Shown: positions 1-64,000 of the stretch, piece after piece
How the letters are laid out: the number at the start of each line of letters is the position of its first letter
Position numbering within the stretch: position 1 is the stretch's first letter
Source of the DNA: an uncultured Cellvibrio sp.
GTDB taxonomy: Bacteria; Pseudomonadota; Gammaproteobacteria; Pseudomonadales; Cellvibrionaceae
Assembly: GCA_937958105.1 (NCBI GenBank)
Contig: CALFXJ010000038.1
Span: forward strand, 55,555 to 119,554
Length of the DNA stretch: 64,000 nt
Direction of reading: 5' to 3'
Translations under genes and position numbers: made by a program
The notes under the pieces: generated by a model
What the model saw: the letters and a program-made list of their open reading frames with translations, nothing else
The model's database searches: none
Told to the model about the DNA's origin: nothing

Positions 1-8
1 ACCGCGAG

Positions 9-1757
9 ATGCCGTGGCGTTTCTGTCTCACCGCACTGCTCTTCGCGCTCGGCAATCTCGGCATGGTGTGGCAGCAATGGTTATTGGGAAGAGCCGTCCA
101 CGATGTCGAACGTGGTGCAGCCGTCGTACGTCTGGCGGACGGCAGCCTTGATTACACCATCGCACTGACCTGGCTCGCGATTTTATTTGCCGTGGCCCTG
201 GGACGTGGACTTGTGCAGTACTGCGCCGGACTCCTGGCATTGATCATCGGCCAGGATCTGCTGTTCATTCTGCGCGAGCGGATTTTTTCGCAGGTGCAGC
301 GTCTGGATCTGGCCTATCACCGCGCTCACGGCGTCGGTGGAATGGTGACCCGCACGACCCGCGATGCCGATAAACTGCGCGACGCGCTGATCAATTTCTG
401 GCGGCAGGTCTTTGAAACAGCGCTGCTGGTCATCGCCTCGGTGGGTATGCTGTGCTGGTATTCCCCGCTGCTGGGTCTGGTGCCCCTGGTGATTACCTTA
501 ATTGGCATGGCTGTATTTATTTTCCAAACAGATCATCTGGTCACCTTGGATCGAGCGGTAGGCGCCGCTTACGATCAGGTGAATCAAAATCTGAACGAAG
601 GTGTCGGCGGTGTGCGGGTGATCAAAGCCTTCGGGCTTGAACCCGTGCGTATCGACGACTTCGCTACGCAGGTCAATGCGTTTGTTGTACATGCGCGAAC
701 CGCGCTGGCCTATGCCACATCACGTATTCCTCTGCCGCAGATCATCATTGCACTCGGGCACGTATGGGTACTGTGTTACGGCGCGCATCTGGTCGGCCAG
801 GGCCACCTGAATATCGGTGAGCTGGTCGCCTCGGTGTTGCTGGTCAACACACTGGTTCTCCGGGTGGAAGGTATCGGTCGCATCATGCAGATCTTTGCCG
901 ATGCCCGCGCCTCGGCGGCCCGCATCTGGGAGCTGCTGGATGCACGGCCACGTATTACCGGTGGCCACCAGCCTGTGCCGGAAGGCGACCCGGGAATGCG
1001 TCTGATCGACGTGAGTGTTAATCCCCTGGGTCAGGGTAATCCGATTCTGTCGCACTGCTCACTCGCGATAAATGCCGGCGAGATCCTTGCGGTCGTCGGC
1101 GCAACCGGCAGCGGCAAAAGCAGTCTGCTTGCAGTTTTACCGCGTCTGCTGGATGTGGAAGCCGGTAAGGTTTTAATTGGTAATGACGAGCATGGCTGGG
1201 TCGACATCCGCACTGTGGGTACCGAGGCGCTGCGCCAGCACGTGCACGTTGTGCCCCAGGAAAGTTTTTTATTTTCCGATACTCTCGCCGCTAACCTGCG
1301 CATCGCCCGGCCCGACGCCAGTGACGAGGCATTAATGGATGCTCTGCGTATGGCCGGAGCCGAAGACGTTGTGCAGCGCCTTGAACAAGGACTGCAGACC
1401 CGTATCGGCGATCGGGGACTGACCCTTTCCGGCGGCCAGCGGCAACGTATCTGTCTTGCACGTGCGCTGCTCAGCCAGGCCGCCATCCTCGGCCTGGACG
1501 ACGCTACCAGTGCTCTCGACGCAACAACCGAGCGCAGAATTCTCGACAACATCCGCAACTTTAAACAGACACATGGCCGCAGCGTCAGCCTGGTGATCGT
1601 TTCCAGTAAATTGTCGACCGTCCTGCTCGCTGACCGCGTTGCGGTGCTTTCGCACGGAAAAATTATTGCGCAGGGTACGCACCAGATGCTCGCTGCGCAC
1701 AACACCGTTTATCGTGATTTGATGGGGATAGAAGATGGCACCACCTGGCCGCGGTAA
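9..1757 (+). CDS. ABC exporter, fused permease/ATPase, subunit 1 of a heterodimer (N-terminus may extend beyond the window)
   Basis: N-terminal TM helices; Walker A GATGSGKS; signature LSGGQ; degenerate Walker B (LGLDDATSALD) and H-loop (SSKLST). The frame is open to the window edge. Confidence 0.9.
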   Translation: MPWRFCLTALLFALGNLGMVWQQWLLGRAVHDVERGAAVVRLADGSLDYTIALTWLAILFAVALGRGLVQYCAGLLALIIGQDLLFILRERIFSQVQRLDLAYHRAHGVGGMVTRTTRDADKLRDALINFWRQVFETALLVIASVGMLCWYSPLLGLVPLVITLIGMAVFIFQTDHLVTLDRAVGAAYDQVNQNLNEGVGGVRVIKAFGLEPVRIDDFATQVNAFVVHARTALAYATSRIPLPQIIIALGHVWVLCYGAHLVGQGHLNIGELVASVLLVNTLVLRVEGIGRIMQIFADARASAARIWELLDARPRITGGHQPVPEGDPGMRLIDVSVNPLGQGNPILSHCSLAINAGEILAVVGATGSGKSSLLAVLPRLLDVEAGKVLIGNDEHGWVDIRTVGTEALRQHVHVVPQESFLFSDTLAANLRIARPDASDEALMDALRMAGAEDVVQRLEQGLQTRIGDRGLTLSGGQRQRICLARALLSQAAILGLDDATSALDATTERRILDNIRNFKQTHGRSVSLVIVSSKLSTVLLADRVAVLSHGKIIAQGTHQMLAAHNTVYRDLMGIEDGTTWPR

Positions 1758-3663
1758 TACCGCCCTGAGCGATATCGAACTTGAAGAAGCTCTGGCAAAA
1801 AAATCATTGGAGCGCGGCGTGCTCATGCGTCTGCTGCCGCTGTTGTATCCAGTACGTGGATGGGTGATCGGTGCGGTATTGATCGAAGCCCTGTTAGTGG
1901 GTGCTATCTTTCTGCGACCCTGGCTCGTCAGTGAAGTGATCGATGAGGGGTTTATTCCTTCTGACAGCGGCATCGATGTGAATTACCAGGTAATCCTGTG
2001 GACCGGTATCGCCTTTACGCTGACCTGGATTGCGCGCTTTATCCTGGCCGGATTGGGCCAGTACGTGGCGGGCCGGGCAGCAATCAATGTGATCAATAGC
2101 CTGCGGGTGCGCGTCTTTACCCATGTGCAGCGTCTCAGCATCGGTTATTTCGATCGCACCAAGGCCGGTCGTATCACCACCCGCGCAGACAGCGATGTCA
2201 ACACACTCGAACCCTTGTTGATCCAGGGTCCGCCGGAACTCTTGTCCGCCCTGCTTCGCTGCATCGTGGCCGGTACCATGCTGTGGCTGATCTCGCCGCT
2301 GCTGTTTTTCAGCGTTGCAGCGGTGGTACCGATTCTGGTGGTAGCGACGGTCATCTTCAAAAAAATCTCTCAGCGCAACTGGGGCATTGTAGCGGAAAAC
2401 CGCAGCCGTTTTACCGCGCATCTGGTGGAAACCGTCGCGGGTGCACGCACCATTAAACAGAATAATTTTGAAGCACCCAACCAGCTGCGTTACCGGCAGC
2501 TGGTGAGAAACTTTAATCAGTCACTGGTACGCGGCAATATCCGTTCGAGCTGGTTTGCACCACTCACCACCGTACTTACCACCAGCGCCATGGCCATCCT
2601 GCTGGTCGTGGGCGGACGCGGTGTGGCACTGGAACAGATTACACTGGGCCAGGTGGCTGCCAGTTTATTTTATGTGTTTATCTTTCTCGCACCGCTGCAG
2701 GAACTGAGTGACCTTTTTGAACGCTATGCCAATGGCGCAGCCTGCGCCCAGCGGATCTTTCTGTTGCTGGATACCGATCCTGACATTGTCGATCGCGAGG
2801 ATGCCACGCATCTGCCTCAGGTTACGGGTGAAGTTGCCTTCAACCAGGTACGCTTCGCCTACACACCGGATGCCAGTCGCTGGATCATCGATGGTCTTGA
2901 TCTGCATATCGCGGCCGGTGAAGTACTGGCGATTGTCGGTCCGACCGGTCATGGCAAAAGTACACTGGTACAACTGCTGACCCGGTTCTACGACGTGGGC
3001 CGCGGCAGCGTGACCATCGACGGACAGGATGTACGACACTTCACCCAGCGCAGCCTGCGCCGTCACGTCGGTGTGGTGCTGCAGGATAATGTGCTGTTCA
3101 GCGGTTCCATCCTCGACAACCTGCGCCTTGCTGCGCCGGATGCCAGCGATGAACAGCTGATTGCAGCAGCCCGGGAACTGGGGGCTGACGATCTGCTGGA
3201 AAATCTGCCCGACGGTTATCACACCCAGGTCGGTCCGCTCGGCTCTCTGCTCAGTCACGGCCAACGTCAACTGGTGTGTCTGGTACGCGCTTATCTCGCC
3301 AATCCTGCGATCCTGGTACTCGATGAAGCCACCTCAGCTGTGGATGTAAAAACCGAACGGCGCATTCAGCTGGCATTGCGCCGTTTGTGCGAAGGACGCA
3401 CCGCCATCATCATCGCTCACCGCCTTTCCACCATACGCGATGCGGACCGCATTGCGGTAATCCGTGAAGGGAAACTGGTAGAACTGGGTAATCACACGGA
3501 CCTGATTGCACAGGGAGGTTTTTATGCGTCGCTTTATCAGGCTTATGAGGAAAACAGTCTGGGAGTAAATGTAAAACCCCGAGATGAATTCAGGCAGAAA
3601 AATCTTGAAGAAAAAATCGAGGATAATCCTGCAGAAGAAAATGTGATTGACGCGCTGGCTTAG
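1735..3663 (+). CDS. ABC exporter, fused permease/ATPase, subunit 2 of a heterodimer
   Basis: TMD + NBD; Walker A GPTGHGKS; degenerate signature LSHGQ; canonical LVLDEATSAVD and IIAHRLST. Overlaps the upstream gene. Confidence 0.92.
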   Translation: MAPPGRGNTALSDIELEEALAKKSLERGVLMRLLPLLYPVRGWVIGAVLIEALLVGAIFLRPWLVSEVIDEGFIPSDSGIDVNYQVILWTGIAFTLTWIARFILAGLGQYVAGRAAINVINSLRVRVFTHVQRLSIGYFDRTKAGRITTRADSDVNTLEPLLIQGPPELLSALLRCIVAGTMLWLISPLLFFSVAAVVPILVVATVIFKKISQRNWGIVAENRSRFTAHLVETVAGARTIKQNNFEAPNQLRYRQLVRNFNQSLVRGNIRSSWFAPLTTVLTTSAMAILLVVGGRGVALEQITLGQVAASLFYVFIFLAPLQELSDLFERYANGAACAQRIFLLLDTDPDIVDREDATHLPQVTGEVAFNQVRFAYTPDASRWIIDGLDLHIAAGEVLAIVGPTGHGKSTLVQLLTRFYDVGRGSVTIDGQDVRHFTQRSLRRHVGVVLQDNVLFSGSILDNLRLAAPDASDEQLIAAARELGADDLLENLPDGYHTQVGPLGSLLSHGQRQLVCLVRAYLANPAILVLDEATSAVDVKTERRIQLALRRLCEGRTAIIIAHRLSTIRDADRIAVIREGKLVELGNHTDLIAQGGFYASLYQAYEENSLGVNVKPRDEFRQKNLEEKIEDNPAEENVIDALA

Positions 3664-3670
3664 CCAGCGC
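3652..3670. terminator. Inverted repeat between convergent genes (possible bidirectional terminator)
   Basis: gcgctggct-t-agccagcgc overlaps the ABC gene stop codon. The 1-nt loop and weak U-tract make it a poor canonical terminator. Confidence 0.35.
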
Positions 3671-3681
3671 ATCGCAACGGT

Positions 3682-3897
3682 TTAAAAAACTGCGACTGAC
3701 ACCTCGGTAGCCTTGATCAACGCTACGACTTCCTTACCCACTTCCAGCCCCAGATCATCCACAGAGCGTGTGGTGATAACCGAGGTGATAATTCCAGCGG
3801 GCGTATCAATATCCACTTCCGACACCACCGAGCCACGCACTATCTCGCGGATCTTGCCATGAAACTGATTGCGTACATTCACTGCTGTAATAGCCAT
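3682..3897 (-). CDS. ssuF: TOBE/molybdopterin-binding protein, SsuF/Mop-like
   Basis: 71 aa: MAITAVNVRNQFHGKIREIVRGSVVSEVDI...SVITTRSVDDLGL...ALIKATEV. Lies directly downstream of the SsuB-like ATPase. Confidence 0.85.
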   Translation of the reverse strand: MAITAVNVRNQFHGKIREIVRGSVVSEVDIDTPAGIITSVITTRSVDDLGLEVGKEVVALIKATEVSVAVF

Positions 3898-3923
3898 ATA
3901 AATTTCCTCTTGAAAAATTTGAG

Positions 3924-4763
3924 TTACCAGGACAAACGGTATTCACCTAAACGATTGAAATCCACGTAGTTTCGAGGTGGTTCTTCCTGCGGCACTTCAC
4001 CACCGATTTCGGCGATCACCTGCCGCTTGATTGCATTGAAATGAGGACTGTTCCTGTCCCGCGGGCGCGCCGCATCAACCGGGATAACACGCCGAATGCG
4101 ACCCGGGCGCGGTTCCATCACCACCACGCGGTCACCGAGAAACACAGCCTCATCGACGTCGTGGGTGACGAGGATCATAGTGATGCGTTCTTTCTGCCAG
4201 ATGCGCTGCAACTCCTGCTGAAGATAACTGCGCGTCATTGCATCCAATGCACCAAAGGGTTCGTCGAGCAGCAATATCTGTGGACGATTCACCAGCGCGC
4301 GGGCGATGGCAACGCGCTGGGACATACCGCCGGATAATTGATGAGGCCAGGCTTTCTCAAAACCTTTCAGCCCCACCAGCTCAATATGCTCCTGAATCCG
4401 CTCTGCTTTCTCCTGCGCCGACATTGACGAATTCTCCAGCGCCAGAGCTATATTGTCGGCAACGGACAGCCAGGGCAGCAGGCGATGCTCCTGAAAAACA
4501 ATACCGCGTTGCAGGCTGGTGCCTTTGATCACCTGATCGCCCAGCTGAATGCTGCCCTGATAGTCATTGTCCAGACCGACCACCAGACGCAGCAGGGTTG
4601 ACTTGCCGCATCCGCTGCTGCCGACAATGCTGACGAACTCACCAGGCAGGATCGTGAGATTAAAATTTTCCAGCACCGTCAACGACTGCTGATCATGCGA
4701 ATATTCTTTGGTGATACTTTTTAACTGCAGCACCGGACGATTCTTTACATCAGCACTCATCAC
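3924..4763 (-). CDS. ssuB: Sulfonate/nitrate/taurine-family ABC importer ATPase (SsuB/TauB-like)
   Basis: [47 protein letters not shown]. Confidence 0.85.
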   Translation of the reverse strand: MMSADVKNRPVLQLKSITKEYSHDQQSLTVLENFNLTILPGEFVSIVGSSGCGKSTLLRLVVGLDNDYQGSIQLGDQVIKGTSLQRGIVFQEHRLLPWLSVADNIALALENSSMSAQEKAERIQEHIELVGLKGFEKAWPHQLSGGMSQRVAIARALVNRPQILLLDEPFGALDAMTRSYLQQELQRIWQKERITMILVTHDVDEAVFLGDRVVVMEPRPGRIRRVIPVDAARPRDRNSPHFNAIKRQVIAEIGGEVPQEEPPRNYVDFNRLGEYRLSW

Positions 4764-5332
4764 GCAATCGCCTGTACAGTTACCGCTGCCGGCTCGCGTT
4801 TGCCCGCCAGGCTTGAGTGAATGGAGACCGCTTCAGCAATGGCTTCCCGCGCGCGCTGCAACACCGGCTCGTTGGTAAGTTCATACCCGGTAAAGTCGCT
4901 GGACTGGCTGTAGATGCCGGTCGGTACAGTAAACGCGCCGAGGCTGCTGAACAGCGGACGGAGATGGCTTTCGATCACCAGCGCGTGATGAGCACTGCCG
5001 CCGTTGGCGGCCAGGATGACGGGCTTATGTTCCAGCCCGCCCCGCTCCACCAGATCAAACACATGCTTGAACAGTCCCGGATAAGCCGCACGATAAACAG
5101 GCGAAGCCACCACCAGCACATCTGACTGCTCAATATCATTCAACAGACTTTCATGAAAACCGTTTAACTGGTTGCGATACAGCACCGCACCAAAGCCAGT
5201 GGCCAGCTGCGCCAGATCAATGATCTCGACGTCCACCTGGTGCAGGTGAGAAAATTCATTCACGATCGCCTGCACCAGCCCCAATGTTTTGGACGGATTG
5301 CTCAGCCCGCCCGAAAAACCTAATACACGCAT
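4760..5332 (-). CDS. ssuE: NAD(P)H-dependent FMN reductase (SsuE/MsuE/SfnF family)
   Basis: GFSGGLSNPSKT, VVASPVYRAAYPGLFKHVFDL, GGSAHHALVIESHLRPLF. Start moved to ATG 5332, which has an AGGAG RBS (the ORF track starts at 5356). Confidence 0.85.
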   Translation of the reverse strand: MRVLGFSGGLSNPSKTLGLVQAIVNEFSHLHQVDVEIIDLAQLATGFGAVLYRNQLNGFHESLLNDIEQSDVLVVASPVYRAAYPGLFKHVFDLVERGGLEHKPVILAANGGSAHHALVIESHLRPLFSSLGAFTVPTGIYSQSSDFTGYELTNEPVLQRAREAIAEAVSIHSSLAGKREPAAVTVQAIA

Positions 5333-5371
5333 AACAACTCCTGAGTTAACAACCATGGATCAGACATAACC

Positions 5372-5387
5372 AGCAATAGCTGTGCCA
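5372..5387 (-). promoter_or_regulatory. Sigma54 (-24/-12) promoter upstream of the FMN reductase
   Basis: Minus strand reads TGGCAC-AGCTA-TTGCT, an exact match to TGGCAC-N5-TTGCW, 40 bp upstream of the ATG. Confidence 0.8.
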
Positions 5388-5634
5388 GCCACCCATCCCC
5401 AGCCAATAGTGACCTCGAATAAAAACAGGTGTTGAAAATTTAACAGCGGCAATACCGACCATTGAAGCACCTGTTGATTTTGAAGCAGCTGATCAAGGTA
5501 TTTGATCCATCAAAAACAGTTTGCAGAGCTCAAGAAATAATTTTTTAAGACTCAATTTTTTATTTCGTGAATCCTGAAAAAGACGTGTAGATATAAGCGT
5601 ATAAGAAATTATTATTTTGATTTTCGAGAGCCGA

Positions 5635-6066
5635 TGTCGGATTACGCCTGCGGCTAATCCGACCTACGATTTAAGGGAATATTGTGTGGCCGCGGCTTGT
5701 GTCGGATTACGCCTTGCGGATAATTCGACCTACGATTTAAGGGAGATTGTGTGGTGGTGGTTTGTGTCGGATTACGCCTTGTGGCTAATCCGACCTACGA
5801 TTTGAGGGGAGATTGTGTGGTGGTGGCTTGTGTCGGATTACGCCTTGTGGCTAATCCGACCTACGAGTTGAGGGAATATTGTGTGGTGGTGGATTGTGTG
5901 GTGGTGGTTTGTGTCGGATTACGCTGCGCTAATCCGACCTACGGGGAATAAATTGGGCGCGTAGAACATGTAGGTCGGATTAGCGCAGCGTAATCCGACA
6001 ACCCCGCCAATAAACAACCACACCCACCAAACCCGTAGGTCGGATTAGCCGCAGGCGTAATCCGAC
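5635..6066. repeat. REP/BIME array: 7 GTAG-family REP palindromes (5 in one orientation, then 2 inverted)
   Basis: TGTCGGATTACGC(N)GCTAATCCGACCTAC at about 5635, 5700, 5765, 5831 and 5912; inverse copies at 5970 and 6035. The linkers are themselves repeated (GATTTRAGGGARWATTGTGTGGTGGTGG). Confidence 0.9.
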
Positions 6067-6165
6067 GATCCCATCAATAGGCGCCATGAGCAGAATTGAC
6101 AATTTTTTAATACAGGGATCTTGTGGCGAAAGCCGCCGATGACTTGCACCGGCGGCCTTGCATCA

Positions 6166-7002
6166 TCAAGCAGGCGTGGTGTGTTTTTTATTCTGCAGAT
6201 ATTCGAAGATAGTCTTCAGGATCAAGGTCAACAGCGCTATCGAAGCGAGTAACAACGCAGCGGTAAAGGCACCGACACTGTTGTAATCCTGCTGCAACAA
6301 CTGCACGTGAAGCGGCAAGGTGTTGGTCTGGCCGCGAATGGAACCGGAGATCACCGCAACAGAACCGAACTCACCCACGGCCCGCGCAGTTGTCAAAACA
6401 GTACCGTACAACAGAGCCCATTTAATGTTGGGCAAGGTAATCCGGCGGAACATTGCCCAGCCGCTGGCTCCGAGCAGAATAGCTGCTTCTTCTTCATCAT
6501 TGCCCTGCGACTCCATCAAGGGGATTAATTCCCGCGCTACGTAGGGACTGGTTACAAAGATCGTCACCAGGACAATACCCGGCCAGGCAAAGATCACCTG
6601 AATCCCATAATCATCCAGCCAGCCACCAATCAATCCCTGATTGCCGTAGAGCAACAGATAACACAAACCGGCTACCACCGGAGAGATGGCGTAAGGCGTA
6701 TCGATCAGTGCAATAATCAGTTTCTTCCCAAAAAACTGGAATTTGGTAACGCACCAGGCGATGAGGGTACCAAAGACCAGATTCACGGGAACCGTCAGCA
6801 CCGCCACCAGCAGGGTCAGCTTGATGGCAGAAATCATGTCGCTGTCCATGAGGTTACTGGTAAATAACTGCCAGCCGCTGCGGAACGCCGAAAAAAAGAT
6901 AAGAACCAGCGGCAGCACCAGCAGTGTGACGACAAAAAATAATCCAAGGCCTACAAGTACCTTGCCGGTTCTGTCCGGTTTGCGAGGGATGTATGTATGC
7001 AT
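6166..7002 (-). CDS. cysW: Sulfate/thiosulfate ABC permease CysW (copy 1)
   Basis: [40 protein letters not shown]. Confidence 0.92.
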   Translation of the reverse strand: MHTYIPRKPDRTGKVLVGLGLFFVVTLLVLPLVLIFFSAFRSGWQLFTSNLMDSDMISAIKLTLLVAVLTVPVNLVFGTLIAWCVTKFQFFGKKLIIALIDTPYAISPVVAGLCYLLLYGNQGLIGGWLDDYGIQVIFAWPGIVLVTIFVTSPYVARELIPLMESQGNDEEEAAILLGASGWAMFRRITLPNIKWALLYGTVLTTARAVGEFGSVAVISGSIRGQTNTLPLHVQLLQQDYNSVGAFTAALLLASIALLTLILKTIFEYLQNKKHTTPA

Positions 7003-7004
7003 AA

Positions 7005-7868
7005 TTAAATTTTTCGATGACGTCTGCCGTAGTAGCTCTGAATCACCTGAATCACCAGCAGCAACAGCAGCGAAGCAGCCAGAATCAACATTGCCACGGC
7101 AGCAGCGGCCGGATAATTGTATTCACCGATGTAGGTGAAGATCATCAGTGATACCACTTCCGTTTCGTAAGGCATATTGCCTGCAATAAAAATCACCGCC
7201 CCGAATTCACCCAGGCTGCGCACAAAGGACAGCGCCATCCCGATCAGCAGTGCCGGGCGAATATGCGGCAGGATAATACGCCGGAAAATCTGGGATCGGC
7301 TTGCACCCAGCGATGCGGCGGCTTCTTCATACTCCGGTGATAAATCTTCCAGAACCGGCTGCAGTGTTCTGACCACAAACGGAATGCTGGTGAACAGCAT
7401 GGCGATAACGATACCGATGAAGGTGTAAGAGACCTTGATATCCAACGGCACCAGCCAGCGCCCCAGCCAGCCGTTCTGGGCAAACAGCGCTGACAGGGTC
7501 AGCCCTGCAACAGCAGTCGGCAGAGCAAACGGAAGGTCAACCAGCGTATCCACCAGTTTCTTGCCGGGGAATTCATAACGCACCAGTATCCAGGCAAGCA
7601 GCAACCCGAGAGCACCGTTGAACAGCGAGGCACAGGCAGCGGCCGCAAAGGTGACCTTGAAGGCGGCGATCAGACGGGGATCGGTGAGGTAAAAGACAAA
7701 CTCATCCCAGCTGATTTCGAGAGTCTGGAGCACCAGCGTGATCGCTGGCAGCAAAACGATGAGGCTCAAATAAAACACGCCCAGTCCTAGACTGAGCTTG
7801 AATCCGGGCAGCACACGGGCTGCCCCTGAAGATCTGGCTAAAGATTTCGTCACATCATCATCCAACAA
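7005..7868 (-). CDS. cysT: Sulfate/thiosulfate ABC permease CysT (copy 1)
   Basis: [49 protein letters not shown]. Confidence 0.92.
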   Translation of the reverse strand: MLDDDVTKSLARSSGAARVLPGFKLSLGLGVFYLSLIVLLPAITLVLQTLEISWDEFVFYLTDPRLIAAFKVTFAAAACASLFNGALGLLLAWILVRYEFPGKKLVDTLVDLPFALPTAVAGLTLSALFAQNGWLGRWLVPLDIKVSYTFIGIVIAMLFTSIPFVVRTLQPVLEDLSPEYEEAAASLGASRSQIFRRIILPHIRPALLIGMALSFVRSLGEFGAVIFIAGNMPYETEVVSLMIFTYIGEYNYPAAAAVAMLILAASLLLLLVIQVIQSYYGRRHRKI

Positions 7869-7875
7869 CGGAAAG

Positions 7876-7899
7876 CGCCGCCAGATAAGGCTGGCGGCG
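7876..7899 (-). terminator. Hairpin between cysP and cysT
   Basis: cgccgccag-ataagg-ctggcggcg (9-bp stem); only a short U-run follows on the minus strand. Confidence 0.4.
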
Positions 7900-8005
7900 T
7901 TCGAGGAGGAGCTTCCGATGCAGAAGCCCCCGGGGAAATCACTGGGAGCATATTAATGCGCTGCCCTCAAATTTCCTAGGAAACCTCGAAAATTTCATCC
8001 GGTTC

Positions 8006-9049
8006 CTAGCGGCGTTTGGCCTGGCGCAGCAACTGGTCGAGCACTCCGCCGGTACCGAAGTGGGTTTTGTTGATATCGTTCCAGCTGCCAAACAGAGATT
8101 CTACAGCCACCAGCTCGACCTCAGGAAACTGTTTGGCGTAGTCAGCTTTAACTTTTTCATCGTGGACCCGGTAGTAAAAGCCGGCAAGCACATCCTGGGC
8201 ATCGGTAGAGTACAGATAATTGAGGTACTCAGTCGCGACCTTTTCGGTGCCCTTTTCTTTGGCAACCTTCTCTACCAGCGCGACAGGAAATTCTGCCAGC
8301 ACACTGATCTTGGGTACTACGGTATCGTACTTGTCTTCGCCGTATTGCTTGCGAATCAGGTTGACCTCTGATTCGAAGGTCAGCAGCACATCGCCCAGCT
8401 CACGGTCCACGAAAGAGGTGGTCGCGCCGCGACCGCCGGTATCAAACACCACAACATTGGCCAGCAGTTTACCGACAAATTCCTTGATTTTTTTCTCGTC
8501 GCCATTGAACGCCTTGTTCGCATAAATCCAGGCAGCCAGATACGTATAGCGGGCGTTACCGGAAGTTTTGGGGTTGGGGAACACCAGCTTCACGTCGCTG
8601 CGTATCAGGTCATCCCAGTCTTTGATGTTTTTCGGGTTGCCCTTGCGTACCAGAAACGCGGTAGTGGAGTAAAACGGTGATGCATTATTGGGGAATTTAT
8701 TCCGCCAGTCGGGGCTGACAAATTTGCCGCGCTCGTGCAGTACATCCACATCCGTCGATTGGTTAAACGTGACAACGTCCGCCTTCAAGCCCTGCAGAAT
8801 AGCCGCAGCCTGGGCCGAAGAACCTGCATGGGACTGCTGGATAGTGATGTCTTCACCGGTTTTTTCTTTCCAGTAAGCCTGAAATTTCGGGTTGATTTCC
8901 GCAAATAATTCACGGGCAACATCGTAAGACGTATTCAATATTTCCTGGGCGGCAAGCGTTGTATGAGCAACCAGCAAAGCCGCAGTCAACGCAACAACCC
9001 GGGCAAAGCGGGTTTTAATGAAGGTTTTTGCAGTCGGCGTATGAGCCAT
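8006..9049 (-). CDS. cysP: Thiosulfate/sulfate-binding periplasmic protein (CysP-like)
   Basis: Signal peptide; ILNTSYDVARELF, QSHAGSSAQA, PNPKTSGNARY, DTGGRGATTSF. Confidence 0.88.
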   Translation of the reverse strand: MAHTPTAKTFIKTRFARVVALTAALLVAHTTLAAQEILNTSYDVARELFAEINPKFQAYWKEKTGEDITIQQSHAGSSAQAAAILQGLKADVVTFNQSTDVDVLHERGKFVSPDWRNKFPNNASPFYSTTAFLVRKGNPKNIKDWDDLIRSDVKLVFPNPKTSGNARYTYLAAWIYANKAFNGDEKKIKEFVGKLLANVVVFDTGGRGATTSFVDRELGDVLLTFESEVNLIRKQYGEDKYDTVVPKISVLAEFPVALVEKVAKEKGTEKVATEYLNYLYSTDAQDVLAGFYYRVHDEKVKADYAKQFPEVELVAVESLFGSWNDINKTHFGTGGVLDQLLRQAKRR

Positions 9050-9199
9050 TTTTTGATCTCCTGGAATTACGGGTGTTCGACAAAAGTAATGGCGCCTAGT
9101 TAACCATACTTACGCGTGGCAGGTTAGATTATTAATTCCTATGCTTATTACCCGGGGAAAGTCATGGAGTTCAATGGGTGGTGGTGGATTGGCGCGGTG

Positions 9200-9229
9200 G
9201 TGTCGGATTACGCTGCGCTAATCCGACAC
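9200..9229. repeat. Single REP palindrome immediately after cysA
   Basis: gtgtcggattacgctgcgctaatccgacac, same family as the 5.6-6.1 kb array. Confidence 0.85.
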
Positions 9230-9240
9230 CCACCGCATCC

Positions 9241-10302
9241 TCAATCCTTCAAAAAAACCTTGGAATTGGTTGGTCTGGCGTATACGGTGACGCCGGGACG
9301 CAGGTCGATGAGGCGTTCCTGGGAGCGTGGCAGTTCCACGTGGAAGATGTCGTTGCTGAGAGCATGGCGCAACTCTATTCGCAATACCGAACCAGCAGTG
9401 CTGACGTTGTCCACTGTTGCCTCAATAAAGCCTTCGCCCTGCGGCTCGGCCTGCAGCTCGATATCGTGGGGACGCACATAAGCTACCGCTGCGCTGTCTT
9501 TGATCTCCGCATGTTCCGGTGCGGGCAGTTTGTAATCGCCGATGTGGGCCCAGCCTTCGCTGACGCGGCTGTGAAATAAATTCACCTGACCGATAAAGTC
9601 ATACACAAACGGACTTGCGGGATTGTTATAAACCTCATCCGGCGATCCTATCTGCTCAATCTTGCCTTTATTCAGCACCACAATGCGATCCGCCACTTCC
9701 ATGGCTTCTTCCTGATCGTGGGTGACGAAGATGGAGGTGATATGCAGCTCGTCATGCAGGCGACGCAGCCAGCGGCGCAGGTCTTTACGCACTTTCGCAT
9801 CAAGGGCGCCGAAGGGCTCGTCGAGCAGCAACACTTTAGGTTCCACCGCCAGCGCACGGGCCAGTGCGATCCGCTGGCGCTGACCGCCTGAGAGCTGATC
9901 AGGATATCGGTCTGCCAGCCAGTCCAGCTGAACCAGCCGCAGCAGTTCGTGCACGCGCTCAGCTATCTCTGATTTGCTGGGCCGCTTGTCTTTCGGCCGT
10001 ACGGTCAAGCCAAACGCCACGTTATCGAACACCGTCATGTGACGAAACAAGGCGTAATGCTGGAATACAAAACCAACCTGACGCTGGCGCACGTGTACAT
10101 GAGTGGCATCCTCACCGTGAAACTCCACTACCCCGTGGTCCGGTTGTTCAAGGCCGGCAATAATACGCAGCAGTGTCGTCTTACCGCAGCCGGACGGGCC
10201 AAGCAGAGCCACCAGTTCGCCGGTGGGAAAATCCAGAGAGACGTCGTTCAGGGCAGAGAAATTGCCAAAGTTCTTTTGGATGTTTTTAACCTGGATACTC
10301 AT
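9241..10302 (-). CDS. cysA: Sulfate/thiosulfate ABC ATPase CysA
   Basis: [40 protein letters not shown]; C-terminal TOBE-like region. Confidence 0.95.
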
Positions 10303-10331
10303 CTTCGTTCTCGTTGAAAAAATTCTTTAAT

Positions 10332-10362
10332 GTCTGGCGGATCAAGCCTGCGGCTAATCCGG
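10332..10362. repeat. Degenerate REP between cysW and cysA
   Basis: cggatcaagcctgcggctaatccgg retains the REP core GCCTGCGGCTAATCCG. Confidence 0.5.
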
Positions 10363-10377
10363 CCGGCGAATGTTCGG

Positions 10378-11274
10378 TCAGGCTTGCTGGCTGGCGGCGC
10401 GCACGGCTTTTTCCCGCTCGCGGACGTGATGCCATTCCAGTAACGATTTCACCACCAGGGTGATCAACGCCAATCCTGCCAGCAGCGACGCTGCGGCGAA
10501 GGCGGCAGCAAACTGGTATTCGTTGTACAGGATTTCAATATGCAGCGGCAAGGTATTGGTTTGACCACGGATATGGCCGCTCACCACACTGACCGCACCG
10601 AATTCCCCCATCGCCCGCGCGTTACACAGAATAATGCCATACAACAGCCCCCATTTGATGGACGGCAGCGTCACCCGCCAGAAAGTCTGCCAGCCGCTGG
10701 CACCGAGGGTCAGCGAGGCTTCCTCATAGGAGGTGCCCTGCTCTTCCATCAGCGGAATCAATTCGCGTGCGATAAACGGAAAGGTCACAAAGACAGTAGC
10801 CAGTACAATCCCCGGTACGGCAAAGATGATCTTGATGTTGTTGTCCGACAGCCAAGGGCCGAGCCAGCTCTGGGCGCCGAACAACAATACATAGATCAAA
10901 CCTGCGACAACCGGCGAAACCGCAAAAGGTAAGTCGATCAGGGTAATCAATGCCTGCTTGCCACGAAAGTGAAATTTGGTAATCGCCCAGGCCGCGGAGA
11001 GACCAAACACGACATTAAGGGGCACTGAAATGGCTGCGGCCAGCAAGGTCAGCTTGATAGCATGCCAGGCGTCAGGTTCGGTAATCGCTGCCCAGTAAAC
11101 ATCAGCACCGCGTGAAAAAGCTTCCGTGAATACCGCAATCAAGGGTATAACCAGAAACAAGGCAAGAAAACTCAACGCAATGGCGGTCAGTAAGATGCGT
11201 ACCCACAGCGGCTCGGTTGTGGCATCCGTAGCGCGCAGGGCGCGACGGTTTAATGAAGAAACGGCTCCACTCAT
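10378..11274 (-). CDS. cysW: Sulfate ABC permease CysW (copy 2)
   Basis: [43 protein letters not shown]. Confidence 0.94.
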
Positions 11275-11275
11275 A

Positions 11276-12097
11276 TCAGGCTCCTGCTCGCTTACTGCTC
11301 CAGTGTTGCAACAGATTGATCAGCAACAAGAGAACAAAGGAAAACATCAATAACACCACGGCCAGGGCCGCTGCGCCCGCATAGTTGTACTGTTCAAGTT
11401 TAGAGACAATCAACAACGGGGTAATCTCAGTACGGAACGGCATGTTGCCGCTGATAAAGACTACTGAACCGTACTCACCCACTGCCCGCGCAAAAGCCAG
11501 CGCAAAGCCCGTTAGCAGTGCCGGCAGCAAGGCCGGTAGCAGAATACGGCGGAAGGTATGCCAGCGGTTTGCACCCAGACTTGCCGCCGCTTCTTCAATT
11601 TCTTTTTCCAGCTCTTCCAACACTGGCTGGACAGTTCTTACTACAAACGGCAGCCCGATAAAAGTCAGGGCTACGATCACACCCAGGGGCGTATAGGCAA
11701 CCTTGATACCCAGGGGCGTCAGCCACTGGCCCACCCAGCCCTGGGGCGCATAAAGCGAGGTCAATGCGATACCGGCTACAGCAGTAGGCAGCGCAAATGG
11801 CAGATCAACTAATGCATCGACAATTTTTTTGCCGAAAAACTGGTAGCGCACCAGGACCCAGGCCACGATAAAGCCGAACACGAGATTAATCAGCGCACCG
11901 ATAAACGCGGCTCCCAGGCTGAGGCGGTAACTTGCGATCGCCTGTGGATCGAGTACCGTTTGCCAGAATTCCGCCCAGGTCAGGGTGAAGGCTTTGGCAA
12001 ATAAAAATGCGAGGGGAATGAAGACAATCAGGCTTGCGTAAAAAGCAGCGTAGCCAAGTGATAACCCGAAACCGGGAATGACAGATGGACGACTCAT
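11276..12097 (-). CDS. cysT: Sulfate ABC permease CysT (copy 2)
   Basis: [43 protein letters not shown]. Confidence 0.94.
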
Positions 12098-12171
12098 GGA
12101 ACACCTTTGTGGTTGTCGCGGTGTTTTACGGACTTGTATGAAACAACGAAACAGCGTTCTTCAACAGGTTG

Positions 12172-12210
12172 AAAAAAGCCCGCGATGATGTTGTGGCGTT
12201 CATCGCGGGC
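12172..12210 (-). terminator. Rho-independent terminator/attenuator after sbp
   Basis: 11-bp stem gcccgcgatga/tcatcgcgggc followed by U6 on the minus strand. Confidence 0.75.
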
Positions 12211-12225
12211 ATGCCCTAACAAAAA

Positions 12226-13242
12226 TTATCGCGCGCCGGGCTTGTAGATCTGGTCAAAGACACCGCCATCGTTGAAGTGCTCAGCCTGAGCTTTGCTCCA
12301 GCCGCCGAAGGCTTCATCAATGGTTACCAGATTAATCTCCGGAAATACGTCAGCGTATTTAGCAGCAACTTCTGCATCGCGAGGGCGATAGTAGTTCTTG
12401 CCGGCAATGTCCTGACCGGTCTTGGTATAAAGAAACTTCAGATAAGCTTCCGCAACTTTACGAGTACCATGTTTTTCCACATTCTTGTCGACCACGGCAA
12501 CAGAAGGCTCAGCCAGGATGGACAAGGAAGGCACAACAATTTCGAATTTGTCTTTGCCCAGTTCGTTCAGGGCCAGGAAAGCTTCGTTTTCCCACGAGAG
12601 GAATACGTCACCGATACCGCGCTGTACAAACGTGGTAGTTGATCCACGTGCGCCGGAATCCAGCACAGGAACATTCTTGAACAGCTTGGTGACAAACTCC
12701 TTGGCCGCCTCGTCAGAACCCTGGGTTTGCTTGGCGTACGCCCAGGCTGCCAGGTAATTCCAGCGCGCACCGCCAGAGGTTTTCGGGTTGGGGGTAATAA
12801 CTTCTACACCCGGCTTCACCAGATCATCCCAGTCTTTGATTTTTTTCGGGTTGCCGGAGCGAACCAGAAAGACAATCGTTGATGTATAGGGAGCACTGTT
12901 GTTAGGCAGTTTTGACAACCAGTCTTCCGGAATCAGTTTGGCTTCCTGATACAGAGCGTCCACATCGTAAGCAAGAGCAAGGGTTACTACGTCGGCTTCC
13001 AGACCATCAATCACAGCACGCGCCTGCTTGCCCGAACCACCGTGAGACTGGCTGATGGTAACCTTTTGCTTCTCGGTTTTTTGCCAGTGTTCAGCAAAGG
13101 CCTTGTTGAATTCCACATACAGCTCACGGGTGGGGTCATAAGATACGTTCAACAACTTAACATCCTGAGCCTGGGTTGCTGCAGTAAAGCCCAGAGATAA
13201 AATCAGCAGCGTTTTCTTCAAATTTTTAAGTAACATGATCAA
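12226..13242 (-). CDS. sbp: Periplasmic sulfate-binding protein Sbp
   Basis: Signal peptide; [54 protein letters not shown]. Confidence 0.93.
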
Positions 13243-13363
13243 ATTCCTTACAATAAATCGTTCAGAGAAAAATCGATTAGGTGTGGTGCGAGAGCAAGGC
13301 GCATCAACAACATCGATAAACAGGTCGCTGGTTTTTCATTTACCTTGCTCTCCCTGATTGCCG

Positions 13364-14422
13364 TTAGAAACTATGATCAAAACCAACCGCGAAGGTGTTG
13401 TCCGCCAGATCGGCGTTATCAACATCCAGCGCTGAGAAGTAGGTGTAAACCTTGGTTTTTGCACCCAGGCTGTAATCCAGTCCGAGCGCAGCAAGCGTGC
13501 CTTTCTCATCGCTTACCTTGGCTTCGGCGATACCGTATTGTGCTTTCAGTTTCACCTTACCGAGATTCCAGCCGCCGGATACGAGGTAGTTGGTGTCTTC
13601 TGCATCGCTGCCCGGGGCCACATCTTTGGCCTGTTGAACCAATGCGCCCAGCTCAAAATCACCGAGCTTTGCTGTACCCACAGCCCGGATAACGTCGGCG
13701 CGGACAATGCCGTCGAGGCTGCGGCGCGCCAGTTGATTAGCGTCATAAGCGATTGCGCCGAAGAAAGTACCGTTGTCAGCAACCAGCGATGCCGAAATGG
13801 TTTCGGTCAGGCCATCATCCGGCTCGCCGTCGAGATCCACATCAGTGCCTTCCGCCGCGACAAACGCAATATTGGCGGTAAACAGCTGACCGAGTTTCGG
13901 GGTTGAGTATTGGATAATGTTGTTGACGCGGTTCTGGCCACCGACCAGCACATCAATGTCGGCCCGCAGATCATTGAACTGATCCACTTTGCCTTCGATC
14001 ACTTTTAACGGTGTATCAAATTTACCGGCGATTACACGGCCGAAATTACCCTGCAGACCTGCATAGATATTGCGCTGAGAAAAGGGGCTGCTGCCGCCAT
14101 CGTCTGCATCCGTTTCGTACTCAGCGAGATAAACCACTTTCAGGCCGGTACCCTCAAGGGCGACTTCACCTTTGATACCCAGACGTGATGCGTTGGAGTT
14201 CAATTCCCACTGATCAACCTCGGCCGGACCCTGAGCGGAAAATGCGCGGGCAGCACCTTCGTGATCAAAACTGTCGAGGGAAACGTTAATCTTGCCGTAA
14301 ATCGTTGGTGGGTTTGCCAGTGCGTCATCAGTGCTTACACCAAGAGCAGCAGCAATCGCCAGGGATAAAACAGTTGGGGCATAAAACGATCGACGCAGCG
14401 ACCGCAGTTGTTGAAATGACAT
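13364..14422 (-). CDS. Gram-negative (trimeric-type) outer-membrane porin
   Basis: Signal-like N-terminus; YGKINVS, SRLGIKG, RNIYAGLQGNFG, NNIIQYSTP; terminal Phe (GFDHSF); GGAG RBS. Confidence 0.85.
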   Translation of the reverse strand: MSFQQLRSLRRSFYAPTVLSLAIAAALGVSTDDALANPPTIYGKINVSLDSFDHEGAARAFSAQGPAEVDQWELNSNASRLGIKGEVALEGTGLKVVYLAEYETDADDGGSSPFSQRNIYAGLQGNFGRVIAGKFDTPLKVIEGKVDQFNDLRADIDVLVGGQNRVNNIIQYSTPKLGQLFTANIAFVAAEGTDVDLDGEPDDGLTETISASLVADNGTFFGAIAYDANQLARRSLDGIVRADVIRAVGTAKLGDFELGALVQQAKDVAPGSDAEDTNYLVSGGWNLGKVKLKAQYGIAEAKVSDEKGTLAALGLDYSLGAKTKVYTYFSALDVDNADLADNTFAVGFDHSF

Positions 14423-14645
14423 GCTAATCTCCAGAATTAACTTATCACTTCCGGCGGTCCGGTCAGTGTTCGTGTGTGTGTTTTACGTTTTAATCTTGCG
14501 CATCACCAGAAGTTGTCTCTGCTCTGCTCAATGACGGCGCCATACTAAACAAAGCGTTTCAGCCTGAAAAAGATTTGTTTTTTATTAGCTTATAACTAGT
14601 TTCAGTAAAACTGATAAGGCAGAGTCCGCCTTGCCTGGAGCGGCG

Positions 14646-15545
14646 TCAGCCGTGGGCGAGCCGTTCGGTATTGCGGATATCCTGGGCGGGAGGAGCGCCA
14701 AACATCTGGCGATAATCGCGGGTGAAATGGGGGACACTTTCGTAACCCACCGCATAGGCAGCGTTGCTGGCCGTTGACCCCTGATACAGCATCAAACGTC
14801 TTGCCTCGATCAGGCGCAAACGCTTCTGGTATTGCCCCGGTGTCAACGATGTAAGTTCCTTGAAGTGTTTATGAAAGGCGGTCACGCCCATAGCCGCAGC
14901 CTGGGCCAGCCGCTCCACTGGAATACGCTGCTGAAATTCAGCACGCAGGATGGCGATGGCACGGCGCAGCCGGTTGGGATAGCTGTCTGCGGCGGCCAAG
15001 GCCCGCAGCTGCTCACCATTAGGGCCGTCGAGCAGCCAGAAATGCAGTTCTTTCATGATGCCCGGCAGCAGTACCGGAATCGCATCAGGGCGATCAATCA
15101 AGCGCATGAGGCGGGTGCTGCAGTCGAGGATGATCTCGTCGATGTTCTGCATGAACACCACATTGCTTGCGCTGCTCCGCACGCGGCTGCTGGCCTGTTC
15201 ATCTGCCAGCTCCTGCAGCAGCGCCATATCCAGTTCAATAGCCAGCGCAACATAGGGCACGGTTGCGCTGGCTTCCACCACCTGACCAAGCACCGGCATA
15301 TCTGCGCTCACGATCACCGACTCGCCAGCGGTACAGAGCTGTTGCTGATGTCCGACCAGCAGCTGTTTCCGCCCCTGTAATACGAGGCAAACCAGAGGAC
15401 GATAAACCGACTGGAGTTTTCGGTTCGGGACGCTCAGACACATCATCCGCAGCCCCGGCACAGGCGTGATAGCAAGCCCGTCACTGTTGGCGTGGCGGCG
15501 GGCGTAGCGTTGAGCAGCATCGATCAGCAATTGATAAGTCTTCAT
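14646..15545 (-). CDS. AraC-family transcriptional regulator (AraC_N-type sensor + double HTH)
   Basis: C-terminal LAQAAAMGVTAFHKHFKELT...AVGYESVPHFTRDYRQMFG; divergent from the SDR pair. Confidence 0.92.
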   Translation of the reverse strand: MKTYQLLIDAAQRYARRHANSDGLAITPVPGLRMMCLSVPNRKLQSVYRPLVCLVLQGRKQLLVGHQQQLCTAGESVIVSADMPVLGQVVEASATVPYVALAIELDMALLQELADEQASSRVRSSASNVVFMQNIDEIILDCSTRLMRLIDRPDAIPVLLPGIMKELHFWLLDGPNGEQLRALAAADSYPNRLRRAIAILRAEFQQRIPVERLAQAAAMGVTAFHKHFKELTSLTPGQYQKRLRLIEARRLMLYQGSTASNAAYAVGYESVPHFTRDYRQMFGAPPAQDIRNTERLAHG

Positions 15546-15681
15546 GACTACAGGCTAACGCAAGAATCCGGCGGAGGCTATTGCGCTGCAGAATCCGGCA
15601 AGCATGGTGAAGCCTCAGGCAAAAACGGTCAGGCCATTGGTTTTACTGTTCACTTGTCATAACCAACCAAGGAACAGTGCC

Positions 15682-16551
15682 ATGAAAACACCTTCTGACG
15701 AAACCACGCTCTCCCGCAAAGGCCAGGGCCGCCGTGGACTGGTCACGGCGATGGCAGCCGCCCCCCTGATGCTCGGCGTCGCATCCAGTTTCGGCGCAAC
15801 CAGCGCCACGCCACCTGCAGGCAATGGCAAAGCGGCTATCGTTACCGGCTCCTCCCGCGGTATCGGTGCCGCTACCGCGAGACGGCTGGCCCGCGAAGGC
15901 TACGCCGTTACCGTCAACTGTGAAAAAAATCGTGAACTCGCCGCCGCTGTTGTGGCCGAGATAGAAGCCGCCGGCGGCAAGGCGATCTGGGTGCAGGCGG
16001 ATGTGAGCGATCCCAAAGCTGTCAGCCGCCTGTTCGATGCCTGCGAAAAAGAATTCGGCGGCGTGGATGTCGCGGTAGCCAATGCGGGCATCATGCATCT
16101 GGGTGCGTTCAGTGAATTGTCCGATCAGGCGTTTGACCGCATGTGGGCGGTGAACGCTAAAGGCAGCTTCAATACCCTGCGCGAAGCCGCCCGTCGCATT
16201 CGTGATGGTGGGCGGATTATCTGCCTGTCCTCCAGTATCACCCAGCTGCGCACCGCGACTTATGGCCCCTACGCAGCCACCAAGATGGCTCAGGATATGT
16301 TTGTCGGCAGCCTCGCCAAGGAACTTGAAGGGCGTGGGATCTCGGTCAATGCCATTGCGCCGGGCGTAGTCAATACACCACTGTTTACCGACGGCAAAAC
16401 CCCGCAGCAGATCGCCGCCTTTGCCCAGCGCACGCCTCACAAACGGCTGGGCGAGCCTGCCGATATTGCCGATGTCATTGCCGCACTCTGCAGCGATAAG
16501 GGCGCGTGGGTAAATGGCCAGACGATATTCGCCAATGGCGGACTTGTTTAA
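15682..16551 (+). CDS. Short-chain dehydrogenase/reductase (classical SDR) with a possible Tat-like leader
   Basis: TGSSRGIG, NAG, YAATK, VNAIAPG. Start set at ATG 15682 (AAGGA RBS); the ORF track starts at 15604. Confidence 0.9.
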   Translation: MKTPSDETTLSRKGQGRRGLVTAMAAAPLMLGVASSFGATSATPPAGNGKAAIVTGSSRGIGAATARRLAREGYAVTVNCEKNRELAAAVVAEIEAAGGKAIWVQADVSDPKAVSRLFDACEKEFGGVDVAVANAGIMHLGAFSELSDQAFDRMWAVNAKGSFNTLREAARRIRDGGRIICLSSSITQLRTATYGPYAATKMAQDMFVGSLAKELEGRGISVNAIAPGVVNTPLFTDGKTPQQIAAFAQRTPHKRLGEPADIADVIAALCSDKGAWVNGQTIFANGGLV

Positions 16552-16561
16552 GGAGACTCCT

Positions 16562-17308
16562 ATGAATATGACAGGCAACACGATATTGATTACCGGCGGC
16601 AGCGCCGGCATCGGTAAAGCACTCGCCATCGCGTTCCATCAACGGGGCAATCAGGTCATCATCACCGGTCGCCGTCGGGCCGCGCTGGAAGCCGTTGTGC
16701 AGGATTATCCGGGCATGCGGTGGATGGAACTGGATATGCAGGACGCCGACGCCATCCGCGCGTTCAGCGACAGCCTTGTGACCGAGCATCCCGAGCTGAA
16801 TGTACTCATCAATAACGCCGGCATCATGATCAGTGAAGATCTTCTGGCAGACCCCGTAGATCTCACAACCGCAGAAGACACTGTTGCGACCAACCTGTTG
16901 GGGCCGATCCGCCTCACGGCGGCGCTGCTGCCTCACCTGAGAAGGCAGGCCCGCGCAACGGTGATGATGGTGTCTTCCGGGCTGGCGTTTATCCCGCTCA
17001 CGCACACGCCGACCTACTGCGCCACCAAGGCCGCCATCCACTCCTACGCCCAGTCTCTGCGCCATCAGCTGCGGGGCACTGCCGTGGAGGTTCTGGAACT
17101 CGCGCCGCCCGCCGTAGCCACCGACCTGATGCCCGGGCACCGCGACAGTCCACACTGCATGCCGCTGGAGGATTTTATCGAGGAAAGTCTGGCACGCCTC
17201 GAACAGGCAACGGATGAAATTCTGGTGGATCGCGTCAAGCCTTTGCGGAATGCGGAAAGCAGTGGCGAATACCGCAAGGTGTTCGCGCTGCTTAACGGAG
17301 GGCGCTGA
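16562..17308 (+). CDS. Short-chain dehydrogenase/reductase (DltE-like)
   Basis: ITGGSAGIG, NNAG, YCATKAA, VLELAPPAVAT; AGGAG RBS before ATG 16562. Confidence 0.9.
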   Translation: MNMTGNTILITGGSAGIGKALAIAFHQRGNQVIITGRRRAALEAVVQDYPGMRWMELDMQDADAIRAFSDSLVTEHPELNVLINNAGIMISEDLLADPVDLTTAEDTVATNLLGPIRLTAALLPHLRRQARATVMMVSSGLAFIPLTHTPTYCATKAAIHSYAQSLRHQLRGTAVEVLELAPPAVATDLMPGHRDSPHCMPLEDFIEESLARLEQATDEILVDRVKPLRNAESSGEYRKVFALLNGGR

Positions 17309-17434
17309 TCCGGATTGTGGGTACTGGAGGGCGGCAATCTTTGCCCAGGTCGGTCTGCCTATACCATAAACAAGGTATATTGACCCCCGCCGGGCTCTGC
17401 CATGATGGGGTCCGATAGAACAGGCACAGATTCC

Positions 17435-18109
17435 ATGACCCACACAACAGCTGACAACGACCCTGCTTCACCGGCGGTGCGGGTACTTTTACTCGAAGAT
17501 GACGCACCGCTGCGCGAACGCTTTGCCCGCATCCTGCAGGACTGGCCCGGCGGGGAGCTGGTTGCTGCCTGCGCCACTTTGGGCGAAGCACTGGAGGTCC
17601 TCCACAGCCAGCCGGTAGATCTGCTGATGGCTGATCTGAATCTGCCCGACGGCCATGGAATTGAAGCCATTCAGCTGCTCCGCCGCCGCTACCCCGAAGC
17701 GGATGCCATGGTGATCTCAGCCCTGGCCGACGACGAAACCGTATTGGGAGCCATTGAGGCCGGCGCCGTGGGCTACCTGCTGAAGGATGCTGACTCACTG
17801 GAGCTGGTGGAAGCCATTCAGGAGCTGCGTGCCGGGCGCTCACCGATATCCTCGTCTATCGCCCGCATCCTGGTGCGCCGCATGAACGGCACCACCCCTG
17901 CTGTTCCCGCGCCCGAACTGACACCCCGCGAAACTGAAATCCTGCGCGGCATTGCCAAGGGTTTTACCTATACTGAACTGGCGGAGTGGTTAGGCATTTC
18001 GCGCCATACTGTGCCGGTGCACATCAAGAACATCTATCGCAAACTGGCGGCCAATAATCGCTCTGAGGCCGTATATGAAGCATCAAAAAGGGGTCTGTTG
18101 AAACTGTGA
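17435..18109 (+). CDS. NarL/LuxR-family response regulator
   Basis: Receiver (LLEDD, DLNLPD, GYLLKD) + LuxR HTH (LTPRETEIL...HIKNIYRKL). The start may be 17402. Confidence 0.92.
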   Translation: MTHTTADNDPASPAVRVLLLEDDAPLRERFARILQDWPGGELVAACATLGEALEVLHSQPVDLLMADLNLPDGHGIEAIQLLRRRYPEADAMVISALADDETVLGAIEAGAVGYLLKDADSLELVEAIQELRAGRSPISSSIARILVRRMNGTTPAVPAPELTPRETEILRGIAKGFTYTELAEWLGISRHTVPVHIKNIYRKLAANNRSEAVYEASKRGLLKL

Positions 18110-19923
18110 TCCGGCAGTTCGGTTTAGGGGTGCTATGGCTGGCGCTGGGGATTCTCGCCAGCGCGCCCTTATGGCTGAGCCCGGCGGAGCCACAGACGCT
18201 CGCCATCAGCGAGGCACTGCGGCTGGATGGCGATGACTGGCAACCGGTCAAGCTGCCGCAGGCCCGTCGACCTGCCTATCAGGCCGAGCATTACCGCGTC
18301 ACCCTGCCGCTCCAGGAAACTGCACCGCTTTATCTGTTTATCCCCACCATCAGCCATCAGGTTGTGGTCGAGCTGGCGGGCCATGAACTCGCGGATACCC
18401 GGCATCGCACCACCATGATCGGGCTGGCGTCCGGCACTCCCGCGCTGATCCCCCTGCCCGCCTGGCTGCTGCAGCCGGGAGACAACATCATCGACATCCA
18501 TCTGCAGTCCATGAGCCTGGTACCCGGTTACCTGTCGACCTTGTATGTGGGGACTGCGGAGGAACTGGCACCCCATTACCGCAGCCGGGTATTCCTGCTG
18601 GAATACCTGCGCCTGATGGTGCCAGCCGGCCAGCTGCTGATGACCCTGGTGGTGCTGGTGCTATGGCTGTATCGTCCCCAGGAGGCACTGTTCGGCTGGC
18701 TGACACTGCTTCTGCTGACCTCCATGTTTATCTATCTGGGCATGCTGCAGAACCTGCTGCCATTCCTCAGCCAGCTCATGCCTTACCTCCATATTCTGGG
18801 TTCAGCGGCCAGTATCATCCTGGTCATCACGGTGCTGCTGGTGGCAGGTATTCCGCCACCGCGCTGGCTGAAACTGGCGGCGGGCGGAGTGCCGGCCCTG
18901 TGCCTGCTGCTGGCGCTGCTTGATCTGGTTGCCGCATCCAAACTGGTGATGTTCGTCAATGCGCCGGTCAATATGACCGGCCTGCTGGTGAGTCTCAGTA
19001 TCGCCATCTGGGCGGCGGTGACGAAACGGCTCGGGGAAGCCTGGTTGCTGCTGTTTCCGCTGCTGCTGGCACTGGTCACGGCCCTGCACGATTACGGCAT
19101 AGTCGCGGGGCAGCTTGATGGGCCGGTGCTGCTGTCCGTGTATTACCGTCCCGCCATGATGATCGGCATCGCCATGATCCTGATGCGTCGGCTGGGCATC
19201 AGCCTCAATCAGCTGGATAACATTAATGCGTATCTGACCCTGCGCCTTCAGGAGCAGGAACAGGAACTGGCGAGACTGCACGCGGAAGAACGCAAAGAAG
19301 CAGCCCGGAGAACCCTGAGCGAAGAGCGCCAGCGCCTGACCGCGGACCTGCACGACGGCCTGTCCGGCCACCTGGCTTCGATCATCGCTCTGTCTGAGCG
19401 GGAGCAGTCGACGCAGGTGGAGCGCGCCGCGCGGGAAGCACTGGATGATCTGCGGCTGGTGATCCACTCACTGGATATCCAGGACCATGAATTTCCCGTC
19501 GCCCTGGCCGGATTGCGCGAGCGACTGGAGCGCCAGCTCAAACGCATGGGGATCTCACTCCAATGGTCCATGGTGCGCCTGCCGGATGTTACGGGCGTGA
19601 CGCCGTCTCACGTGCTGAACGTACTGCGAATCCTGCAGGAAGCCGTCACCAACGCTATCAAGCATGGCAAAGCCACCGCCATCAGCGTGATGGGCAGTCA
19701 GAGCGATGACGGCGCAGCGTGTATCACCGTGGAGAACGATGGGATTCCCTTTCCCCGCCAGCCGAATCGCACCGGCACCGGTCTGGCCAACATGCGCCGC
19801 CGCATCCGCCAGCTCAATGGCAGCATTGAGATCGAAGGATTTGAGAAAGGACTGGAAACAGGTACGCGCCTGACCCTGAAGCTTCCTCTGCAACTCCCCG
19901 AGACCGCTAACACGTCCAGCTGA
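18106..19923 (+). CDS. Membrane sensor histidine kinase (HisKA_3 type), periplasmic domain plus multiple TM helices
   Basis: H-box DLHDGLSGHL, N-box QEAVTNAIKHG, G-boxes NDGIPF/GTGLANMRRR; 4-bp overlap with the regulator. Confidence 0.9.
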   Translation: MIRQFGLGVLWLALGILASAPLWLSPAEPQTLAISEALRLDGDDWQPVKLPQARRPAYQAEHYRVTLPLQETAPLYLFIPTISHQVVVELAGHELADTRHRTTMIGLASGTPALIPLPAWLLQPGDNIIDIHLQSMSLVPGYLSTLYVGTAEELAPHYRSRVFLLEYLRLMVPAGQLLMTLVVLVLWLYRPQEALFGWLTLLLLTSMFIYLGMLQNLLPFLSQLMPYLHILGSAASIILVITVLLVAGIPPPRWLKLAAGGVPALCLLLALLDLVAASKLVMFVNAPVNMTGLLVSLSIAIWAAVTKRLGEAWLLLFPLLLALVTALHDYGIVAGQLDGPVLLSVYYRPAMMIGIAMILMRRLGISLNQLDNINAYLTLRLQEQEQELARLHAEERKEAARRTLSEERQRLTADLHDGLSGHLASIIALSEREQSTQVERAAREALDDLRLVIHSLDIQDHEFPVALAGLRERLERQLKRMGISLQWSMVRLPDVTGVTPSHVLNVLRILQEAVTNAIKHGKATAISVMGSQSDDGAACITVENDGIPFPRQPNRTGTGLANMRRRIRQLNGSIEIEGFEKGLETGTRLTLKLPLQLPETANTSS

Positions 19924-19944
19924 CCGGCATACCATATTCATGGT

Positions 19945-22326
19945 ATGCCCCGCTCCACCTCCGCGCGCAATAATGCGCCAACTGGTTTCGGACAAACCGA
20001 TAACGGGATGAGCATTTCCCGCCCGCCAGACCGCTATCACAGCAACAGGCTAACAATAATCATGCTCGGGCATCGCCTTGCTTACCTCAGTGTTCTTATG
20101 TTCATCGCTGCCCTGTGGGCCAGCGTTCTATGGGTAACGGCGGATAACATGCCCTCATCTGCTGAGCGGGTGACAGCGAGGCCCCACCTGGTGGACGAAG
20201 CGCAATGCCGCCAATGCCATCTTCCACAGGTTGAAGACTGGCAAGGCTCGCACCATCAGCTGGCCATGCTGGCTCCTGCACCAGACACCGTGCTCGGCGA
20301 CTTCAACAACACCCTCTTCACCAGCGACACGGAAACTACGCATTTTTTGCAACAACAGATTGCGCAGCACACGCATCAGTACCGCCTGCGCACACCCGAC
20401 GGCTCCGGGCAGCAGCGGGAATTTACCCTGGCTTATACCTTCGGCTGGTCGCCCCTGCAGCAATACCTGCTGGCGCTGGATGACGGCCGCCTGCAGGCAT
20501 CGGGCGTGGCCTGGGATACGGAAAAGCAGGAGTGGTTTCACCTATACGACGGCCAAGGCGTGGATAGCCATCACGCGCTGCACTGGAGTAAGCCCGCCCA
20601 CAACGCCAATACCCAATGCATTGAGTGCCACACCACCGGCTACCAGCCCGGCTATGACCCGATAGAAGACCGTTTCGACAGCCAGTGGCACGCGGCGGGT
20701 ATTACCTGCCAGGGCTGTCATGGGCCTGCGTCGGATCACCTGCGTTGGGCCGCAGCACCGGATGCCAGCCCGACCAGAGGATTTGCTCTGTCATTGAGCA
20801 CACAACAGCCAAGCCTGCAGCTGGAGGTCTGTGGCCGCTGCCACAGCCGCCGAACCCCCTTGGGCGATCCGACACTCTGGCCGCGGCTTGAGGATGCTTA
20901 TCTCGTCAGTCCCCTGACGGCAGAGCTCTATGAAGTGGACGGCAAGATCAAGGATGAAGTCTTTGAATATGGCTCCTTCCTGCAAAGCCGTATGCATCAG
21001 GCAGGTGTGGTCTGCAGCGATTGTCACAACGCCCACAGCGGCAGGTTGCGCCTCGACGGCAACGCCGTCTGCACCCAGTGCCACAACCCCGGCGGCATCG
21101 CGGTACGCGCCTTGTCCACCGACCGCTTGCGGGCAGCGGCCTACGATGATCCCTCTCACCACCACCACGCCCCCGGCTCTGCCGGTTCGGCCTGTGTCGC
21201 CTGCCATATGCCGGGCAAGGTGTACATGGGCAACGACCTGCGTCACGACCACAGTTTCAGTTCACCGAATCCGGCTCAGGCACTGGCCCTGGGTCACAGC
21301 GATGCGTGCCTGAGCTGCCACAACGACCGTCCCGCCAGCCCACTGCCGCCCCAGGAATTGATAGCGCAGTTCGACCAATGGTACCCCGACCACCGACCGC
21401 GCGATGGCGGCTATGTGGAAGCGTTAGCCAAAGCCCGGCAAGGGAAACCCGGCGCTGCGGCAGCCCTGCTGGAACAGCTTTCCCGCACCGATCTGCCGGG
21501 ACTGCGCCGCGCCGCTCTGCTCGCAGAACTCCCGGCCTATCCCTCGCGCCCGGCCCAGCAACAACTCATTGCTGCCCTTGAACACCCGGACGCCCCCGTG
21601 CGACGGGCAGCCATCGAGGCCCTCGCCGCACTGGACCCGCTCCAGCTTGAAAGCCAGTTCGCGCCATTGCTGACAGACCCGGTACGGGCGGTGCGCATCA
21701 CCGCCGCTGAACAGATGCTCATGCTCGCGGAACAGTCCGGACGCACCCTGGCCCCTGAACCCTTTGCGGAGTACGAACAGGCGCAGAAAGACCTGCTCGC
21801 AAATGCCGAGGCCTGGTTCAACCTGGCCAACCTTTACCGCCTCACCGGTCGCACCGATCAGGTTGCCCCCGCACTGGAGGCAGCGCTGAGGCGCAATCCG
21901 GCTTTTGCACCAGCCGTGACAGCACTGGCCCAGTGGCGGGAGTTCGTCGATGGCCAGCCTGCGGCCGCACACCAACTGCTGGAGCAGGCCCGGAGCACGT
22001 ATCCGAACGAGGCAAGCCTGCACCATGCGCTGGGCCTTGCCCACATCCGCGCCAGTCAACTCGCTGCCGGAGTGAGTTCGCTGGAGCAGGCCCACCACCT
22101 GCAGCCGGACAACGAGACCTACACCTACGTGCTGGCCGTGGCCTGGTATGACACTGGCCGGCGTGAACAGGCAGTACAGCTGCTGCGGGAGCAACTTCGC
22201 AAGGCCCCGGCAAGCCGGCTGTTGCGCTTGACCCTGCTGACTTACCTCCCCCCAGGCGAGGACCGGGCCGGACTGCTTGATGCACTGCGACAACAAAATC
22301 CAGAGGACCCGGCGCTGGCGCTGTAA
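19945..22326 (+). CDS. Multiheme (8 CXXCH) cytochrome c fused to HEAT and TPR repeats
   Basis: CRQCH, CIECH, CQGCH, CGRCH, CSDCH, CTQCH, CVACH and CLSCH; C-terminal helical repeats (PVRRAAIEAL, AWFNLANLYR, LHHALGLAH). True start uncertain. Confidence 0.85.
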   Translation: MPRSTSARNNAPTGFGQTDNGMSISRPPDRYHSNRLTIIMLGHRLAYLSVLMFIAALWASVLWVTADNMPSSAERVTARPHLVDEAQCRQCHLPQVEDWQGSHHQLAMLAPAPDTVLGDFNNTLFTSDTETTHFLQQQIAQHTHQYRLRTPDGSGQQREFTLAYTFGWSPLQQYLLALDDGRLQASGVAWDTEKQEWFHLYDGQGVDSHHALHWSKPAHNANTQCIECHTTGYQPGYDPIEDRFDSQWHAAGITCQGCHGPASDHLRWAAAPDASPTRGFALSLSTQQPSLQLEVCGRCHSRRTPLGDPTLWPRLEDAYLVSPLTAELYEVDGKIKDEVFEYGSFLQSRMHQAGVVCSDCHNAHSGRLRLDGNAVCTQCHNPGGIAVRALSTDRLRAAAYDDPSHHHHAPGSAGSACVACHMPGKVYMGNDLRHDHSFSSPNPAQALALGHSDACLSCHNDRPASPLPPQELIAQFDQWYPDHRPRDGGYVEALAKARQGKPGAAAALLEQLSRTDLPGLRRAALLAELPAYPSRPAQQQLIAALEHPDAPVRRAAIEALAALDPLQLESQFAPLLTDPVRAVRITAAEQMLMLAEQSGRTLAPEPFAEYEQAQKDLLANAEAWFNLANLYRLTGRTDQVAPALEAALRRNPAFAPAVTALAQWREFVDGQPAAAHQLLEQARSTYPNEASLHHALGLAHIRASQLAAGVSSLEQAHHLQPDNETYTYVLAVAWYDTGRREQAVQLLREQLRKAPASRLLRLTLLTYLPPGEDRAGLLDALRQQNPEDPALAL

Positions 22327-22386
22327 CAAACCGGGAAGACAAAGGCCGCACCTGCGGCCACTATCACCAAAGAGGACTTAACCATC

Positions 22387-24708
22387 ATGAAAACCCCAAT
22401 GATATTGGCCGGTCTGGGGCTGTTGGGCGCGCTGGCGATCAGCGGCTGCGGCTCCAGCTCAAATTCCAGTTCCGGCGCCAGTTCCAGCCCGGCCTCAAGC
22501 GCAGCCTCCAGCCCGACATCCAGCGCAAGCGCCAGCTCCGACCCGGGCGGCGTTGTCGATGTATCGCCCCCCAACATTCTCTTTATCGTTATGGACGACG
22601 CTGGCGTGGACCAGTTTGAAGTGATGGGCTATGGCGGAGCCGTCCCTGCCCAGACCAACAGCATCAACGCCATTGCCAACGCCGGAGTACGCTTCCGCAA
22701 CACCTGGTCGATGCCCACCTGCTCACCGACCCGCTCCACCTTCTTCAACGGACTCTATCCGTTTCGCAGCGGGGTACAGAACGCCATCGTCTCCAAGGAC
22801 CTCGCCAATTCCCAGGTCTCGCCCTATACCCTCACCACGCCCAAGCTGCTCAAGCAGGAAGCCGGCTATGTCAGCGCGCTTATCGGCAAGATGCACCTCA
22901 CCGGCTCTGAACTGGAACCCCGCAACCACCCGCTGGGTGACGATGCCATGCGCGAACTGGGCTGGGATTACTTTGCCGGGTATCTCGATGGAGCTCCCTA
23001 TCCCATCGATACCACAGCAGGCGGTGTAGCCCCGGAAGGCACCTATCACTGCGGGTTTGTGCCTAACACCCTGGCCGATGCGGAGCATGGTGCAGATACG
23101 GGCGTCTGCTACATGGCAGACGGCGGGCATCTGGTGATGAACGACCCCGAGAGCTTTCCGCAGCCCGGACGCGCCTGCGTCGAGCGGGGCGGCATCTTCG
23201 ACCCCAACGCCACCGCCTACAGCGAGACACGCTGGGCTGAGCTCAACTTTTCCGTGCAGAACGGTTACTACACCGGAGCCTGGAAGATCAACGAACCTGA
23301 CGGCAGCAATGAAACCCTGCCCGTCTCCGACCCCCGTGCCCGTGGTTATCGCACCACCCTGGAAACCAATCGAGCCATCCAGTGGATACAGCAGACCCGG
23401 GAACAGCAACCCGGCACGCCCTGGATGATGAGCCTCGGCTATTCCGCGCTCCACGCACCGCTGCAACCGCCACCCGCCTCGCTCCTGCCTCACCCGGACG
23501 CAACCCTGAGCCTGCTCGGCTGCGGCACACCAGTGGCTGCTAACCTCGCGGAACTCGGCGTGCTGCCAGCGGACCCCGTCGACCTCGCAGAATTTGCCCA
23601 GCAGCGCGCTGTAGCCCAGCACATGCTGGAAGCCATCGACCACGAGATCGGCCGTCTGCTGGAAGAAACCGGCATAGCCATCCGACAGGAAGACGGCAGC
23701 CTGCAATACAACCCGGAAAGCAACACCGTCGTCATCATCGCCAGCGACAACGGCACCTACATGCCCACGGTCAAACTGCCCTTCGACCCCATGCGCGCCA
23801 AAGGCTCCCTGTACCAGACCGGCATCTGGGTTCCACTGATCGTGGCCGGACCCGAATCCATCGTGAACCATCCGGATCGCGACGTACCGCATATGGTCAA
23901 TACCACCGACCTCTACAGCCTGTTTCGCGAGATAGCCGGCATCGAAGAAGAACGCCTGCCGGACTGGCTGCAGCTGGACGCACAACCGGTACTGCCCTAC
24001 CTCGCCGACCCCGAGCAGGACAGCATCCGCACCACCAACTTCACCGAGCAAGGCACCAACATCAGCGCTGAAACCTCCCCACCCTGCGTAATCCCCGCAG
24101 CCAACACCTGCGTCCAGATATTCCCGCAGCGCCAGGTCTGCGAAGACCAAAGCGGCGTCTGGTACGGCCCCGGCAGCGACATCGAACCCGCCGGCATCTC
24201 CTCCTGCTGCGCCGTAAATGCCTACCTGGAAACCCAGGGAGAAAGCCCAACCGTACTCTTCCCGCGTCACCAGAGCGCACTGCGCGACACCCAATACAAA
24301 CTCGTCCGCCTCAGCCGCATGGACTGCGCCACTGAAACCTACGTGGACACAGAAGAGTTCTACGAAATCAACGAAAGCACCAACCCGGAAGAACTCAAAC
24401 TCGACCGCGCCGACCTCAACCTCCTGGCCGATAAAACACCGGACGAACTGACACCGGAACAACAAACCCACTTCACCACCCTGAGCAACGCCCTGACCGA
24501 ACTGCTCAACAGCGGCATCAGCTGCCCCGGCGACGGAAACGGCGACCTGCGCGTCGACGAAACCGACCTGGAAGAATGGACCTACTGGGCCGACCCCGAA
24601 CAAGGCGGCGGACTGTCAAGCTGGTACGACCTGAATCACGACGGCCTGACCGACGAAGCGGATAAGGAGATCATTCAGGCTAATCTGGGGAATGATTGTC
24701 GGTTGTAG
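22387..24708 (+). CDS. Lipoprotein Cys-type sulfatase with a Ser-rich linker and a C-terminal dockerin/EF-hand-like Ca-binding pair
   Basis: Lipobox ISGC; PNILFIVMDD; CSPTR (CxPxR); GKMH; SDNG; GSLYQTGIWVPLIV; GDGNGDLRVD...DLNHDGLTD. Confidence 0.9.
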   Translation: MKTPMILAGLGLLGALAISGCGSSSNSSSGASSSPASSAASSPTSSASASSDPGGVVDVSPPNILFIVMDDAGVDQFEVMGYGGAVPAQTNSINAIANAGVRFRNTWSMPTCSPTRSTFFNGLYPFRSGVQNAIVSKDLANSQVSPYTLTTPKLLKQEAGYVSALIGKMHLTGSELEPRNHPLGDDAMRELGWDYFAGYLDGAPYPIDTTAGGVAPEGTYHCGFVPNTLADAEHGADTGVCYMADGGHLVMNDPESFPQPGRACVERGGIFDPNATAYSETRWAELNFSVQNGYYTGAWKINEPDGSNETLPVSDPRARGYRTTLETNRAIQWIQQTREQQPGTPWMMSLGYSALHAPLQPPPASLLPHPDATLSLLGCGTPVAANLAELGVLPADPVDLAEFAQQRAVAQHMLEAIDHEIGRLLEETGIAIRQEDGSLQYNPESNTVVIIASDNGTYMPTVKLPFDPMRAKGSLYQTGIWVPLIVAGPESIVNHPDRDVPHMVNTTDLYSLFREIAGIEEERLPDWLQLDAQPVLPYLADPEQDSIRTTNFTEQGTNISAETSPPCVIPAANTCVQIFPQRQVCEDQSGVWYGPGSDIEPAGISSCCAVNAYLETQGESPTVLFPRHQSALRDTQYKLVRLSRMDCATETYVDTEEFYEINESTNPEELKLDRADLNLLADKTPDELTPEQQTHFTTLSNALTELLNSGISCPGDGNGDLRVDETDLEEWTYWADPEQGGGLSSWYDLNHDGLTDEADKEIIQANLGNDCRL

Positions 24709-25080
24709 GGAGGAAGTTTTTGATAAGAGCTCGGAAAGGTTTGCGTTTTTTGCAGGCCTTTCTGGGGTTTTTGCGGGGGTAGAAAAGGTGCAGGCCTGCT
24801 CTGGATTAAAACAGGTAATTGGCTTCCTCGTCGTTGTAATTTCTAATGCGATCACAATAAAGGATGCCGGGACGGATCATGGTTGGTGTTCTGGCTGTGT
24901 TAAAAAATCAAATCGACATTTACCTCCCATAACCCCCAGTCAGACGGCAATCTTCAACCGATCGCTGTGGCAAAGCTTTTCCGCTTGCTGGTATAGAAAC
25001 CTACGTACTGTCATCTAAACCCTGATTTAGATAATGGCACGTTCCCTGCGCGTGCTCATATATACATAACGGAGGTGTAC

Positions 25081-25557
25081 ATGTCAGCCATTACCCAACT
25101 AACCAGTACAGTCAATGCATTGCGATTAAAATTTACTAATAATGAGCATGCTCTGCACACCGCCAGCCAAGCCGCTGCCACCATTAACGCCGGCCCTTCG
25201 AACCCCGCTCGCCATCATGGCTGGGATCACTTTCTTCCGAAGGTTGAGGCTAATCCAGAATTTGCAAAAACCATGGCGAAAGATGTGGCTTTTATTCCAG
25301 ACAAGCTCTTAGTCAATTTGAATGAGGCTCCACCGCTCAATGATGCAGAAGCCTGGCGCAGATGGACAAACCAATCAGTCGAGTTTGATAACACCGCCGC
25401 GAAGGTAACAGAGCAAAGAATTGAGATATATAACGATATGAAACTCCACGGTTCTACAGATGCAGAAATCTTCAAAGCTCTAATAGAATTTAACCACTCC
25501 CTACCCATGGACTACCAGATCAAATCTGGATTGATAAAATTAAATGCTTATGCGTAA
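25081..25557 (+). CDS. Hypothetical protein (158 aa)
   Basis: GGAGG RBS before ATG 25081; no recognisable motif. Confidence 0.65.
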   Translation: MSAITQLTSTVNALRLKFTNNEHALHTASQAAATINAGPSNPARHHGWDHFLPKVEANPEFAKTMAKDVAFIPDKLLVNLNEAPPLNDAEAWRRWTNQSVEFDNTAAKVTEQRIEIYNDMKLHGSTDAEIFKALIEFNHSLPMDYQIKSGLIKLNAYA

Positions 25558-25677
25558 TTCCCTGGACTCCATTGAATTTGAATGTCTTTGCCTGAGGTGA
25601 TCGCTTCAATTAATTATTAATTGCATCAATGACAGCAGCATCTCGCTTGCGCCTGTCTCAGGATAGGGGAAGTGGAC

Positions 25678-25890
25678 AGGATGTGCCGAGTGACTCTCTC
25701 AACAAGCAGCACAATCTAAAAAAGAAATAAAAAACGGTAACGAATTTCCATCCGTTACCGTTTACGTTTTACTGCTTGTAGAATTGTGTCGTTACTGCAA
25801 CACGTCAGGATCATTTAATAATGGATCATGCATCTCCGGGATCAACTGATCAGTTTGACCGGGACATTCGCTTTTGGAGGGATAGCCTTT
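25678..25890. repeat. Direct repeat copy A (partner-gene 3' end + terminator + downstream tail)
   Basis: Closely matches 28939-29152 (offset about 3,261 bp), including non-coding aggatgtgccgagtga...caagcagcacaatct...aaaaaacggtaacgaa. Confidence 0.92.
25721..25763 (-). terminator. Rho-independent terminator ending the minus-strand cassette
   Basis: Stem aaacggtaacgaa/tccgttaccgttt (25732-25763). The single mismatch becomes a G-U pair in minus-strand RNA, and a U-rich tail follows. Confidence 0.85.
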
Positions 25891-26841
25891 TTGCCAAGTA
25901 AGTTGTTTGGCGGTGAGCCAGCCTTTTACAACCGATGATTCCGTATCTTGTTTTTTATATTCCCCATCAATAAGTTTGTAATGAACAAGAAGCTCACCTA
26001 TTTTAAAGAAACCTGGCACGGGATCATTAACCAATTTTGATTGATAGAGCTTTCTCCACAACACAATGTCACGTGACTGACTGCTCTCAAAACCGCCAAA
26101 GTAAAGCTTTGATATAGACCGTAATGCGGGGTACAAAACTCTCCTGTCTTTCACTTCCAGTGTGGAATAAGCAATATACGCGGGGTCACTGGATTTATTG
26201 TTGGTCAATCCTGAGTTCTGAGCTTCTTCCTGGGAAAGTTCATCGCTCAGGTAGTAATGCGCGCTGAAAATTACGTTCTTCTTTTGCGGTGAAAAAACGA
26301 CAAAATCCTTGCCAATCGTTAATACGAGTTCTTGCTGTGCGTCTTCGTTAATATCACCATACCGCAATGGGTTGGCTTCCATACATCCAACACGATCTTT
26401 TAAATCTCCGGGAGACATAAAGTAGCTCGGTTCATAGTCGGGCACGATTGCCAAGGTATCTGTGCGATTAAACTGCTCGCCATAAGCGGCTGCAATGGCT
26501 TCAGTCGCTAGAGAGTCTTCTCCGCCGATTTTTAGATGTTCTGAGTAGGGTTCGAGAGACCATGAACCGATAAGATCTCGGCTAGAATAACGCGTTGCGT
26601 ATAACTTCATCCTCTCAGACAGCGAATACACAACGCCAGTATCTTCAGAATGAAGAAATGCTCTAACTACCGGGTCACCAACCGATCTTTGCCCTGTTCT
26701 AGCAACAGAAAGTGGCAAGCTTGTTTGAGCAAGCGTAGAAAGGTTCTCCATTGTTACCCCAACACCTTGACTCAAAGCCAATTCCTGCGAACTCACCGAT
26801 ATCGAAGCAAACAATACTGCTGATAAAAAACAATTCCTCAT
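25792..26841 (-). CDS. Exported partner protein, paralog 2 (putative immunity protein of the orphan cassette)
   Basis: Signal peptide MRNCFLSAVLFASISVSSQ; ATGA overlap with the orphan-tip stop; homologous to 29054-30046 with an identical last 32 aa. The longer ORF-track start (26940) is rejected. Confidence 0.75.
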   Translation of the reverse strand: MRNCFLSAVLFASISVSSQELALSQGVGVTMENLSTLAQTSLPLSVARTGQRSVGDPVVRAFLHSEDTGVVYSLSERMKLYATRYSSRDLIGSWSLEPYSEHLKIGGEDSLATEAIAAAYGEQFNRTDTLAIVPDYEPSYFMSPGDLKDRVGCMEANPLRYGDINEDAQQELVLTIGKDFVVFSPQKKNVIFSAHYYLSDELSQEEAQNSGLTNNKSSDPAYIAYSTLEVKDRRVLYPALRSISKLYFGGFESSQSRDIVLWRKLYQSKLVNDPVPGFFKIGELLVHYKLIDGEYKKQDTESSVVKGWLTAKQLTWQKGYPSKSECPGQTDQLIPEMHDPLLNDPDVLQ

Positions 26842-28884
26842 GGTATAGCCACCCCTGTTACACAATCTATACGCCCTACTGGAGCTATTGGAGGCACTGC
26901 CAAAGGGTCGCCAACAGCAGCATCCAATGCATGAACCCACGTAGTTCCATTAGTCCACTCATTCTCCCCATAAGCAAAACACCAAGGCTCCGTTGTTTCT
27001 ATCACACCGGCAACCGGTGGAGTCGCTGTTGGGTCAGCAGGAATATCCTGAATAATACCATCACCATTAACATCAACACCTAAACCGCCTTGCCATACAT
27101 AAGTCCTATAGGGAAGATTCAATTTATCCACATCATGCATCACTCGCATGGCATAACGCATGGATTCCGTATTAGCAAACAACTGCCGTTGCTGAGCTGT
27201 CCTCTGACGATAACTGAGCCCACGAGCAGTAATAAAGCTTGGGTCCAGAGGGGTTACCCTGTCCAATAACATATTGATCCAGGAGCGTCCTGTACCTCCA
27301 CCAAAAATTGCTGCCCCCTGGTTGTAACCACCTAACCCCTTCGCCAGTAATTCGTAATCATCATCCGTATGGTTTGTTCCCGTAACAACAGAAGACACTG
27401 CCGTTGTTTCTATTTTCCTCAAGGGTGTTGCCACTGGCCATTGATAAATATCCCGATAACTCCTGCCGCCTGTGGTAGCAAATGCTCGATAAAAACTACC
27501 GCCACCACCACCGTTCTGACGAGGGACATCATCAATTGCCAGCCATACCGCTTTGGCAATCAGATTATGACGTGCATCATAATGATTAACCGCACTCACG
27601 CCAGCCGCGGTATAACCGGTAACCTCTTCCGCTGCGCTGCCATTTCCATCCTGTGCGCTCCCACCATAAGTGTAAGTATTCAGTAACTGGTTAAAGCCTT
27701 TACTACCTCGCTCATCACCACCACCGACAATTATTCGATAGTCAGCTTGATGCCTACCATTGGCTTCCATTTGCGCCATAGCTTTGAGAATCTGATGTCG
27801 TTCAAAGGTAGAGCCTGTCAACGTCTGTATATTGCTGTGTCTGGCTGCTGTATATGTCGGCGGGATGTTAGCGAAGCTTGGTCCGCCAGGATAATTAACG
27901 ACGCCATCCCAAACCGCTTCCGCCGCCTGAATCGCATTACCAGCTTGTGCACTCGTTTGTCCGCTAGCATTCGGTTCAAGATTCGCGTAATTAATCGTAG
28001 CACTCCCCTGCCAATGTGTATGTGCCAATATAAAATGACGCCAATGCCTGCCTATTTCAGCGATGGGCTGTTCACCAGTTACCGGTCCAGTATGCATTTC
28101 TTGTGTTTCATAGACTACCGGGCCATAGCTGATGTAATTAAATCGTCCGACCATGCGCCCCACTGACGGCGTAGAAGTAACAAATCGGTTACGATCTGCA
28201 ACACCCAGTCTTACGCCATATACTCCTGGTTTAGCGCTGGGCGACATGCCAATATTCCACATTACCGCCTCCAACATCGCCACGTCGCTGCCCGTCATCG
28301 GATTACTTGGATTAGCGTGAAACTCACGAGTTTTTACACGAAAATTGGTCCGATAATCACGCGGTACGCGCAATCCATCAACACCTGATGGAATGGTATA
28401 GCGGGCATAGAGGCTCGCCTCAATACCAGTATCTGTGGTTTGGGTGCCCGCCCAGTTTGACCAGTCAGTATCACCATTGGCGTCGACCGGCTCCCAGTAA
28501 ATATTGCCGTCATACAGATTACCTTGGGAATCCTCCTGTACATAAGGAATGTTAGCCTCAACCAGTGCGCAGGCATCCGCTGTTGTGTTAGTAACGCCAT
28601 AACGACGGCAGAAACGCCCACGATGGCCAAAGCGCCACTCCAGCCGGGTTAATTCAGTTCCGGCTAATGACGGGGGAATATAGCGATAACGTAACCGCAT
28701 GCCACCCAAGGTCCGAACACTGGGTATTTCCAGCATCGTCGCCGGTGCATTGACCGGTGTGCCCTGCTCTCCCGTTTCAAGCAAGCCAAGGATTTCAATA
28801 TCCGTTTCCACAACCCCGTTGCGGTTTTCCGTGTCGCCCGGTACCTGGTAATACACATGCAACCCGTTGCGGGTAAAGGCCCAC
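26838..28884 (-). pseudogene. Start-less orphan C-terminal module (PG-binding + lytic-transglycosylase-like), paralog of residues ~942-1634 of the 30060-34964 protein
   Basis: Intact 681-codon frame beginning WAFTRNGLHVYYQVPG. No signal peptide or RBS; the ORF-track start (28973) falls in non-coding repeat DNA just after a terminator. Confidence 0.8.
28789..28884. repeat. 96-bp homology anchor, copy 2
   Basis: 92/96 identical to 32047-32142 by hand alignment. Confidence 0.95.
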
Positions 28885-28948
28885 AAAAATGCAGGAAAGC
28901 ATTTTTGCACGGCGAAGCCGCCCGCAGGGCGAGGCACAAGGATGTGCC
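28884..28948. other. Compact four-hairpin element at the cassette junction
   Basis: caaaaatgc/gcatttttg, cggc/gccg, gccc/gggc and ggcaca/tgtgcc in tandem. Confidence 0.7.
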
Positions 28949-29152
28949 GAGTGATTCCCTCGACAAGCAGCACAATCTGAAAGAAGAAATAAAAAACGGT
29001 AACGAATTTTCATTCGTTACCGTTTACGTTTTACCGCCTATTGATTTATTTCGTTACTGCAACACGTCAGGATCATTTAGCAATGGATCATGCATCTCAG
29101 GAATTAACTGATCAGTTTGGCCGGGACATTCACTTTTAGAAGGATAGCCTTT
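28939..29152. repeat. Direct repeat copy B (partner-gene 3' end + terminator + downstream tail)
   Basis: Matches 25678-25890. Confidence 0.92.
28981..29025 (-). terminator. Rho-independent terminator ending the main operon
   Basis: Perfect 13-bp stem aaacggtaacgaa-ttttca-ttcgttaccgttt (28994-29025) followed by a U-rich tail on the minus strand. Confidence 0.88.
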
Positions 29153-30046
29153 TGACCAAGTAAGCTGTTTGGTAGTAAGCCATGTTTTGATGGTGGCTTC
29201 TTCGGTATCCTGTTTCTGATATGTGCCTTCGATGAATTTATAATGACGCACAACTTCTTTTTTGAGTTCAAATCCTTTTATGGGATCTTCCTGTAAACGA
29301 GATTCGTATCGTTTACGCCAAACCAAAATATCAAGCTCCTCATCTCCATCAAAATCATCAAAATAAACTTTTGCATAAGCTCGACGACCTACCCCACCAA
29401 TACGCCCCAACGCATCAGAAAGGTATTGCACTTTGCTGCCCGGAGGTGCCTCCACAGAATCTTGCAGGGCCAATCGGGCAGAAAATTCAATGGCAGCAGA
29501 CTGCGGAGAAAACAGTATCCAATCAAGTTGCTGGTCATTCTTTCCCATGTAAATAACCAAACTATCCTTGCCATTATTTTCCAAAGCACCATATCGCAAA
29601 GGCGTATTCGCCAAGCAACCTAATGAGCTCGTATTAAGTAAACGTTCATGAGCATATAAATGCCAAACATCACCCTCTGAGGCACCTTCCATGTCATAAA
29701 TAGACGCAACTTCTTTATCGATTAACTCGGTAGGCCAGCGAGTGAGGAGCCAGCCCGGATTAAACTGCTTTGTATTTACGTTAAAAAATACCACCCTACC
29801 GTCTGCCTTTAATGCATAGTATTCACCATCAATATCAGATTGAATAAAAGCTAGCGGTGACGAAGTATTTTCTGGGCAAGGATTATTCCATCCACAAAAA
29901 GACGCTGCATACGGCAAGCTTGTGGCTGCAAGATCCATAATGGTTTGGTCATTAACGCTGACTCCCTTTTCCAGTTGGATTTGGGAATATACCGATGAGC
30001 AGGACAAAAGAAAGCTTATTGAAAATATATACAATATTGATTTCAT
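29054..30046 (-). CDS. Exported partner protein, paralog 1 (putative immunity protein of the full-length effector)
   Basis: Signal peptide MKSILYIFSISFLLSCSSVYSQ; GGAG RBS right after the upstream stop; paralog of 25792-26841. Confidence 0.8.
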   Translation of the reverse strand: MKSILYIFSISFLLSCSSVYSQIQLEKGVSVNDQTIMDLAATSLPYAASFCGWNNPCPENTSSPLAFIQSDIDGEYYALKADGRVVFFNVNTKQFNPGWLLTRWPTELIDKEVASIYDMEGASEGDVWHLYAHERLLNTSSLGCLANTPLRYGALENNGKDSLVIYMGKNDQQLDWILFSPQSAAIEFSARLALQDSVEAPPGSKVQYLSDALGRIGGVGRRAYAKVYFDDFDGDEELDILVWRKRYESRLQEDPIKGFELKKEVVRHYKFIEGTYQKQDTEEATIKTWLTTKQLTWSKGYPSKSECPGQTDQLIPEMHDPLLNDPDVLQ

Positions 30047-30059
30047 CAAATTACTCCAG

Positions 30060-33000
30060 TCATTGACAAGCTATTCTTCCGACAGCAGGATTAAGCATAC
30101 TTCCTATAGCAGCTGTCCGCACGTCGGCATATCTTCGCCCGGCCATCCACTCCTTCTCCCCATAGGCGAAACACCATTCAGGCTGCCCCGCATTGAGATG
30201 CGGCTGGCCGGTAACCGGGTCTGTCTGGGGATATCGAGCGCCCACCCAAATATAGGTAACAAATGGTAAATAACCACCGATATCTGCTTGAATCGTCCAA
30301 CTTTGTTGCTTGACACCTAGCCAGTAACCAAAATGGGTGGGGGAGAAATTGCCTGCCGGAGTGCGACGCGGCATACCTTGCAAAGCAGTAAAATATGAGT
30401 TGTTTCGTAGGTTGTTAGCATTGGCACCTTGATTATAAGCAATTACCGCTTTACCCAAGAGGTTGTAACCATCGTCGTGAGTGCTATTAAAAGCAATCCA
30501 GTTAGCTTGGTTACCGGCGCGAGAACATCGCGGACCGACCATATCGCCAGGTGCGGTTGTTTCATAACAGTATGACAGCGGAGTGTTTTGCTGAGGATGG
30601 GCAACCACATAATCAGGGGTAGTTTGGCCCTGTGTTGTGATGTAAGCGTTGTATAAACCTCGTGAGTATGTACAGGCACTGTCGGAAGCCGCAGCGAGAA
30701 ACGCCAGCGCACTGTTTACCGGGTGGTAAAGATTAATATTTTCCACGCCATTGGTCAGGAAACCTCGATTGGATTCACAACTGTTTTCCGCCCCGTACAT
30801 ACGTTTCCAAACAATGTGGTTATAACCCATACTACCCTCTTCATCTCCACCCCCTTCGTTAATACGGTAGGGGCTAGGTTGGTAATTGGAGATATTGTTA
30901 CCCCAGAAAATTGCACCATTACCAACCTCTTGGAGTATCCATGATTTGAATACTCCCTCACGAGCAATGCCTTGGGCAACTTGGGGGAACTCAGCGACGA
31001 TATCGTCATGGATTGCTTGCGTGTACGTTGCCTCTAATGTGTAGGTAGCAGGTAAATTACCCGAGTAAGGTATGTCGCCGCCCTGATCCGCTAACTGTTC
31101 GATATCCACCCAAAGACTTGCGGGAAGTTGCCGATAAGTAAACACAGGATGTGCTGCATACGTTTCCACAGCCCGAAAATAATGGGACCAAATCCGTTGC
31201 AAGCGTCTCAAGGTAACATTGTTCACAATACCGCTTACATCAGTTGTTGTATTAGTGCCTGCTAAATCGTTGATATTGACATTCCTGGCCTGAAACCGAC
31301 GAATCATACCCTCCAAAGAAACTTGTCCTACCAGACATTGGGCACCCCATCCGTAGTAATACATACCCCTATTGTCAGCAGGAGCTCCCTGACAATTTTG
31401 AGTCCAGTTACTTAACCCGCTGCCATTTCGAGAAGAGTTTATCCTCGCTCCCAAGTATCCTGAGTTGTAGTTTGGATTCGCTCCATACTGCGGACTAATC
31501 CCCAACTGCCACAACATCGCCTCCAGCATCGCCACATCACTGCCTTCCATCGGATCAGCCGGGTCTGGCCTCAGTTCGCGGGTCTTGATATGGAAAGTCT
31601 GCTCATAAGTGCGCGGAACACGGTTGCCTCCAGAGCTGGAGGGGATGGTGTAATGTGCTTTCAGGCTAGCTTCAACACCTGTATCAGCCGTTTGCGTACC
31701 CGCCCAGTTGGACCAGTCCACGTTCGTGGTACCTGCCATGGGTGGTGCAGGTTGGTCCGTCAGGGGTTCCCAATACACATCGGCGGTGTCACCGGGTGGG
31801 ATGTTGGTTTGTTTGTAAACTACACCCGCATCAACAACCGTGCACTGCCCTTGCGGATCATCAACCCCATAGCCCTGGCAGTAGCGGCCACGTTTGTTGA
31901 TGGTCCAGTCGACGTAGGTAATTTCTGTACCGGCAAGTGATGGCGGTATATAACGATAACGCAAGCGCATGCCACCCAAGGTACGTACTACCGGGTCCTG
32001 AACCGGCATAACACCGGAACCCGCTTCACCCGGCTCAAGCAGGCTCAGGATTTCAATATCCGTTTCCACAACCCCGTTGCGGGTTTCCGTGTTGCCCGGC
32101 ACCTGGTAATACACATGCAACCCGTTGCGGGTGAAGGCCCACTCCCACAATGTATTCCCAGCGTCGTGGTTGAGGTACAAACGGATCGTGAGCAGATCAG
32201 TCGGGTCGAGATAATCAAGTTGCTCAAGATTGTCAAAACGAATTTCGCCCGTGTCTGTCACGGTAACCTTGAGTTCATGAGCACCAAGACTCATCACCAG
32301 TTCCTGTTCGCCCTCAATAGCGGTAAGGCGTGGAACGGTTTGTTGTACCAACGAATAAAACACGGAGACCAGATCATCGTCGCTGCGAATGGTGGGGATC
32401 TTGCCGTCGATTAATTGTTCCGTCAGTAATTCCTGTTCGTGGGCTTGGCCGCTTTCATCGGTATACTCACGCAGGATGCTATCGATCTCCAATTGGAACT
32501 GACTGAACTGGTATTCAGGGCGGTAGGTCCAGCCGTAGCTGGGCAAGGGCTTGGTCGGTTCGGTATCAATGACTTCCGCATCGTAGGCTTTCCTGGCCTG
32601 ATTCCAGGCAGAGAAGACTTGCCATTCCTTATCTTCGTCGTGTAACGGCACAAGGAAGGGAGTCAGCACGCGGGGGCGGTACTGCATCATATCCGAGGCA
32701 GCCGCGCCCCCCATGTCAAAACTGGGATTTTCGTCCTTCGGGGTGCCGGATACGTGGATGTAATAGTGTTCCGGCACCGTCAGGTTACTCCTGACCTGCA
32801 GAACTTGCATATTACGCCCTGCGGCAATGGGAAAGTTGGACAGGTCATTGTCCGTCACTGCCTGAATAAGATTGGGCGTTACGATCTTGGCCAAACGTCC
32901 AGTTAGACCATATTGCTCGCCGTGGTCTACACTCAATCCTTCCGGCAAAGGACGGCCATCATGATCAAACCATTCGGTGTAGATGGTAATGCGATCATCC

Positions 33001-34964
33001 GATACCCGGCCTGCGCCTTCCGCGCCAATAATATTATTCCGGCTTTCCCGCTGACGGGTTAAGCCGTTGTCATGCGTATAATCGCGCTCCGCCCAGACTT
33101 TCAGGTTCGGCGGTCGCAGGACAATGTCTTTTACCGGCACATTTAAGTAGCCACCGGGATTTCGGCTGGCATCGCTTAGCTGAACACGTTGGGTATCCAT
33201 GTAGCCGGTAGCGCGATTAATAACAACCAGGCGTATCCACTCGCCGGGTTTCAAATGATCCGACTCCTGGCTTTGGAATGAAGCAGTTAGTTTATTGCGT
33301 GAGGCCCAGTCGTCCCAACTACCGGAACGATTTGTGCCACCTATATTGAGATTACCGTCGCGCGGGCCGCGCAGCATGACCCGGTAGAAGACGTTGTCAT
33401 CGCCCTGCCCCATCCCCACTTGAGCACGCCCGTCAATCTCCGCATCGCGCAATCCCCTCCGCTCCATCACCAACTGGCCGGTAGATTCACGGAATACGAG
33501 AATGTCCGTGTTTTTAAAATCATCTTCGCTGATGCTGCTGAGAAGACCGTTGCTTTTGAATGCATTGCTTCCTTCGCGTTTTTTTTCTCTGTCGGCTTGA
33601 CGTATAACATTTGGCTGGCCAGTTGTTCCTCTCGAACTAAAATAAACGCCTTGGACACTGCCTGCGGGATCAGCCTCAAATATCGTTTCCACACTTCCAT
33701 CCGGTTGTGGTTGTTGCACCAGTTTACCCAAGACAGCCGTGTCGGGCTTTCCATCACCATCAAAGTCATAAAACGCTTGCGCGACAGGCGTAACAGAAGA
33801 CGCCTGCACTACATACTCAGTCGTATCTCCAATCGGAATAGGCACAACCGAGCCAGGTGTTCCCCCCGGATTGCCAATCAATATACGCCCAGTCAGAAAC
33901 ATTACATCCACCCGCAAATCAATGGCGTAATTGGGTGTGGACATGGTGGCAAGTGAGGCTATCGTATTAGTGTAGGCCATGGCGCCGCCCAGGCTCATGT
34001 CATACATTGCAGCGCCGTTACAATAGCTCCAATCCTGCCGACGCAGATAGTAAGGCAACACCGGTGCACCATTTGGGCTGAAGTTGGTGTAATAAAGTTC
34101 CGCCCATACATCCGTAGTGTGTTCAAAACTGAAACCCGGGCATGGAGGCAAACGAAAATTAAGACGGTACTTTCCCTCTCTGTCGGTCACATCCACGCCG
34201 CCCGGATAAACCCATTCATCCACATACACTTTTACGAATGGAACTGGCCCAAAAATTTGGTCTTCAGATCCGCGTGTGTAGCCTCCATAAAAGTCCTGTG
34301 CCTCTTTGGGATCTCCGAAGAAGCCGGACCGGGGCGCAATATTAAGATGTGAAAAAGCTATAATTCGCCCCTGCTCGTTCATGACAAGACTGACAGCATC
34401 ATCCGGTGGTGATGGCTGCGTAAGGTCAACACTGAAGGACATTAATATCAGTTGATCCGGGGCTGTCGTCAGGCGGTTACTGCGCCCGCGGACCAGCACA
34501 CTCTTCTGATGCTCCAACAATCCTGGTTTGTCAATAGATTCGCCACTTACCGTTAAAAAGTTGGCTTGCTTGTATTGTTCCCCACTCAACAATTGCGCGT
34601 CTTGCGCCAGAGGATTGCTAGGACGCTCAGTAAACTCTTTCCATCGATTATATTCACTTGTGTATTCGTAGGCGCTGATGATTTGTAGACGGTCAACCTT
34701 GTCCGCATATTCCCCCAAAGCCACTTCACCAGCCTCGGATCCATCCTCGTTGTACTGAACAAGGATAGGTTGACCTTTCTCATCCAAGGCCATTGCACGG
34801 GCCATCACTGCACCGTGTTTATAAACCTGGTTCTGGTAATAAGCAATCGCAAAGACAGTGTGTGCAGATAGCGTCAATGCAACCGCAACAGCAAACCGGT
34901 AAACAGGCGGTATACATTCCTTAACTAACTTCATTTTCATGTGGTTATGGTTCCCTGACATCAT
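30060..34964 (-). CDS. Large Sec-exported modular protein: ~940-aa N-terminal stalk + C-terminal PG-binding/lytic-transglycosylase-like module (putative polymorphic muralytic effector)
   Basis: Signal peptide (RFAVAVALTLSAHTVFA); GSDVAMLEAMLWQLG...IRRFQARN...SGIVNNVTL (PG_binding_1-like); SWILQE / GSMGYNHI / IAYNQG (SLT-like motifs I-III). Confidence 0.75.
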   Translation of the reverse strand: MMSGNHNHMKMKLVKECIPPVYRFAVAVALTLSAHTVFAIAYYQNQVYKHGAVMARAMALDEKGQPILVQYNEDGSEAGEVALGEYADKVDRLQIISAYEYTSEYNRWKEFTERPSNPLAQDAQLLSGEQYKQANFLTVSGESIDKPGLLEHQKSVLVRGRSNRLTTAPDQLILMSFSVDLTQPSPPDDAVSLVMNEQGRIIAFSHLNIAPRSGFFGDPKEAQDFYGGYTRGSEDQIFGPVPFVKVYVDEWVYPGGVDVTDREGKYRLNFRLPPCPGFSFEHTTDVWAELYYTNFSPNGAPVLPYYLRRQDWSYCNGAAMYDMSLGGAMAYTNTIASLATMSTPNYAIDLRVDVMFLTGRILIGNPGGTPGSVVPIPIGDTTEYVVQASSVTPVAQAFYDFDGDGKPDTAVLGKLVQQPQPDGSVETIFEADPAGSVQGVYFSSRGTTGQPNVIRQADREKKREGSNAFKSNGLLSSISEDDFKNTDILVFRESTGQLVMERRGLRDAEIDGRAQVGMGQGDDNVFYRVMLRGPRDGNLNIGGTNRSGSWDDWASRNKLTASFQSQESDHLKPGEWIRLVVINRATGYMDTQRVQLSDASRNPGGYLNVPVKDIVLRPPNLKVWAERDYTHDNGLTRQRESRNNIIGAEGAGRVSDDRITIYTEWFDHDGRPLPEGLSVDHGEQYGLTGRLAKIVTPNLIQAVTDNDLSNFPIAAGRNMQVLQVRSNLTVPEHYYIHVSGTPKDENPSFDMGGAAASDMMQYRPRVLTPFLVPLHDEDKEWQVFSAWNQARKAYDAEVIDTEPTKPLPSYGWTYRPEYQFSQFQLEIDSILREYTDESGQAHEQELLTEQLIDGKIPTIRSDDDLVSVFYSLVQQTVPRLTAIEGEQELVMSLGAHELKVTVTDTGEIRFDNLEQLDYLDPTDLLTIRLYLNHDAGNTLWEWAFTRNGLHVYYQVPGNTETRNGVVETDIEILSLLEPGEAGSGVMPVQDPVVRTLGGMRLRYRYIPPSLAGTEITYVDWTINKRGRYCQGYGVDDPQGQCTVVDAGVVYKQTNIPPGDTADVYWEPLTDQPAPPMAGTTNVDWSNWAGTQTADTGVEASLKAHYTIPSSSGGNRVPRTYEQTFHIKTRELRPDPADPMEGSDVAMLEAMLWQLGISPQYGANPNYNSGYLGARINSSRNGSGLSNWTQNCQGAPADNRGMYYYGWGAQCLVGQVSLEGMIRRFQARNVNINDLAGTNTTTDVSGIVNNVTLRRLQRIWSHYFRAVETYAAHPVFTYRQLPASLWVDIEQLADQGGDIPYSGNLPATYTLEATYTQAIHDDIVAEFPQVAQGIAREGVFKSWILQEVGNGAIFWGNNISNYQPSPYRINEGGGDEEGSMGYNHIVWKRMYGAENSCESNRGFLTNGVENINLYHPVNSALAFLAAASDSACTYSRGLYNAYITTQGQTTPDYVVAHPQQNTPLSYCYETTAPGDMVGPRCSRAGNQANWIAFNSTHDDGYNLLGKAVIAYNQGANANNLRNNSYFTALQGMPRRTPAGNFSPTHFGYWLGVKQQSWTIQADIGGYLPFVTYIWVGARYPQTDPVTGQPHLNAGQPEWCFAYGEKEWMAGRRYADVRTAAIGSMLNPAVGRIACQ
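32047..32142. repeat. 96-bp homology anchor, copy 1 (internal to the effector gene)
   Basis: Encodes WAFTRNGLHVYYQVPGNTETRNGVVETDIEIL; 92/96 identical to 28789-28884. Confidence 0.95.
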
Positions 34965-37900
34965 TGCTGCAGTGCACTGCGCAATTGCTGTAACGTTTTT
35001 GTGCCGTCTACAACATCTTGTAGAAGCGGCTGCTGGGAAAGATCAACTAATGCATAGCCTATGTAATCCAGTGTATTGATCTGGACCTTTCCTACACTTA
35101 TTATCCTGTAGTTTTCGATCTGCCCGATACCAACTGGCTCGATAACTTCTCGATCCGGGTTGTAACCCAGCAACACAACATATTTTATTTCCGGAGAAAT
35201 GTAATCGTAGGTGCCGGCTAGCATCGGGACTTTAATGTCGATACTAATGGGATTTTCCACCGCAACTCCCCGCGGCTGGCCAGCGAACATCCACTGCGGC
35301 CAAGCACCGGGAGTTACAGCTGCATTAAGCTGGCTGTAAGGCATGAATTGCACCTGCAGATTGCCGGAGGTCCGGCCGTTTTTAAACAATAATCTGGCTC
35401 CGGTTAAATCCAGCCGTAATTCATCGCCTGCCAGGCTGACGAGCCCCTGATCGGCGCTGATTAACTGGAACGGGATATCAGGGTGAAGCTCTGGTAAGCG
35501 TGACAAGCTGATTTCATTCTTGCGTCCTTGTTGCAGGTTAATAGTTCGCACCTGTGTCCCGTATCCCGGCACGGCAAAATCGGGATTAATGATCAGCTCA
35601 TGACGGCCACCAGGAATTTCATTACCAGCAGCCTCTTGAAAGCCAAAGGCAAAGCTGCCGTCATTATTTGTCGTGGTGGTGCGATTAAGAGACGTCAGCT
35701 TTACCGGCACTCCTGATAACGGCTGGCCGAATTGATCAACTACACCACCGATAATAAAAGTAGGCAGCTGACGTATTTTGAAATTGAATCGACCCAGTTC
35801 GTTACCATCGTAGATTACATCTACATAAACATCTGCATTAAAGCCGAAATGACGATTCGCGTAATATGCAAAACTCTGGTTGCCAGGTAAAACAGACACT
35901 GCACCTGGGACTATCTCGTTGTCGCGGTGCACTTCCTGAAGCTGATAGCCCTGCGCGGTCAGGAAATCAGCACCGGATGGATCAAGATTCAAGTAGGTAT
36001 TACCATGCAGCGTTTCACTGACCGTTATCGTCAATTTGGAAGGATCGATCGCTTTATTGAAGTAAAGCTCAACAGGCTGGTTTGGCTCGCGGTTATTTGC
36101 GTTATTCTCGGGCGAGTAGCGTACCAGTTCCACCGGTATCGCTGTCTCATCAGTCACTCGTACCTGACGCGTCGTAGACGCAACGATTATATTCTGTGCG
36201 TTTAAGACTTGATAATTGAGCGTGTATGTACCAGCTTGTGGAGGAACTGTAACGTCTCCGCTGGCCAAGGTCCCAACAACGGTCAGCTCTGTTTGTTGAG
36301 TATTTACTACAACTACTACACGATGCCCTTCACCGATTTCCGTAAGTCGAGCTGCAGCCTGGACTTTTATGGGATCACCTCGCCCCAGAAGCTCGGCATT
36401 TTCACCAGGCAATAACGGTGTAATCGAGGCTTGTGCTGTGGATTGAAAAATATATGCCACACTGGTCCGGTTGCCACTTATGTCGTACGCATTAAAGACC
36501 AATTGGGCTTGTGCGCCCGCGGCTAAAGATACAGGCAGGGTGAAGTCGTATTGGCCGACGCTTGCTCCCGGGCGTAATACCAGGGGCTGGTCATTAACAG
36601 TGATGCTGGACAGATTGTCATCACTTACTGTGCCATTTACAACGAAGGGTGATTGGATAACATTGTTAACTGCAGGGCTGGGCTGCAGGCTTGCATCAAG
36701 TATTAGCCGTGGCGGTGTACCGTCACGATGATACTGCGCAACAAGCCTGGAGGTCTTACCAAGTGCATCGCGAGCTTCAACCGTCACATCGACAGTGTCT
36801 ATGCCTTCAGGAAACGAAATTACCTGTTCGAAATAATAATCCTGCAAATTACCGGCTGGGGCAGAAACCGCCATACCATTTACTGTCACCTCAGCGAAAC
36901 CCGCGTGACTAATGACTCGCCCTTTGAAGCGAAAACTGCTATCGCGCAACTGGCTGCCATTAGCAGGCGCGACTATCGAGAGCCTAGGCTCCTCAATAGC
37001 ATCCGGATCTTCCGGTGTGTAGGTAATCGTCAATGTTTGAGAGTCTGCACCAGCAAGCGACTCAACCCGCAGAACAAATACATTCTGTCCTTGTTGCAGG
37101 CGAATATCTGGCAAAGCGAAAGCATATAAGCCTTCCTGACCGGTACCATCCGGGGTTATCTGCCATTCGTTAATGTAAAAACGTATAGCATCCAGAGCTA
37201 ACAGGGTCTCCACCTGGCCCTTGATAGTCACGGTTTCTTCGGATATTACCGCACCATTAGCAGGGGAAATATTTACGAGACGCGGCGGGGAACTACGTTG
37301 CACCTGATGAGTAGCCTGAGTCATATTGCCAGAAAAATCCGCTGCCACCACTGTCAGCAGATTCATCCCGACCGCCAGCGGTACTTCCGCCATAAACTGA
37401 TTCGCTGTAATTGTTGCTGTAACAGCTGATGCAGGAAACCGGTCCGAGGTTACAGTCACGCTTTGAATACCGCTGTATGGCTGAGCCGGATCAGATACAG
37501 ACCCTCGCAATACAACTGTGGGGGATTGCACCATTTCATCGGGGGTATTGGATATTTGCAGTAATGGAGCAACACGATCCGGGTAATCGTTAACATCGTC
37601 AGGATTGGTCCCTGCTTGAAGTTCTTCTTCATTGGAAAAGCCGTCACCATCACGATCCGGGTCGCTGTTATCACCGATACCATCACCATCCATATCAGAT
37701 GATTCATTGGGATCATCCGGGAATGCATCTTCATCATCAGGAATACCGTCGCCATCACGATCGGGTTTTGAATATTTGATATTCAACGATTGGCTAACAC
37801 TACCATCCGGTGAAGTTGCTTCTAACGTTAATACGTTATTTCCTTCCTGCAGCATCACCAAGAAAGAGAATAAATAAGCCCCAGCGGTGCCAGACAGGGG

Positions 37901-40111
37901 ACGCAGTGTATCGTCAAGATAAAGCTGTACATCATCTAACGACCAGGCAGTTATGACTTCACCAGTGACTGTAACAGTCGGAGCTGACACTTCAGAGCCA
38001 TCAAACGGTCCGCTAACGATTAATTGAGGAAGTGATATTCTGTGAACAAGAATAGAATCTACCGTTATGTTGCCGGAAAAATCTCGTGCCTCAACTTGAA
38101 TAAGGTTGCCCCCCAGCACCAGCGGGACACTTGCAGAGAAAGTTTGCTCATTGAGCGCAGCCGTAATCTGGTGGCCTTGTGTAGTGGACAGGACTACCGA
38201 TGCGATACCGCTATTTTCCTGTACCGGATCAATAACATTGCCTGTGATGAGGATTTCGCCAGCATCTATTGGCGTATCCGGCTGGTCAATCTGTAACTGC
38301 GGGGGAGTCAGATCTGGAGCAGGAGAAGTTCCTTGGCAGAGTTCACCAAAGTCAGCTAGTGAGACTGCGTTTGGCGTATAGGTCACATGACTGTCACTAT
38401 CTAAGGTAATTCCTTTGCCGTTCACTGCACCAAAGATCTGGGTTTGATAGTTCAACCTTACTTGACCACGACTATAAACCAGGGCGTGAGCGCTGCTGCT
38501 AGTATGAAATTCAATATCACCATAGCCATAGATAATGAGTTTGGCCGAATCCTCGGTGTTGCCATTAAGTTGAGCAGACCATGGAATATATAAGGGGTCC
38601 CTGATAAATAATCGCGCCGTTCCATTACCCACTACCTCTATCCTGGTGTCTGCTTCAAGTGCTAGACGCTCGATCCAATAATCCCCGGCGGGCAATCTTA
38701 GAGTGCTGCCGTAGCCTACATTCATTTCGCGAATCAGGTACGCATCAGGTTGAGCGGTAAAGTTTACTGTTGCATCAGCGGCAAGTGTGACCTGTCCGTG
38801 CTCCAGCTCATCGCTACCATTAATCGTGAATATGGATGACCAAGGCACCATTATCGTATTAGTTGCCAGTGTTGACTTAAAATCTCCCGCAGTTAATGTT
38901 TGGCTGGGAACGCCTGTCGCAACGCATTGAGTATCCTCACAGCTCTGAGCCGATCCACCCATAGTAATCACATCAACTGCTGATAACTGATGTGATGAGC
39001 CGCTGCGTAACTGCGCATTCTGCTGAAAGCTTATGGTTCCCACGTCGCCATGAGCCTGGAGTCCATTACCGAATGCCGCACGACATATGTTTCCAACAGG
39101 AGGTGGTGAGCTGCCCACAGGTGGCTCCTGGCTCCCATCACCACCTGTTCCTCCACAAAATGTGGATAATTCAGTCTGAGCAAGCGATCCGACGTCTGCA
39201 TAAATTTTTCCGGAGGAGCCAAGATTAGCCTGATGAAAACTGGCAACGCCGTAGAGCTTGGCTTGCGCGATACTAAGCCTGTTTTTACTGTAGCTCACCG
39301 CAGATACTTCAGAACCCGCCTGAAGGGTCAGATCTCCGTGGGTATAGATAAATAGTTTGCTGGCATTATCCGGGCTGCCTGCCGATGTCATGTTTGCATA
39401 GGACTGCCAGGGAAATGTTAGTCCGTTCTTAACGTAGAGCTGGGCAGTTCCCTCACCTACCACGTTGATTCGGCTCCCTGTGGCCAATGTCAGATTATCA
39501 ACCCAATAAATACCTGGCGATAAATTTAACGTAGCTGCATAACCAAGATTTAATTGATTGATATGGTATGAAGTTGTAATGGGTGAAAAAGTTAAAACTC
39601 CTTCTCCATTAACAGTAACGGATCGAAATTGATTATATTGATGCGTGCCTAAGGTAGCACTGCCTTGATAGACCACCTGGTAGTCAACACTACTGGTGTT
39701 TTCTGGAAAATCTATGTTAACAGCCTCAGCGTGTTGCGCAGAGGCACTGCAGCGGCGTGTACCACAACTGGGCAAAACGGACCAAGCAGAGTCATTGACG
39801 CGTGCCACCATTAATGATTCTTCTGCGGCATCCAACAGCTGTGCGTTCCAATCAAAACTGATTTCACCATCCGGCTGATGGCTCTGAACAGCCACGGGAA
39901 AAATGCTTTCACATGGTAGAGATGCTCCGAATACCGGGCTGCAAAGCGTTAGAAAAACCCATCCCATCAATTCAGAAATGCCCTTTTTCCTGGCATTGCT
40001 AAATGACCATCCCTCGAGAGCCGAGTCCTGTCTATTTAAATAATTTTCCATACGACCCTGTCTCATGTAGCCCAAGAGAGACCCTGCTCTCGCTGATAGT
40101 AAAGAACCCAT
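34961..40111 (-). CDS. Large exported Ig-like/TSP3-repeat protein with a duplicated N-terminal domain
   Basis: Repeated Ig-like units (PPQLQIDQP, PRLVNISPANG, PRLSIVAPANG); Ca-binding DxDxDG repeats at about 37580-37770; SbsA-Ig-like ELVRYSPENN; carboxypeptidase-regulatory-like GGVVDQFGQPLSGV. Overlaps the next gene (ATGA). True start uncertain. Confidence 0.8.
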   Translation of the reverse strand: MGSLLSARAGSLLGYMRQGRMENYLNRQDSALEGWSFSNARKKGISELMGWVFLTLCSPVFGASLPCESIFPVAVQSHQPDGEISFDWNAQLLDAAEESLMVARVNDSAWSVLPSCGTRRCSASAQHAEAVNIDFPENTSSVDYQVVYQGSATLGTHQYNQFRSVTVNGEGVLTFSPITTSYHINQLNLGYAATLNLSPGIYWVDNLTLATGSRINVVGEGTAQLYVKNGLTFPWQSYANMTSAGSPDNASKLFIYTHGDLTLQAGSEVSAVSYSKNRLSIAQAKLYGVASFHQANLGSSGKIYADVGSLAQTELSTFCGGTGGDGSQEPPVGSSPPPVGNICRAAFGNGLQAHGDVGTISFQQNAQLRSGSSHQLSAVDVITMGGSAQSCEDTQCVATGVPSQTLTAGDFKSTLATNTIMVPWSSIFTINGSDELEHGQVTLAADATVNFTAQPDAYLIREMNVGYGSTLRLPAGDYWIERLALEADTRIEVVGNGTARLFIRDPLYIPWSAQLNGNTEDSAKLIIYGYGDIEFHTSSSAHALVYSRGQVRLNYQTQIFGAVNGKGITLDSDSHVTYTPNAVSLADFGELCQGTSPAPDLTPPQLQIDQPDTPIDAGEILITGNVIDPVQENSGIASVVLSTTQGHQITAALNEQTFSASVPLVLGGNLIQVEARDFSGNITVDSILVHRISLPQLIVSGPFDGSEVSAPTVTVTGEVITAWSLDDVQLYLDDTLRPLSGTAGAYLFSFLVMLQEGNNVLTLEATSPDGSVSQSLNIKYSKPDRDGDGIPDDEDAFPDDPNESSDMDGDGIGDNSDPDRDGDGFSNEEELQAGTNPDDVNDYPDRVAPLLQISNTPDEMVQSPTVVLRGSVSDPAQPYSGIQSVTVTSDRFPASAVTATITANQFMAEVPLAVGMNLLTVVAADFSGNMTQATHQVQRSSPPRLVNISPANGAVISEETVTIKGQVETLLALDAIRFYINEWQITPDGTGQEGLYAFALPDIRLQQGQNVFVLRVESLAGADSQTLTITYTPEDPDAIEEPRLSIVAPANGSQLRDSSFRFKGRVISHAGFAEVTVNGMAVSAPAGNLQDYYFEQVISFPEGIDTVDVTVEARDALGKTSRLVAQYHRDGTPPRLILDASLQPSPAVNNVIQSPFVVNGTVSDDNLSSITVNDQPLVLRPGASVGQYDFTLPVSLAAGAQAQLVFNAYDISGNRTSVAYIFQSTAQASITPLLPGENAELLGRGDPIKVQAAARLTEIGEGHRVVVVVNTQQTELTVVGTLASGDVTVPPQAGTYTLNYQVLNAQNIIVASTTRQVRVTDETAIPVELVRYSPENNANNREPNQPVELYFNKAIDPSKLTITVSETLHGNTYLNLDPSGADFLTAQGYQLQEVHRDNEIVPGAVSVLPGNQSFAYYANRHFGFNADVYVDVIYDGNELGRFNFKIRQLPTFIIGGVVDQFGQPLSGVPVKLTSLNRTTTTNNDGSFAFGFQEAAGNEIPGGRHELIINPDFAVPGYGTQVRTINLQQGRKNEISLSRLPELHPDIPFQLISADQGLVSLAGDELRLDLTGARLLFKNGRTSGNLQVQFMPYSQLNAAVTPGAWPQWMFAGQPRGVAVENPISIDIKVPMLAGTYDYISPEIKYVVLLGYNPDREVIEPVGIGQIENYRIISVGKVQINTLDYIGYALVDLSQQPLLQDVVDGTKTLQQLRSALQQ

Positions 40112-40120
40112 GTGAAAAAC

Positions 40121-41020
40121 TTAGTCAGCTTGAGAGATGATCTCAACCTGAACCTTTTCTCGCGCCTCTTGTGAAGCATTCTTAACAGCCTCGCGTAGCA
40201 TTATCGGAGCCAAACGCTGGCGAATATCCCCGCTCACCTCAGCTAAAGATTTAGGAGGGGTTTTGACGAGATTGGTTACTCGTACCAGGTGTAATTGTCC
40301 ATCAATATAAAAAACATTGGACGTATTGCCTTTATCAAGGGCATTAACTTGCTGCTCTAAGACCTTATTCAACAGGCCTTCTGTGACCCTTGCCTTTTGA
40401 TGCCTGAGCCCCCACCGCTCATCCCACTTTGCAGCAGAAGACGACCAGTTGGTGGTTTGTCTTATTTCTGGAATGCTCCCCAGCAGATCATCTCGCATAG
40501 CATCTGAAATATTGGCTGGCGCAACCAACATTTCATAATCACGGATATCTACCGAACCAAACTCCTCCGGGTGCTTCTCATAATATTCATTAATCATCTC
40601 GGGCGTGACGGGCGTTGGTGTTACATGAGCCTGAAGATATTCTTTTACATACAGCTCTTCCTGATAAACTCGAGTCAGATTTGCAATTTTCTGAAGCTGA
40701 TCTTCAGAAAGCTCCTGCAGAGCCAGCTGCTTCATAGCGCGACTCGCGATCAGGCTATCAAGTACTTTTTGACGGAGGCTTTCATCGAAATTGAACATGT
40801 CTGCCTGGCTGAACGTGCGCTCTATAGAGAATAGCAGGTCATCTTCAGTAATCTCTTCACCGTTAACCTTGGCCAGGACCAGAGAGGATTGGGCTGTATC
40901 CTGCCCCTCCTGCTTCTGGTCACAACCAGTCAACCCGATACTCAAGAAAATGAGCAGAGCTGATATTCGAGGCATAGTCACCCGAGAGACTTCGGTGGGG
41001 ATTTTCCTGTACAACAACAT
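40121..41020 (-). CDS. Lipoprotein SurA/PrsA-like chaperone with a degenerate parvulin domain
   Basis: Lipobox LTGC; LAKVNGEEITEDDL; LAEVSGDIRQRL; lacks the HIL and GGDLG motifs. The start may be 40975. Confidence 0.75.
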   Translation of the reverse strand: MLLYRKIPTEVSRVTMPRISALLIFLSIGLTGCDQKQEGQDTAQSSLVLAKVNGEEITEDDLLFSIERTFSQADMFNFDESLRQKVLDSLIASRAMKQLALQELSEDQLQKIANLTRVYQEELYVKEYLQAHVTPTPVTPEMINEYYEKHPEEFGSVDIRDYEMLVAPANISDAMRDDLLGSIPEIRQTTNWSSSAAKWDERWGLRHQKARVTEGLLNKVLEQQVNALDKGNTSNVFYIDGQLHLVRVTNLVKTPPKSLAEVSGDIRQRLAPIMLREAVKNASQEAREKVQVEIISQAD

Positions 41021-41023
41021 AAA

Positions 41024-41839
41024 TTAATCCTTTCGGCTCACTTTGATCGTTTTCAAAAGGCGTTCAGTCTCGACAATCTTGGTTTCGTTACGTAACTGAT
41101 AACGAATATCACCTTCAACAGCATCCAAAGGACGCGTTACTTTTTGCGGGCCCTCTACTGCCTTAATCACATGAAAGCCAAAAGGGGTCAAAAATGGCTC
41201 AGATACATCACCGGGCTTCATGGAGAACAATCTTTCAGAAAACTCAGGATCAACAGACCCTTCGGCCAGCCATCCAAGATCTCCGCCCTTCTTTGCTGAT
41301 ACCGTATCTTCTGAATAAATTTTCGCTACATCTGTAAATTCTTCGCCTTTTTGAATGCGGCTGTAAGCCTCATGTGCTGTACTGAGTTTCGCCTGCCGCT
41401 CTGTTTCGCTCATTTTTGAATCGACGCGGACAAGTATGTGTGCAACGTGCATCCGCTGAGTCTCATAATCAGCCATGTTATTAGTGTAAAAATTCCGCAC
41501 AGCGTCATCGTCCACTGATTTTTTGAGATGCTCCTCAAAATAGCGTCCAATCAGCATTTGTCGACGAAACTCTTCCAGCTCGGCACCAATTAAGTCGGCA
41601 TCAAGCTTTTCTGTCTTCTCTATTGCTGCCGCTAACGCAGCTCGCTGTACGTATTCGTCCAATGCTCTATCAACACGAGCCTTGTCTTGCTCGGGAACAC
41701 GTTTGAATTTTAAATACGCATCAAACTCCGCTTGGGTGATATCGCGTCCATTTACGGTCGCAATAGTGCCTGAATCACTGCATCCTGACAGAGCCAGAAA
41801 AGCGCAAAAACATAATGTTGAAACTTTTACTGCATTCAT
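41024..41839 (-). CDS. Lipoprotein parvulin (PpiC-type) peptidyl-prolyl isomerase/foldase
   Basis: Lipobox LSGC; IATVNGRDIT; HVAHILV; SAKKGGDLGW; TPFGFHVIK. Confidence 0.92.
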   Translation of the reverse strand: MNAVKVSTLCFCAFLALSGCSDSGTIATVNGRDITQAEFDAYLKFKRVPEQDKARVDRALDEYVQRAALAAAIEKTEKLDADLIGAELEEFRRQMLIGRYFEEHLKKSVDDDAVRNFYTNNMADYETQRMHVAHILVRVDSKMSETERQAKLSTAHEAYSRIQKGEEFTDVAKIYSEDTVSAKKGGDLGWLAEGSVDPEFSERLFSMKPGDVSEPFLTPFGFHVIKAVEGPQKVTRPLDAVEGDIRYQLRNETKIVETERLLKTIKVSRKD

Positions 41840-41883
41840 GATTTATCACCTTATTCAATCTGCATATCTAAATAAAAATACTG

Positions 41884-44800
41884 TTACCAACCGTAGCCAT
41901 AACCGTAACCGCTGTCTGGTTCACTGCCCCACCAGTCACCGCCGCCGGAGCCATATCCACTGCCGTAACCACTACCTGAACATTCAAAGTCTGCATAATC
42001 GCTCATCTCTGGCACGTAGGCCTCTACAAAAAACTCACCGTTTTGGTCACTTAAGCTTCCAACCATCAGGTAATAAACTCCTCTGGGAAGAAGCGCAATA
42101 AATCCAAGGTCCTTTTCACACGTTTCTGGTGCAAGAGCGACGACAGCACCTGCTGCAGTACGGATCAAGACTTTCGGCTCAAAATCCTGACTGCTAACCC
42201 GAATAACGTAATAGTCATCGGTTGTGATTTCCAAAGGAACAATAACGGCATCGGGAGCCATCAACTCTCGAATCGCAATGATGTCCGGATACATCCTTTC
42301 CTGCGGAACAGGAATGGGAACTGGCGCAGGTATAAGGCGGCGATAATACCGCGTGCCATCGCCTAGCTCTCCATAATAGTTGCTTCCCCATCCCCACAGA
42401 TTGTTCTGTGTATCCTTCATAAGGACATGGCTATATCGAGCTTTAATCTTGATGGGTTTTACGTTCCCGAGCTTATCCAAGTTAACCAGGTCCGGTATTA
42501 CACGGGAATAGGAATCTCCATCGCCTAGTTGACCCTCTCCATTACGCCCCCAACCCCATATACGAGACAGGTCATCGAGAATTAAGCTGAACCCATCACC
42601 TGCAGCAATCGCGACAATTTCAGCATCATCTAAGAAGCTGGTATCCATCAAAGTAGGTAACGATCTTAAAGTTGTTGTTCCATCACCCAGCTCTCCGTAG
42701 TTATTGCTCCCCCAACTCCATAAACGACCAGCGCTATCCAAAGCAAGAGTGTGCGAAAGCCCGACGGATACATTACTCCAGCGATCAACCCCTAAAGCCA
42801 TATTATCAATCAATGTTGGCACCAACCGATTTGTGCGAGAATTATCACCTAATTGGCCATAATAGTTGTAACCCCAACCCCATAGTCGCCCCTGATCATC
42901 CAGCATCAGGTTGTGGTACGTTCCTGATGCTATGGCAACTGGTTTGGCATCGCCAAAAATGGACGATGGCAGTAAGTAGGGTTCTCGCAGTGCGACCGTT
43001 GTTGAATTTCCTAATTGCCCTTCATAGTTACGTCCCCAGACCCAAATGCCATTGTCCTCATCCAGCGCGACACTGTGACCGTAACCAGCCGCAACGGAGA
43101 CGATAGGCTTGTTATCGAATAGGGCAGCATCCAACAGGAAAGGAGTCCCGACTCTATATTCACCTACAACGCCCACTTGGCTGTAGTAATTATAGCCCCA
43201 TGCCCTCACACGACCATCACTGGTTAAAAGCAGGTTATGCTGGCCCCCACTCACAACACTCAACACCTGAGTATTCGCAGGTAACGTCAAATTGAAAGGC
43301 AAAGGACGATCTTGAGGTATATAAGTTCCGTTACCTAACTGCCCGTCACCGTTCGCCCCCCAGCTCCACAGGCGGGATTTTTCGTCGCTTGCAATACTAT
43401 AGTTTTGACCTACAGAGAATAGATAATGATCATCTCTTGGGCAGCGAATTGTGTGACGGTCAATTTGCTGTGACTGAGCATCCAGGATTTCTATAGTTCC
43501 CATTGCAGCCACCTCAAAACGGGAGCAACTGTAGTCGGTATCAATAGTTAGTTCGCAACCGCTGCAGAGGATTCTTTCAACACTCGATTCGCCATCAACA
43601 GTTACAGCACCGTTTCCAGTAAAACGTACGAAGTAATCTTCTTCGGACGTATTGCGATGAATTATCTTTGCCGTGCCGTTTTCTTCCTTTTCTATGGCGA
43701 TATGAATATTTGGCAGGCACCTCAGCTGGAAACTGGCGGATGCGAGTTCGATATTGTTCTGATCCACCAACTCAAAATACTGAGTTGTCAAACCGGATTC
43801 CACGCAAATTGCGGGGTCAACTTCCAGGGTTCCACCGACCTCCTTCGGTCCACTGATTACAAACTCGTCACCTATTGATGAAAAACGAACATATGAATTA
43901 GTGGAGGTAATGCGCTGGACATTAAAGTATTCATTCTTCGCAACAATTCCTGTCAATCGTACGAAAGCATCCTGCCCAATTACAATGGATACCGGATCAG
44001 CCATTGCAGTTAATGAAAGTGAAGCCAGAGCATCCGCTTCTAACTCATTAATATGGCCAATAAAGGTAGGGGCGGCTCGCCCTGTTGTTGTACCGTCTCC
44101 CAACTGGCCGTAGTAATTTGCACCCCATGCCCATAGGCCACCATCCTCATCTATGGCCAGCGCATAGTTATAACCTGCATATACTTCTATTATCTTTCTT
44201 CCACCAAAGAGAGCTGGGTCAACCAATCCCGGATAATCACGGTAATATTCAGTTCCACTACCTAATTGTCCTTCCCAGTTTGAACCCCATGACCAGAGTC
44301 GGCCATCATCATCAAGGATAATGCTGAAAGCAGAGCCAGCTGTGATTGAAATGATTTTGTTGCCGGCTAACTGAGTCGTATCAACCAATCTCAGTGTGTG
44401 AAGCTCACCATTAGAACCGTCTTGCTCACTATCGCCCCACACCCACAGACGCCCCAAATCATCAAGCAAAAGGCTGTGGAAAGCACCCGCGACAATGGCG
44501 TTAATTCTTTGGCCGGCAAGATTCGAAATATCGACTAGAGTTGGCTTACCGACGCTATCCTCACCTCCAATTCCAAGCTGCCCCAGATCATTGGCCCCCC
44601 AGGCCCAAAGCCTTCCTTCGACATCTACTGCCAGGCTGTGAGCATACCCTGCTGCGACCGCTACAACAGCTGTATTATTAAAATAGGCCGCCTTGATAGG
44701 AGCAGGTATCCTGGCTTTAGGTTTTTCCGAACCGTTACGTCCCAGCTGACCATAATCATTGTTCCCCCAAGCCCAAACCTGACCCTGATCGTCGAGCAAC

Positions 44801-47800
44801 AGGCTGTGCTGATAACCAGATTCAAGAGCCTTGTATTTTGCATCCGGAACCAATGTAGATTTAAAGATCTCTTTTTCAAGCCATAGATTTCCGGCGCTAT
44901 CCAAGGCATAGGTAGCGTTGTTAGTAGCAGCTATGGACACCAGATCGTGCATACCATATCTGGCAGTGTTAACAAGATCGGGGCGAGTGTAGACATCGTC
45001 GTTAGGCTTTAACCCCCATGCCCAGAGTCGATTTAGATCGTCAAGAAAAACACTTCGATATTCATTTGTCTCCACCCGTTTTCTGGCTGGGGGACAGAAT
45101 AGTTTTTTCTTGTAAACAACATGATTGTCACTATCAAGAACTTCGATACTACCCAACTCGGTAATCATTTCTTTTGTAGGGCAACTGAAGTCCGTTAAGA
45201 AGCTGTTATGGCAACTGGGGCATAACTGCATCTCCGCCAACTGTGCCCCCGCGACCGTTACTCCTGGAGCTCCAATAAATCTAATTCGGTAGTCTTCACT
45301 GGATTCGTTAGTAACATCAATTTCAGCGCCATCATGTATGACTACCGATATATTGATAGATGGAGAACATTGAATACTGACGGTGTCAGAGGCCAGTGAA
45401 CGACCAGTCATATCTATAAGCTCGACAGGAACTTTTTGTTCTCCCACCGCTTTACATACTGAAGGATCTACCTCGATAAAATCTTCTTCTGCCCGCATTA
45501 ACGGCCCGCCGACCACAAAACTCGTACCGGATTTGAGAAAAGTTACAGACGTGTCACCCAGCAATATTTCATGCTTGTTAAAGAATGGGTTCGTTATGTT
45601 GACTTTTCCAACAGATACGGGGTGAGCTTCACCAACAGTGATCTGAGCATTACCTGCAAATAAAACTATATCCGCTAATGCAGCTCCGTCATCGAGCTTG
45701 CCCACAGGCTCCGGGATGTGAGAGCGGTAATCGGAGTTGCCTGTACCAAGTTGTCCAGAGCCATTTCTACCAAAAGCCCAGAGATTATTGTTTTCATCTA
45801 GGGCCAAGACGTGCCCCCTCCCAGCGGCGACCGTTGATATTCTGGCCCGTGATGGGATTTTTACTGGTACCAGTTCATTGTATGATTCTCTAGCGAGCTG
45901 GCCATCGCCACTATATCCCCAGCCCCATAACCCACCAGAATTATCCACAGCCAAACTATAAACTTCGCCCAAAGCTACTTGCGTTATTCTCCCCCCATCG
46001 AATTCTGGAATAATTACTTGAACAGGCTGCAGATTTTGCATCGTAGTTCCGGTGCCAAGCTGACCATATCCGTTGTAGCCCCACATCCATAAGCGGCCAA
46101 ATTCATCCAAAGCTGCGCTGTGACTATCGCCCGCTGCTATGGCTATAACTTTTGCCCCTTCCAGCATTGCCAGATCTATTTGAACAGGAACACTGGAGCT
46201 AACAGTCGTACCATTGCCCAGTTGACCAGATCCGTTGTAACCCCAAGCCCAAACACGCCGCTGACTGTCCAATGCCAGAGTATGTGAACTCCCAGTGACG
46301 ACGGTTAACCACCGGTCACCCGCTTGCAATACAGAACTAATTAAGGCTGGAACAGGTTGATAATAGCTGTTTCCTGGTATCCCCAATTGACCATCTCCGT
46401 TGTAACCCCACGCCCAGATCTCACCTGACTCATCTATGACGAAGCTGTGGTTACCTCCCGCTGCAATAACCTCTATCTTTTTGCCGTTAAATTTATCTTT
46501 TGCTATAGGTTTAGGTAGCGAAGCACCATAACGTTGACCGTTGCCTAGCTGACCATCGGAGTTCATACCCCAAACCCAAACCTGCCCTTGTTCATCTAAT
46601 GCCAAACTATGACTGTATCCAGAAGCAATGCTGAGCAAGCTGCGATCAAGGAATGTTTTACGCTCGATAGAGATTGGTATGATGTGATAGTCATTACCAC
46701 CTGTCACACCCAAGTCAAACTGGCGATTATCTCCCCAACCCCAGAGTTCATTCTCTTTATCTAATACAAAACTTTGATAACCGCCTGCGGCAATTCTCTG
46801 GATATCTTTCCGGGGACAGATCAGCTGTTGTCTGTCTATGACTACACCTTGACCATTAATGATCTCGATGTTCCCAAACAACAAATTGGAGGAATAGTCT
46901 GGACATGTAAAAGTCGATGGAATAACAACTTCACAGCCACGGCATAAATTGTATTGCAGCGGTATCGGTGAACCTTGGTCACTTTCAAATTCAAAACTCC
47001 AAACGATTGCATCAGCCTCATCGTTGTAGAACGCAAAGTATGGGCTTGTATACTGCTCCAAACCAAATGACCAGGATGTGGCACCATCTATCTCCTGCAC
47101 AACAATAGCATCTTCTGAAGATACATTAATGACGGTCGCGCTTGATGCTTGTTGGATCGTCAAATTAAACTTCAGGTTCTTTATGTCAGGCTGATCCAGC
47201 ACTACCCGCAACCCATTACCGCCTATTGCAAATGCCAGTTCAGAGATAGCTATAGCGCCTTTCGGAGTATCGATAACACGTTGAGAGATTTGCGTGTCCC
47301 CACGACCATTGCCCCAGTATCCAGCAATTGTCCCCGTGTTAGGAAACTCCGGAAAATGACCACCTCCGTTGTCCGTATATGTGTTCCACATAGAAATAGA
47401 TGAGTGATTTAGTGCAACAGGTGAATAGCGAACCACATAATCGTCGTTAAAATTATTTTTAACTTTGACTTCCGCTTCACCAGTCATTGATTGCTGAACA
47501 CGCACCTCAACATCTGGTAAACAATTGATAGAAACGGCTAGCTCTGCCAGTTCATTACCCTGCTCATCCCCTAAAGTAAATGAATAGGGAAACAGTCCTA
47601 TCTCTGAGCAGATTGAAGAATCCACCATTAAAGTCTCTGATACAGTCATTTCGGCAGGAACAATTACATCTTTTTTGCCAAAGGTGAAACCAAACAGGCT
47701 GTTACTGGCAAATACAGATGGATCGCTAAAGTACGCCCCACCTGCGAAGGTCACATTCGCAACAGAAATAGAGCGATTCTCGCCGATGCGAACCGGAATA

Positions 47801-50800
47801 ACGTCTGATACCTGTTCGATGTCCACGCTTACTTCGTTCGAATAGATATTCCCTATGTTTATGAGGCTGTCGCTATCCACGTAAGATCCATCACCGAGTT
47901 GCCCCCAGCTGTTGTCCCCCCAACCCCAGACATTGCCTGCACTGTCTAATATTAAACTGAATCCGAGATCACCAGCTGAAAAGCTAACCACCTCTGCATC
48001 GCCCATTGGAGTTAAGTCTACCCTTTCTATATCACCGTAAGAGCCGTCAGCGTAGGAGTTCACTACCCACAATTGATTGGTATCGTCCAGGATTAATTGA
48101 TGATGTACTCCAGCATCAATATCTACAACGGATGCTGAACCTAATGGAGAGAGGTCAACCTTCTCGGGACTCTCATACATTCCCATTCGCCAGAGATGAC
48201 TATGTGTATCTAATATAAAAGCCCTGCTCGGGTTAGCTGAGGAAACCTCAACTTTTTTAATCTTGGCAGCGCCTAAAAAGCCCGTATTCAGCTTCGTTGG
48301 AAGATTACTTTGTCCCCACCATAAAATCACATCCTGTCCATAGGCAAAATTGTACGCGTACGCATAGCGATCACCGCCGCTATTTGTGGCAACAGCTTCA
48401 ACAAACTGATTCGTTCCTAACAACACAGGATCTCTAGATGAGACAAATCCTATCTTGGAAGAGCCTAAGCCCCCCGTCTCATTTTGCCCCCAACCCCATA
48501 TGCGTCCTTGATCATCAGCTAAAATGTTGACGTATTCTCCGGCGGAGATGGCAACCACTTTGGCAGAGTCAAGGCCAGTGGTGTCAACTAACACTGGAGA
48601 TTTTCCGCTATATCGATCAAAAGGACCACCCCAGGTCCATACCCTGTTCTCGCTATCCAGTATCAACAAGCCCGAGGTACTGCCAGACATCTCAACAATT
48701 GATGCTCCACCCAGGAACTCAGTTGGCATAAGCTGCGGGCGGCCATCCGTATCGGGCATTTCCCACTCAGAGGTGTTACCCCAATGCCAAAGCCTACCCT
48801 CGTGCAATAACGCACCGTAATCACGCCCCGTAACTATCAGAGTCTTTTGCGGAGCAACTACTTCTTCAGTAACAGTTAGCGTTACGGATTTTGCTATATT
48901 TTTTTCGATAAAAATGACTGTCAGCTCAGCCTCACCCACGGCGAGGGCTGTGTAGTCACCATCATAATTAACTGATGCAACCGACATATCGCTCGTACGG
49001 AACTCGAACAGCCCCGTGTCTGCCTTGATATGTACACCCTCATATATCAAGCCTTCGTATTCGAATTTTGCGAAAACATTCAGTTTGAATGTAGGAACAT
49101 CCACTCCCAGACGATGGGTGATCTGATTCGGTGTAATACTTATATCGGTGATGTAGTAAGGATCTACCTCTGCTTGCAAATCGCTTGTAGGATCAGATTC
49201 AGAAATAACTTCGACATAATCAGGTACACCGTCGCCATCCGTATCAGGATTATTCGGATTGGTGTAATGAATGTAGATCTCATCATAATCACTAAGCCCA
49301 TCACCATCGCTATCACTATCAGTCAAGCTGGTTCCAGCAGTCACTTCTTCGAGATTGCTTAAGCCGTCTCCGTCGAGGTCGTCTTCACCGTCAGGTATTC
49401 CGTTGCCGTCGGAATCAGGATTGGTGGGATCAAGTCCGACCGCAATTTCCAACTCATTCGTCAGGCCATCGCCATCGAAGTCGCCACCCACCTGTAAAAC
49501 ACGCAAGCTGATTTCGTTAGCCAGAGTGAGTGCTTTATTGGCATACATACCGGAGACAGTAACACGAACGATCTGCCCGTCAGGATATTCACCCTCCGGG
49601 TAAACAGGGACAGCGACTGTTGGATTATTCCAGTTAAAAGCAACTGGACTTGCTGCCACACCCTCAGGTGCAATTCTCACAAAGCCGCTGGTAATTGTTG
49701 AAATGTTTATGTTCTCTGCCGTCGCAACAGCTAACGGATAGGAGCTTCCTTCAAGAGCGTAGTTTCGCTGTGGAATATCAAGGCGTGCTTCTGGAGCGCA
49801 GACAGAGATGCTTTGTGCAAGAACTTCGTCGTTTGCTGCAACGCCGCGTAATAGCGAGTTGTGTGAGCTGACCTCATAACAACGGGCAAGCGCTAAAGGT
49901 TGCAGAGGTACAAAGGTGATCTTTTGACCATCAAGCGTGAACTCACCTTCTACCGGGTCATCCTCCAGCGTGATCCGTAGAGGCAGCTCATTACCAATAT
50001 TGTTCACCGGCTCACTGTAACTGAAGTGAAGCGGATTGATCAGGCTGTCTACAACCGGTTGAACAATGCTTTGCTCAATTGCTGGGTAAGGCTTGAGGAA
50101 GTCAAGCGAGAGCACAGCGTATTTGGCCAACCCTGGCAACTGAGGAAGCGTTGTATTTCCGGTGATATCAACCTGTTCAGTAACCTCCGTAGTCACCTGG
50201 AAAGTGCCATAACCCTGCTTTAGAGCAATGTCTGCGGTTTGCGCAATATTATTGATGACAGCTGAGCCATTAACTGTGGCGCTCAACTGCAAATCAGCAT
50301 GCGAAGAACTGCCCTGCGAATCAATTTCATAAATACGGTTGTAGTATTTATCCACCAATGTTGCAGCAACAGTGACTTGCTCGCCAACCTCAAGACGGTT
50401 GATATCGCCCAGCGGCAAGTTAGTTCTGGATTCTTCGACGAAGTTGATCATGAATGCGTCGCCGGCAACAACCTCCACCAACAGGTTATCGGAGGCAATC
50501 ATTCGACCATCGCCGTTGACATCATAGTAAGTCGTCAACTGGTCATCTATCGTTTTCAAATCTGCAAGATAGCTACCCGCTGTAGTGCTAGCCACTATCG
50601 GCACTTGTGCTTCCCCAAAGTGCAGACGGATTTCGGCCATCTCTCCACCACTAGACAGCGGGGCGGAATTAACACCGTTAGCAAAGCCGAAGTGGAAGCC
50701 GGCATAAGGTAGAGCAATATTGACTACTGTATGTGAATCCTGTTGTGTCCAGTTACCGCCCTCATCGTAGCTTCGAATATTCAGAGTAAAGACATCGCCG

Positions 50801-53800
50801 GCTTTTACGCGCTCGATATGGTTGATGTGAATATCTTTGGTCTCACCCGCGATAACACGGATCCCAATCGCAGTATTGATAGCCTCGTTCCCTACGAGCT
50901 CGACGCTCACTTTATAGCGGCCGGCTTTTAGCGCGGAATTGAGATTTATTCGAGCCAGGCCGTAACCGTCAGCCTGAGTTTCGCCCAACCCCTGAATCGG
51001 CGCCGGAGCCTGATCCGCAGCGGTTATTTCCTGCAGTTTCCAGCGCACTGTCTGATAAGGTACACGCCGGTTGGTCTTATCTACAACTTCAATCTGATAA
51101 CCCACCGAGTCACCCACAGTGACGTAAGCAAGATTCAGGTTTACATCCTGATCACTGTGGAAGAAACGAAGCGCATTAGGTTTGTGCGTTAAAGCAACAG
51201 AGTGCTCTACCGTTTCACTGGCCTGACCTAGGTGATCCGTCAGGCGAACACGGAAGCGATAAGTATTATCTGCAAGATCGCTATTTGGCATAGCGATAGT
51301 GCGACGGAGCTCCTGTGTCAGCTGCGAGTGCTTCACACGGGTTTCTTTGGCTGTTGCAGGATTGGTTTCAATAAAGGATACCAACACAGGATCATTGCCA
51401 TCATTAGCAGATCTAAATCCGCTTATGCGAACCGGGATCGATGTACCGTAAAAAGCAGTCTCCGGATACGTAATGGACAAACGGTTAGCATCTGGCACCT
51501 GGTCTGTTGTCACCGTTACAGACAACTGTTCTTCAGTTTGCTGCCCAAGGTCGTCTGTTACTCGCAGGCTTATCTGCTCAACGGTGTCCTCCTGAAGACG
51601 TTCAGTACGACGATCACGAACTGTTACGCTCGTCAGATTCACCTTCGAAGATGGCTTGTTAAATGCCACATTCTGAGTGTGCCCATTCCAGATCAATTCG
51701 ATTTTTTCAATCGCAACCTGATCCTGTACACCAAGATTAACAACAAAGCCTCCCTGTTCGATCACAGGGTTAGGTGAGAATCCGAACGCGAGAATATCTG
51801 GAGCGGCATCCTCTACAACATTATAAATCTCAGTAAATTCGTAACGATTTCCAGCTCTGTCTCGAACTTCCAAGACATATTCCAGCGACTCATCTTTCTG
51901 AGCGCCTTTTTCGTTAACGGTGAAGCTGCCGTCTTCAAATTGCGCAGCGATGATCAAGCCGTTGCGACGCAGGATGGCTGATTCGACACCACTTTCAGTA
52001 TCTTCGACCTCTATATTTATTTGATACGGATGTCTCTCAATAATCTGATTACCAGGCAGCACAGACCCCCGCAGTTCAAAACTGCGAACCACCGGAGGCT
52101 GGTCATCCTGAAGACGTGTAAATTGCAGCGGCGAAGACTCAGTTAGGTTACCGAAGGCATCAACGGCGCGAACCTTTAAGTACTTACCGCTATCTTCAAC
52201 ATTATATGCCCGATAAATGACGAACTCAGGTCCATAATGCTTACCAATAATTTTATATGGGCCTTCTAGAGCATCTGCTTCGTAATACTCAACCTGATGT
52301 ATAGGTTGTGAACTGTTCTTAACTTCGGCGCGCAGCTCCAGAGGCTTAGGAACGTAGGTCGGAACACCTGGCTGTGGGTGCACAATCACCACACTAAATG
52401 GATTACCGGGTAAATCTTCACCTTGTAAAGCCACTTTACGGGCACTGGAACGCAAGACCTGCCCCGTGAAAGTTTCAACTTCTACCGTCAGATTGAATGG
52501 CTGTCCATTTCGCAGATTCGGCGGAACCAGCGCATAAAGGTAAAAGGGGAATTGAGCAGTTCCACCGAGAAGAATGTCATTAGCATAGAAACGAACACTA
52601 TTAATATTCTTAGTATCGGACAGGGTGAGATGCATGATATCCCCCTGAACAAATACAGTTCCTATTGCTGGCGAAGCTAACGCAGGATTTACAGAGCGAG
52701 CCTGTCCGTTCAAATCAATGATTTGCAGACCACTATCGCCCAGCCCAACAGCAAGATAACCATGATCCTCTGCCAGGTCTGTAACCAGCTGATCAAATGA
52801 TAAGCGAATAGAGTCAATAATTGTCCACGAAGCCGCATCTATTACACGCACCTCACTGGAAGTTGAGGTTCGATGCGCGACCCATAGGTTACTGTTTGCA
52901 TAGTGCAATGCATTAATCGCAGCAGATTCAGGAAGCTCGATAACGGAATCGACATAGGTATTTAAGTCGAGACGATGAACCGACGTACCGATATTGAAAT
53001 AAATATGGTCGCCGGAAGTCTGCAGGTTCTCAATATTGTCGCTCGCACCGTCGATAATGCTTTCGATCACGACCGCGTAGGAGTTGAGCGGCAGCTCACC
53101 AGGCAATACGCGATACAGACGCCGGTTGTTAGTACTTGCATAGATCACATCACCAAACGCTGCAAGGCTGATTATGGCTTCACCCTGAGGTAAAGAAAGA
53201 GTACCAGTAACCTTGAGATTATCTTTCTTAGCAAGGTGTATAAAGTTGCTTTCACTGGCGACAACATGGGTGTTTGTTACAGCCAGATCCTGCACCGCAA
53301 CATTATTGAAAACCAATGAGGTTTTGGGTGATGAGTATTCGTCAAGATCAAAAGTATCAATAGCTACTACCTGACGCTTTTCTGCATGAGCAAGATAGGC
53401 TTTTTCCTCATCAAACAAGACTCGATCTACAGCAAGAGACCATCCTTTTTCCGGATAGATTTTAGAGTTCCAGCCACTACCCTCTTTTCCAAGATAGATC
53501 GCGCCATAATGACTTGCTGCTGCTAATACCTGACCGTTGGTAATGGCCACGTCTACCACATGTCCCCGTGGATTATCGCTGGCGTATACAGTTACCGGTT
53601 CGCCGGACTGCTGTTGAATCCCAATAACACTACCTGAGGCATCACCCAGCCATAACGCGCCGTTAAAGAGTTGCGCCTGTGAAATATGACCCTGAATGTC
53701 ACGCTGATAGTTTCCAGCCTGCTGTACATGATATGGATTGGTAACATCGAACAACTGAATGCCGCCATTTTCCGAAAGCCCAACCAAATAGCGTCCCATG

Positions 53801-56800
53801 GAGATCATACGCACAGTCCCAGTATTCACTTCACCGTGATATAGAACTTCCGAGCTATTCGCAAAAGACAGTAGTCGGTTACTATTGGTTGCCACGTACC
53901 AGCGGCCACCAGATCTGATCATGGTACGGGCATCTTCAAGTATGACTTCACTAGACGGTTCGGTTTGCCATTGACTATTGATAGCGATAGCGGAGCCGCT
54001 GCGGAGCACCATAAAGCCATCTTTATAGGCGTTTACATCTAATGCGGACTCATCATCGACGTAAAGAGCTTGGCCGGTAGCTGAGCCATCTCGAATTGGT
54101 GTTGCACTAATCCAGTTGCCACTGACCTCAAATCCTTGCAGGCGACCATCAACAATCGCAAGCAGTTTCTCACCATTCAACGCAACATCCGAAACTTCTC
54201 CAGCCAACGGGTAGAAGCTCAGCGCCATAAAGTTCTCCGCCGGATCAACTATCATTAAACCTTGATCTCGGAGTGCAACCAGAAGCCGATCCCCCACACG
54301 AGTCATTGCTGTGATATCTGCGTCAAGTGTGGTGAGCAGCTGGCCTTCCTGGTTACGCAGGTTACGTCCCTCGGCAAGCCATGCAACCGATACATCCGGC
54401 AACATAACTGAAAAGGTCTTTCCGGAATTCAGGTCTGATAACTTGAGTCCCGCAAGGACTTGAACAGGATAAGTAACACTTTCTACATTTCCGTTTCCAT
54501 CAGAAATGGTCGCAACAACAGTAAAGCCTGTAATACTTTCTGGAACCAGCATCTCCAGCAATGTACTCCCCGAGGCCAGTAAGTCGCCACCAGCGCCCCA
54601 GATCTCTATGCGGCTTTGATATTGCTCCAGATCGTTCGCATCCATGCGGTATTGGACAGTACTACCGGAAAACACTGTGTCACTTACACCAGTAAGCACT
54701 GGTTTTGGTACTTGCAGCTGAGGGTAGACCTGTAACGAAATTTCACGATCAGCGTAATGATATTCGCTACCAAAGTAACCACGGACTCTGAGAAAATAAG
54801 TATCTTTTGCTGCGACGGTGGGAACTCGTATATCAAGCAGCCCTTCTGCCCCTCTCATCAGTACACGGCTAATGATATTACGATCAAAATCCATCAAGGA
54901 AATATCAGCATAGCGAAGGGTATCGCCCACGGCATTCTGAGCGGAGTAGCGAACCGACAGGCGTTTACCCGCATCAATGGCAATATTATTGATGGGGGAC
55001 AGAATAGTTACTGATGATGTCTCACTGTTATTGGGAACAACAGTCGTAGACCCGACCACGGCCTCTATTTCGTCAGCATGCAATGCCCACGTAAATATAC
55101 CCTCCTCTGCGGGCAAGGTAATCCACTGGTATGCACTCACGGAGCCTAAAGCTAATGAGCCAGATTGATTATCTGTAACAACACTGAGGTTACCGATAAC
55201 AGCGGATGCTTGTGCATGAGCAGTTAATGGAACCTGAGCACCAGTGGCGTGCGTAGTAGCCGTTGCCAAGGGTACATTTACATCGGCTATAGGCGTCCTG
55301 TCCACAACAACAGTTGATGCTGTTTCACTGGTATGTGATCTCGCTACTATCGTTACCTCATCCCCTTTCAACTGGTCACGAGCTACCACCAGATACCGAT
55401 GGCCCTCTCTATCTTCACGCCGCGCAGGTATAAGGTCACGAGACGTGGTCTCGAGATGAATAAACAAATCACCTATAGGGTCAGTCAAAGAATCGATTGT
55501 GAATTGCACCACGTGAGGCAATGGCTCTATTCCTACAGCTATCTGAATTTCGTCAGATACGGGTTTGATATTGCGTGACCAAACTGAGGTATTGCCGTCC
55601 GCCATTACATCGAAATAAATCTTTCCGGGAGCTACCACTAACTCACGGGACGACGTCGGGAAAACAGCAACAATATTGTCATTTTCTATCGCAAGCCATT
55701 GCGGACCATCAGCGTGGTTAATCCTGACCCACAGCAATTCATCATCACTGATAACGCGTTCGATGGCACCAGGCAGCATCGAAGATGAAATATTGGCCAG
55801 TGCACCATCAGGCAGCATTTCATAATGCGTCAGCAATTCGTCTTGCCAGGTAAAGATTTCATCACCAAGCACCAGGAAATTATCCTGATCGGGCAATGCA
55901 ACAAAGTGACTCTGCTCTATAAAGGGCAGCTCCTCTACAGCGATCTCAAATTGATACAACCCTGCATCACTCAGACCATACATCACGTTGCCGCTTATCT
56001 GATATGCATGTATCGGTTCTAGCACGGTGTGACCAAGCACCGGTACCAAAGTCTGCTCAACCATTGTTTCCGCCGACAAAGCGTTGCCGTACCGCAGCCA
56101 GACGGTTTCGCCACTTACGCCCAAGAATTCACCAGTTGTCGCCCAGATGTCTGAGACACCAGCCAAACCAGTTCCAGTCAGTGGGTATCGCTTAATGTAT
56201 TCATCACCATTCTGACGAATCTGCATGAACAAAGCCGTTCCGCTGTATTCCAGAGCGATGATCTCACCTTGTGCGGCAGAATCAACAACACGAGAACCCG
56301 CCACCAAGCGGTATCCCCCAGAACGATTGTTGAACGCCACCAGCAGCTCTTCCTCCCTGCCTGCTCCTGGAATCGCGAGCGCTTTAAACAATAACTCATT
56401 ACTGTTAAGCCCTTTTAAGTATTCAACAGCTGGAGCATCGCTAAAGAATGGCTTCTTGGTCAGTTGATGTACTCGCGTTTTTTCATGTCCCGATTTATCT
56501 TTCAACAGGGTTTCAACGTTGGTTGATTCACCTTCACCGGACACTATGGCAATCAATGTGGAGTTAAGAGCAGAACTCGCAATGACACTAGCTCCTGCAG
56601 GGTCCTTCACAACGACTTGTGAATCAGCGGAGTAATCCATCATAGAAGCCGGAACAGCTGTAGTAACCCACAATGCAGAGCCACCCAGAATGCTAGTTTC
56701 CGGTATCAGACGTGTCTGAACCTCCTCATCAATACCCTCATCGTTAACAACATTGAGGAACTTATATGCTTTCAAATTAGCTTTTTGCAGACGAGCCAGA

Positions 56801-59800
56801 ACGACAACATTTTCGTCAACTGCAGGAAGGTCAAGCGTGACAAACTGCCGCTCTGCTCCATCTACATCTCGTGTCAACTCAGCACTGGCGGTGTCGGCCT
56901 CCACACCGCCAATATCCAGGAACAGCTCAGCATCTATTACGTTTCGCAATAGAACTTCAAAACGAACTGATTCACCTTCCTGGAAGCTGGAACCATTTGC
57001 AGGTGAGAGAATTTCGACTTTCGGGGCGCCGGCCTCTGCATCATAAGGATATAAAGTCACTGTCTGAACAGGGCTGATATTGCCATTAGGATCAGTAGCG
57101 CGTGCCGCTACCGTAATGCCGTGCTCAATATCGTCGACGGTAGCTTCAAAACTGAAACGAGTTGGATCGCTAAGCTCCTGCCAAACACCACCGTTATAGC
57201 TAACTTCGACTGTTTCGATGCCATATTTATCGAAGGCTTTAAGGATGACGTCTGTACGATCGCCAATTGCAACAAAGTCTCCATTAGCTGGCGAGACGAT
57301 CTCCAATGATGGAGGAGTTCTATCCAGATATAAGGTGTAGCTTTCGTTAAAGACTTTGGTGTATCCAAAACCATAGGTTACCTGAAGCAACGTGTTCATC
57401 TGTACAGGGGCAACAGGCGCATCAGCAGGAATAATGTCACGTATCTTGGGATTAACGAATGAAGCAAATACATGTCCCGTTACCGGGTTGTATTTATCTG
57501 ATGCGTCTATCGTGCCTTGCTTGATCTTGTCAACACTTATCACAGTCTGCCCGACCATGTCGATATCGCCGCTCAGTGTGAAATGCATTTCAGCACGAAC
57601 CGACTCTTCCGGTTCCGCAGGATTAGTGTGGAAAGATTCAAGTTCTATAACGGGATCACGCAAAGATGCACGGAAGGTTTGAATAGCAACCGGTGAGTTG
57701 TTTCCATCACGCGCTTCAACCAAGACCTCCATGTAAACATGGTGTTCTAATGCATCGAATGTGAATACATTCTCCCTGCCCGGCTGCAGCCAGCCGGTCT
57801 CCGGCGCTCCGAATGCGGTAGCGATTCGGTAGCGATAGTTAATTGCCGAGGCCGCAGTGTAATTATCAATTGCACTTAACATGAACCGATGCGACCTGCC
57901 CTTGGTCAGCTGCATAGCTTCGTTGACGTCAATCCCGTCGGTTAATCGGACTAAACGCAGGTTACGCGGTGCAAGTGTGTCAGGTGCGGTAAGGTTAGCA
58001 CTATAGCGTCCCGCCTCCGTCAGTGAACCGCCCAAGGCCAGATTACCAGCCGAGTCCGCTATCCCGTTAATTACTATGCGATAGGTTGCGTTTGCATCCA
58101 GCAGCTGTCCAGGCAACAGGCGTAAGCTGATGGATTGAGCGGCGATATTCACCAGTTCAAAACGATTTGAAATATCTACATCAGAACTATCAGTGTAGTC
58201 CTTGAACTGCTTGATGACCTGATAGCCTTCTGCACTGACAGGTTCATCAAATGTCAGACGCAAAGGCTCCGACATGGTCAATGCCTTGTGACCACTCGAG
58301 CCTGACAATAAAACAGGTGCAGTATCATCAACCCCCGTTAATAAAAGTTGCTGTGGAGCAAATACCGTCTCTTCTGTTTCTTTGCGAATAATTACTAACT
58401 GATATTTTCTTCCCGCAATAACCTTAGGTGAGTTGTCAATAAACAGCTGCCCACCTTGCACGCGATGACGTACCAGATTAGAGCTATCGGGGATGAATCC
58501 CTGGTCATATGGAACAAGATGGACGGCTAGATTACCCTGCAGGCCCAGCCCTTGAACTGTAATACGATTATTACCACTGTCACTGAGTGCTTTTTCACCA
58601 CCTTTAACGTTATTGGTAGTAATGTCCGCAATTTCTATAGCTTGTGCGACCAGCACTGCTGCTGGCATAGATGCCACTTGAGCATTGTCTTGTTGAGATA
58701 CCCGCAGTGTCTTCACACCAGGCGTAGCAAAGACCGCAGAGAATGTCATCTCCGTTCCAGCGGTATTAACAGAATACTGATCCGCTGAAAGAACAGCCTC
58801 ACCGAGCTCCACCTTATCGGCGTTTTGCAGTTGATATCCTTGAACCTTAAATTGGGTAACACGGTCCGTTATTGCATTACCTGGTATCACTGACAGTGTA
58901 CGGATAGGCGATAGACCAAATAAAGGCTCTGCAGAAACAGACCAAGGAAGATCAATATCTACCATCGCACCGTCAATATGATTACGAGGCTGATTAAAAA
59001 GAGCAATTCGATAATTCGCACTTGGCCTATAGCTATTTCCGTATACCTGAAATTGGAGCTGGTCGCCCACCAGTGCAGTACTTCCATTCAGCACGACTGA
59101 AGATGCTTCCTCCACAACTTCCAGGAGTACGTCTCTCCAATTGTCAGATGCACCAGCCACACGGCCTGCCAGCATAGCTGCCTCAGCCCCGATGTGGTTT
59201 GGCTGAACATTCCACAGGTTGTTAAACGGTAAACGTGTATTGAAGTAACGGTTATTCATCCGCCACTCCAACAAGTCATCATGAGACGTTATTTGCTGAA
59301 GATTATTGATACCTGTAGCACGGATATCGCTAAGTAGTTTCAGATTGAGTTGTTGCCCGTTTTGATTTACATCGTACACGCTCAACCGCTGTGCTGACCT
59401 GGTCAGCACAGTCAACAGTTCACCGTTCAGAACTGCTTCGTCCTGATTAAGTAGAGCTTTCCCAATAACAGCGTTGCCGCCACGCTTCAGTACAGGCGCA
59501 TTCAACAATTCAACTTCGGTCGCTGAACGAAGAAGTAATCGCTGTTCACTGACAGCAATGGATTTAGGTGCTATCAGAGAGTGCTCAAATACCTGCGTGA
59601 CCAATTCCAGCTCATCATAACGGCGGAACTCAACACGGTCGTCATAAAGGCCCCACAACCCCTCCTGGTCATACCCAACATCAAGCAGAGTGGTTGACAA
59701 CTGAGTCTCATGGACGTTATTGCCCCGAACAGCAGAGCTATAAAGCGTGTTGTTAGTAACTGATACCCAATTATCACCAGCAATGTGTACATCGGTTAGA

Positions 59801-62800
59801 GCAATCCCTGAAGGATTATCGAATCGATTGATTAACTGAGGAGCATAAACATTCTGTATATCGTAGAAGTAAATAACAGGTTTCGTTTCATTAACCATCA
59901 AGGCTAAATAGCGATCACTGATAGCTGCAGCAATAATCGAGCTTGTCATCGCACCGCGCGACAGCAGCAAGGGGACCTGACTTTCCATTGTTCCGTAAAG
60001 AGCCCAGTTAGCTGCCCCACTGGAATATGCACCAACAGTTAAGAGCAAATCTCCGTGACGTTTGAAGGTAATGACATCGGCAAGCTGTTCGCTAGCGCCT
60101 AGTTCAATGTATATATCGGTGTTATCAAATCCATCTACAGTAGTATCAAGATTACTTACAGTGATGGTTAACCGGCCGAGGGTATTGTCAGGAACTCGGA
60201 AGCTGATTACATCAGGATCTTCCATGCGTAGACCAAGCGGGGCTTTGTCATTGACATAAACACGTGTAGCTGCACTGAACCCACGGCCCTGAATAGCGAT
60301 CGTATCGCCTGAGTTGAATAGATACCGATGAGCATTTGTATCTATTGTGCCTGACAGGGAATTGAATTTACCGATACGGTCGATTACTGGATCGGCAACA
60401 TAGGTGAAGGCAGCATGCCGGCTGTGGCTCAGCTGACCGTTCACGACTTTTAAACCGACAACATAATTGTCATTTGGCGACGCGGCTAATGCTGGCAAGC
60501 GGAAGCGCATCTCCTGATCACTTACTACTTCTATATTCTCAATCGCAACATCACCGATCTCCACTTGCGAATAACTGGAGAAATTCTCACCGTATATTCT
60601 TACGTATTCTCCGCCACGCCAACTTGCAAAACGAGGCTGAACGTCGGCTATCTCTGGCTGCCTATACGTGGATGCAACAAAACGGAAGCTATAATCAGAA
60701 CCCAGCGATTTGCCATGGAGATCACGTATCGCTCCAGCTACAGTGACGCGGTAGCGGCGGCCATCAATTAAAGGGGCAACAGGGCGGAAAACGATTTTAG
60801 ATCCAATATTATTAACTTGAGAGCTGATATTTCCAGCAATTTTTGCACCATCCAGAACAACGGTTAACAGCTCATCTTTGTTTGCTTGAAGCTGTTCCCC
60901 ATCCAACAATCGATTAAATTGAATCTCAATCGCAACATCAGATGGTATTGTTGATTCAGCATCTGGAGTGTGGCTGACAATTACCAACTGATCATTAACG
61001 ATGGTATTTAACCGACCGCCGATGTGATTGATACTGCTGGCGTCTTCAACGGGGTTCTCAATAGGCAGATCATTCAGGTAAGCAAACGTAGAGCCTGCAT
61101 AAAGCGCCCGAGAGTGGAACGCCACGTTCACAACATCGCCTATAACAGAGAAATAGTTTTTCAGTGTTATGGGTGCCTTATAGCGACCCTCCATCCATGG
61201 GGAAATGTCGTAAAGTTGCAGATCCCCCTGTCCTGCTGCTACATAGAGAGTTTGTCCCTGCAAGATCATTTGACCTGCATAGATGTCGCCATTGCGAACG
61301 AGATAAGCCAGATTAAGTGATGCTACTGGCGTAGCTCCGCCACTGCTGTTCTCTTGATATAGAACAACTGAGCCGGCAGTTCCGCTGGAAACAAGAATTA
61401 GGTTATTTTTTACCAGAATATTCCTGGGTTTAAATCGATTGCCACCCTCGTCAATTGTCTCAAAGTCACGAACAATGCGGTATTCCCCTGACATTAACTC
61501 AACTTCCACGATGCGACGTGAATCAGTCAACGAAATCCACAGGCTGTCACCGACCACATCGATAGCATGCGGCGTAGCTTTCAAGAGCAAACGATCAATG
61601 ACTGCCAGTCTGCGCAGTTCCCTTCGATCTGTCAGTTGATAGATCGAAACGCCATCAACACTTGATACATACAAAAGCCCATCACGTGCGACCAGATCGC
61701 GAACCTGTCCTGCCAATGTAACTTCATTGATCAGTAAAGGATCTGCGGCCAGAGTAATATCGAAATGATAGAGACGATCTGAACCGACGGCGAACAGATC
61801 ATTATTCATAGCCTCCAGAGCGACAAATCCTTGCGCTCCCAGACCACCAGTTACATCAAAATGGTAGGGTCTCGTTACGTTAGAGAATTCCTTTTCCAAG
61901 ATAACCGGGCGCACAGGGTCAGAAACATCTGCCGCAATCAATCGAGCCACATTAGAGCGTAATCGTTTAGCTAATCGCCCTTCTCGATTAATAACCTCAT
62001 ACTCTCCACCGGTAACTGTATAAAGGATTTGATCACGTAAGAGCACCGCAGAAATAGGGCTTGGCTTATCTGAAGCAAGATCTACCGACCCGGTTTCCCG
62101 GCCAGCATAGAAGTAATCGATTGGAGATACCGCAGATTCGCCTGCGAACTGGAGGCTCTCAATCTTAATTTGTGCATATCCAAACGGATTTGCAGGCGCT
62201 CTCACCTGGATATGGTTGCCACTGATGACGCGCAAATCACCCGCCACTTTGCCGCCTATGGTGACTCTCATACCGTGGTTGAAACCGCGGCCATAGATAT
62301 CAATAACATTTCCGCCTTGTGGAGGACCACGCAATGGATTTGCATCCTCGATCACTACGCGAGGTAAAACGACAATAGCTCCATGTTTGATATACGAAAG
62401 ATCACCTTTCGTAATGCGTACCGGTAATGCGGCCACATTGCTGCTCAGGAAGAGCTTGGGAACCTTGATTTCTATTTCACCATCGGATACTGATGTAATA
62501 GCAGCAGGTGGAACAACTGTTTCGCCAATAGATAGCTGTATCGCCCCAGAATCGCTGCCAAATCCTATTCCCTTAATAACCGCATGCTCGCTACCGTCCC
62601 CGTGGAAGTAATGGCCGCCGACACTTGTATCAGTTTTACGCACTACATCTGTTATTAAAGGGTTAATGCCATCACCCAAGTCATAGACTGCACCAGCCGG
62701 AGCAATTAATGCCTCGCCTGTAACCGCCCTTAGATCTTGAGTAACTACTACCTGCAATTTGTTACCGGGGATATTCTGACCATTGAGTTTTACATCGATA

Positions 62801-64000
62801 TATCCTCCCGCAAACGTGTTAGTTCCTTCCAGTATTAAATTGCCGGTATCGAGCGGTTCCCCATTGCCATCGATAACAAGAACCGCTTGGGACAGATGAT
62901 CCTGATTTGTGTTGATGAGATTGTTAAGCTGGATACGAATAACACTATTAAGACCTAAACGGGTTCCTGCAGCCGGTGTTATGCTGCTGACGGTTAATCC
63001 CGGGCTGCGGCTGTCAACAACACCGCCACGATTGGAAACGAATACTCCCCCGTTATTAGCAATCAACTCAGCACCTGACCGATCTATCGCATCCCAATAG
63101 GCGGCAGAAAATGATCCATTCGCCTGCTGCTGATAAACGATTCTCTCTAAGCCAGCTGTAACAGTGATCTGCCCATGTTGCACCAACATGGAAGCGTTTG
63201 AATCAGAGGTCGAACCACGCTCCAACAGTTGAATGGAGTAGCTGTTTTTGTTAGGTAAATCATCAAATATAGCAAGATGTAATCTATCTCCGCGTTTCAG
63301 CAGCACATAGAGCTTTTGATCATGCCATTTAACATCTAATGGTTGTCCCTGTAGTTCTTCACCGCTGAAAATTATTGGGTTATAACCCAGCGGGGGGTTT
63401 AACTCGTCATTGGACAAGTCAAAGAATCGAATAAAACCGCTGCCGAAATCATCCATATAAGAAGCGGCAAGCATATTGCCAACAGGGTCATATGTAACAT
63501 CTGTAACTCGGTGCCCAGGTGCAGGATAGCTCGTGAGTCTCAGCGGTTGTCGAGGATCCTTGACATCAACAACCAATAAACCTTCCTGTGTAGCCGCAAG
63601 ATAAGCCGTATTACCAACAACTTCTACGCCGGTAACAGGTGCGTTCGTTCTGAGCTGGCTGAGTCGAATTGGGTTTTCCCAGATGCTGATATCAAATATC
63701 TCAAAACCATAGGGCATTAAGAAACGATTGGTGCTCGTCGGGGCAGCACCAGCTCTTACACCCACATACATAACATCGTCGACAATATCTGCACCGCCAA
63801 TCACATGCGGGGGATAATTAGGCAATCCCGCTGAACGGCCTTCCGGTAACGTATATGAAATATTGCCTACATATATCTCTTGCCCATTTACCAACAAGTA
63901 AATTCTGTATAGCTGTGGAGTGTTGACTGTGGGTAAACGGAAAGTGAACTCCTTAAGAGTTACCACATCATCTTTTAAGTCAACAACAGTTACGCCGTCA
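41884..64000 (-). CDS. Giant multidomain surface/secreted protein (>7,370 aa; 5' end outside the window)
   Basis: Uninterrupted 22-kb frame, still open at position 64000. Contains LVIVD-like propellers, SbsA-Ig-like and IPT/TIG domains, many bacterial Ig units, DxDxDG repeats (about 49200-49490), Big_2, four RCC1-like blocks (about 42320-48830), a PPC-like domain and a Gly/Tyr tail. Confidence 0.9.
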   Translation of the reverse strand, partial: DGVTVVDLKDDVVTLKEFTFRLPTVNTPQLYRIYLLVNGQEIYVGNISYTLPEGRSAGLPNYPPHVIGGADIVDDVMYVGVRAGAAPTSTNRFLMPYGFEIFDISIWENPIRLSQLRTNAPVTGVEVVGNTAYLAATQEGLLVVDVKDPRQPLRLTSYPAPGHRVTDVTYDPVGNMLAASYMDDFGSGFIRFFDLSNDELNPPLGYNPIIFSGEELQGQPLDVKWHDQKLYVLLKRGDRLHLAIFDDLPNKNSYSIQLLERGSTSDSNASMLVQHGQITVTAGLERIVYQQQANGSFSAAYWDAIDRSGAELIANNGGVFVSNRGGVVDSRSPGLTVSSITPAAGTRLGLNSVIRIQLNNLINTNQDHLSQAVLVIDGNGEPLDTGNLILEGTNTFAGGYIDVKLNGQNIPGNKLQVVVTQDLRAVTGEALIAPAGAVYDLGDGINPLITDVVRKTDTSVGGHYFHGDGSEHAVIKGIGFGSDSGAIQLSIGETVVPPAAITSVSDGEIEIKVPKLFLSSNVAALPVRITKGDLSYIKHGAIVVLPRVVIEDANPLRGPPQGGNVIDIYGRGFNHGMRVTIGGKVAGDLRVISGNHIQVRAPANPFGYAQIKIESLQFAGESAVSPIDYFYAGRETGSVDLASDKPSPISAVLLRDQILYTVTGGEYEVINREGRLAKRLRSNVARLIAADVSDPVRPVILEKEFSNVTRPYHFDVTGGLGAQGFVALEAMNNDLFAVGSDRLYHFDITLAADPLLINEVTLAGQVRDLVARDGLLYVSSVDGVSIYQLTDRRELRRLAVIDRLLLKATPHAIDVVGDSLWISLTDSRRIVEVELMSGEYRIVRDFETIDEGGNRFKPRNILVKNNLILVSSGTAGSVVLYQENSSGGATPVASLNLAYLVRNGDIYAGQMILQGQTLYVAAGQGDLQLYDISPWMEGRYKAPITLKNYFSVIGDVVNVAFHSRALYAGSTFAYLNDLPIENPVEDASSINHIGGRLNTIVNDQLVIVSHTPDAESTIPSDVAIEIQFNRLLDGEQLQANKDELLTVVLDGAKIAGNISSQVNNIGSKIVFRPVAPLIDGRRYRVTVAGAIRDLHGKSLGSDYSFRFVASTYRQPEIADVQPRFASWRGGEYVRIYGENFSSYSQVEIGDVAIENIEVVSDQEMRFRLPALAASPNDNYVVGLKVVNGQLSHSRHAAFTYVADPVIDRIGKFNSLSGTIDTNAHRYLFNSGDTIAIQGRGFSAATRVYVNDKAPLGLRMEDPDVISFRVPDNTLGRLTITVSNLDTTVDGFDNTDIYIELGASEQLADVITFKRHGDLLLTVGAYSSGAANWALYGTMESQVPLLLSRGAMTSSIIAAAISDRYLALMVNETKPVIYFYDIQNVYAPQLINRFDNPSGIALTDVHIAGDNWVSVTNNTLYSSAVRGNNVHETQLSTTLLDVGYDQEGLWGLYDDRVEFRRYDELELVTQVFEHSLIAPKSIAVSEQRLLLRSATEVELLNAPVLKRGGNAVIGKALLNQDEAVLNGELLTVLTRSAQRLSVYDVNQNGQQLNLKLLSDIRATGINNLQQITSHDDLLEWRMNNRYFNTRLPFNNLWNVQPNHIGAEAAMLAGRVAGASDNWRDVLLEVVEEASSVVLNGSTALVGDQLQFQVYGNSYRPSANYRIALFNQPRNHIDGAMVDIDLPWSVSAEPLFGLSPIRTLSVIPGNAITDRVTQFKVQGYQLQNADKVELGEAVLSADQYSVNTAGTEMTFSAVFATPGVKTLRVSQQDNAQVASMPAAVLVAQAIEIADITTNNVKGGEKALSDSGNNRITVQGLGLQGNLAVHLVPYDQGFIPDSSNLVRHRVQGGQLFIDNSPKVIAGRKYQLVIIRKETEETVFAPQQLLLTGVDDTAPVLLSGSSGHKALTMSEPLRLTFDEPVSAEGYQVIKQFKDYTDSSDVDISNRFELVNIAAQSISLRLLPGQLLDANATYRIVINGIADSAGNLALGGSLTEAGRYSANLTAPDTLAPRNLRLVRLTDGIDVNEAMQLTKGRSHRFMLSAIDNYTAASAINYRYRIATAFGAPETGWLQPGRENVFTFDALEHHVYMEVLVEARDGNNSPVAIQTFRASLRDPVIELESFHTNPAEPEESVRAEMHFTLSGDIDMVGQTVISVDKIKQGTIDASDKYNPVTGHVFASFVNPKIRDIIPADAPVAPVQMNTLLQVTYGFGYTKVFNESYTLYLDRTPPSLEIVSPANGDFVAIGDRTDVILKAFDKYGIETVEVSYNGGVWQELSDPTRFSFEATVDDIEHGITVAARATDPNGNISPVQTVTLYPYDAEAGAPKVEILSPANGSSFQEGESVRFEVLLRNVIDAELFLDIGGVEADTASAELTRDVDGAERQFVTLDLPAVDENVVVLARLQKANLKAYKFLNVVNDEGIDEEVQTRLIPETSILGGSALWVTTAVPASMMDYSADSQVVVKDPAGASVIASSALNSTLIAIVSGEGESTNVETLLKDKSGHEKTRVHQLTKKPFFSDAPAVEYLKGLNSNELLFKALAIPGAGREEELLVAFNNRSGGYRLVAGSRVVDSAAQGEIIALEYSGTALFMQIRQNGDEYIKRYPLTGTGLAGVSDIWATTGEFLGVSGETVWLRYGNALSAETMVEQTLVPVLGHTVLEPIHAYQISGNVMYGLSDAGLYQFEIAVEELPFIEQSHFVALPDQDNFLVLGDEIFTWQDELLTHYEMLPDGALANISSSMLPGAIERVISDDELLWVRINHADGPQWLAIENDNIVAVFPTSSRELVVAPGKIYFDVMADGNTSVWSRNIKPVSDEIQIAVGIEPLPHVVQFTIDSLTDPIGDLFIHLETTSRDLIPARREDREGHRYLVVARDQLKGDEVTIVARSHTSETASTVVVDRTPIADVNVPLATATTHATGAQVPLTAHAQASAVIGNLSVVTDNQSGSLALGSVSAYQWITLPAEEGIFTWALHADEIEAVVGSTTVVPNNSETSSVTILSPINNIAIDAGKRLSVRYSAQNAVGDTLRYADISLMDFDRNIISRVLMRGAEGLLDIRVPTVAAKDTYFLRVRGYFGSEYHYADREISLQVYPQLQVPKPVLTGVSDTVFSGSTVQYRMDANDLEQYQSRIEIWGAGGDLLASGSTLLEMLVPESITGFTVVATISDGNGNVESVTYPVQVLAGLKLSDLNSGKTFSVMLPDVSVAWLAEGRNLRNQEGQLLTTLDADITAMTRVGDRLLVALRDQGLMIVDPAENFMALSFYPLAGEVSDVALNGEKLLAIVDGRLQGFEVSGNWISATPIRDGSATGQALYVDDESALDVNAYKDGFMVLRSGSAIAINSQWQTEPSSEVILEDARTMIRSGGRWYVATNSNRLLSFANSSEVLYHGEVNTGTVRMISMGRYLVGLSENGGIQLFDVTNPYHVQQAGNYQRDIQGHISQAQLFNGALWLGDASGSVIGIQQQSGEPVTVYASDNPRGHVVDVAITNGQVLAAASHYGAIYLGKEGSGWNSKIYPEKGWSLAVDRVLFDEEKAYLAHAEKRQVVAIDTFDLDEYSSPKTSLVFNNVAVQDLAVTNTHVVASESNFIHLAKKDNLKVTGTLSLPQGEAIISLAAFGDVIYASTNNRRLYRVLPGELPLNSYAVVIESIIDGASDNIENLQTSGDHIYFNIGTSVHRLDLNTYVDSVIELPESAAINALHYANSNLWVAHRTSTSSEVRVIDAASWTIIDSIRLSFDQLVTDLAEDHGYLAVGLGDSGLQIIDLNGQARSVNPALASPAIGTVFVQGDIMHLTLSDTKNINSVRFYANDILLGGTAQFPFYLYALVPPNLRNGQPFNLTVEVETFTGQVLRSSARKVALQGEDLPGNPFSVVIVHPQPGVPTYVPKPLELRAEVKNSSQPIHQVEYYEADALEGPYKIIGKHYGPEFVIYRAYNVEDSGKYLKVRAVDAFGNLTESSPLQFTRLQDDQPPVVRSFELRGSVLPGNQIIERHPYQINIEVEDTESGVESAILRRNGLIIAAQFEDGSFTVNEKGAQKDESLEYVLEVRDRAGNRYEFTEIYNVVEDAAPDILAFGFSPNPVIEQGGFVVNLGVQDQVAIEKIELIWNGHTQNVAFNKPSSKVNLTSVTVRDRRTERLQEDTVEQISLRVTDDLGQQTEEQLSVTVTTDQVPDANRLSITYPETAFYGTSIPVRISGFRSANDGNDPVLVSFIETNPATAKETRVKHSQLTQELRRTIAMPNSDLADNTYRFRVRLTDHLGQASETVEHSVALTHKPNALRFFHSDQDVNLNLAYVTVGDSVGYQIEVVDKTNRRVPYQTVRWKLQEITAADQAPAPIQGLGETQADGYGLARINLNSALKAGRYKVSVELVGNEAINTAIGIRVIAGETKDIHINHIERVKAGDVFTLNIRSYDEGGNWTQQDSHTVVNIALPYAGFHFGFANGVNSAPLSSGGEMAEIRLHFGEAQVPIVASTTAGSYLADLKTIDDQLTTYYDVNGDGRMIASDNLLVEVVAGDAFMINFVEESRTNLPLGDINRLEVGEQVTVAATLVDKYYNRIYEIDSQGSSSHADLQLSATVNGSAVINNIAQTADIALKQGYGTFQVTTEVTEQVDITGNTTLPQLPGLAKYAVLSLDFLKPYPAIEQSIVQPVVDSLINPLHFSYSEPVNNIGNELPLRITLEDDPVEGEFTLDGQKITFVPLQPLALARCYEVSSHNSLLRGVAANDEVLAQSISVCAPEARLDIPQRNYALEGSSYPLAVATAENINISTITSGFVRIAPEGVAASPVAFNWNNPTVAVPVYPEGEYPDGQIVRVTVSGMYANKALTLANEISLRVLQVGGDFDGDGLTNELEIAVGLDPTNPDSDGNGIPDGEDDLDGDGLSNLEEVTAGTSLTDSDSDGDGLSDYDEIYIHYTNPNNPDTDGDGVPDYVEVISESDPTSDLQAEVDPYYITDISITPNQITHRLGVDVPTFKLNVFAKFEYEGLIYEGVHIKADTGLFEFRTSDMSVASVNYDGDYTALAVGEAELTVIFIEKNIAKSVTLTVTEEVVAPQKTLIVTGRDYGALLHEGRLWHWGNTSEWEMPDTDGRPQLMPTEFLGGASIVEMSGSTSGLLILDSENRVWTWGGPFDRYSGKSPVLVDTTGLDSAKVVAISAGEYVNILADDQGRIWGWGQNETGGLGSSKIGFVSSRDPVLLGTNQFVEAVATNSGGDRYAYAYNFAYGQDVILWWGQSNLPTKLNTGFLGAAKIKKVEVSSANPSRAFILDTHSHLWRMGMYESPEKVDLSPLGSASVVDIDAGVHHQLILDDTNQLWVVNSYADGSYGDIERVDLTPMGDAEVVSFSAGDLGFSLILDSAGNVWGWGDNSWGQLGDGSYVDSDSLINIGNIYSNEVSVDIEQVSDVIPVRIGENRSISVANVTFAGGAYFSDPSVFASNSLFGFTFGKKDVIVPAEMTVSETLMVDSSICSEIGLFPYSFTLGDEQGNELAELAVSINCLPDVEVRVQQSMTGEAEVKVKNNFNDDYVVRYSPVALNHSSISMWNTYTDNGGGHFPEFPNTGTIAGYWGNGRGDTQISQRVIDTPKGAIAISELAFAIGGNGLRVVLDQPDIKNLKFNLTIQQASSATVINVSSEDAIVVQEIDGATSWSFGLEQYTSPYFAFYNDEADAIVWSFEFESDQGSPIPLQYNLCRGCEVVIPSTFTCPDYSSNLLFGNIEIINGQGVVIDRQQLICPRKDIQRIAAGGYQSFVLDKENELWGWGDNRQFDLGVTGGNDYHIIPISIERKTFLDRSLLSIASGYSHSLALDEQGQVWVWGMNSDGQLGNGQRYGASLPKPIAKDKFNGKKIEVIAAGGNHSFVIDESGEIWAWGYNGDGQLGIPGNSYYQPVPALISSVLQAGDRWLTVVTGSSHTLALDSQRRVWAWGYNGSGQLGNGTTVSSSVPVQIDLAMLEGAKVIAIAAGDSHSAALDEFGRLWMWGYNGYGQLGTGTTMQNLQPVQVIIPEFDGGRITQVALGEVYSLAVDNSGGLWGWGYSGDGQLARESYNELVPVKIPSRARISTVAAGRGHVLALDENNNLWAFGRNGSGQLGTGNSDYRSHIPEPVGKLDDGAALADIVLFAGNAQITVGEAHPVSVGKVNITNPFFNKHEILLGDTSVTFLKSGTSFVVGGPLMRAEEDFIEVDPSVCKAVGEQKVPVELIDMTGRSLASDTVSIQCSPSINISVVIHDGAEIDVTNESSEDYRIRFIGAPGVTVAGAQLAEMQLCPSCHNSFLTDFSCPTKEMITELGSIEVLDSDNHVVYKKKLFCPPARKRVETNEYRSVFLDDLNRLWAWGLKPNDDVYTRPDLVNTARYGMHDLVSIAATNNATYALDSAGNLWLEKEIFKSTLVPDAKYKALESGYQHSLLLDDQGQVWAWGNNDYGQLGRNGSEKPKARIPAPIKAAYFNNTAVVAVAAGYAHSLAVDVEGRLWAWGANDLGQLGIGGEDSVGKPTLVDISNLAGQRINAIVAGAFHSLLLDDLGRLWVWGDSEQDGSNGELHTLRLVDTTQLAGNKIISITAGSAFSIILDDDGRLWSWGSNWEGQLGSGTEYYRDYPGLVDPALFGGRKIIEVYAGYNYALAIDEDGGLWAWGANYYGQLGDGTTTGRAAPTFIGHINELEADALASLSLTAMADPVSIVIGQDAFVRLTGIVAKNEYFNVQRITSTNSYVRFSSIGDEFVISGPKEVGGTLEVDPAICVESGLTTQYFELVDQNNIELASASFQLRCLPNIHIAIEKEENGTAKIIHRNTSEEDYFVRFTGNGAVTVDGESSVERILCSGCELTIDTDYSCSRFEVAAMGTIEILDAQSQQIDRHTIRCPRDDHYLFSVGQNYSIASDEKSRLWSWGANGDGQLGNGTYIPQDRPLPFNLTLPANTQVLSVVSGGQHNLLLTSDGRVRAWGYNYYSQVGVVGEYRVGTPFLLDAALFDNKPIVSVAAGYGHSVALDEDNGIWVWGRNYEGQLGNSTTVALREPYLLPSSIFGDAKPVAIASGTYHNLMLDDQGRLWGWGYNYYGQLGDNSRTNRLVPTLIDNMALGVDRWSNVSVGLSHTLALDSAGRLWSWGSNNYGELGDGTTTLRSLPTLMDTSFLDDAEIVAIAAGDGFSLILDDLSRIWGWGRNGEGQLGDGDSYSRVIPDLVNLDKLGNVKPIKIKARYSHVLMKDTQNNLWGWGSNYYGELGDGTRYYRRLIPAPVPIPVPQERMYPDIIAIRELMAPDAVIVPLEITTDDYYVIRVSSQDFEPKVLIRTAAGAVVALAPETCEKDLGFIALLPRGVYYLMVGSLSDQNGEFFVEAYVPEMSDYADFECSGSGYGSGYGSGGGDWWGSEPDSGYGYGYGW

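Follow-up and report, generated by a model that had tools for sequence, protein, structure and literature searches.

A secreted Cellvibrio protein of 1,634 residues that joins a conserved rod to a swappable end, with a spare end and its putative protector gene downstream

The Cellvibrio genomic island studied here in a window of 64,000 nucleotides (the whole stretch of DNA that was analysed) encodes a secreted protein of 1,634 residues in which a conserved rod-like body is joined to an exchangeable end, and a spare end paired with a putative protector gene is found downstream of its gene. We consider it probable that the protein represents a family not described before, whose members are polymorphic effectors (toxins) exported by Sec and paired with cognate partner (immunity) genes. 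The kind of system, polymorphic toxin/immunity, is known, while the family itself is new. The same layout was found in more than 15 genera, a recurrence that suggests a so far undescribed family of toxins used in bacterial competition; the tips would be toxic, the partners would confer immunity and the target would probably lie in the cell envelope.

The full-length gene (30060..34964, (-) strand) encodes a Sec signal, a stalk of ~900 aa, a junction motif and the first tip (tip 1). The N-terminus of the product comprises a charged N-region, the hydrophobic stretch FAVAVALTLSAHTVFA and then IAYYQ. The gene of partner 1 (29054..30046, (-); 330 aa, exported, with FG-GAP-like repeats), a candidate cognate immunity protein, begins with an ATG 10 nt past the tip 1 stop codon, with a ribosome-binding site (RBS), GGAG, 8 nt upstream of this ATG, and is followed by an intrinsic terminator (28994..29025, (-); 14-bp stem, 4-nt loop and T-run). 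This succession, in which the gene of the 1,634-aa Sec-signal protein is followed by that of its coupled exported partner and then by a terminator, had been described in an earlier note on this DNA and was confirmed from the ORFs, the RBS and the stem-loop.

The stalk (residues 1-944; 32133..34964, (-)), delimited by alignment and AlphaFold2 modelling and present as a single copy in the genome, starts with the N-terminal signal helix and continues as a beta-sandwich rod. Its AlphaFold2 model (49 sequences; pLDDT 85.5, pTM 0.83) is almost all beta, a rod of beta-sandwich domains, for which Foldseek returned weak matches only, to macroglobulin, pilin, adhesin and cadherin folds. The search for relatives of the 1,634-aa protein yielded 73 homologs, 29-60% identical to the stalk up to residue 944, and about 45 of them align to the query only as far as this residue and then diverge, making a sharp break. 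Homolog likeness ends at the junction (pre-tip) motif RLYLNHDAGNTLWEWAF (residues about 925-944; 32133..32192, (-)), the consensus of which is RLYxNxDAGNxLWE[YW]AF in the boundary alignment of 70 homologs, with D934, N937 and L939 invariant.

Past the junction the C-terminal tips fall, by clustering, into at least 10 unrelated classes, and the clusters include alpha/beta hydrolase (DUF900 / Abhydrolase_6), Peptidase_M15_3, phosphodiesterase, RHS-containing and long Ig-rich tips; in the long Ig-rich class the last 300 aa split further into 8 clusters. The class of the partner changes with that of the tip. Behind an M15 tip comes a protein that has both a signal peptide and a C-terminal TM segment, behind a DUF900 tip one with an N-terminal TM segment, behind the long Ig-rich class a protein without a signal and behind the tip class of the window FG-GAP-like exported proteins; in the independent tip matches, tip and partner share one contig. 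The expectation that the stalk stays constant while tips and partner genes vary after WAFTRNG was thus borne out by the break at residue 944, the at least 10 tip classes and the class-matched partners, and the sharp boundary and the class-matched partners, together with the orphan arrays described below, support the proposed reading as a swappable-tip system.

Two units bounded by direct repeats can be delimited in the locus, at 28939-32142 (3,204 bp) and 25678-28884 (3,207 bp), and every coordinate and unit length given earlier for the ORFs and repeats was exact. The second unit holds, as had been claimed, a diverged tip, its own coupled partner and the same terminator. Orphan tip 2 (26838..28884, (-); 681 aa from the anchor WAF, plus the stop codon), recognised from its ORF and its likeness to the C. 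japonicus protein CJA_2509, has no start or signal peptide of its own. It lies within a 711-aa ORF (26838-28973, (-)) that lacks a signal peptide and carries the anchor WAFTRNGLHVYYQVPG at residue 31; the first ATG is ~80 codons in. The description of this tip as start-less holds as regards the RBS and signal peptide, both of which are missing, but not strictly as regards the codons, as GTG and TTG are present inside the junction element, where they have no RBS. The orphan tip product, if made, would not be exported. Partner 2 (25792..26841, (-); 349 aa, exported) is translationally coupled to the orphan tip, its ATG overlapping the tip 2 stop codon as ATGA, and its terminator (25732..25763, (-)) has a 14-bp stem and the design of the first one. 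Tips 1 and 2 are 34% identical over ~700 aa (E 1e-88) and partners 1 and 2 are 36% identical (E 3e-64), their last 39 residues being the same; judged by these alignments, the likeness of both pairs is far beyond chance.

Between terminator 1 and the orphan anchor lies a four-hairpin junction element (28885..28954, (-)), predicted from covariation and folding (z-score -3.0). It is ~90% identical to four C. japonicus copies and to one in a Cellvibrio MAG; compensatory double changes were seen in 3 of 22 pairs and one-sided changes in 0, with 98.5% of cells paired. The element gave no Rfam match and has one full copy only in the genome. The distal end of the array carries its truncated remnant TCACTCGGCACATCCT (25678..25693, (-)), in which homology stops inside the hairpin 1 loop.

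Orphan tip-partner arrays, which the earlier note cited from other toxin systems, do exist elsewhere in this family and in many genera. In C. japonicus, CJA_2509 and its partner are followed by two tips that lack a start (669 and 678 aa), both accompanied by a partner of their own, and further arrays are present in Bermanella, Marinimicrobium, Bacterioplanes, Reinekea, Saccharospirillum and Oceaniserpentilla; they often retain 3' fragments of the stalk, of variable length. Orphan tip 2 and partner 2 of the window share 52.5% and 49.8% identity with the attached CJA_2509 tip and its partner, whereas tip 1 is only 31% identical to the CJA_2509 tip. On this likeness the orphan tip type here is that of the attached tip of CJA_2509, which points to exchange between the two positions. 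Near-identical metagenome contigs do not differ at all upstream of position 28789 and carry 14-19 differences within the orphan cassette, a pattern of mosaic history; swapped tip alleles were not seen in the metagenome contigs.

According to the mechanism that we propose, the tip of the window would combine two domains of Ig type with a segment that possibly binds peptidoglycan and an alpha-rich domain of ~400 aa containing an invariant Glu, and the exported FG-GAP-like protein encoded downstream would neutralise this tip in the periplasm of the producer. The second unit may be a displaced or stored allele, a complete tip of the other type with its own exported partner and with no promoter, start or signal, and the orphan partner could still protect against neighbours bearing that tip type. 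Tips would be exchanged by homologous recombination, with the near-identical anchor (dS 0.31) as the upstream arm and the partner tail (dN 0.06, dS 0.91), terminator and hairpin element as the downstream arm.

Both partners of the window carry signal peptides, and among the partners there is no variation in two Cys residues or in the C-terminal tail. The signal peptides and Cys residues, together with the conserved Cys residues of the tip, are signatures of a place outside the cytoplasm. Partner 1 has 402 homologs. FG-GAP_3 was weakly matched in 22 and FG-GAP in 11 of 40 members, the best E values being 3e-5 to 5e-5, and the partner of the window itself scores with FG-GAP at E 0.31 only. The partner is outside known immunity families, and FG-GAP proteins have many roles. 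In most of the genomes tested that bear a partner, neither a stalk nor a tip could be detected, and in Thalassolituus a tandem partner-only pair is located between housekeeping genes without a tip; such loci could alternatively mean an independent function of the partner.

Tip 1 (30063..32141, (-); 693 aa) was described from its AlphaFold2 model (pLDDT 86, pTM 0.87) and invariant columns. Its N-domains are beta-sandwiches (residues 1-190) and are followed by a helical segment that resembles PG_binding_1 (~196-290) and by an alpha-rich C-domain, in which E405 (E1346 in the numbering of the whole protein) is invariant and AYNQG is present; two C-terminal Cys residues of the tip are also conserved. 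A search of 1.84 billion representatives found only 143 relatives of the C-domain. The claim that the tips target the cell wall could not be confirmed. The tips of the window have no Pfam match; among 38 tip members PG_binding_1 (PF01471) is weakly matched in 3 (best E 3.3e-4) and SLT in none, one remote relative reaching the SLT profile at 17.8 bits, below the cut-off. With hhalign the tip aligns to PG_binding_1 over 19 columns (probability 1.4%) and to SLT over 13 (probability 9-13%), AYNxG being the sole aligning part, and Foldseek against PDB and BFVD gave weak Ig-like matches only and no lysozyme-like structure. The tip shares with SLT/GH23 lytic transglycosylases that contain PG_binding_1 an invariant Glu near a helix end, G(F/Y)N(Q/H) and AYNxG in the same order, as well as a weak PG_binding_1 signal upstream, but its motif spacing is much larger. 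A lytic transglycosylase with peptidoglycan binding is proposed here as a motif-level resemblance only. Stalk, tip and partner had no match in Pfam, NCBIfam, PADLOC, PDB or the literature, and no paper was found for the locus tags.

A conserved giant/PPIase/DUF7305 operon has the stalk gene as its last structural gene. The ATG of the stalk gene overlaps the stop codon of the gene encoding a 1,716-aa exported protein (34961..40111, (-); DUF7305 x2, Glucodextran_B/Big and CarboxypepD_reg in Pfam), to which it is coupled; the DUF7305 gene adjoins the stalk gene in Cellvibrio, Bermanella, Alcanivorax, Marinagarivorans, Agarilytica and Neptuniibacter. Further upstream are two SurA/PpiC-type peptidyl-prolyl isomerase genes (40121..41839, (-); 299 and 271 aa; Pfam Rotamase and SurA_N), the position of which is conserved in three other genera, and the gene of a giant exported protein (41884..64000, (-); Big_7, TIG, LVIVD, TSP3 and RCC1 propellers), which runs beyond the window so that the C-terminal 7,371 of 13,252 aa are covered. 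Orthologous giant genes precede the PPIases in Bermanella, Cellvibrio NN19, Alcanivorax and Neptuniibacter. Exit through the outer membrane may involve this conserved operon. The link to the giant-protein operon was absent from the earlier note.

Since many of the tips are adhesin-like (Big_1, Invasin_D3, LamG), the family may possibly be one of polymorphic surface proteins and not of toxins. The stalk would then display variable adhesin or nutrient-scavenging heads, possibly on the giant fibre, the partner would be a periplasmic chaperone or regulator, and variation would serve substrate or surface diversity. Ig, Invasin_D3 and LamG domains do abound in the largest tip class, the hosts, such as Cellvibrio, Microbulbifer, Marinagarivorans and Agarilytica, are marine and soil bacteria that degrade polysaccharides, the operon is shared with a giant Ig/propeller protein and chaperones, and the stalk fold resembles those of adhesins and pilins. 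We nevertheless hold this explanation to be rather unlikely, because start-less and signal-less orphan tips with intact exported partners are unexpected for scavenging enzymes, the predicted location of the partner follows the tip class as its own class does, and partner-only pairs occur far from any tip, whereas a chaperone would not persist without its client. Self-directed wall remodelling, in which the tip would be a peptidoglycan hydrolase opening the sacculus for the 13,252-aa giant, the partner a periplasmic inhibitor and unit 2 a paralogous spare, appears quite unlikely. The motif-level likeness to PG_binding_1 and SLT motif III with the invariant Glu at a helix end, the export of both the tip protein and its partner and the translational coupling of the stalk gene to the giant-protein operon speak for it; however, some stalk-tip genomes have no match to the DUF7305 gene at E<=1e-20 and some stalk-tip loci sit away from any giant operon, lipase-like, phosphodiesterase, M15 and RHS tips occupy the same junction elsewhere, orphan arrays and ancient allelic divergence are unlike a housekeeping enzyme, and neither fold nor profile supports a lysozyme-like domain.

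The absence of a start codon and signal peptide from the second tip and its position behind a strong terminator would also be compatible with a decaying tandem duplication, with unit 2 a pseudogene on its way out and its likeness to orphan cassettes coincidental, but we regard this as very improbable. Although the protein has diverged by 66%, its frame of 711 codons has remained intact. Over codons 40-230 the two tips share 57-72% protein identity (34% in one 40-codon block) with dS saturated, dN is well below dS in the conserved N-domain, and metagenome variants of the orphan amount to 13 synonymous against 1-4 non-synonymous changes; the dN/dS and the mostly synonymous population variants contradict decay and show an orphan that is apparently under selection. 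In addition, the same tip type is the active one in C. japonicus, and the layout recurs in many genera.

Polymorphic toxin systems have a conserved N-terminal trafficking or stalk region, a sharp boundary and unrelated, interchangeable C-terminal domains; polymorphic toxin/immunity systems have reportedly been given such a generic definition, which also expects the tip to be toxic and to be neutralised by no partner but the cognate one. A sharp stalk/tip boundary, a co-varying downstream gene and downstream orphan cassettes were all found in the present family. MafB/MafI is a polymorphic toxin system of Neisseria, and it resembles our locus in its Sec signal, its conserved N-terminal domain ending in a short motif, its variable C-terminal toxin with the immunity gene directly downstream, its promoter-less CT/immunity arrays and its lack of a dedicated known secretion machine. 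The present family differs in the ~900-aa beta-sandwich rod, the usual giant/PPIase/DUF7305 operon and the environmental gammaproteobacterial hosts, and neither a DUF1020 domain nor a MafA lipoprotein was found with Pfam. CdiA-CT/CdiI and Rhs-CT/RhsI reportedly also occur as orphan modules. In these systems, too, the variable tip is set off by a sharp boundary motif (VENN or PxxxxDPxGL), and downstream orphan tip/immunity pairs keep variable lengths of the conserved upstream region and can recombine into the main gene, but here the junction motif is another one and a plain Sec signal serves for export.

The claim that hallmarks of CDI, Rhs, VgrG/PAAR and DUF1020 are missing agrees with our scans of the operon proteins. 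TPS, FHA, VENN and CdiB (POTRA/ShlB) were absent by Pfam/NCBIfam from the 1,634-aa, 1,716-aa and giant proteins and the neighbours scanned. The 1,634-aa protein has no RHS match and no YD repeats, and its model is a beta-sandwich rod; RHS repeats are seen in one distant homolog only (P0073), in its tip. VgrG, PAAR, Hcp and MIX/FIX were absent among the operon genes and flanking ORFs scanned, a Sec signal being present instead. T6SS loci can hold displaced effector/immunity arrays and orphan immunity genes (Kirchberger et al. 2017, PMC5361080; a preprint on acquired interbacterial defence clusters, bioRxiv 10.1101/471110). Older immunity genes stay in place there as effectors are successively displaced, and immunity-only arrays are present in toxin-less genomes. 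Such immunity-only arrays resemble the partner-only pairs found here, but in the present family whole tips and not only immunity genes are kept.

The window carries a single long operon on its minus strand, on which all genes and terminators of this paragraph lie. At its head stands the open reading frame of the giant gene, which runs from the window edge at 64000 down to 41884; counted from the first ATG on the contig, its product has 13,252 aa, and on contig C38 (locus L004) the gene extends up to ~137,196. Two SurA/PpiC-type PPIase genes (41839–41024 and 41020–40121, from ORF and domain assignment), the gene of a 1,716-aa protein with DUF7305, Glucodextran_B/Big and CarboxypepD_reg domains (40111–34961) and the 1,634-aa stalk-tip gene (34964–30060), whose ATG overlaps the preceding stop, come next. 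Partner 1 (30046–29054) begins 10 nt past the tip stop with GGAG ahead of it, and terminator 1, with a 14-bp stem (29025–28994), closes this unit. The second unit consists of the open frame of orphan tip 2, which has 711 codons and no signal peptide (28973–26838), partner 2 (26841–25792), whose ATG overlaps the tip-2 stop as ATGA, and terminator 2 (25763–25732), which repeats the design of terminator 1. Direct repeats put the units at 28939–32142 and 25678–28884 and so reproduce the coordinates of the two-unit layout proposed in the earlier note, and its ORFs, terminators and tip and partner similarities were confirmed: the tips share 34% identity across ~700 aa (E 1e-88), and the partners share 36%, with the last 39 residues identical. 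Promoter hits at the locus were no more frequent than in shuffled sequences, and the scan is thus uninformative on the expression of the orphan.

The whole 1,634-aa protein used as a query returned 73 homologs from Cellvibrio, Neptuniibacter, Colwellia, Corallincola, Gynuella, Alcanivorax, Allohahella, Aquipseudomonas and many metagenomes. In ~45 of them the BLAST alignment was confined to residues ~25–944, the stalk, and ended there. Alignment of this boundary yielded the motif RLYxNxDAGNxLWE[YW]AF, beyond which the residues are unrelated to the tip found in the window. The tips of the homologs fell into 10 clusters, including a long Ig-rich class (1,100–1,400 aa, 41 members), the class of the window (620–690 aa, 21 members) and minor classes with DUF900/Abhydrolase_6, Phosphodiest, Peptidase_M15_3 or RHS repeats. 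In the long class the first 700 aa cluster together and the last 300 aa split into eight clusters, a second, nested level of polymorphism. The type of the downstream gene varies with the tip class: the protein encoded behind the M15 tip has a signal peptide plus a C-terminal TM segment, that behind the DUF900 tip an N-terminal TM segment; the long tip precedes a 290-aa protein without a signal, and tips of the window's class always precede the exported FG-GAP-like partner. The expectation that the stalk would be kept while tips and partners vary was borne out, with the break at residue 944 and the partner class tracking the tip class. Beside an M15-tipped member (locus L057) there are a 678-aa ORF and a 162-aa fragment (3293–6120 and 12959–13447) with ~60 identical aa (GIHRVAVHTDKVHQYASLMSL...). 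These resemble a further module, orphan or displaced, that belongs to a different tip class, and they adjoin an IS element and a HipA-type gene pair.

Orphan arrays are not restricted to the window. In C. japonicus Ueda107, the DUF7305 gene is followed by a stalk-tip gene in two pieces with its partner, an IS element, CJA_2509 (1,656 aa) with its partner and, last, two tips that lack a start (669 and 678 aa), both having a partner of their own. A scan of one genome per species with the partner alignment as the query revealed 49 loci in at least 15 genera, while a single partner sequence as the query returned none. When stalk, tip and partner were mapped on these loci, tip-partner-tip-partner arrays were found in Bermanella, Marinimicrobium, Bacterioplanes, Reinekea, Saccharospirillum and Oceaniserpentilla, so the orphan arrays anticipated in related genomes are present in C. 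japonicus and six further genera. The orphans often retain 3′ fragments of the stalk of variable length (query residues 858–944, 633–944 or 328–944, for example), the pattern of CdiA and Rhs orphans. The orphan pair of the window shares 52.5% (tip) and 49.8% (partner) identity with the attached pair of CJA_2509, to whose tip tip 1 is only 31% identical; a tip type stored in one genome is thus mounted in another.

The partner also occurs by itself. In Thalassolituus a tandem pair of partner genes lies between oxaloacetate-decarboxylase/carbonic-anhydrase genes and mdh/argS, with no tip nearby, and in 8 of 11 partner-bearing genomes, several of them MAGs, no stalk or tip match was found at E ≤ 1e-8, a search of low sensitivity for very diverged tips. 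Orphan immunity genes have been described for T6SS loci (PMC5361080), and the partner-only loci fit genes of this kind. The same loci count against the alternative that the partner is a chaperone. The earlier note had also considered a decaying tandem duplication as the origin of the second unit, and this is contradicted by the dN/dS between the cassettes and by the mostly synonymous variants in metagenomes. Between tips 1 and 2 the first 40 codons after the anchor show 89% DNA identity with a dS of 0.31; over codons 40–230 the protein identity is 57–72% (34% in one 40-codon block) with saturated dS, and the partner tail has a dN of 0.06 and a dS of 0.91. On this dS/dN pattern the two cassettes are old alleles maintained by purifying selection, with fresher homology at both flanks.

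The metagenomes add information on the recent history of the cassette. In at least five samples, contigs match the window colinearly over partner 1, the hairpin element described below and the orphan. The near-identical ones show no differences upstream of position 28789 vs 14–19 within the orphan cassette, 13 synonymous and 1–4 non-synonymous, with a dense tract at 28656–28458. The contigs carrying this tract show no difference in tip 1 or partner 1, a sign of recent recombination confined to the orphan cassette. Tip 1 was not supported as the source of the variants by gene conversion, as its base is shared at 7 of 16 positions, about the chance level; the dense tract therefore came from another allele of tip-2 type. 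The orphan cassette has a separate recombination history starting within ~100 nt of the anchor. In the metagenome contigs L115, L117, L119 and L120, compared with window positions 28458–28788, the mostly synonymous dense tract stays within the N-domain of this tip.

A 70-nt element of four hairpins (28954–28885, minus strand) separates terminator 1 from the orphan anchor. It is ~90% identical to four copies in C. japonicus (L001 7937–8007, 16127–16197, 19379–19449 and 22744–22814) and to one in a same-genus MAG (L010 2466–2535), while the flanking stalk proteins are only ~53% identical. The C. japonicus copies differ from that of the window in loops or by compensatory double changes, except for one G-to-A change in hairpin 1 of one copy, and the MAG copy also has one unpaired position. 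Across the six sequences 3 of 22 pairs covary, one-sided changes number 0, 98.5% of cells are paired and the folding z-score is −3.0. Since in the read-through frame these changes are non-synonymous, the constraint acts on nucleic-acid structure. Depending on the copy, the element abuts the anchor, stalk residue 494 or stalk residue 236. Where the window's array ends, no more than the first 16 nt of the element are left, and it occurs once in the genome. It matched no Rfam family and was absent from the other genera searched, where plain terminators alone are found. The element could serve as a 3′-end stabiliser of the partner mRNA, an insulator of the orphan or a recombination site.

The AlphaFold2 model of the stalk (pLDDT 85.5, pTM 0.83) has an N-terminal helix, the signal, followed by beta-sandwich domains, with no barrel, YD shell or TPS domain; its only Foldseek matches, to macroglobulin, pilin, adhesin and cadherin rods, were weak. 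The tip model (pLDDT 86, pTM 0.87) comprises two beta-sandwich domains (residues 1–190), a helical segment in which 3 of 38 family members match PG_binding_1 (best E 3e-4), and an alpha-rich domain with an invariant E405 and a conserved AYNxG. The order of motifs in the tip recalls SLT motifs, but profile and fold tests did not confirm this resemblance. Pfam gave no SLT match in the tips, with one remote relative under the cut-off. In hhalign the C-domain aligned with SLT domains of the genus Cellvibrio over 13 columns, the AYNxG motif alone, and the putative PG-binding segment gave 1.4% against PG_binding_1 domains. Foldseek with the whole tip model against PDB and BFVD returned no lysozyme-like fold, only weak Ig-like matches to the N-domains. 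Relatives of the C-domain numbered only 143 among 1.84 billion representatives, all tip-like. Stalk, tips and partners had no match in Pfam, NCBIfam or PADLOC, and sequence and profile searches of the PDB gave no useful match. The partner carries a signal peptide and the invariant tail ...PSKSEC.GQ..QLIPEMHDPLLNDPDVL, and two of its cysteines are invariant; in 22 of 40 members it shows weak FG-GAP repeats. The cell envelope is the safest assignment for the site of tip action; wall hydrolysis is a possible activity, to which we give somewhat less than even odds.

Our main interpretation, that the locus represents a new family of the known polymorphic toxin/immunity type with orphan cassettes, comprising a putative toxin and a candidate immunity protein, holds. 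MafB/MafI is nearest in design but differs in its constant part, its junction motif and its genomic neighbourhood, and no publication on this family turned up in literature searches covering the locus tags, DUF7305 and Sec-dependent polymorphic toxins. Polymorphic toxin systems influence which strains coexist, and every new trafficking class has led to new secretion biology. The present family spans no fewer than 15 genera of Gammaproteobacteria from the sea and from soil, is without a Pfam or NCBIfam model, and uses a Sec signal and a long Ig-like rod alone. Its junction motif offers a clean handle for discovering new toxin and immunity domains, C. japonicus Ueda107, with a full gene and two orphans, is a harmless and tractable host, and the family may tie giant surface proteins functionally to interbacterial antagonism.

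The earlier note described the locus as not attached to CDI, Rhs or T6SS; this stands, but the locus is attached to another conserved operon, as the order giant-PPIase-PPIase-DUF7305-stalk is kept in Bermanella, Cellvibrio NN19, Alcanivorax and Neptuniibacter. The link is frequent, not obligatory: some genomes with stalk-tip-partner genes gave no DUF7305-gene match at E ≤ 1e-20, and such genes are also found beside housekeeping genes or an IS element. The giant protein, whose operon the stalk gene usually ends and which is among the largest bacterial proteins known, contains Big_7, TIG, LVIVD and TSP3 domains and RCC1 propellers (four RCC1-like), and lacks a TPS domain as well as any RTX or T1SS signature. 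It is exported, its C-terminus is Gly/Tyr-rich with W as the final residue, and orthologs of ~10,000 aa or more occupy the matching position in the same four genera. Conservation of the two dedicated PPIase genes (window 40121–41839, minus strand) between the giant and DUF7305 genes in four genera suggests that they encode private chaperones of the giant protein. It is conceivable, though in our estimation unlikely, that the stalk-tip protein is the exchangeable warhead of a new delivery apparatus. This apparatus would consist of the operon's 10,000–13,000-aa Ig/propeller fibre protein, two SurA-like chaperones and the DUF7305 protein, and would present or pass polymorphic toxins to neighbouring cells; in Cellvibrio the four-hairpin junction element would act in cassette exchange or in the control of orphan expression. 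If true, it would constitute a new route of contact-dependent antagonism in Gammaproteobacteria. In Neptuniibacter (L059 20653–26849) the stalk gene is followed at a distance of ~4 kb, on the opposite strand, by a type II secretion cluster, gspF-M, which may bear on the exit route or may be there by coincidence.

The locus is an accessory island. The genus is Cellvibrio, as Cellvibrio sp. NN19 is classed in it too. A stalk homolog was found in only 5 of 41 genomes of the genus, the best one 57% identical, so that none is a close relative sharing this stalk, and the operon has ~47% GC in a host genome of 3.96 Mb and 53.5% GC. It directly adjoins tRNA-Cys and tRNA-Leu and is located downstream of uvrC-pgsA. 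The tRNAs are separated from the giant gene by three genes, one for an epimerase and two for glycosyltransferases, whose products may glycosylate the giant protein. The low-GC island begins directly after the tRNAs (576–3640 and 4142–4335 of locus L003; ~137.6–141.3 kb on contig C38), and no integrase was seen. Just beyond the island, in DNA of 63% GC, a multi-heme cytochrome c/TPR-HEAT protein gene and a sulfatase gene are located on the plus strand (window 19945–24708).

What the first reader, a model, noticed from the sequence alone, without database searches (positions are those of the whole stretch)
25792..29152. Partner proteins share an invariant 32-aa C-terminal tail under pure synonymous divergence
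Both end in KGYPSKSECPGQTDQLIPEMHDPLLNDPDVLQ. Hand alignment of 25792-25890 with 29054-29152 gives 9 nucleotide differences, all synonymous, and no amino-acid change, while the rest of the proteins are only patchily similar. This points to purifying selection rather than recent copying. The tail may be a docking, sorting or secretion motif binding a conserved component (stalk, PPIase or giant protein), with the variable body providing tip specificity. Classical immunity proteins usually lack such a shared tail.
Basis: partly seen in the sequence, partly recalled or inferred. Interest (0 to 1): 0.65.

Follow-up and report, generated by a model that had tools for sequence, protein, structure and literature searches.

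The report
Invariant tail on polymorphic-cassette partner proteins
Two neighbouring secreted proteins share an identical 32-residue tail, which is the hallmark motif of a large uncharacterised family of probable immunity-like proteins and also part of a DNA repeat that keeps gene cassettes exchangeable.

Summary
The two minus-strand genes (25792-26841 and 29054-30049) are 36% identical overall. They end in the same 32 residues, with 9 nucleotide differences, all synonymous.

- **Purifying selection is real.** The tail is the most conserved part of a family of more than 400 proteins. The last 15 residues are 96-98% conserved across genera, with saturated synonymous sites.
- **"Rather than copying" is wrong.** The similarity continues 114 nt past the stop codon, through a terminator hairpin. 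The tail's codons are significantly younger than the gene bodies (22/31 vs 36/88 identical codons). The same concerted evolution is seen in nearly every genome with several copies.
- **Cassette structure.** Tail plus flank forms a 3' homology block. Together with a 5' junction block, it brackets a variable cassette made of a C-terminal (CT) module and its partner gene, as in orphan toxin-immunity arrays.
- **Docking idea disfavoured.** Intact partners with unchanged tails occur in genomes that lack the whole system. The tail never occurs on other proteins. AlphaFold models it as an ordered part of the fold.

The best reading is an immunity-like periplasmic protein with an invariant functional or structural tail and a variable specificity region. 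The CT module's activity remains unknown, because the lytic-transglycosylase idea failed the tests.

The parts
25792..26841 (-). Partner A gene (349 aa, Sec signal peptide). Its ATG overlaps the stop of the 711-aa ORF (ATGA).
29054..30049 (-). Partner B gene (331 aa from TTG, 330 aa from ATG; signal peptide with a possible lipobox LLSC)
   Evidence: P0001
25795..25890 (-). Tail A, the last 32 codons of partner A
29057..29152 (-). Tail B, the last 32 codons of partner B
25678..25920 (-). 3' homology block, copy A: last 43 codons, stop, and 114 nt of non-coding flank. It is 88% identical to copy B.
28939..29182 (-). 3' homology block, copy B
25732..25763 (-). Terminator-like hairpin after partner A (14-bp stem, 4-nt loop GGAA, T-run)
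28994..29025 (-). Terminator-like hairpin after partner B (14-bp stem, loop GAAA, T-run), upstream of the orphan CT module
28777..28884 (-). 5' homology block (junction WAFTRNGLHVYYQVPG...), orphan copy. It is 93.5% identical to 32035-32142.
32035..32142 (-). 5' homology block, copy inside the 1634-aa gene (starts at residue W942)
26838..28973 (-). 711-aa ORF, an orphan copy of the ~690-aa C-terminal (CT) module. Homology to the 1634-aa protein starts at 28884. It is preceded by the terminator, with no promoter-like site in between.
30060..34964 (-). 1634-aa protein: N-terminal module (residues 1-941) fused to CT module (residues 942-1634, 30060-32141)
34961..63999 (-). Upstream operon context: a 1716-aa protein (DUF7305, Glucodextran_B, Big_7, TSP3), two SurA-like PPIases, and a giant protein of more than 7371 aa (TIG, Big, TSP3, RCC1 propellers)

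Best explanation
The tail is the invariant C-terminal segment of an uncharacterised family of Sec-exported, beta-rich, FG-GAP-like proteins of about 330 aa. These proteins are encoded directly downstream of a polymorphic C-terminal (CT) module of about 690 aa. Two processes act on the same 100 bases.

(1) Protein level (conservation shown; mechanism inferred). Strong purifying selection holds the tail constant across genera. AlphaFold2 models it as an ordered part of the fold. It is probably pinned to the body by a disulfide between the two invariant cysteines, C145 and C308. I propose that it forms the constant functional face of an immunity-like protein. In this reading it is a binding hot spot for the conserved core of the CT module, while the hypervariable N-terminal third sets cognate specificity. 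This is the 'dual recognition' arrangement of colicin DNase immunity proteins.

(2) DNA level (shown). Within each genome, the tail-coding DNA plus the downstream terminator and flank is a shared 3' homology block. This block is younger than the gene bodies. Together with a 5' block at the CT junction, it brackets the variable CT+partner cassette. Duplication, gene conversion or double-crossover exchange therefore keeps the tails of all copies identical, which is concerted evolution.
For: Family-wide conservation peaks in the tail. It is 0.96 for residues 316-330 in 44 sequences and 0.98 in a matched 9-genome set. The best blocks elsewhere are 0.88 in CT, 0.81 in the N-terminal module and 0.74 in the 1716-aa protein.

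Between genomes, pS is saturated in the tail while pN is 0.14 (last 32 codons) or 0.07 (last 17 codons), against 0.48 in the body.

The AlphaFold2 model has mean pLDDT 89.6 and tail pLDDT 82-94, with isolated beta-bridges in the tail. C145 and C308 are invariant.

The tail-only search of 1.84 billion representatives found 163 hits. All but one odd repeat protein (P0245) belong to this family, and the motif is C-terminal in them.

DNA level: a 244-nt block at 88% identity includes 114 nt of non-coding DNA and a conserved 14-bp terminator hairpin. Only two copies exist in the genome. Codon identity at identical residues is 22/31 in the tail and 36/88 in the body (p=0.006). The between-genome baseline is 0.41-0.44, and within-genome tails score 0.77. 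Paralogs share lineage-specific tail variants in Marinagarivorans, Marinimicrobium, Bermanella, Oceaniserpentilla, Reinekea and others.

Cassette and immunity-like context: CT+partner pairs and arrays with truncated N-terminal fragments occur in many genomes. A natural mosaic is seen in L074. Scars keep only the tail end. Intact stand-alone partners with unchanged tails occur in genomes lacking CT and the N-terminal module.
Against: No activity is established for the CT module. There is no Pfam, NCBIfam or PADLOC hit. No PDB relative was found by sequence or fold beyond an Ig-like N-terminal sandwich. The SLT-like motifs fail profile comparison. 'Toxin' and 'immunity' therefore rest on architecture alone.

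No complex could be modelled, so contact between the tail and CT is untested. Nothing in CT is as conserved as the tail. One CT (L040) seems to lack the near-invariant Glu, yet its partner keeps the tail.

No known delivery system is linked to the locus.

The flank is more conserved than the tail's synonymous sites (p=0.002). A single copying event followed by neutral drift does not explain this.

Several of the genomes that lack the system are MAGs and could be incomplete.
Confidence: 0.55

Rival explanations
1. The tail is purely a structural element. It is the closing segment of an incomplete propeller-like fold, held by a disulfide, with no interaction role. Its conservation reflects folding constraints only. 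The within-genome DNA identity is a by-product of segmental duplication.
For: AlphaFold2 models the tail as ordered, with high confidence and beta-bridges to the body. The Cys pair is invariant. The tail occurs only in this family. It is retained unchanged in genomes without any partner system.
Against: Structural segments are rarely this much more conserved than the beta-core they pack against (0.96 vs 0.4-0.7). Surface-type residues (E, H, D, N, D, P, D) are invariant. This reading does not explain why orphan copies are kept intact.
Confidence: 0.25
2. The partner is not an immunity protein. It is an obligate co-factor, chaperone or tip subunit of the CT module. The tail binds a conserved part of CT (for example the GSDVAMLE.MLWQLG helix or the WCFAYGE.EW...C end) to assemble a two-protein tip.
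For: Gene order is strict and the genes are translationally coupled (ATGA overlap). Both proteins look exported and disulfide-bonded. CT carries conserved blocks.
Against: Intact stand-alone partners occur in genomes with no CT at all, or only CT remnants of about 46-150 aligned residues. A subunit without its partner protein would be expected to decay.
Confidence: 0.12
3. One reading: the tail is a docking, sorting or secretion motif that binds a conserved component of the same operon (stalk, PPIase or giant protein).
For: The motif is extremely conserved and located at the C-terminus. The operon encodes two SurA-like PPIases and giant repeat proteins.
Against: At least 10 of 12 tested genomes with stand-alone partners lack the N-terminal module and any intact CT, yet keep the tail at 14-17 of 17 residues. 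The motif is on no other cargo. It has no hydrophobic or basic features of known C-terminal sorting signals (from the sequence). One subfamily carries a 16-residue extension after the motif, so a free C-terminus is not required. The PPIases and the giant protein were not searched for directly in those genomes.
Confidence: 0.06
4. The identity is only a recent duplication or a chance pattern, with no selection on the tail.
For: The DNA block continues into non-coding sequence.
Against: All 9 differences are synonymous (P<=1e-5). The tail is conserved across genera with saturated synonymous sites.
Confidence: 0.02

Closest known systems
Orphan CT/immunity modules of Rhs and CDI (CdiA-CT/CdiI) loci (Koskiniemi et al. 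2014, PMC3967940)
   Same: A large protein has a constant N-terminal part and a variable C-terminal module demarcated by a conserved junction. A small cognate gene lies directly downstream. Promoter-less orphan CT+partner modules sit further downstream and carry fragments of the constant region, which allow recombination.
   Different: There is no Rhs/YD, VENN, haemagglutinin or T6SS feature. The CT modules are all homologous (25-50% identity) and very large (about 690 aa), and their activity is unknown. The downstream gene carries an invariant tail. That tail, with the terminator flank, gives a second, 3' homology arm. Described orphans rely on 5' homology only.
Orphan immunity gene arrays in Vibrio cholerae T6SS clusters (Kirchberger et al. 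2017, PMC5361080)
   Same: Intact immunity-type genes are retained without their effector, sometimes beside effector remnants. Loci are mosaic through frequent recombination and horizontal transfer.
   Different: That model invokes a 5' anchor plus illegitimate recombination at the 3' end. Here the 3' end is itself a conserved anchor inside the partner gene. No T6SS context is present.
Colicin E DNase / Im immunity proteins, 'dual recognition' (own knowledge: Kleanthous and co-workers)
   Same: Homologous immunity proteins combine a conserved binding hot spot, which contacts conserved toxin residues, with a variable segment that sets specificity. This is the proposed logic for the invariant tail plus variable body. 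In E-colicin operons the variable killing-domain and immunity segment is likewise flanked by conserved DNA on both sides.
   Different: The fold, size (about 85 aa, cytoplasmic) and toxin type are unrelated. In colicin operons the conserved 3' flank is a separate lysis gene and does not lie inside the immunity gene. The analogy here is untested.
Silent-cassette gene-conversion systems such as Neisseria pilE/pilS (own knowledge)
   Same: Variable cassettes are bracketed by conserved sequence on both sides. Silent copies lack a promoter. The conserved arms show concerted evolution.
   Different: Those systems vary one surface protein for antigenic variation. Here the cassette holds two genes, and stand-alone partners argue for a protective role.

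Membership tests
Polymorphic toxin-immunity system with orphan modules (CDI/Rhs/MafB-like architecture) | Constant N-terminal region and variable C-terminal module separated by a conserved junction | tested here: met
   The 711-aa ORF aligns to residues 942-1634 of the 1634-aa protein at 34% identity. The junction block is 108 nt at 93.5% identity. The junction is a gene boundary in Thalassolituus.
Polymorphic toxin-immunity system with orphan modules (CDI/Rhs/MafB-like architecture) | Small cognate gene immediately downstream of each CT, plus orphan CT+partner modules carrying 5' fragments of the constant region | tested here: met
   CT-partner adjacency holds in most of 53 loci. Arrays with N-terminal fragments ending at residue 941 occur in Bermanella, Marinimicrobium, Reinekea, Saccharospirillum and others.
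Polymorphic toxin-immunity system with orphan modules (CDI/Rhs/MafB-like architecture) | CT module is a toxin (known toxin domain or demonstrated toxicity) | tested here: inconclusive
   There is no Pfam, NCBIfam or PADLOC hit. No PDB relative was found by sequence. Foldseek found only Ig-like N-terminal matches. Toxicity cannot be tested with these tools.
Polymorphic toxin-immunity system with orphan modules (CDI/Rhs/MafB-like architecture) | Partner neutralises its cognate CT | not testable with these tools
   No complex prediction or experiment was available. Indirect support comes from stand-alone intact partners beside CT remnants.
Polymorphic toxin-immunity system with orphan modules (CDI/Rhs/MafB-like architecture) | Linkage to a known delivery system (T5SS/TpsB, T6SS, T7SS, Rhs shell, etc.) | tested here: not met
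   The operon proteins hit only PPIase, Ig-like, TSP3, RCC1, DUF7305 and Glucodextran_B domains. Only this window was examined.
GH23 / SLT lytic transglycosylase (for the CT module) | Match to the SLT profile or fold with catalytic Glu motif | tested here: not met
   PF01464 finds 6 genuine SLT genes in this genome but not the CT modules. hhalign of the CT profile against SLT domains gives 2.5-4% probability, aligning only the GYNQG/AYNAG motif. Foldseek returns no lysozyme-like hit. PG_binding_1 matches 1 of 14 members at E=0.07.
FG-GAP / VCBS beta-propeller repeat proteins (for the partner) | FG-GAP repeat profile matches and a propeller fold | tested here: inconclusive
   FG-GAP_3 matches 20 of 44 family members and FG-GAP matches 11 of 44 at E<=0.1. 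Neither window protein matches. Foldseek hits to propellers have TM <=0.25.
C-terminal sorting or secretion signals (GlyGly-CTERM, PEP-CTERM, LPXTG, T9SS CTD) | Motif followed by a hydrophobic helix and basic residues, or a dedicated CTD fold, present on many unrelated cargo proteins | tested here: not met
   The tail is acidic and has no hydrophobic helix (from the sequence). The tail-only search finds it on one family only. It is modelled as ordered against the body.

The most novel reading that the evidence does not exclude
The partner family may be a new type of periplasmic immunity protein. Its invariant C-terminal tail would be a universal hot spot that plugs the conserved core of a new, very large polymorphic effector module. 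The tail's coding DNA, with the adjoining terminator, would have been co-opted as a dedicated 3' recombination anchor. Together with the 5' junction anchor, this would make the effector-immunity pair a two-armed cassette that can be swapped cleanly by double crossover. The system would be delivered by an undescribed apparatus of giant protein plus PPIases, not by T5SS, T6SS or Rhs.
Probability: 0.25. Interest if true: 0.75.

Novelty: new variant of a known kind. Interest (0 to 1): 0.5.

Why it matters
If this reading is right, it defines a signature motif (…TWxKGYPSxSEC…LIPEMHDPLLNDPDVL) for a family of more than 400 unannotated proteins in marine Gammaproteobacteria. The motif marks a previously undescribed polymorphic cassette system. 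It would let such loci, their orphan arrays and stand-alone 'immunity' genes be found directly in genomes and metagenomes.

It also gives a clean example in which one 100-nt stretch is under protein-level purifying selection and also serves as a recombination arm. That warns against reading 'all differences synonymous' as evidence against copying.

The two cognate pairs in this window are a ready-made experimental system for testing specificity (variable body) against common recognition (tail).

Tried and rejected
- **Lytic transglycosylase or PG-binding identity of the CT module.** This was suggested by the motifs QES..HWG, GSxGFNQI, GYNQG and GSDVAMLE.MLWQLG. It was rejected as unsupported. 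PF01464 does not hit the CT modules. hhalign gives 2.5-4% probability. Foldseek returns no lysozyme-like fold. PG_binding_1 matches only 1 of 14 members, at E=0.07.
- **Sequence relatives in the PDB for the partner and CT.** None were found.
- **Fold relatives of the partner.** Only weak propeller-like hits appeared, with TM <=0.25.
- **NCBIfam and PADLOC.** Nothing was found for the partner, CT or the 1634-aa protein.
- **Same locus in close relatives.** The family is absent from all 18 same-genus genomes. Metagenome contigs with the identical protein show the same arrangement as the window.
- **Pfam on odd neighbours of stand-alone partners.** No hits.
- **Model coordinates.** No multimer prediction was available.
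- **Mirror-tree test of CT/partner co-evolution.** I considered it and dropped it, because physical linkage would give a correlation whether or not the proteins interact.
Full report
**1. The observation**

The finding lies on the minus strand. Partner A (25792-26841, 349 aa from MRNCF…) and partner B (29054-30049, 331 aa) are 36% identical overall. Both end in KGYPSKSECPGQTDQLIPEMHDPLLNDPDVLQ. In the last 32 codons there are 9 nucleotide differences, all synonymous (Sd=9, Nd=0). If 9 mutations fell at random, the chance that all were synonymous is 4e-7 to 1e-5.

**2.

- **The similarity continues past the stop codon.** A single block of 244 nt at 88% identity (25678-25920 = 28939-29182) covers the last 43 codons and 114 nt of non-coding DNA. 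It includes a terminator-like hairpin with a 14-bp stem, a 4-nt loop and a T-run. This hairpin is detected in both copies, at 25732-25763 and 28994-29025. The genome holds only these two copies.
- **The upstream genes are paralogous too.** The 711-aa ORF (26838-28973) matches residues 942-1634 of the 1634-aa protein (30060-34964) at 34% identity. The match begins at a sharply conserved junction, WAFTRNGLHVYYQVPG…, which is 108 nt at 93.5% identity (28777-28884 = 32035-32142).

The locus therefore consists of two cassettes, each a CT module plus a partner gene. Each cassette is bracketed by a 5' and a 3' homology block. The second cassette sits behind a terminator, with no promoter-like site in between.

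**3. The family**

- **Size and host range.** The partner has more than 400 homologs, mainly in marine Gammaproteobacteria. These include Marinagarivorans, Cellvibrio, Bermanella, Oleispira, Thalassolituus, Reinekea, Saccharospirillum, Alcanivorax, Microbulbifer and Aeromonadaceae MAGs. No Pfam, NCBIfam or PADLOC family covers the two window proteins. Twenty of 44 relatives give weak FG-GAP-type repeat matches.
- **Conservation gradient.** Conservation rises steadily from about 0.25 at the N-terminus to 0.96 over residues 316-330 (IPEMHDPLLNDPDVL). In a matched genome set the tail scores 0.98. It is then the most conserved 15-mer among the partner, CT, N-terminal module and the 1716-aa protein. 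The next best is the CT block GSDVAMLEAMLWQLG at 0.88.
- **Selection between genomes.** Synonymous sites in the tail are saturated (pS 0.87). pN is 0.14 for the last 32 codons and 0.07 for the last 17 codons, against 0.48 in the body. Purifying selection on the tail peptide is therefore firmly supported.

**4. Selection is not the whole story**

- **Paralogs share lineage-specific tails.** In almost every genome with two or more copies, the paralogs have tails identical at 29-32 of 32 residues while their bodies are highly diverged. They agree even at positions that vary across the family. Examples are QTDQ here, QKGQ…HDV in Marinagarivorans, HDA in Oceaniserpentilla, and IPELHD…VLH in an Aeromonadaceae MAG.
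- **The tail's codons are younger than the body's.** I measured codon identity at identical residues. Between genomes it is 0.41 in the tail and 0.44 in the body, which is the saturated baseline. Within genomes it is 0.77 in the tail and 0.57 in the body. In this window it is 22/31 in the tail against 36/88 in the body. Fisher's test gives p=0.006 for tail against body, and p=0.59 for the body against the baseline.
- **Conclusion.** The tail DNA has a more recent common ancestor than the rest of the genes. This is concerted evolution by duplication, gene conversion or cassette exchange. 'Purifying selection rather than recent copying' is a false alternative, because both apply.
- **Flanks in other genomes.** Downstream flanks are shared between internal array members at 0.6-0.88 identity. 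Twenty-six of 65 flanks hold a hairpin plus a T-run.

**5. Evidence that these cassettes recombine**

- Arrays of two or three CT+partner units occur in many genomes. They carry truncated N-terminal-module fragments that all end at the junction.
- In Thalassolituus the junction is a gene boundary, giving separate 1074-aa and 720-aa genes.
- Metagenome contig L074 is 95-98% identical to the window on both sides. A 383-nt segment, covering the CT end and the first ~95 partner codons, is replaced.
- Scars keep only the end of the tail. In L013 an N-terminal-module fragment is fused in frame to the last 19 residues. L025, L056 and L059 hold similar scraps. P0240 carries a scrap of the CT C-terminus after the tail.
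- Many matches lie at contig ends. Metagenome contigs break inside or just past the homology blocks.

**6. What the tail does**

- **It is not a portable tag.** All but one odd repeat protein (P0245) belong to this same family, and the motif is C-terminal in them. One subfamily has a 16-residue acidic extension after the motif, so a free C-terminus is not essential.
- **It is modelled as ordered.** The AlphaFold2 model of partner B has mean pLDDT 89.6 and pTM 0.86. The tail scores pLDDT 82-94 and forms isolated beta-bridges. Two cysteines, C145 and C308, are invariant, and C308 is the Cys of the tail's 'SEC'. Given the signal peptides, a disulfide pinning the tail to the body is likely. This is an inference, because I could not read the model coordinates.
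- **It does not need the operon.** I tested 12 genomes in which the partner stands alone. Five have no detectable CT or N-terminal module, including the isolate Reinekea marinisedimentorum. Five have only CT end-remnants of about 46-150 aligned residues. One has a ~290-residue CT fragment. Only one has the full system. In all of them the partner ORFs are intact and the last 17 tail residues match the consensus at 14-17 positions. That is the same range as in genomes with the full system.
- **What this implies.** These results argue against docking to a stalk, PPIase or giant protein of the same cell. They match the behaviour of orphan immunity genes (PMC5361080; PMC3967940).
- **Preferred mechanism.** I favour an immunity-like periplasmic protein whose invariant tail is a structural and functional hot spot, with specificity set by the variable N-terminal third. 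This is analogous to dual recognition in colicin DNase immunity proteins (own knowledge). The analogy is inferred and has not been shown.

**7. Limits**

- **CT activity is unknown.** The SLT/PG-binding resemblance is at motif level only. It failed the profile search, the profile-profile comparison and the fold tests.
- **The locus is an acquired island.** The family is absent from 18 same-genus genomes. The operon is about 47% GC against about 60% in the flanking DNA. No close comparison was therefore available.
- **One observation is unexplained.** The non-coding flank is more conserved than the tail's synonymous sites (about 14% vs 47% diverged, p=0.002). Either the flank is itself constrained, for example by the terminator or some further element, or it was homogenised more recently than the tail.

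**8. Verdict**

The feature is real and statistically solid. It is the signature motif of an uncharacterised family, and it also forms part of the 3' homology arm of a polymorphic two-gene cassette. The closest known systems are the orphan toxin-immunity modules of Rhs, CDI and T6SS loci. This one differs in four ways: the second (3') anchor lies inside the partner gene, the tail is invariant, the effector module is unknown, and no known delivery system is linked to it. I rate it a new variant of a known kind, of moderate interest.

Noticed in passing
window 25678-25791 and 28939-29053: The non-coding flank after each partner gene is more conserved than the synonymous sites of the tail (about 86% identical overall and 95% across the hairpin, against 47% divergence at synonymous sites; p=0.002). 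About 52 nt beyond the terminator (ATTTCTTCTTTCAGATTGTGCTGCTTGTCGAGGGAATCACTCGGCACATCCT) are also conserved, with no evident function.
   Followed up: partly
window 28860-28960 (minus strand): The stretch between the shared flank and the start of CT homology folds into several stable hairpins (MFE -43.3 kcal/mol, z = -3.6). It lies exactly at the cassette breakpoint.
   Followed up: partly
L074 (JGI metagenome 3300009095), 294-676: This contig is a natural mosaic of the window locus. It is 95-98% identical on both sides, but the CT end and the first ~95 partner codons are replaced by unrelated sequence. This suggests the partner N-terminus and the CT C-terminus are exchanged together.
   Followed up: partly
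L004 (Marinagarivorans algicola) 6462-14420: An array of three partner genes is separated by repeated pairs of a 97-aa and a ~456-aa ORF (81% and 66% identical between repeats). These ORFs are unrelated to the CT module and have no Pfam hit. Only a 52-residue CT remnant precedes one partner.
   Followed up: partly
L013 5647-6345; L025 8868-9098; L056 1674-1865; L059 10001-10054; protein P0240: These are recombination or deletion scars that keep only the last 17-38 tail residues. In L013 the tail end is fused in frame to an N-terminal-module fragment. P0240 has a scrap of the CT C-terminus (GRIDCQTGADL) fused after the tail. Three of the scars break just before LIPEMHD.
   Followed up: partly
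protein P0245 (487 aa): This protein is made of eight 58-aa tandem repeats. Each repeat resembles the start of the tail (…TKQLNYCWSYPWKEICRGDQTTQLL…, 50% identical over 28 aa). It may be a translated DNA repeat derived from tail-coding sequence, or a chance match.
   Followed up: no
proteins P0198, P0229, P0248: A subfamily of the partner proteins carries an acidic extension (EGVDPETMTFIEEEED) after …DPEVL.
   Followed up: no
L008 8123-9121 and L045 8691-9677: A conserved ORF of ~330 aa (MPKPR..…STPYYHC..RCVRRAFLC…, no Pfam hit) lies just upstream of stand-alone partner genes in Oleispira and Reinekea. It may be a mobile-element gene.
   Followed up: partly
L021 5491-5901 (Microbulbifer aestuariivivens): A stand-alone partner lies downstream of a fragment ending in …GYNRYSYVKGNPLTLTDPTGY, which looks like the end of an Rhs core, and of small ORFs. 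This suggests it sits in a mixed orphan toxin/immunity array.
   Followed up: no
window 24700-64000 vs 1-24700: The whole operon is about 46-50% GC, against 55-63% in the upstream flank. The partner family is absent from 18 genomes of the same genus, so the locus looks like a horizontally acquired island.
   Followed up: partly
protein P0069 (Thalassolituus hydrocarboniclasticus): UniRef labels this family member 'Tle cognate immunity protein…' (truncated in the output). No Pfam match supporting that label was found among 44 members.
   Followed up: partly
window 25075-25557 (+): A 160-aa ORF with no family match lies just beyond the end of the cassette array on the opposite strand.
   Followed up: no

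What the first reader, a model, noticed from the sequence alone, without database searches (positions are those of the whole stretch)
26838..31560. Both tips carry a PG-binding domain plus a divergent lytic-transglycosylase (GH23/SLT-like) active site
Full-length tip: GSDVAMLEAMLWQLG...RRFQARN...SGIV (PG_binding_1-like, about 31501-31545), FKSWILQE (Glu at 30927-30929, E1346), GGGDEEGSMGYNHI and VIAYNQGA (about 30424-30440). Orphan tip: GSDVAMLEAVMWNIG, LKAMAQME (Glu at 27765-27767), GGGDERGSKGFNQL and LGGYNQGA. These line up with SLT motifs I (catalytic Glu), II (GLMQ) and III (AYNAG), although the usual E-S is E-V or E-A here. A wall-degrading enzyme fits with partners that carry signal peptides.
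Basis: partly seen in the sequence, partly recalled or inferred. Interest (0 to 1): 0.72.

Follow-up and report, generated by a model that had tools for sequence, protein, structure and literature searches.

The report
Wall-binding, lysozyme-like tips, swappable cassettes
Two related ends of a large secreted protein, one in use and one a stored spare, each carry a probable cell-wall-binding module and a very diverged lysozyme/SLT-type active site. Sequence-profile comparison supports this reading but structure searches do not, and the family is rare and unnamed.

Summary
Every motif sits at the stated coordinates in both tips (E1346 at 30927-30929; orphan Glu at 27765-27767). The motifs are family-wide invariants in 65 homologues, not chance.

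- **PG_binding_1-like module: well supported.** hhalign gives 91% probability (P 9e-7) over all three helices, and AlphaFold2 predicts three helices there.
- **SLT/GH23-like core: moderately supported, by profile-profile comparison only.** P is 8e-4, improving to 9e-5 once family-specific inserts are removed. The AYNxG half alone scores 87% (P 4e-6). The invariant Glu aligns to the SLT catalytic Glu.
- **Controls score far lower:** column-shuffled profiles reach at most 17.8, against 30-32 observed. GH24 and PG_binding_1 profiles score 8-17.

The usual Glu-Ser pair is in fact the family norm; the window's two tips are the exceptions.

In related genomes every complete tip is followed directly by an FG-GAP-type partner with a signal peptide. 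Arrays of truncated tip+partner cassettes also occur there. This fits a polymorphic wall-degrading effector with a periplasmic immunity protein, but that role is inferred. No secretion system is linked.

The parts
30060..34964 (-). P0001: 1634-aa secreted protein (Sec signal peptide, ~940-aa body, pre-tip, tip A)
   Evidence: ORF and translation. No Pfam or NCBIfam hit. The body, pre-tip and tip are conserved in 33 loci of other genomes.
31608..32141 (-). Pre-tip of P0001 (residues 942-1119). This conserved arm is shared with the orphan; homology starts at WAFTRNG.
   Evidence: BLASTP of P0001 against P0002; coordinates. Highly represented in soil metatranscriptome contigs that diverge from the window at 31483.
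31161..31556 (-). Tip A PG_binding_1-like module (P0001 residues 1137-1268): three helices with a ~60-aa Cys-containing insert between helix 1 and helix 2.
   Evidence: AlphaFold2 helices at tip residues 23-34, 98-109 and 130-149. hhalign against a PF01471 profile: P 2.8e-4, and P 9.4e-7 when framed on the orphan. Shuffle null maximum 17.4 against 30.7 observed.
30273..31010 (-). Tip A SLT/GH23-like core (P0001 residues 1319-1564), with family-specific inserts at about tip residues 232-256 and 309-375.
30927..30929 (-). Glu1346, the candidate catalytic acid, at the C-terminal end of helix 216-228 (tip numbering).
   Evidence: Present in all 61 family sequences that cover it. Aligned to the SLT catalytic Glu of the ES motif. 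Position in the helix from DSSP on the model.
30063..30272 (-). Tip A C-terminal beta module with invariant WCFxYGExEW and a Cys1598...Cys1633 pair. It has no counterpart in SLT.
   Evidence: Invariant columns C479, G483, E484, W487 and C514. Strands at 450-458 and 476-483.
29054..30049 (-). Partner A (P0003, 331 aa; lipoprotein-like signal ...FLLSC).
   Evidence: Translation. The family has 402 members, some with FG-GAP repeats. A partner lies directly downstream of the tip in nearly every related locus that extends past it.
28884..29030 (-). Intergenic region: terminator-like hairpin after partner A, then a perfect hairpin CAAAAATGC-TTTCCT-GCATTTTTG that abuts the first homologous base of the orphan.
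   Evidence: Sequence. The hairpin is unique in the window.
26838..28883 (-). Orphan cassette (P0002 from Trp31): pre-tip B plus tip B. It has no signal peptide and no body.
   Evidence: It keeps every family-invariant residue.
28020..28304 (-). Tip B PG_binding_1-like module (P0002 residues 224-318, short insert).
   Evidence: hhalign Prob 91.3%, P 9.4e-7, 63-70 of 70 template columns.
27117..27839 (-). Tip B SLT/GH23-like core (P0002 residues 379-619), with Glu403 at 27765-27767.
   Evidence: Aligned with tip A in A1 and A2; coordinates.
25792..26841 (-). Partner B (P0004 from MRNCF..., 349 aa; Sec signal peptide).
   Evidence: Translation. Homologous to partner A, with an identical C-terminal tail. 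Start coordinate.

Best explanation
Each tip is a three-part secreted module of about 500 residues.

1. **A PG_binding_1-like three-helix bundle.** Its first helix (GSDVAMLE..LW.LG) is also the conserved junction at which tips are exchanged.
2. **A strongly derived GH23/SLT-type glycosidase core.** An invariant Glu (E1346; E403 in the orphan) sits at the end of a helix. After it come GS.GFNQI (the GLMQ equivalent), N.YDP..N (the DPxxN equivalent), AI..YN.G (the AYNAG equivalent) and a conserved Tyr. The core is interrupted by a family-specific YR..EGG.DE loop and a ~70-residue insert.
3. **A Cys-bracketed beta module** with invariant WCF.YGE.EW.

The likely action is binding to peptidoglycan and Glu-dependent cleavage of its glycan strands. 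It could act as a lytic transglycosylase or, given the invariant Asp/Glu in the loop, as a muramidase.

The gene directly downstream encodes an FG-GAP-type protein with a signal peptide or lipobox. It is most likely the cognate periplasmic inhibitor (immunity). Tip plus partner form a cassette, and the orphan copy is a stored alternative.

**Shown:** the motifs, their conservation, the profile similarity, the secondary-structure order, the tip-partner gene order, and cassette arrays in related genomes.
**Inferred:** the fold class, the substrate, the inhibitor role, the antagonistic use and the delivery route.

The confidence given (0.58) is for the molecular identity together with a wall-degrading effector role. 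Taken alone, the PG-binding module is about 0.85 and the GH23-type core about 0.65.
For: - Invariant residues across 65 homologues.
- PG_binding_1: hhalign Prob 91%, P 9.4e-7; three helices in the model.
- SLT, whole core: hhalign score 26.7-32.5, P 8e-4 to 9e-5. The confident alignment grows from 14 to 72 columns as inserts are removed.
- SLT, split test: Prob 87.5%, P 3.6e-6 for the C-half; correct register at P 0.063 for the N-half; off-diagonals P 0.5-0.6.
- Nulls and controls: 100 column shuffles reach at most 17.8. GH24 and PG_binding_1 profiles score 8-17. SLT against GH24 scores 21.7.
- Pfam SLT recurs in 3 of 10 insert-spliced members, while every other family is a one-off.
- A five-motif colinear pattern hits only P0001 and the genome's Slt70-like ORF among 10,218 six-frame ORFs.
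- The Glu lies at the C-terminal end of a helix and is followed by short strands, as in lysozyme-type folds.
- In 22 unique pairs a partner lies just downstream of the tip. Tip and partner identities correlate: Mantel r 0.47, 0 of 2000 permutations as high.
- Partners carry signal peptides.
- Arrays of truncated tip+partner cassettes occur in L012, L016, L019, L028, L029 and L035.
Against: - No Pfam or NCBIfam hit for the native proteins, even at E 0.1. None of 34 members hit SLT at E up to 1.
- phmmer and hmmsearch against PDB sequences found nothing lysozyme-like, even with an insert-spliced profile.
- The confident part of the native hhalign alignment is only 14 columns, around AYNxG. The upstream register changed with the profile used.
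- Insert removal was guided by the SLT alignment, which is partly circular.
- The Mantel correlation is not corrected for shared ancestry of linked genes.
- No secretion machinery is linked to the locus.
Confidence: 0.58

Rival explanations
1. The tip has a new fold. The SLT-like motifs are short-motif convergence, and the domain is a binding, adhesive or differently catalytic head of a surface protein. The partner would then be a chaperone or anchoring lipoprotein.
For: All structure-based searches were negative despite confident models. All HMMER-level searches were negative. The strongest profile signal is one 14-column motif. The tip carries invariant elements with no SLT counterpart: YR..EGG.DE, WCF.YGE.EW and a Cys pair. 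The operon is otherwise made of giant adhesin-like proteins.
Against: Five motifs fall in SLT order with the SLT catalytic Glu matched. The score is well above the shuffle, reversed, GH24 and off-diagonal controls. An adjacent PG_binding_1-like module scores 91%. An invariant Glu at a helix end is hard to explain in a purely binding domain.
Confidence: 0.25
2. The tip is a real SLT-like enzyme but serves the producer. It would be a specialised wall-opening enzyme that lets the giant proteins of the operon pass or anchor in the cell's own peptidoglycan, with the partner as its regulator.
For: It shares a conserved operon with a ~13,265-aa protein, a 1716-aa protein and two lipoprotein PPIases. 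From general knowledge, dedicated lytic transglycosylases accompany many envelope-spanning machines.
Against: A housekeeping enzyme does not explain orphan cassettes, arrays of truncated tip+partner copies, diversification of tip and partner together, or strain-to-strain presence and absence of tip B.
Confidence: 0.1
3. The core is GH23-like but acts on another beta-1,4 GlcNAc polymer such as chitin, which would fit polysaccharide-degrading hosts.
For: Homologues are in Cellvibrio, Marinagarivorans, Microbulbifer and Marinimicrobium. The locus occurs in soil, compost and fungus metagenomes. From general knowledge, some GH23 enzymes are chitinases.
Against: The tip carries a PG_binding_1-like module. 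A linked signal-peptide partner that co-varies with the tip makes little sense for a nutritional enzyme.
Confidence: 0.07

Closest known systems
SLT domain, GH23 family-1 lytic transglycosylases (Pfam PF01464; e.g. Slt70, MltE)
   Same: A catalytic Glu at a helix end, usually followed by Ser. The GLMQ-like, DPxxN-like and AYNAG-like motifs and a late Tyr come in the same order. It is the best profile-profile partner.
Goose-type lysozyme (GH23 muramidase) (from my own knowledge, not tested here)
   Same: ES followed by a WG-containing loop and G.GF..Q, with acidic residues in the loop after the Glu. This is compatible with hydrolysis rather than transglycosylation.
   Different: No detectable sequence or fold match in PDB searches. 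This resemblance is a lead only.
phiKZ gp144-type endolysins and MltB-like enzymes: PG_binding_1 joined to a lytic transglycosylase (from my own knowledge)
   Same: The same two-module logic: a wall-binding three-helix domain next to a GH23-type catalytic domain.
   Different: Here the pair is the C-terminal tip of a 1634-aa Sec-exported protein. The PG-binding domain carries a 25-60-aa insert, and a cognate partner gene follows.
Periplasm-acting glycoside-hydrolase effectors with periplasmic immunity (T6SS Tse3/Tsi3, Tge/Tgi; pesticin/Pim) (from my own knowledge; see also PMC9796082, found but not read)
   Same: A wall-cleaving enzyme paired with an adjacent gene for a signal-peptide or lipoprotein inhibitor.
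   Different: There is no T6SS, VgrG/PAAR, colicin-type or other known delivery module at the locus. The partner is an FG-GAP-type protein with no match to known immunity families.
Polymorphic toxin systems with orphan toxin-immunity cassettes (Rhs, CdiA; PMC3482391, found but not read)
   Same: A conserved body and pre-tip, a variable C-terminal tip, the partner gene next to it, and promoter-less orphan and truncated cassettes downstream.
   Different: All tips belong to one family with one set of catalytic-type residues, rather than unrelated toxin folds. There is no Rhs/YD, FHA/TPS or other known trafficking domain. In Bermanella the tip is a separate ~650-aa ORF.

Membership tests
SLT / GH23 (PF01464) | Match to the family HMM at or above the gathering score (21.3 bits) | tested here: not met
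   No hit for P0001 or P0002 at E 0.1. No SLT hit in 34 members at E up to 1. After insert splicing, 3 of 10 members reach 12.8-16.2 bits.
SLT / GH23 (PF01464) | Catalytic Glu at the end of a helix (ES motif), aligned with the family's Glu | tested here: met
   The Glu is invariant, with Ser next to it in 29 of 61. It is aligned to the SLT Glu and sits at the helix C-terminus in both models.
SLT / GH23 (PF01464) | Colinear GLMQ, DPxxN, AYNAG and Tyr motifs | tested here: met
   G[FS]NQ[IL], N.Y.P..N.YN.G and Y are conserved. hhalign gives Prob 87.5% for the AYNAG half, but only P 0.063 for the N-terminal half.
SLT / GH23 (PF01464) | Lysozyme-type fold | tested here: inconclusive
SLT / GH23 (PF01464) | Cleavage of MurNAc-GlcNAc bonds giving 1,6-anhydroMurNAc | not testable with these tools
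   Needs enzyme assays and muropeptide LC-MS.
PG_binding_1 (PF01471) | Match to the family HMM at or above 23 bits | tested here: not met
   Only 2 of 34 members match, with best E 0.014.
PG_binding_1 (PF01471) | Three-helix bundle with G..V..LQ..L..LG / ..AV..FQ / G.v...T...L pattern | tested here: met
   hhalign Prob 91.3%, P 9.4e-7, over 63-70 of 70 columns. Helices at 23-34, 98-109 and 130-149 in the model.
Polymorphic toxin-immunity system | Conserved N-terminal part, variable C-terminal tip after a conserved junction, and the partner gene immediately downstream | tested here: met
   The junction is at GSDVAMLE. Metagenome and metatranscriptome contigs diverge from the window at 31483-31553.
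Polymorphic toxin-immunity system | Orphan or truncated tip+partner cassettes downstream | tested here: met
   The window's orphan, and arrays in L012, L016, L019, L028, L029 and L035.
Polymorphic toxin-immunity system | Known trafficking or secretion module (T5/T6/T7, Rhs, etc.) | tested here: not met
   No such Pfam or NCBIfam domain in P0001, the 1716-aa protein, the parts of the giant protein that were scanned, or the flanking genes that were scanned.
Polymorphic toxin-immunity system | Toxicity of the tip, neutralised specifically by the cognate partner | not testable with these tools
   Only co-variation is available (Mantel r 0.47).

The most novel reading that the evidence does not exclude
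This is a previously undescribed, Sec-dependent polymorphic effector system of soil and marine Gammaproteobacteria. Its exchangeable tips form a new, deeply diverged branch of the GH23 lysozyme-like enzymes, fused to a PG-binding module and a novel invariant WCF.YGE.EW beta module. FG-GAP-type periplasmic immunity proteins neutralise them. Delivery would use a giant-protein operon unrelated to CDI, Rhs or T6SS.
Probability: 0.35. Interest if true: 0.75.

Novelty: new variant of a known kind. Interest (0 to 1): 0.55.

Why it matters
If the tips are active wall-cleaving enzymes, they define a GH23-related family that every standard annotation tool misses. Only 164 representatives were found among 1.84 billion protein clusters, and none has a name.

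The family also has an unusual set of invariant residues: a second acidic pair and a conserved C-terminal Glu. These bear on how lytic transglycosylases and muramidases diverge.

Together with the cognate FG-GAP partners and the cassette arrays, the locus would be a new route for bacterial antagonism that uses none of the known delivery systems. It is testable in non-pathogenic Cellvibrio laboratory strains.

Tried and rejected
**Direct sequence searches: nothing.**
- Pfam and NCBIfam scans of P0001, P0002 and both partners.
- phmmer and profile hmmsearch against PDB, and an insert-spliced profile against PDB. The latter returned only a designed Kelch repeat and noise.

**Structure searches: nothing usable.**
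- There were no significant matches. BFVD gave weak hits (probability 0.2-0.3) to a PBS1 amidase, a CHAP protein and an 'N-acetylmuramidase' fragment. I do not count these as evidence.

**Other points.**
- My first extraction of SLT and PG_binding_1 domains from genome loci used wrong strands and frames. I redid it with strand-checked translation and with six-frame hmmsearch.
- hhalign in global mode against SLT is meaningless here because of the inserts.
- GH24 (phage lysozyme) scores only 16-17, so I rejected it as the closest family.
- I searched the fetched loci for the junction hairpin and found it only in the window's own genome. It is therefore not a general feature of the family.
- UniRef names one partner homologue (P0235) 'Tle cognate immunity protein'. 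A Pfam scan did not reproduce this.
- Literature searches for CJA_2507 and for a described system of this kind found nothing specific.
Full report
**What is there**

On the minus strand the window holds one long gene row.
- A giant ORF starts at 41884 and runs off the window. Fetching the neighbouring DNA shows that it is about 13,265 codons long.
- Next come two lipoprotein PPIases (41024-41839 and 40121-41020).
- Then a 1716-aa protein with Ig-like, TSP3 and DUF7305 domains (34961-40111).
- Then P0001 (30060-34964, 1634 aa, with a Sec signal peptide).
- Then partner P0003 (29054-30049), the orphan ORF P0002 (26838-28973), and a second partner P0004 (25792-26841 from its likely start).

Pfam and NCBIfam name the PPIases and the 1716-aa protein. 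They give nothing for P0001, P0002 or either partner, even at E 0.1.

P0002 matches P0001 from Trp31 (P0001 Trp942) to the end (E 1e-88). The two are nearly identical through the pre-tip up to GSDVAMLEA and strongly diverged after it. The genome has no other copy.

**Check of the observation**

They are also not chance.

An exhaustive HMMER search of 1.84 billion cluster representatives with tip A found only 164 relatives.
- The Glu is present in 61 of 61 sequences that cover it.
- Also conserved are R and G of YR..EGG, D of GG.DE, S of GS, N.Y.P, Y and N of YN.G, and a later Tyr.

The residue after the Glu is Ser in 29, Ala in 17, Thr in 7 and Val in 1. The canonical E-S is therefore the family norm, and the two window tips are the deviants.

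**PG-binding module**

Pfam's PF01471 model matches only 2 of 34 members, at E 0.014.

I built a PF01471 profile from 31 domains found in Gammaproteobacterial genomes and compared it with the tip profile using hhalign.
- Framed on tip A, which has a ~60-aa insert between helices 1 and 2, it gives Prob 41%, P 2.8e-4. Only helices 2 and 3 are placed correctly.
- Framed on the orphan, whose insert is shorter, it gives Prob 91.3%, P 9.4e-7. It covers 63-70 of the 70 template columns and aligns GSDVaMLEa.LW.LG, S.E.MVRRFQ and G.V...TL..L to the three canonical helices.
- One hundred column-shuffled templates reach at most 17.4, against 30.7 observed.
- AlphaFold2 (pLDDT 86, pTM 0.88) places helices exactly there, at tip residues 23-34, 98-109 and 130-149.

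I regard this part of the claim as supported.

**SLT-like core: positive evidence**

I built an SLT profile from 22 PF01464 domains of the own genus and order.
- Against tip profile A1 the score is 26.7 (P 0.0079). The alignment puts the invariant Glu on the SLT catalytic Glu, GS.GFNQI on GLMQ, N.Y.P..N on D..P..N, AI..YN.G on AAYNAG, and the late Tyr on the SLT Tyr.
- With the 65-sequence profile the score is 29.6 (P 0.0017). However, only 14 columns around AYN.G are confidently aligned, and the upstream register wandered.
- In a split test, tip C-half against SLT C-half gives Prob 87.5%, P 3.6e-6. Tip N-half against SLT N-half gives P 0.063, in the correct register for three motifs. The two off-diagonal comparisons give P 0.5-0.6.
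- Removing the family-specific inserts from the profile raises probability stepwise from 24% to 40%, 44% and 60%, and lowers P from 8e-4 to 9e-5. The confident alignment extends to 72 columns, from the Glu helix to AYNAG.
- Nulls are much lower. Column shuffles reach at most 17.8 and 17.5. The reversed template scores 13.7. A GH24 profile scores 16-17 and the PG-binding profile 8-11.
- As a yardstick, SLT against GH24, two accepted members of the lysozyme clan, scores 21.7. That is lower than tip against SLT.
- Ten insert-spliced member sequences scanned against all of Pfam gave SLT in three cases (E 0.0078, 0.017, 0.092). Every other family appeared once.
- A relaxed five-motif colinear pattern hits only P0001 and the genome's Slt70-like ORF among 10,218 six-frame ORFs. 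Shuffled proteomes gave 0-1 hits. The pattern was written after seeing the tip, so this shows specificity and is not independent discovery.
- In both models the Glu lies at the C-terminal end of a helix followed by short strands, and the later helices come in SLT order.

**SLT-like core: negative evidence**

- The whole-tip model gave no Foldseek match below E 2.6 in PDB and none below E 0.29 in BFVD.
- HMMER-level searches against PDB sequences also failed, both with the native profile and with the spliced profile.

Insert removal was guided by the SLT alignment, so the improved scores are partly circular. I could not inspect the coordinates.

My reading is that the core is probably a much-elaborated GH23-type domain (about 0.65). 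The family does not meet membership criteria at the HMM or fold-search level.

Whether it is a lytic transglycosylase or a muramidase is open. The invariant Asp/Glu in the GG.DE loop and the invariant Glu of WCF.YGE are candidates for a second carboxylate or a metal site.

**Context and likely role**

A scan of one genome per species found 33 loci. They are mostly in Oceanospirillales and Cellvibrionales, plus Alkalilimnicola and Thiodiazotropha.

The order PPIase, PPIase, 1716-aa homologue, body/pre-tip/tip, partner recurs in these loci. In nearly every locus that extends past the tip, a partner gene follows it directly.
- Several loci carry further cassettes of truncated body or tip plus an intact partner: L012, L016, L019, L028, L029 and L035.
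- In Bermanella the body (~1075 aa) and tip (~650 aa) are separate ORFs, in three tandem modules.
- Some stand-alone tips in metagenomes have their own signal peptides, for example P0008 and P0019.

Partners have a signal peptide or lipobox. They form a family of at least 402 proteins with FG-GAP-like repeats in some members.

Across 22 tip-partner pairs, tip identity and partner identity correlate: Mantel r 0.47, with 0 of 2000 permutations as high. This is not corrected for phylogeny.

Metagenome contigs give further hints.
- One strain appears to lack tip B and partner B (depth near 0 across 25702-28158 in run X5).
- Contigs in two runs join an orphan-like pre-tip to tip A at 28321|31553.
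- Soil metatranscriptome contigs cover the pre-tip at high depth and diverge from the window at 31483, inside the PG-binding module.

Together this fits exchangeable tip+partner cassettes, with the junction at the first helix of the PG-binding module. It also fits a wall-degrading effector held in check by a periplasmic cognate inhibitor.

That role is inferred. No known secretion or trafficking module is present in the island or its flanks. Glycosyltransferases and housekeeping genes lie upstream. A sulfatase, a multihaem cytochrome and a two-component system lie downstream.

**Verdict**

- The PG-binding module is supported.
- The SLT-like active site is moderately supported by profile evidence and unconfirmed by structure search.
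- The enzymatic chemistry and the biological role are untested.

It is best described as a new, strongly diverged variant of a known kind: a PG-binding plus GH23-type wall enzyme used as a polymorphic tip with a cognate partner.

Noticed in passing
window 41884-64000 and beyond (L096 1-18236): The giant ORF continues 18 kb past the window, for about 13,265 codons in total. It has a signal peptide and Big_7, LVIVD, TIG, TSP3 and four RCC1-propeller regions. It ends in a Gly/Tyr/Ser/Trp-rich tail.
   Followed up: partly
window 28884-28907 (-): A perfect hairpin, CAAAAATGC-TTTCCT-GCATTTTTG, abuts the first homologous base of the orphan. Orphan-like proteins from other Cellvibrio (P0014, P0015) begin with QKG.PAFLW, the translation of a similar hairpin. 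In C. japonicus this implies a stem change on both sides (GGC/GCC instead of TGC/GCA), but that is inferred from protein only. The hairpin was not found in the 33 fetched loci of other genera.
   Followed up: partly
window 28321 / 31553: Soil and compost metagenome contigs (runs X1 and X5) join an orphan-like pre-tip to tip A, with 19 unmatched letters between the two sides. Run X5 has depth near 0 over tip B and partner B (25702-28158). This suggests strain-level cassette differences. The shorter side of the joint is only 30-53 nt.
   Followed up: partly
window 31483-32565: Soil metatranscriptome contigs cover the pre-tip at word depth 48-155 and then run into unlike sequence at 31483. Relatives with other tips are therefore transcribed. 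Tip A itself is seen only at depth 2-3.
   Followed up: partly
L010 / L006 (Bermanella sp. R86531): There are three tandem modules of body ORF (~1075 aa), tip ORF (~650 aa) and partner (~348 aa), placed after the PPIase pair and a 1219-aa protein. Body and tip are separate genes there.
   Followed up: partly
window ~24700: G+C drops from 0.60-0.63 (16-24 kb) to 0.46-0.50 across the whole giant-protein island. This is compatible with horizontal acquisition.
   Followed up: no
window 40121-41839: Both PPIases have lipoprotein signals (LTGC, LSGC). One is distantly EpsD-like (TIGR02925, 53 bits, below its cut-off).
   Followed up: no
L096 18576-19769; L098 301-2140: Two glycosyltransferases and an NAD-dependent epimerase lie directly upstream of the giant gene. 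They may glycosylate it.
   Followed up: no
P0235 (partner homologue, Thalassolituus): UniRef names it 'Tle cognate immunity protein...'. A Pfam scan at E up to 1 gave no hit for it.
   Followed up: yes

Follow-up and report, generated by a model that had tools for sequence, protein, structure and literature searches.

In a stretch of 64,000 nucleotides from an uncultured Cellvibrio sp. (GCA_937958105.1 CALFXJ010000038.1:55555-119554; the window), a 96-nt repeat, the anchor, is very probably an exchange point for the C-terminal tips of a large stalk protein, a mechanism that I find well supported. The anchor occurs twice, the stalk/tip boundary at which it lies is found throughout the protein family, and natural variants elsewhere have their breakpoints at the anchor. 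All genes concerned lie on the minus strand, in the order 1634-aa protein with Sec signal (stalk plus tip 1), partner 1, orphan tip 2 and partner 2 (Table 1). Tip and partner gene together form a cassette whose 5' homology arm would be the anchor, placed where the stalk meets its polymorphic tip; after the anchor come a variable tip, a variable partner gene with a conserved tail, and a terminator. The stalk is fused to the first cassette alone, which would be the expressed one; the second is presumably a silent spare, because it has no stalk, export signal or start signals and sits behind a strong terminator. Homologous recombination between the two anchors, probably of the RecA type, would lose 3258 bp and fuse tip 2 in frame to the stalk, while unequal exchange at the anchors or the 3' flanks would duplicate, delete or reorder cassettes. 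The explanation as a whole, from homology arm and silent spare to recombination and, by analogy, toxin and immunity protein, I consider quite probable.

Table 1. Features of the stalk/tip locus (positions counted from the first letter of the window)
Feature	Position	Strand	Remarks
Giant protein >7371 aa, RCC1-like repeats	41884..63999	-	first operon gene; runs off window
PPIC-type PPIase	41024..41839	-	conserved upstream operon gene
EpsD-like PPIase	40121..41020	-	conserved upstream operon gene
1716-aa DUF7305/Ig/TSP3/CarboxypepD_reg protein	34961..40111	-	conserved upstream operon gene
Full-length gene	30060..34964	-	Sec signal peptide, ~940-aa conserved stalk (aa 1-944), tip 1 (aa 942-1634)
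Family-wide junction motif RLYLNHDAGNTLWEWAF, aa 928-944	32133..32183	-	end of conserved stalk
Anchor copy 1	32047..32142	-	first 32 codons of tip 1 from W942; 92/96 nt identical to 28789-28884
Partner 1, 331 aa	29054..30049	-	lipobox-like signal peptide, FG-GAP-like repeats
3' conserved flank, copy 1	28939..29246	-	partner-1 C-terminal tail, stop codon, terminator, spacer
Intrinsic terminator 1	28994..29025	-	14-bp stem and T tract; between partner 1 and orphan
REP-like four-hairpin element	28883..28959	-	directly abuts orphan anchor
Orphan tip 2, 711-aa ORF	26838..28973	-	tip-1 homology from W31; first 30 codons read through REP-like element
Anchor copy 2	28789..28884	-	5' end of orphan tip
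Partner 2	25792..26841	-	signal peptide; ATG at 26841 overlaps orphan stop (ATGA)
3' conserved flank, copy 2	25678..25984	-	includes terminator 2 (25732-25763) and 37-nt spacer remnant (25678-25714)
Segment missing in a 97-99% identical strain, 4279 bp	24774..29052	.	terminator 1, REP-like element, tip 2, partner 2, 160-aa ORF

Direct comparison of the two anchor copies bears out the near-identity from which the original prediction started: four of the 96 positions differ (28825, 28835, 28842 and 28875), two of these differences being synonymous and two nonsynonymous over 32 codons, and the longest identical runs measure 36 nt and 32 nt. In a repeat search the pair appears as 117 nt with 91% identity at a spacing of 3258 nt. 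The encoded peptide, WAFTRNGLHVYYQVPG.TE.RNGVVETDIEIL, begins at W942 in the 1634-aa frame and at W31 in the orphan frame; the W942 codon occupies 32141-32139 on the minus strand, so position 32142, the first base of the repeat as predicted, lies 1 base 5' of the codon. With the two tip-plus-partner units globally aligned and identity read in 60-nt sliding windows, 56-57 of 60 positions are identical at the anchor, 25-44 in the ~700 nt past it, about 20-26, which is background, in the cassette core, and 51-56 in the final ~300 nt, a second peak. As the anchor is high, the core at background and the 3' end high again, identity is not uniform across the duplicate and is sharply peaked at the anchor, in agreement with the original prediction. 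The patchy protein similarity that had been described beyond the anchor is also there, with all the quoted motifs found and the tips 34% identical over their full length. Both partners are homologous from end to end (36% identical) with the last ~60 aa nearly identical, and the two 3' flanks are 82-84% identical. This second, longer conserved flank and the REP-like hairpin at the orphan anchor are additional to what had been noticed before. Constraint on the anchor at the DNA level across genera is not supported; L056 and L057 show synonymous changes.

A family search with aa 501-1634 as the query (E<=1e-3) gave at least 651 representative clusters at 50% identity, and in 171 homologs the boundary is abrupt, with a mean pairwise identity of 56% in the 30 aa before the junction motif RLYxNxDxxNxLWE[WY]AF and of 10% in the 30 aa after it. 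The motif closes at W942-F944 and overlaps just the first three anchor codons; D-10, N-7 and L-5 are invariant in the 171 homologs, W-4 is conserved in 94% and F0 in 89%. In 75 of the 132 stalk-only homologs, which carry tips unrelated to tip 1, the BLAST match ends at aa 944, and each of the 132 continues for another 143-2189 aa without relation to tip 1. The remaining anchor residues (TRNGLHVYY...DIEIL) are specific to a single tip class; among 188 proteins it was seen in 31 of full length and in 13 that consist of a tip only. The anchor peptide had been compared with VENN in CdiA and DPxG in Rhs, and its role as a boundary stands, but the actual landmark is the junction motif, the rest of the peptide being specific to a tip class. 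No Pfam, NCBIfam or PDB sequence match was found for the 1634-aa protein, nor any PDB sequence match for the stalk, for which a profile search hit only the laminin-G and Ig parts of other tips. The literature searched contained no paper on this protein family, which is large, apparently undescribed and built like known polymorphic toxins.

That the anchor is a breakpoint in other strains, too, is borne out by an orphan copy in C. japonicus and by two pairs of metagenome contigs. Two stalk genes of C. japonicus are 100% identical upstream and diverge just past the anchor, and an orphan cassette of the same species has background identity to a full-length gene upstream of the anchor and from +21 nt on matches that gene's tip and partner at 98-100% identity. 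Two further pairwise comparisons (B vs o669 and o669 vs o678) were disregarded, as overlapping segments had made them artefacts. Two near-conspecific metagenome contigs (L107 and L110; 98.6-98.8% nucleotide identity) show partner tail, terminator, REP-like element, anchor and tip 1 in this order, and tip 1 therefore occupies the orphan position there. In the Logan contigs L108 and L109 the stalk carries tip 1 and there is no orphan; blastn joins window position 29053 directly to 24773 in this strain, which is 97-99% identical. The converse fusion is represented by protein P0057, which combines this stalk (197/198 aa) with tip 2 (97%) and switches between codons 961 and 974, within the 36-nt identical run. 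Its source (SRC) is a protein-level assembly, so it is possibly a chimera formed across the repeat. Contigs for P0057 and P0045 are not on record, a degenerate DNA pattern did not find the stalk-tip 2 junction in JGI metagenome contigs, and a protein-guided scan of JGI metagenomes with P0057 gave distant stalk homologs only. A simulated crossover within the anchor removes 3258 bp and leaves an open frame of 1622 aa (stalk 1-941 plus 681 aa of tip 2), as had been foreseen for the loss of tip 1 and partner 1. The description of the anchor as an exact exchange point holds in this lineage only, as orphans of other genera (G079 and G027) begin inside the stalk, of which they keep about 20-52 aa, and have no REP-like element.

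Each partner gene is followed by a terminator, the orphan tip has neither stalk nor signal peptide and lies downstream of terminator 1, and no promoter-like site was found between this terminator and the orphan anchor. The stalk gene is the last of a five-gene operon, with the giant protein, two PPIases and the 1716-aa protein encoded upstream; Neptuniibacter has the same operon gene order, with a giant-protein counterpart of 10148 aa, and in G017 and C. japonicus, too, the gene for a homolog of the 1716-aa protein immediately precedes that of the stalk.

Polymorphic toxins were taken as having a conserved N-terminal trafficking region, a variable C-terminal toxin, an adjacent immunity gene and standalone cassettes. 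Several of these features are found here. A conserved N-terminal region is followed by unrelated C-termini at a fixed point; the downstream gene co-varies with the C-terminus, partners 1 and 2 diverging in step with their tips; and standalone C-terminal cassettes occur once in the window, twice in C. japonicus and again in G079 and G027. M15-type tips and tips with a nuclease-like motif have unrelated downstream genes, and across tip classes the partner genes are unrelated to one another. Elsewhere in the family, tips carry Peptidase_M15 (Peptidase_M15_3), RHS repeat or Phosphodiest domains, and Big_1, Invasin_D3 and Laminin_G are found in many; in G027, Pfam gave no match for either the nuclease-like tips or the genes downstream of them. 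Both partners have signal peptides, 26 of 43 members of the partner family have FG-GAP-like repeats, and the AF2 model of partner 1 (pLDDT 88.7) matches no PDB fold, including those of known immunity proteins. The tip has no Pfam match at strict or loose thresholds, even at E<=5, no useful match in NCBIfam or PDB by sequence or profile, and nothing useful by Foldseek against PDB and BFVD, where weak Ig-like matches were confined to the N-terminal beta-sandwich. As a GH23/SLT lytic transglycosylase the tip was rejected: hhalign of the tip profile with an SLT alignment built from relatives matches 11 columns only (AYNxG) at a probability of 3%, a PF01464 search of its own genome (E<=1e-8) did not list it, and PDB gave no sequence, profile or fold match. 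As PG_binding_1 (PF01471) it was rejected likewise, with hhalign aligning the expected helix GSDVAMLEAMLWQLG over 19 columns at a probability of 0.2% and Pfam giving no hit at E<=5.

Among the systems most like this one are the Rhs main/orphan loci, such as STM0291/STM0292 of Salmonella Typhimurium LT2, where a conserved N-terminal body ends at a sharp boundary motif and silent CT-plus-immunity orphans without start and export signals lie downstream. In Salmonella, the main rhs gene recombines with the orphan across a 522-bp stretch of 95% identity, through which it acquires the orphan tip and the orphan toxin is activated (PMC3967940). The same CT can be an orphan in one strain and part of the main gene in another, as is tip 1 here. 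The stalk protein differs in having no RHS/YD repeats, PAAR or T6SS context (Pfam finds nothing), in its junction (RLYxNxDxxNxLWE[WY]AF, against PxxxxDPxGL in Rhs), in its homology arm of 96 nt instead of 522 bp, in its large tips (~690 aa) and in export that begins with a Sec signal peptide; a distant member, P0048, has RHS repeats in the tip, not in the stalk. CdiA-CT/CdiI shares the demarcation motif followed by a polymorphic C-terminus and its cognate downstream gene, and CdiA orphan arrays keep a short stretch of upstream conserved sequence (PMC3150448), whereas the window orphan keeps zero stalk sequence. The TPS domain, FHA (haemagglutinin) repeats, VENN motif and neighbouring cdiB, the two-partner secretion partner, are all absent here, the neighbours being PPIases and giant Ig/RCC1 proteins. 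MafB/MafI, from the maf genomic islands of Neisseria, has a Sec signal peptide, a conserved N-terminal domain and a variable C-terminus as well; its conserved domain ends in a class-specific motif (VSGDF, VKYDT), and mafB-CT plus mafI cassettes with or without start codons follow downstream (PMC4287609). However, MafB is a small protein found only in Neisseria, its conserved DUF1020 measuring about 300 aa, whereas the stalk here has ~940 aa and is encoded at the end of a five-gene operon that also codes for giant proteins and PPIases; a sequence relationship to MafB was not found. If the orphan modules of CdiA, Rhs and MafB are a guide, tip and partner may be a secreted antibacterial effector and its periplasmic immunity protein, a reading to which I give an even chance.

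The REP-like element at the cassette junction needs separate attention. The distance from its end to the anchor is 0-1 nt in each of three orphans from two species (that of the window and two in C. japonicus). It also follows all four partner genes in C. japonicus, and the single full copy in this genome is exactly where the cassettes join; an alignment of 10 copies has six covarying pairs, which support its structure. It is not specific to this locus, being dispersed over many unrelated loci and tandem arrays in 57 of 201 genomes of the family. In length (~75 nt), hairpins, intergenic position downstream of genes, copy number and occasional tandem arrangement it resembles REP/BIME elements, from which it differs in that copies across genera of the family are still 74-94% identical to that of the window where they align. 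A hairpin element after a cassette could be an attC-like site as in integrons; there is no integrase among the window genes scanned, and the dispersal resembles that of REP elements. An Rfam search of 25500-32400 gave no match.

Alternatively, the locus could be a plain old tandem duplication, in which purifying selection kept the anchor and the partner tail and nothing was exchanged. The first half of the anchor (FTRNGLHVYY.[VI]PG) is indeed conserved as protein across genera, with synonymous changes, and tips and partners are both homologous end to end. Nonetheless I consider this very improbable, as the two copies in this genome have 2 synonymous differences in 32 codons while the anchor differs much more between Cellvibrio species, tip 1 is both fused and orphan in near-identical strains, and the recent copy in C. 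japonicus is bounded at the anchor. It is equally hard to credit that cassettes are moved by a site-specific or element-mediated process, with the REP-like element as an attC-like or REP/RAYT substrate whose core TTGTGGG is shared with the stalk junction. Neither an integrase nor a RAYT-like gene is among the window genes scanned, the element is scattered and arrayed as ordinary REP elements are, this tip class also occurs in genomes without the element (e.g. G148), the orphans of G079 and G027 start within the stalk and have no element, and the switch in P0057 falls inside the anchor; on the other side stand the close fit of element to anchor in all three orphans, its copies after the four C. 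japonicus partner genes, its covariation-backed structure, and the tip-1-type sequence that begins within ~10 nt of it in L107/L110. These two contigs also weigh against homologous exchange at the anchors in its simplest form, as their anchor keeps the tip-1 type to the very edge of the element and a single crossover in the identical runs does not explain them, and 96 nt is short for efficient recombination when compared with the Rhs case.

A different biology could underlie the same exchange: the tips may serve a giant surface complex as interchangeable heads, either adhesive or enzymatic, that vary so as to evade phage or grazers or to bind different substrates, with the partner as a periplasmic chaperone or assembly factor. 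I regard this as rather unlikely, since silent tip-plus-partner arrays, with partners that co-vary by tip class, are a hallmark of toxin/immunity systems, and some tips carry RHS repeats or an M15 peptidase. In its favour, the operon codes for huge repeat proteins and two PPIase chaperones, many tips bear Big_1, Invasin_D3 and Laminin_G, and the invariant partner tail could dock on a conserved part. That a known toxin domain was not detected in this tip (Pfam, PDB sequence and fold, BFVD, and the SLT and PG_binding_1 profiles) fits such heads and speaks against the toxin reading.

Exchange of orphan cassettes is already known from Rhs, CdiA and MafB, and here the same logic appears in a large family whose stalk, tip and partner have no Pfam or NCBIfam model. 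Tentatively, and with less confidence than in the toxin reading, I propose that the stalk protein stands for a superfamily of polymorphic effectors that has so far escaped recognition in Gammaproteobacteria of sea and soil; it would comprise at least 651 clusters (50% identity) and have a pre-toxin junction motif of its own, RLYxNxDxxNxLWE[WY]AF. The protein would be exported by Sec and perhaps then by type II, from a five-gene operon that also encodes an RCC1-repeat protein of 7000-10000 aa, an Ig/TSP3 protein of 1500-1900 aa and two dedicated PPIases. If true, the stalk family and its operon would be a new delivery apparatus for exchangeable toxins, and the conservation of the operon around the stalk gene suggests a delivery route so far unstudied; the tip could be released by processing at the invariant D..N.LW of the junction motif. 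The motif offers a clean handle for cataloguing new effector/partner pairs in genomes and metagenomes, and the REP-like element at the cassette junction bears on how orphan arrays are built. C. japonicus Ueda107, a non-pathogenic host that is tractable in the laboratory, has a single locus with three stalk genes and two orphans, and is therefore a natural system in which recombination-driven switching can be measured.

Two copies of a 96-nt repeat, the anchor, one at the start of the C-terminal tip of the 1634-aa stalk protein (tip 1) and one in the orphan tip 2, are near-identical, as first noted: 4 of 96 positions differ, two synonymously and two nonsynonymously, and the longest identical runs are 36 and 32 nt. 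When the two ~3.26-kb units are globally aligned and scored in 60-nt windows, the identity is not uniform, but peaks at the anchor (56-57/60), drops to 25-44/60 across the next ~700 nt, and is at background in the cassette core (about 20-26/60). The last ~300 nt, comprising the C-terminus of the partner (the gene downstream of each tip), its stop codon, a terminator with a 14-bp stem and a short spacer, are back at 51-56/60, and therefore each cassette has two conserved flanks, not one. Tip 1 and tip 2 share 34% identity from end to end; for the partners the figure is 36%, and their final ~60 amino acids are nearly identical. A simulated crossover between the anchors removes 3258 bp and leaves an open frame of 1622 aa, with tip 2 fused in frame to the stalk. 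The anchor observation is thus confirmed, and its interpretation as an exchange point is supported, with corrections to the landmark and to the word 'exact'.

The landmark was proposed to be the anchor peptide, in analogy with VENN and DPxGL. A HMMER search with residues 501-1634 (E<=1e-3) found 651 representative clusters, and in a blastp comparison of the full 1634-aa protein with 188 retrieved homologs, 132 match the stalk only and continue for 143-2189 aa beyond the shared part, 31 combine the stalk with the same tip class, and 13 match the tip only. For 75 of the 132 stalk-only homologs the alignment stops at residue 944, and for most others at 941-955. Among 171 homologs, the stalk closes with the motif R-L-Y-x-N-x-D-x-x-N-x-L-W-E-[YW]-A-F, in which D, N and L are invariant, W is conserved in 94% and F in 89%, and the mean pairwise identity is 56% over the 30 residues before F944 versus 10% over the 30 after it. 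Given this sharp family-wide boundary the analogy holds, except that the landmark common to the whole family is the motif that closes with F944; the anchor peptide beyond it is confined to one tip class. Other tips carry Big_1, Invasin_D3, Laminin_G, RHS repeats, Phosphodiest or Peptidase_M15_3 domains, and the genes downstream of them are unrelated to the partner in the window.

The anchor is also a breakpoint in other genomes, as a copy boundary falls there in Cellvibrio japonicus Ueda107 (CP000934.1, 2875136-2900106). The gene order is a DUF7305 protein, a split stalk gene (1275 + 336 aa), partner, IS element, SymE-toxin-family gene, stalk gene 2 (1656 aa), partner, orphan (669 aa), partner, orphan (678 aa) and partner. 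The two stalk genes are 100% identical across hundreds of nucleotides upstream of the anchor, 92% identical within it, and divergent beyond. Compared with the first stalk gene, the cassette of the 678-aa orphan is at background identity ahead of the anchor and 98-100% identical from 21 nt into the anchor, across the tip and most of the partner. The same tip hence occurs both fused and as an orphan, and the copy begins at the anchor. The IS separating the stalk genes is an rve element, and CJA_2502, a third stalk gene with a Big_1 tip, follows shortly after, making three paralogs in about 30 kb.

Whether the exchange point is exact depends on the orphan. An orphan from another genus (G079) retains about 52 aa of stalk, motif included, and one in genome G027 about 20 aa. 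In the window orphan and both C. japonicus orphans, W942 is the first residue with homology, because they directly follow a ~75-nt element of four hairpins. This element is a dispersed repeat: 57 of the 201 genomes in the bacterial family, from 23 of 50 genera, carry it, often more than once and in some cases in tandem. Six base pairs covary among 10 copies, and Rfam has no match; the element resembles a REP/BIME-type element not described so far, or else a small structured RNA. The window genome holds one full copy, and a 37-nt remnant of the spacer preceding it is found after cassette 2. A minority view would have the element actively take part in recombination; I read it as REP-like and as part of the inherited cassette junction.

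Variants of the locus bear on the proposed exchange. In two Logan contigs (L108, L109; 97-99% nucleotide identity), an IS3-truncated stalk fused to tip 1 is followed by partner 1 and directly by the sulfatase gene, so that the contigs lack window positions 24774-29052, a stretch of 4279 bp that holds the entire orphan cassette. The join connects the base following the stop codon of partner 1 to a position 65 nt beyond the stop of the sulfatase gene, and no obvious repeat is present within the ±40-nt flanks of the segment ends. A JGI contig (L107, 98.8% identity) and an ENA contig (L110, 98.6%) show the order partner tail, terminator, hairpin element, anchor and tip 1, which places tip 1 where the window has its orphan tip. 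Both copies show decay, the former with a 78-nt deletion and a split frame, the latter cut at its 3' end. These are nucleotide contigs with intergenic parts 6-10% different from the window, so simple mis-joining of window-like sequence does not account for them. In protein P0057, the window stalk (197/198 aa identical) continues into tip 2 (97%). Its anchor carries the tip-1 variant at codons 958 and 961 and the orphan variant from codon 974 on, which puts the switch within the 36-nt identical run. However, P0057, for which no contig is on record, stems from the SRC catalogue, which I take to be a protein-level assembly, and it may thus be a chimera formed across the repeat.

Recombination between main and orphan Rhs genes, the mechanism read here for the window locus, was shown experimentally in Salmonella, with a homology region of 522 bp at 95% identity (PMC3967940). 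The layout of the cassettes is like that of CdiA orphans (PMC3150448) and of MafB cassettes, the latter having Sec signal peptides and class-specific boundary motifs (PMC4287609). None of the defining features of Rhs or CdiA is present in the window system, and literature searches gave no description of the stalk family. The principle is already known; what appears to be new is the stalk family, its junction motif and the context of the operon.

The tip model consists of a beta-sandwich followed by a helical domain (pLDDT 67, pTM 0.71), and Foldseek against PDB and BFVD, PDB sequence and profile searches and loose Pfam scans returned nothing specific. An SLT-like or a PG-binding reading of the tip is unsupported, as hhalign against alignments of these two domains from relatives gave probabilities of 3% and 0.2%, respectively. 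The partner was modelled confidently (pLDDT 88.7), and no fold in the PDB matches the model; FG-GAP-like repeats can be recognised in 26 of the 43 members of its family. A toxin/immunity reading therefore rests on architecture, i.e. co-varying pairs, predicted silent orphan arrays, exported partners, and hydrolase or RHS tips in relatives, and on these grounds I consider the chances evenly balanced that tip and partner form such a pair.

Coordinates of the features discussed (window positions unless a locus is named)
Feature	Position	Strand	Remarks
Giant RCC1-repeat protein	63999..41884	minus	Gene 1; >7371 aa, open at window edge (10148 aa in Neptuniibacter)
Two PPIases	41839..41024 and 41020..40121	minus	Genes 2-3
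DUF7305/Ig/TSP3/CarboxypepD_reg protein	40111..34961	minus	1716 aa (1500-1900 aa across Cellvibrio and Neptuniibacter)
Stalk + tip 1	34964..30060	minus	1634 aa, N-terminal signal peptide
Anchor, tip 1	32047-32142
Partner 1	30049..29054	minus	331 aa, lipobox-like signal peptide
Hairpin element	28883-28959	minus	Other sites: G079:C26:37389-37608, L027, L033
Orphan tip 2	28973..26838	minus	711-aa ORF without start context
Anchor, orphan	28789-28884
Partner 2	26841..25792	minus
ORF, 160 aa	25075-25557	plus	No Pfam match
G027 tips of another class	L013 3-4286; L014 7008-10946		1300-1400 aa; no Pfam match

All genes relevant to the cassettes lie on the minus strand. The names that homologs bear assign the genome to Cellvibrio. 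The orphan stop and the partner-2 start overlap as ATGA (26838-26841), which suggests translational coupling, kept even in the predicted silent cassette. The 160-aa ORF is part of the strain-variable segment and separates cassette 2 from the sulfatase gene. In the two G027 loci, the tips end in a D...E.K pattern (e.g. IDIVLEDSDGKEHWKELKS) resembling PD-(D/E)xK nucleases, and each is followed by a gene of 267-269 aa, also without Pfam match, the pair looking related by eye; one of these loci adjoins tyrosine recombinases and a primase-like gene.

The stalk family has a patchy distribution, with members in 17 of the 201 genomes from the bacterial family. The five-gene operon (34961-63999, minus strand), shared by Cellvibrio and Neptuniibacter and consisting of the giant RCC1-repeat protein, two PPIases, the DUF7305/TSP3/Ig protein and the stalk protein, adjoins a type II secretion cluster in Neptuniibacter (L105). 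Its GC content is 46-50%, versus 51-63% in the left flank, where the abutting region 16000-24700 (60-63%) encodes a histidine kinase, a multihaem cytochrome with TPR/HEAT repeats, and the sulfatase.
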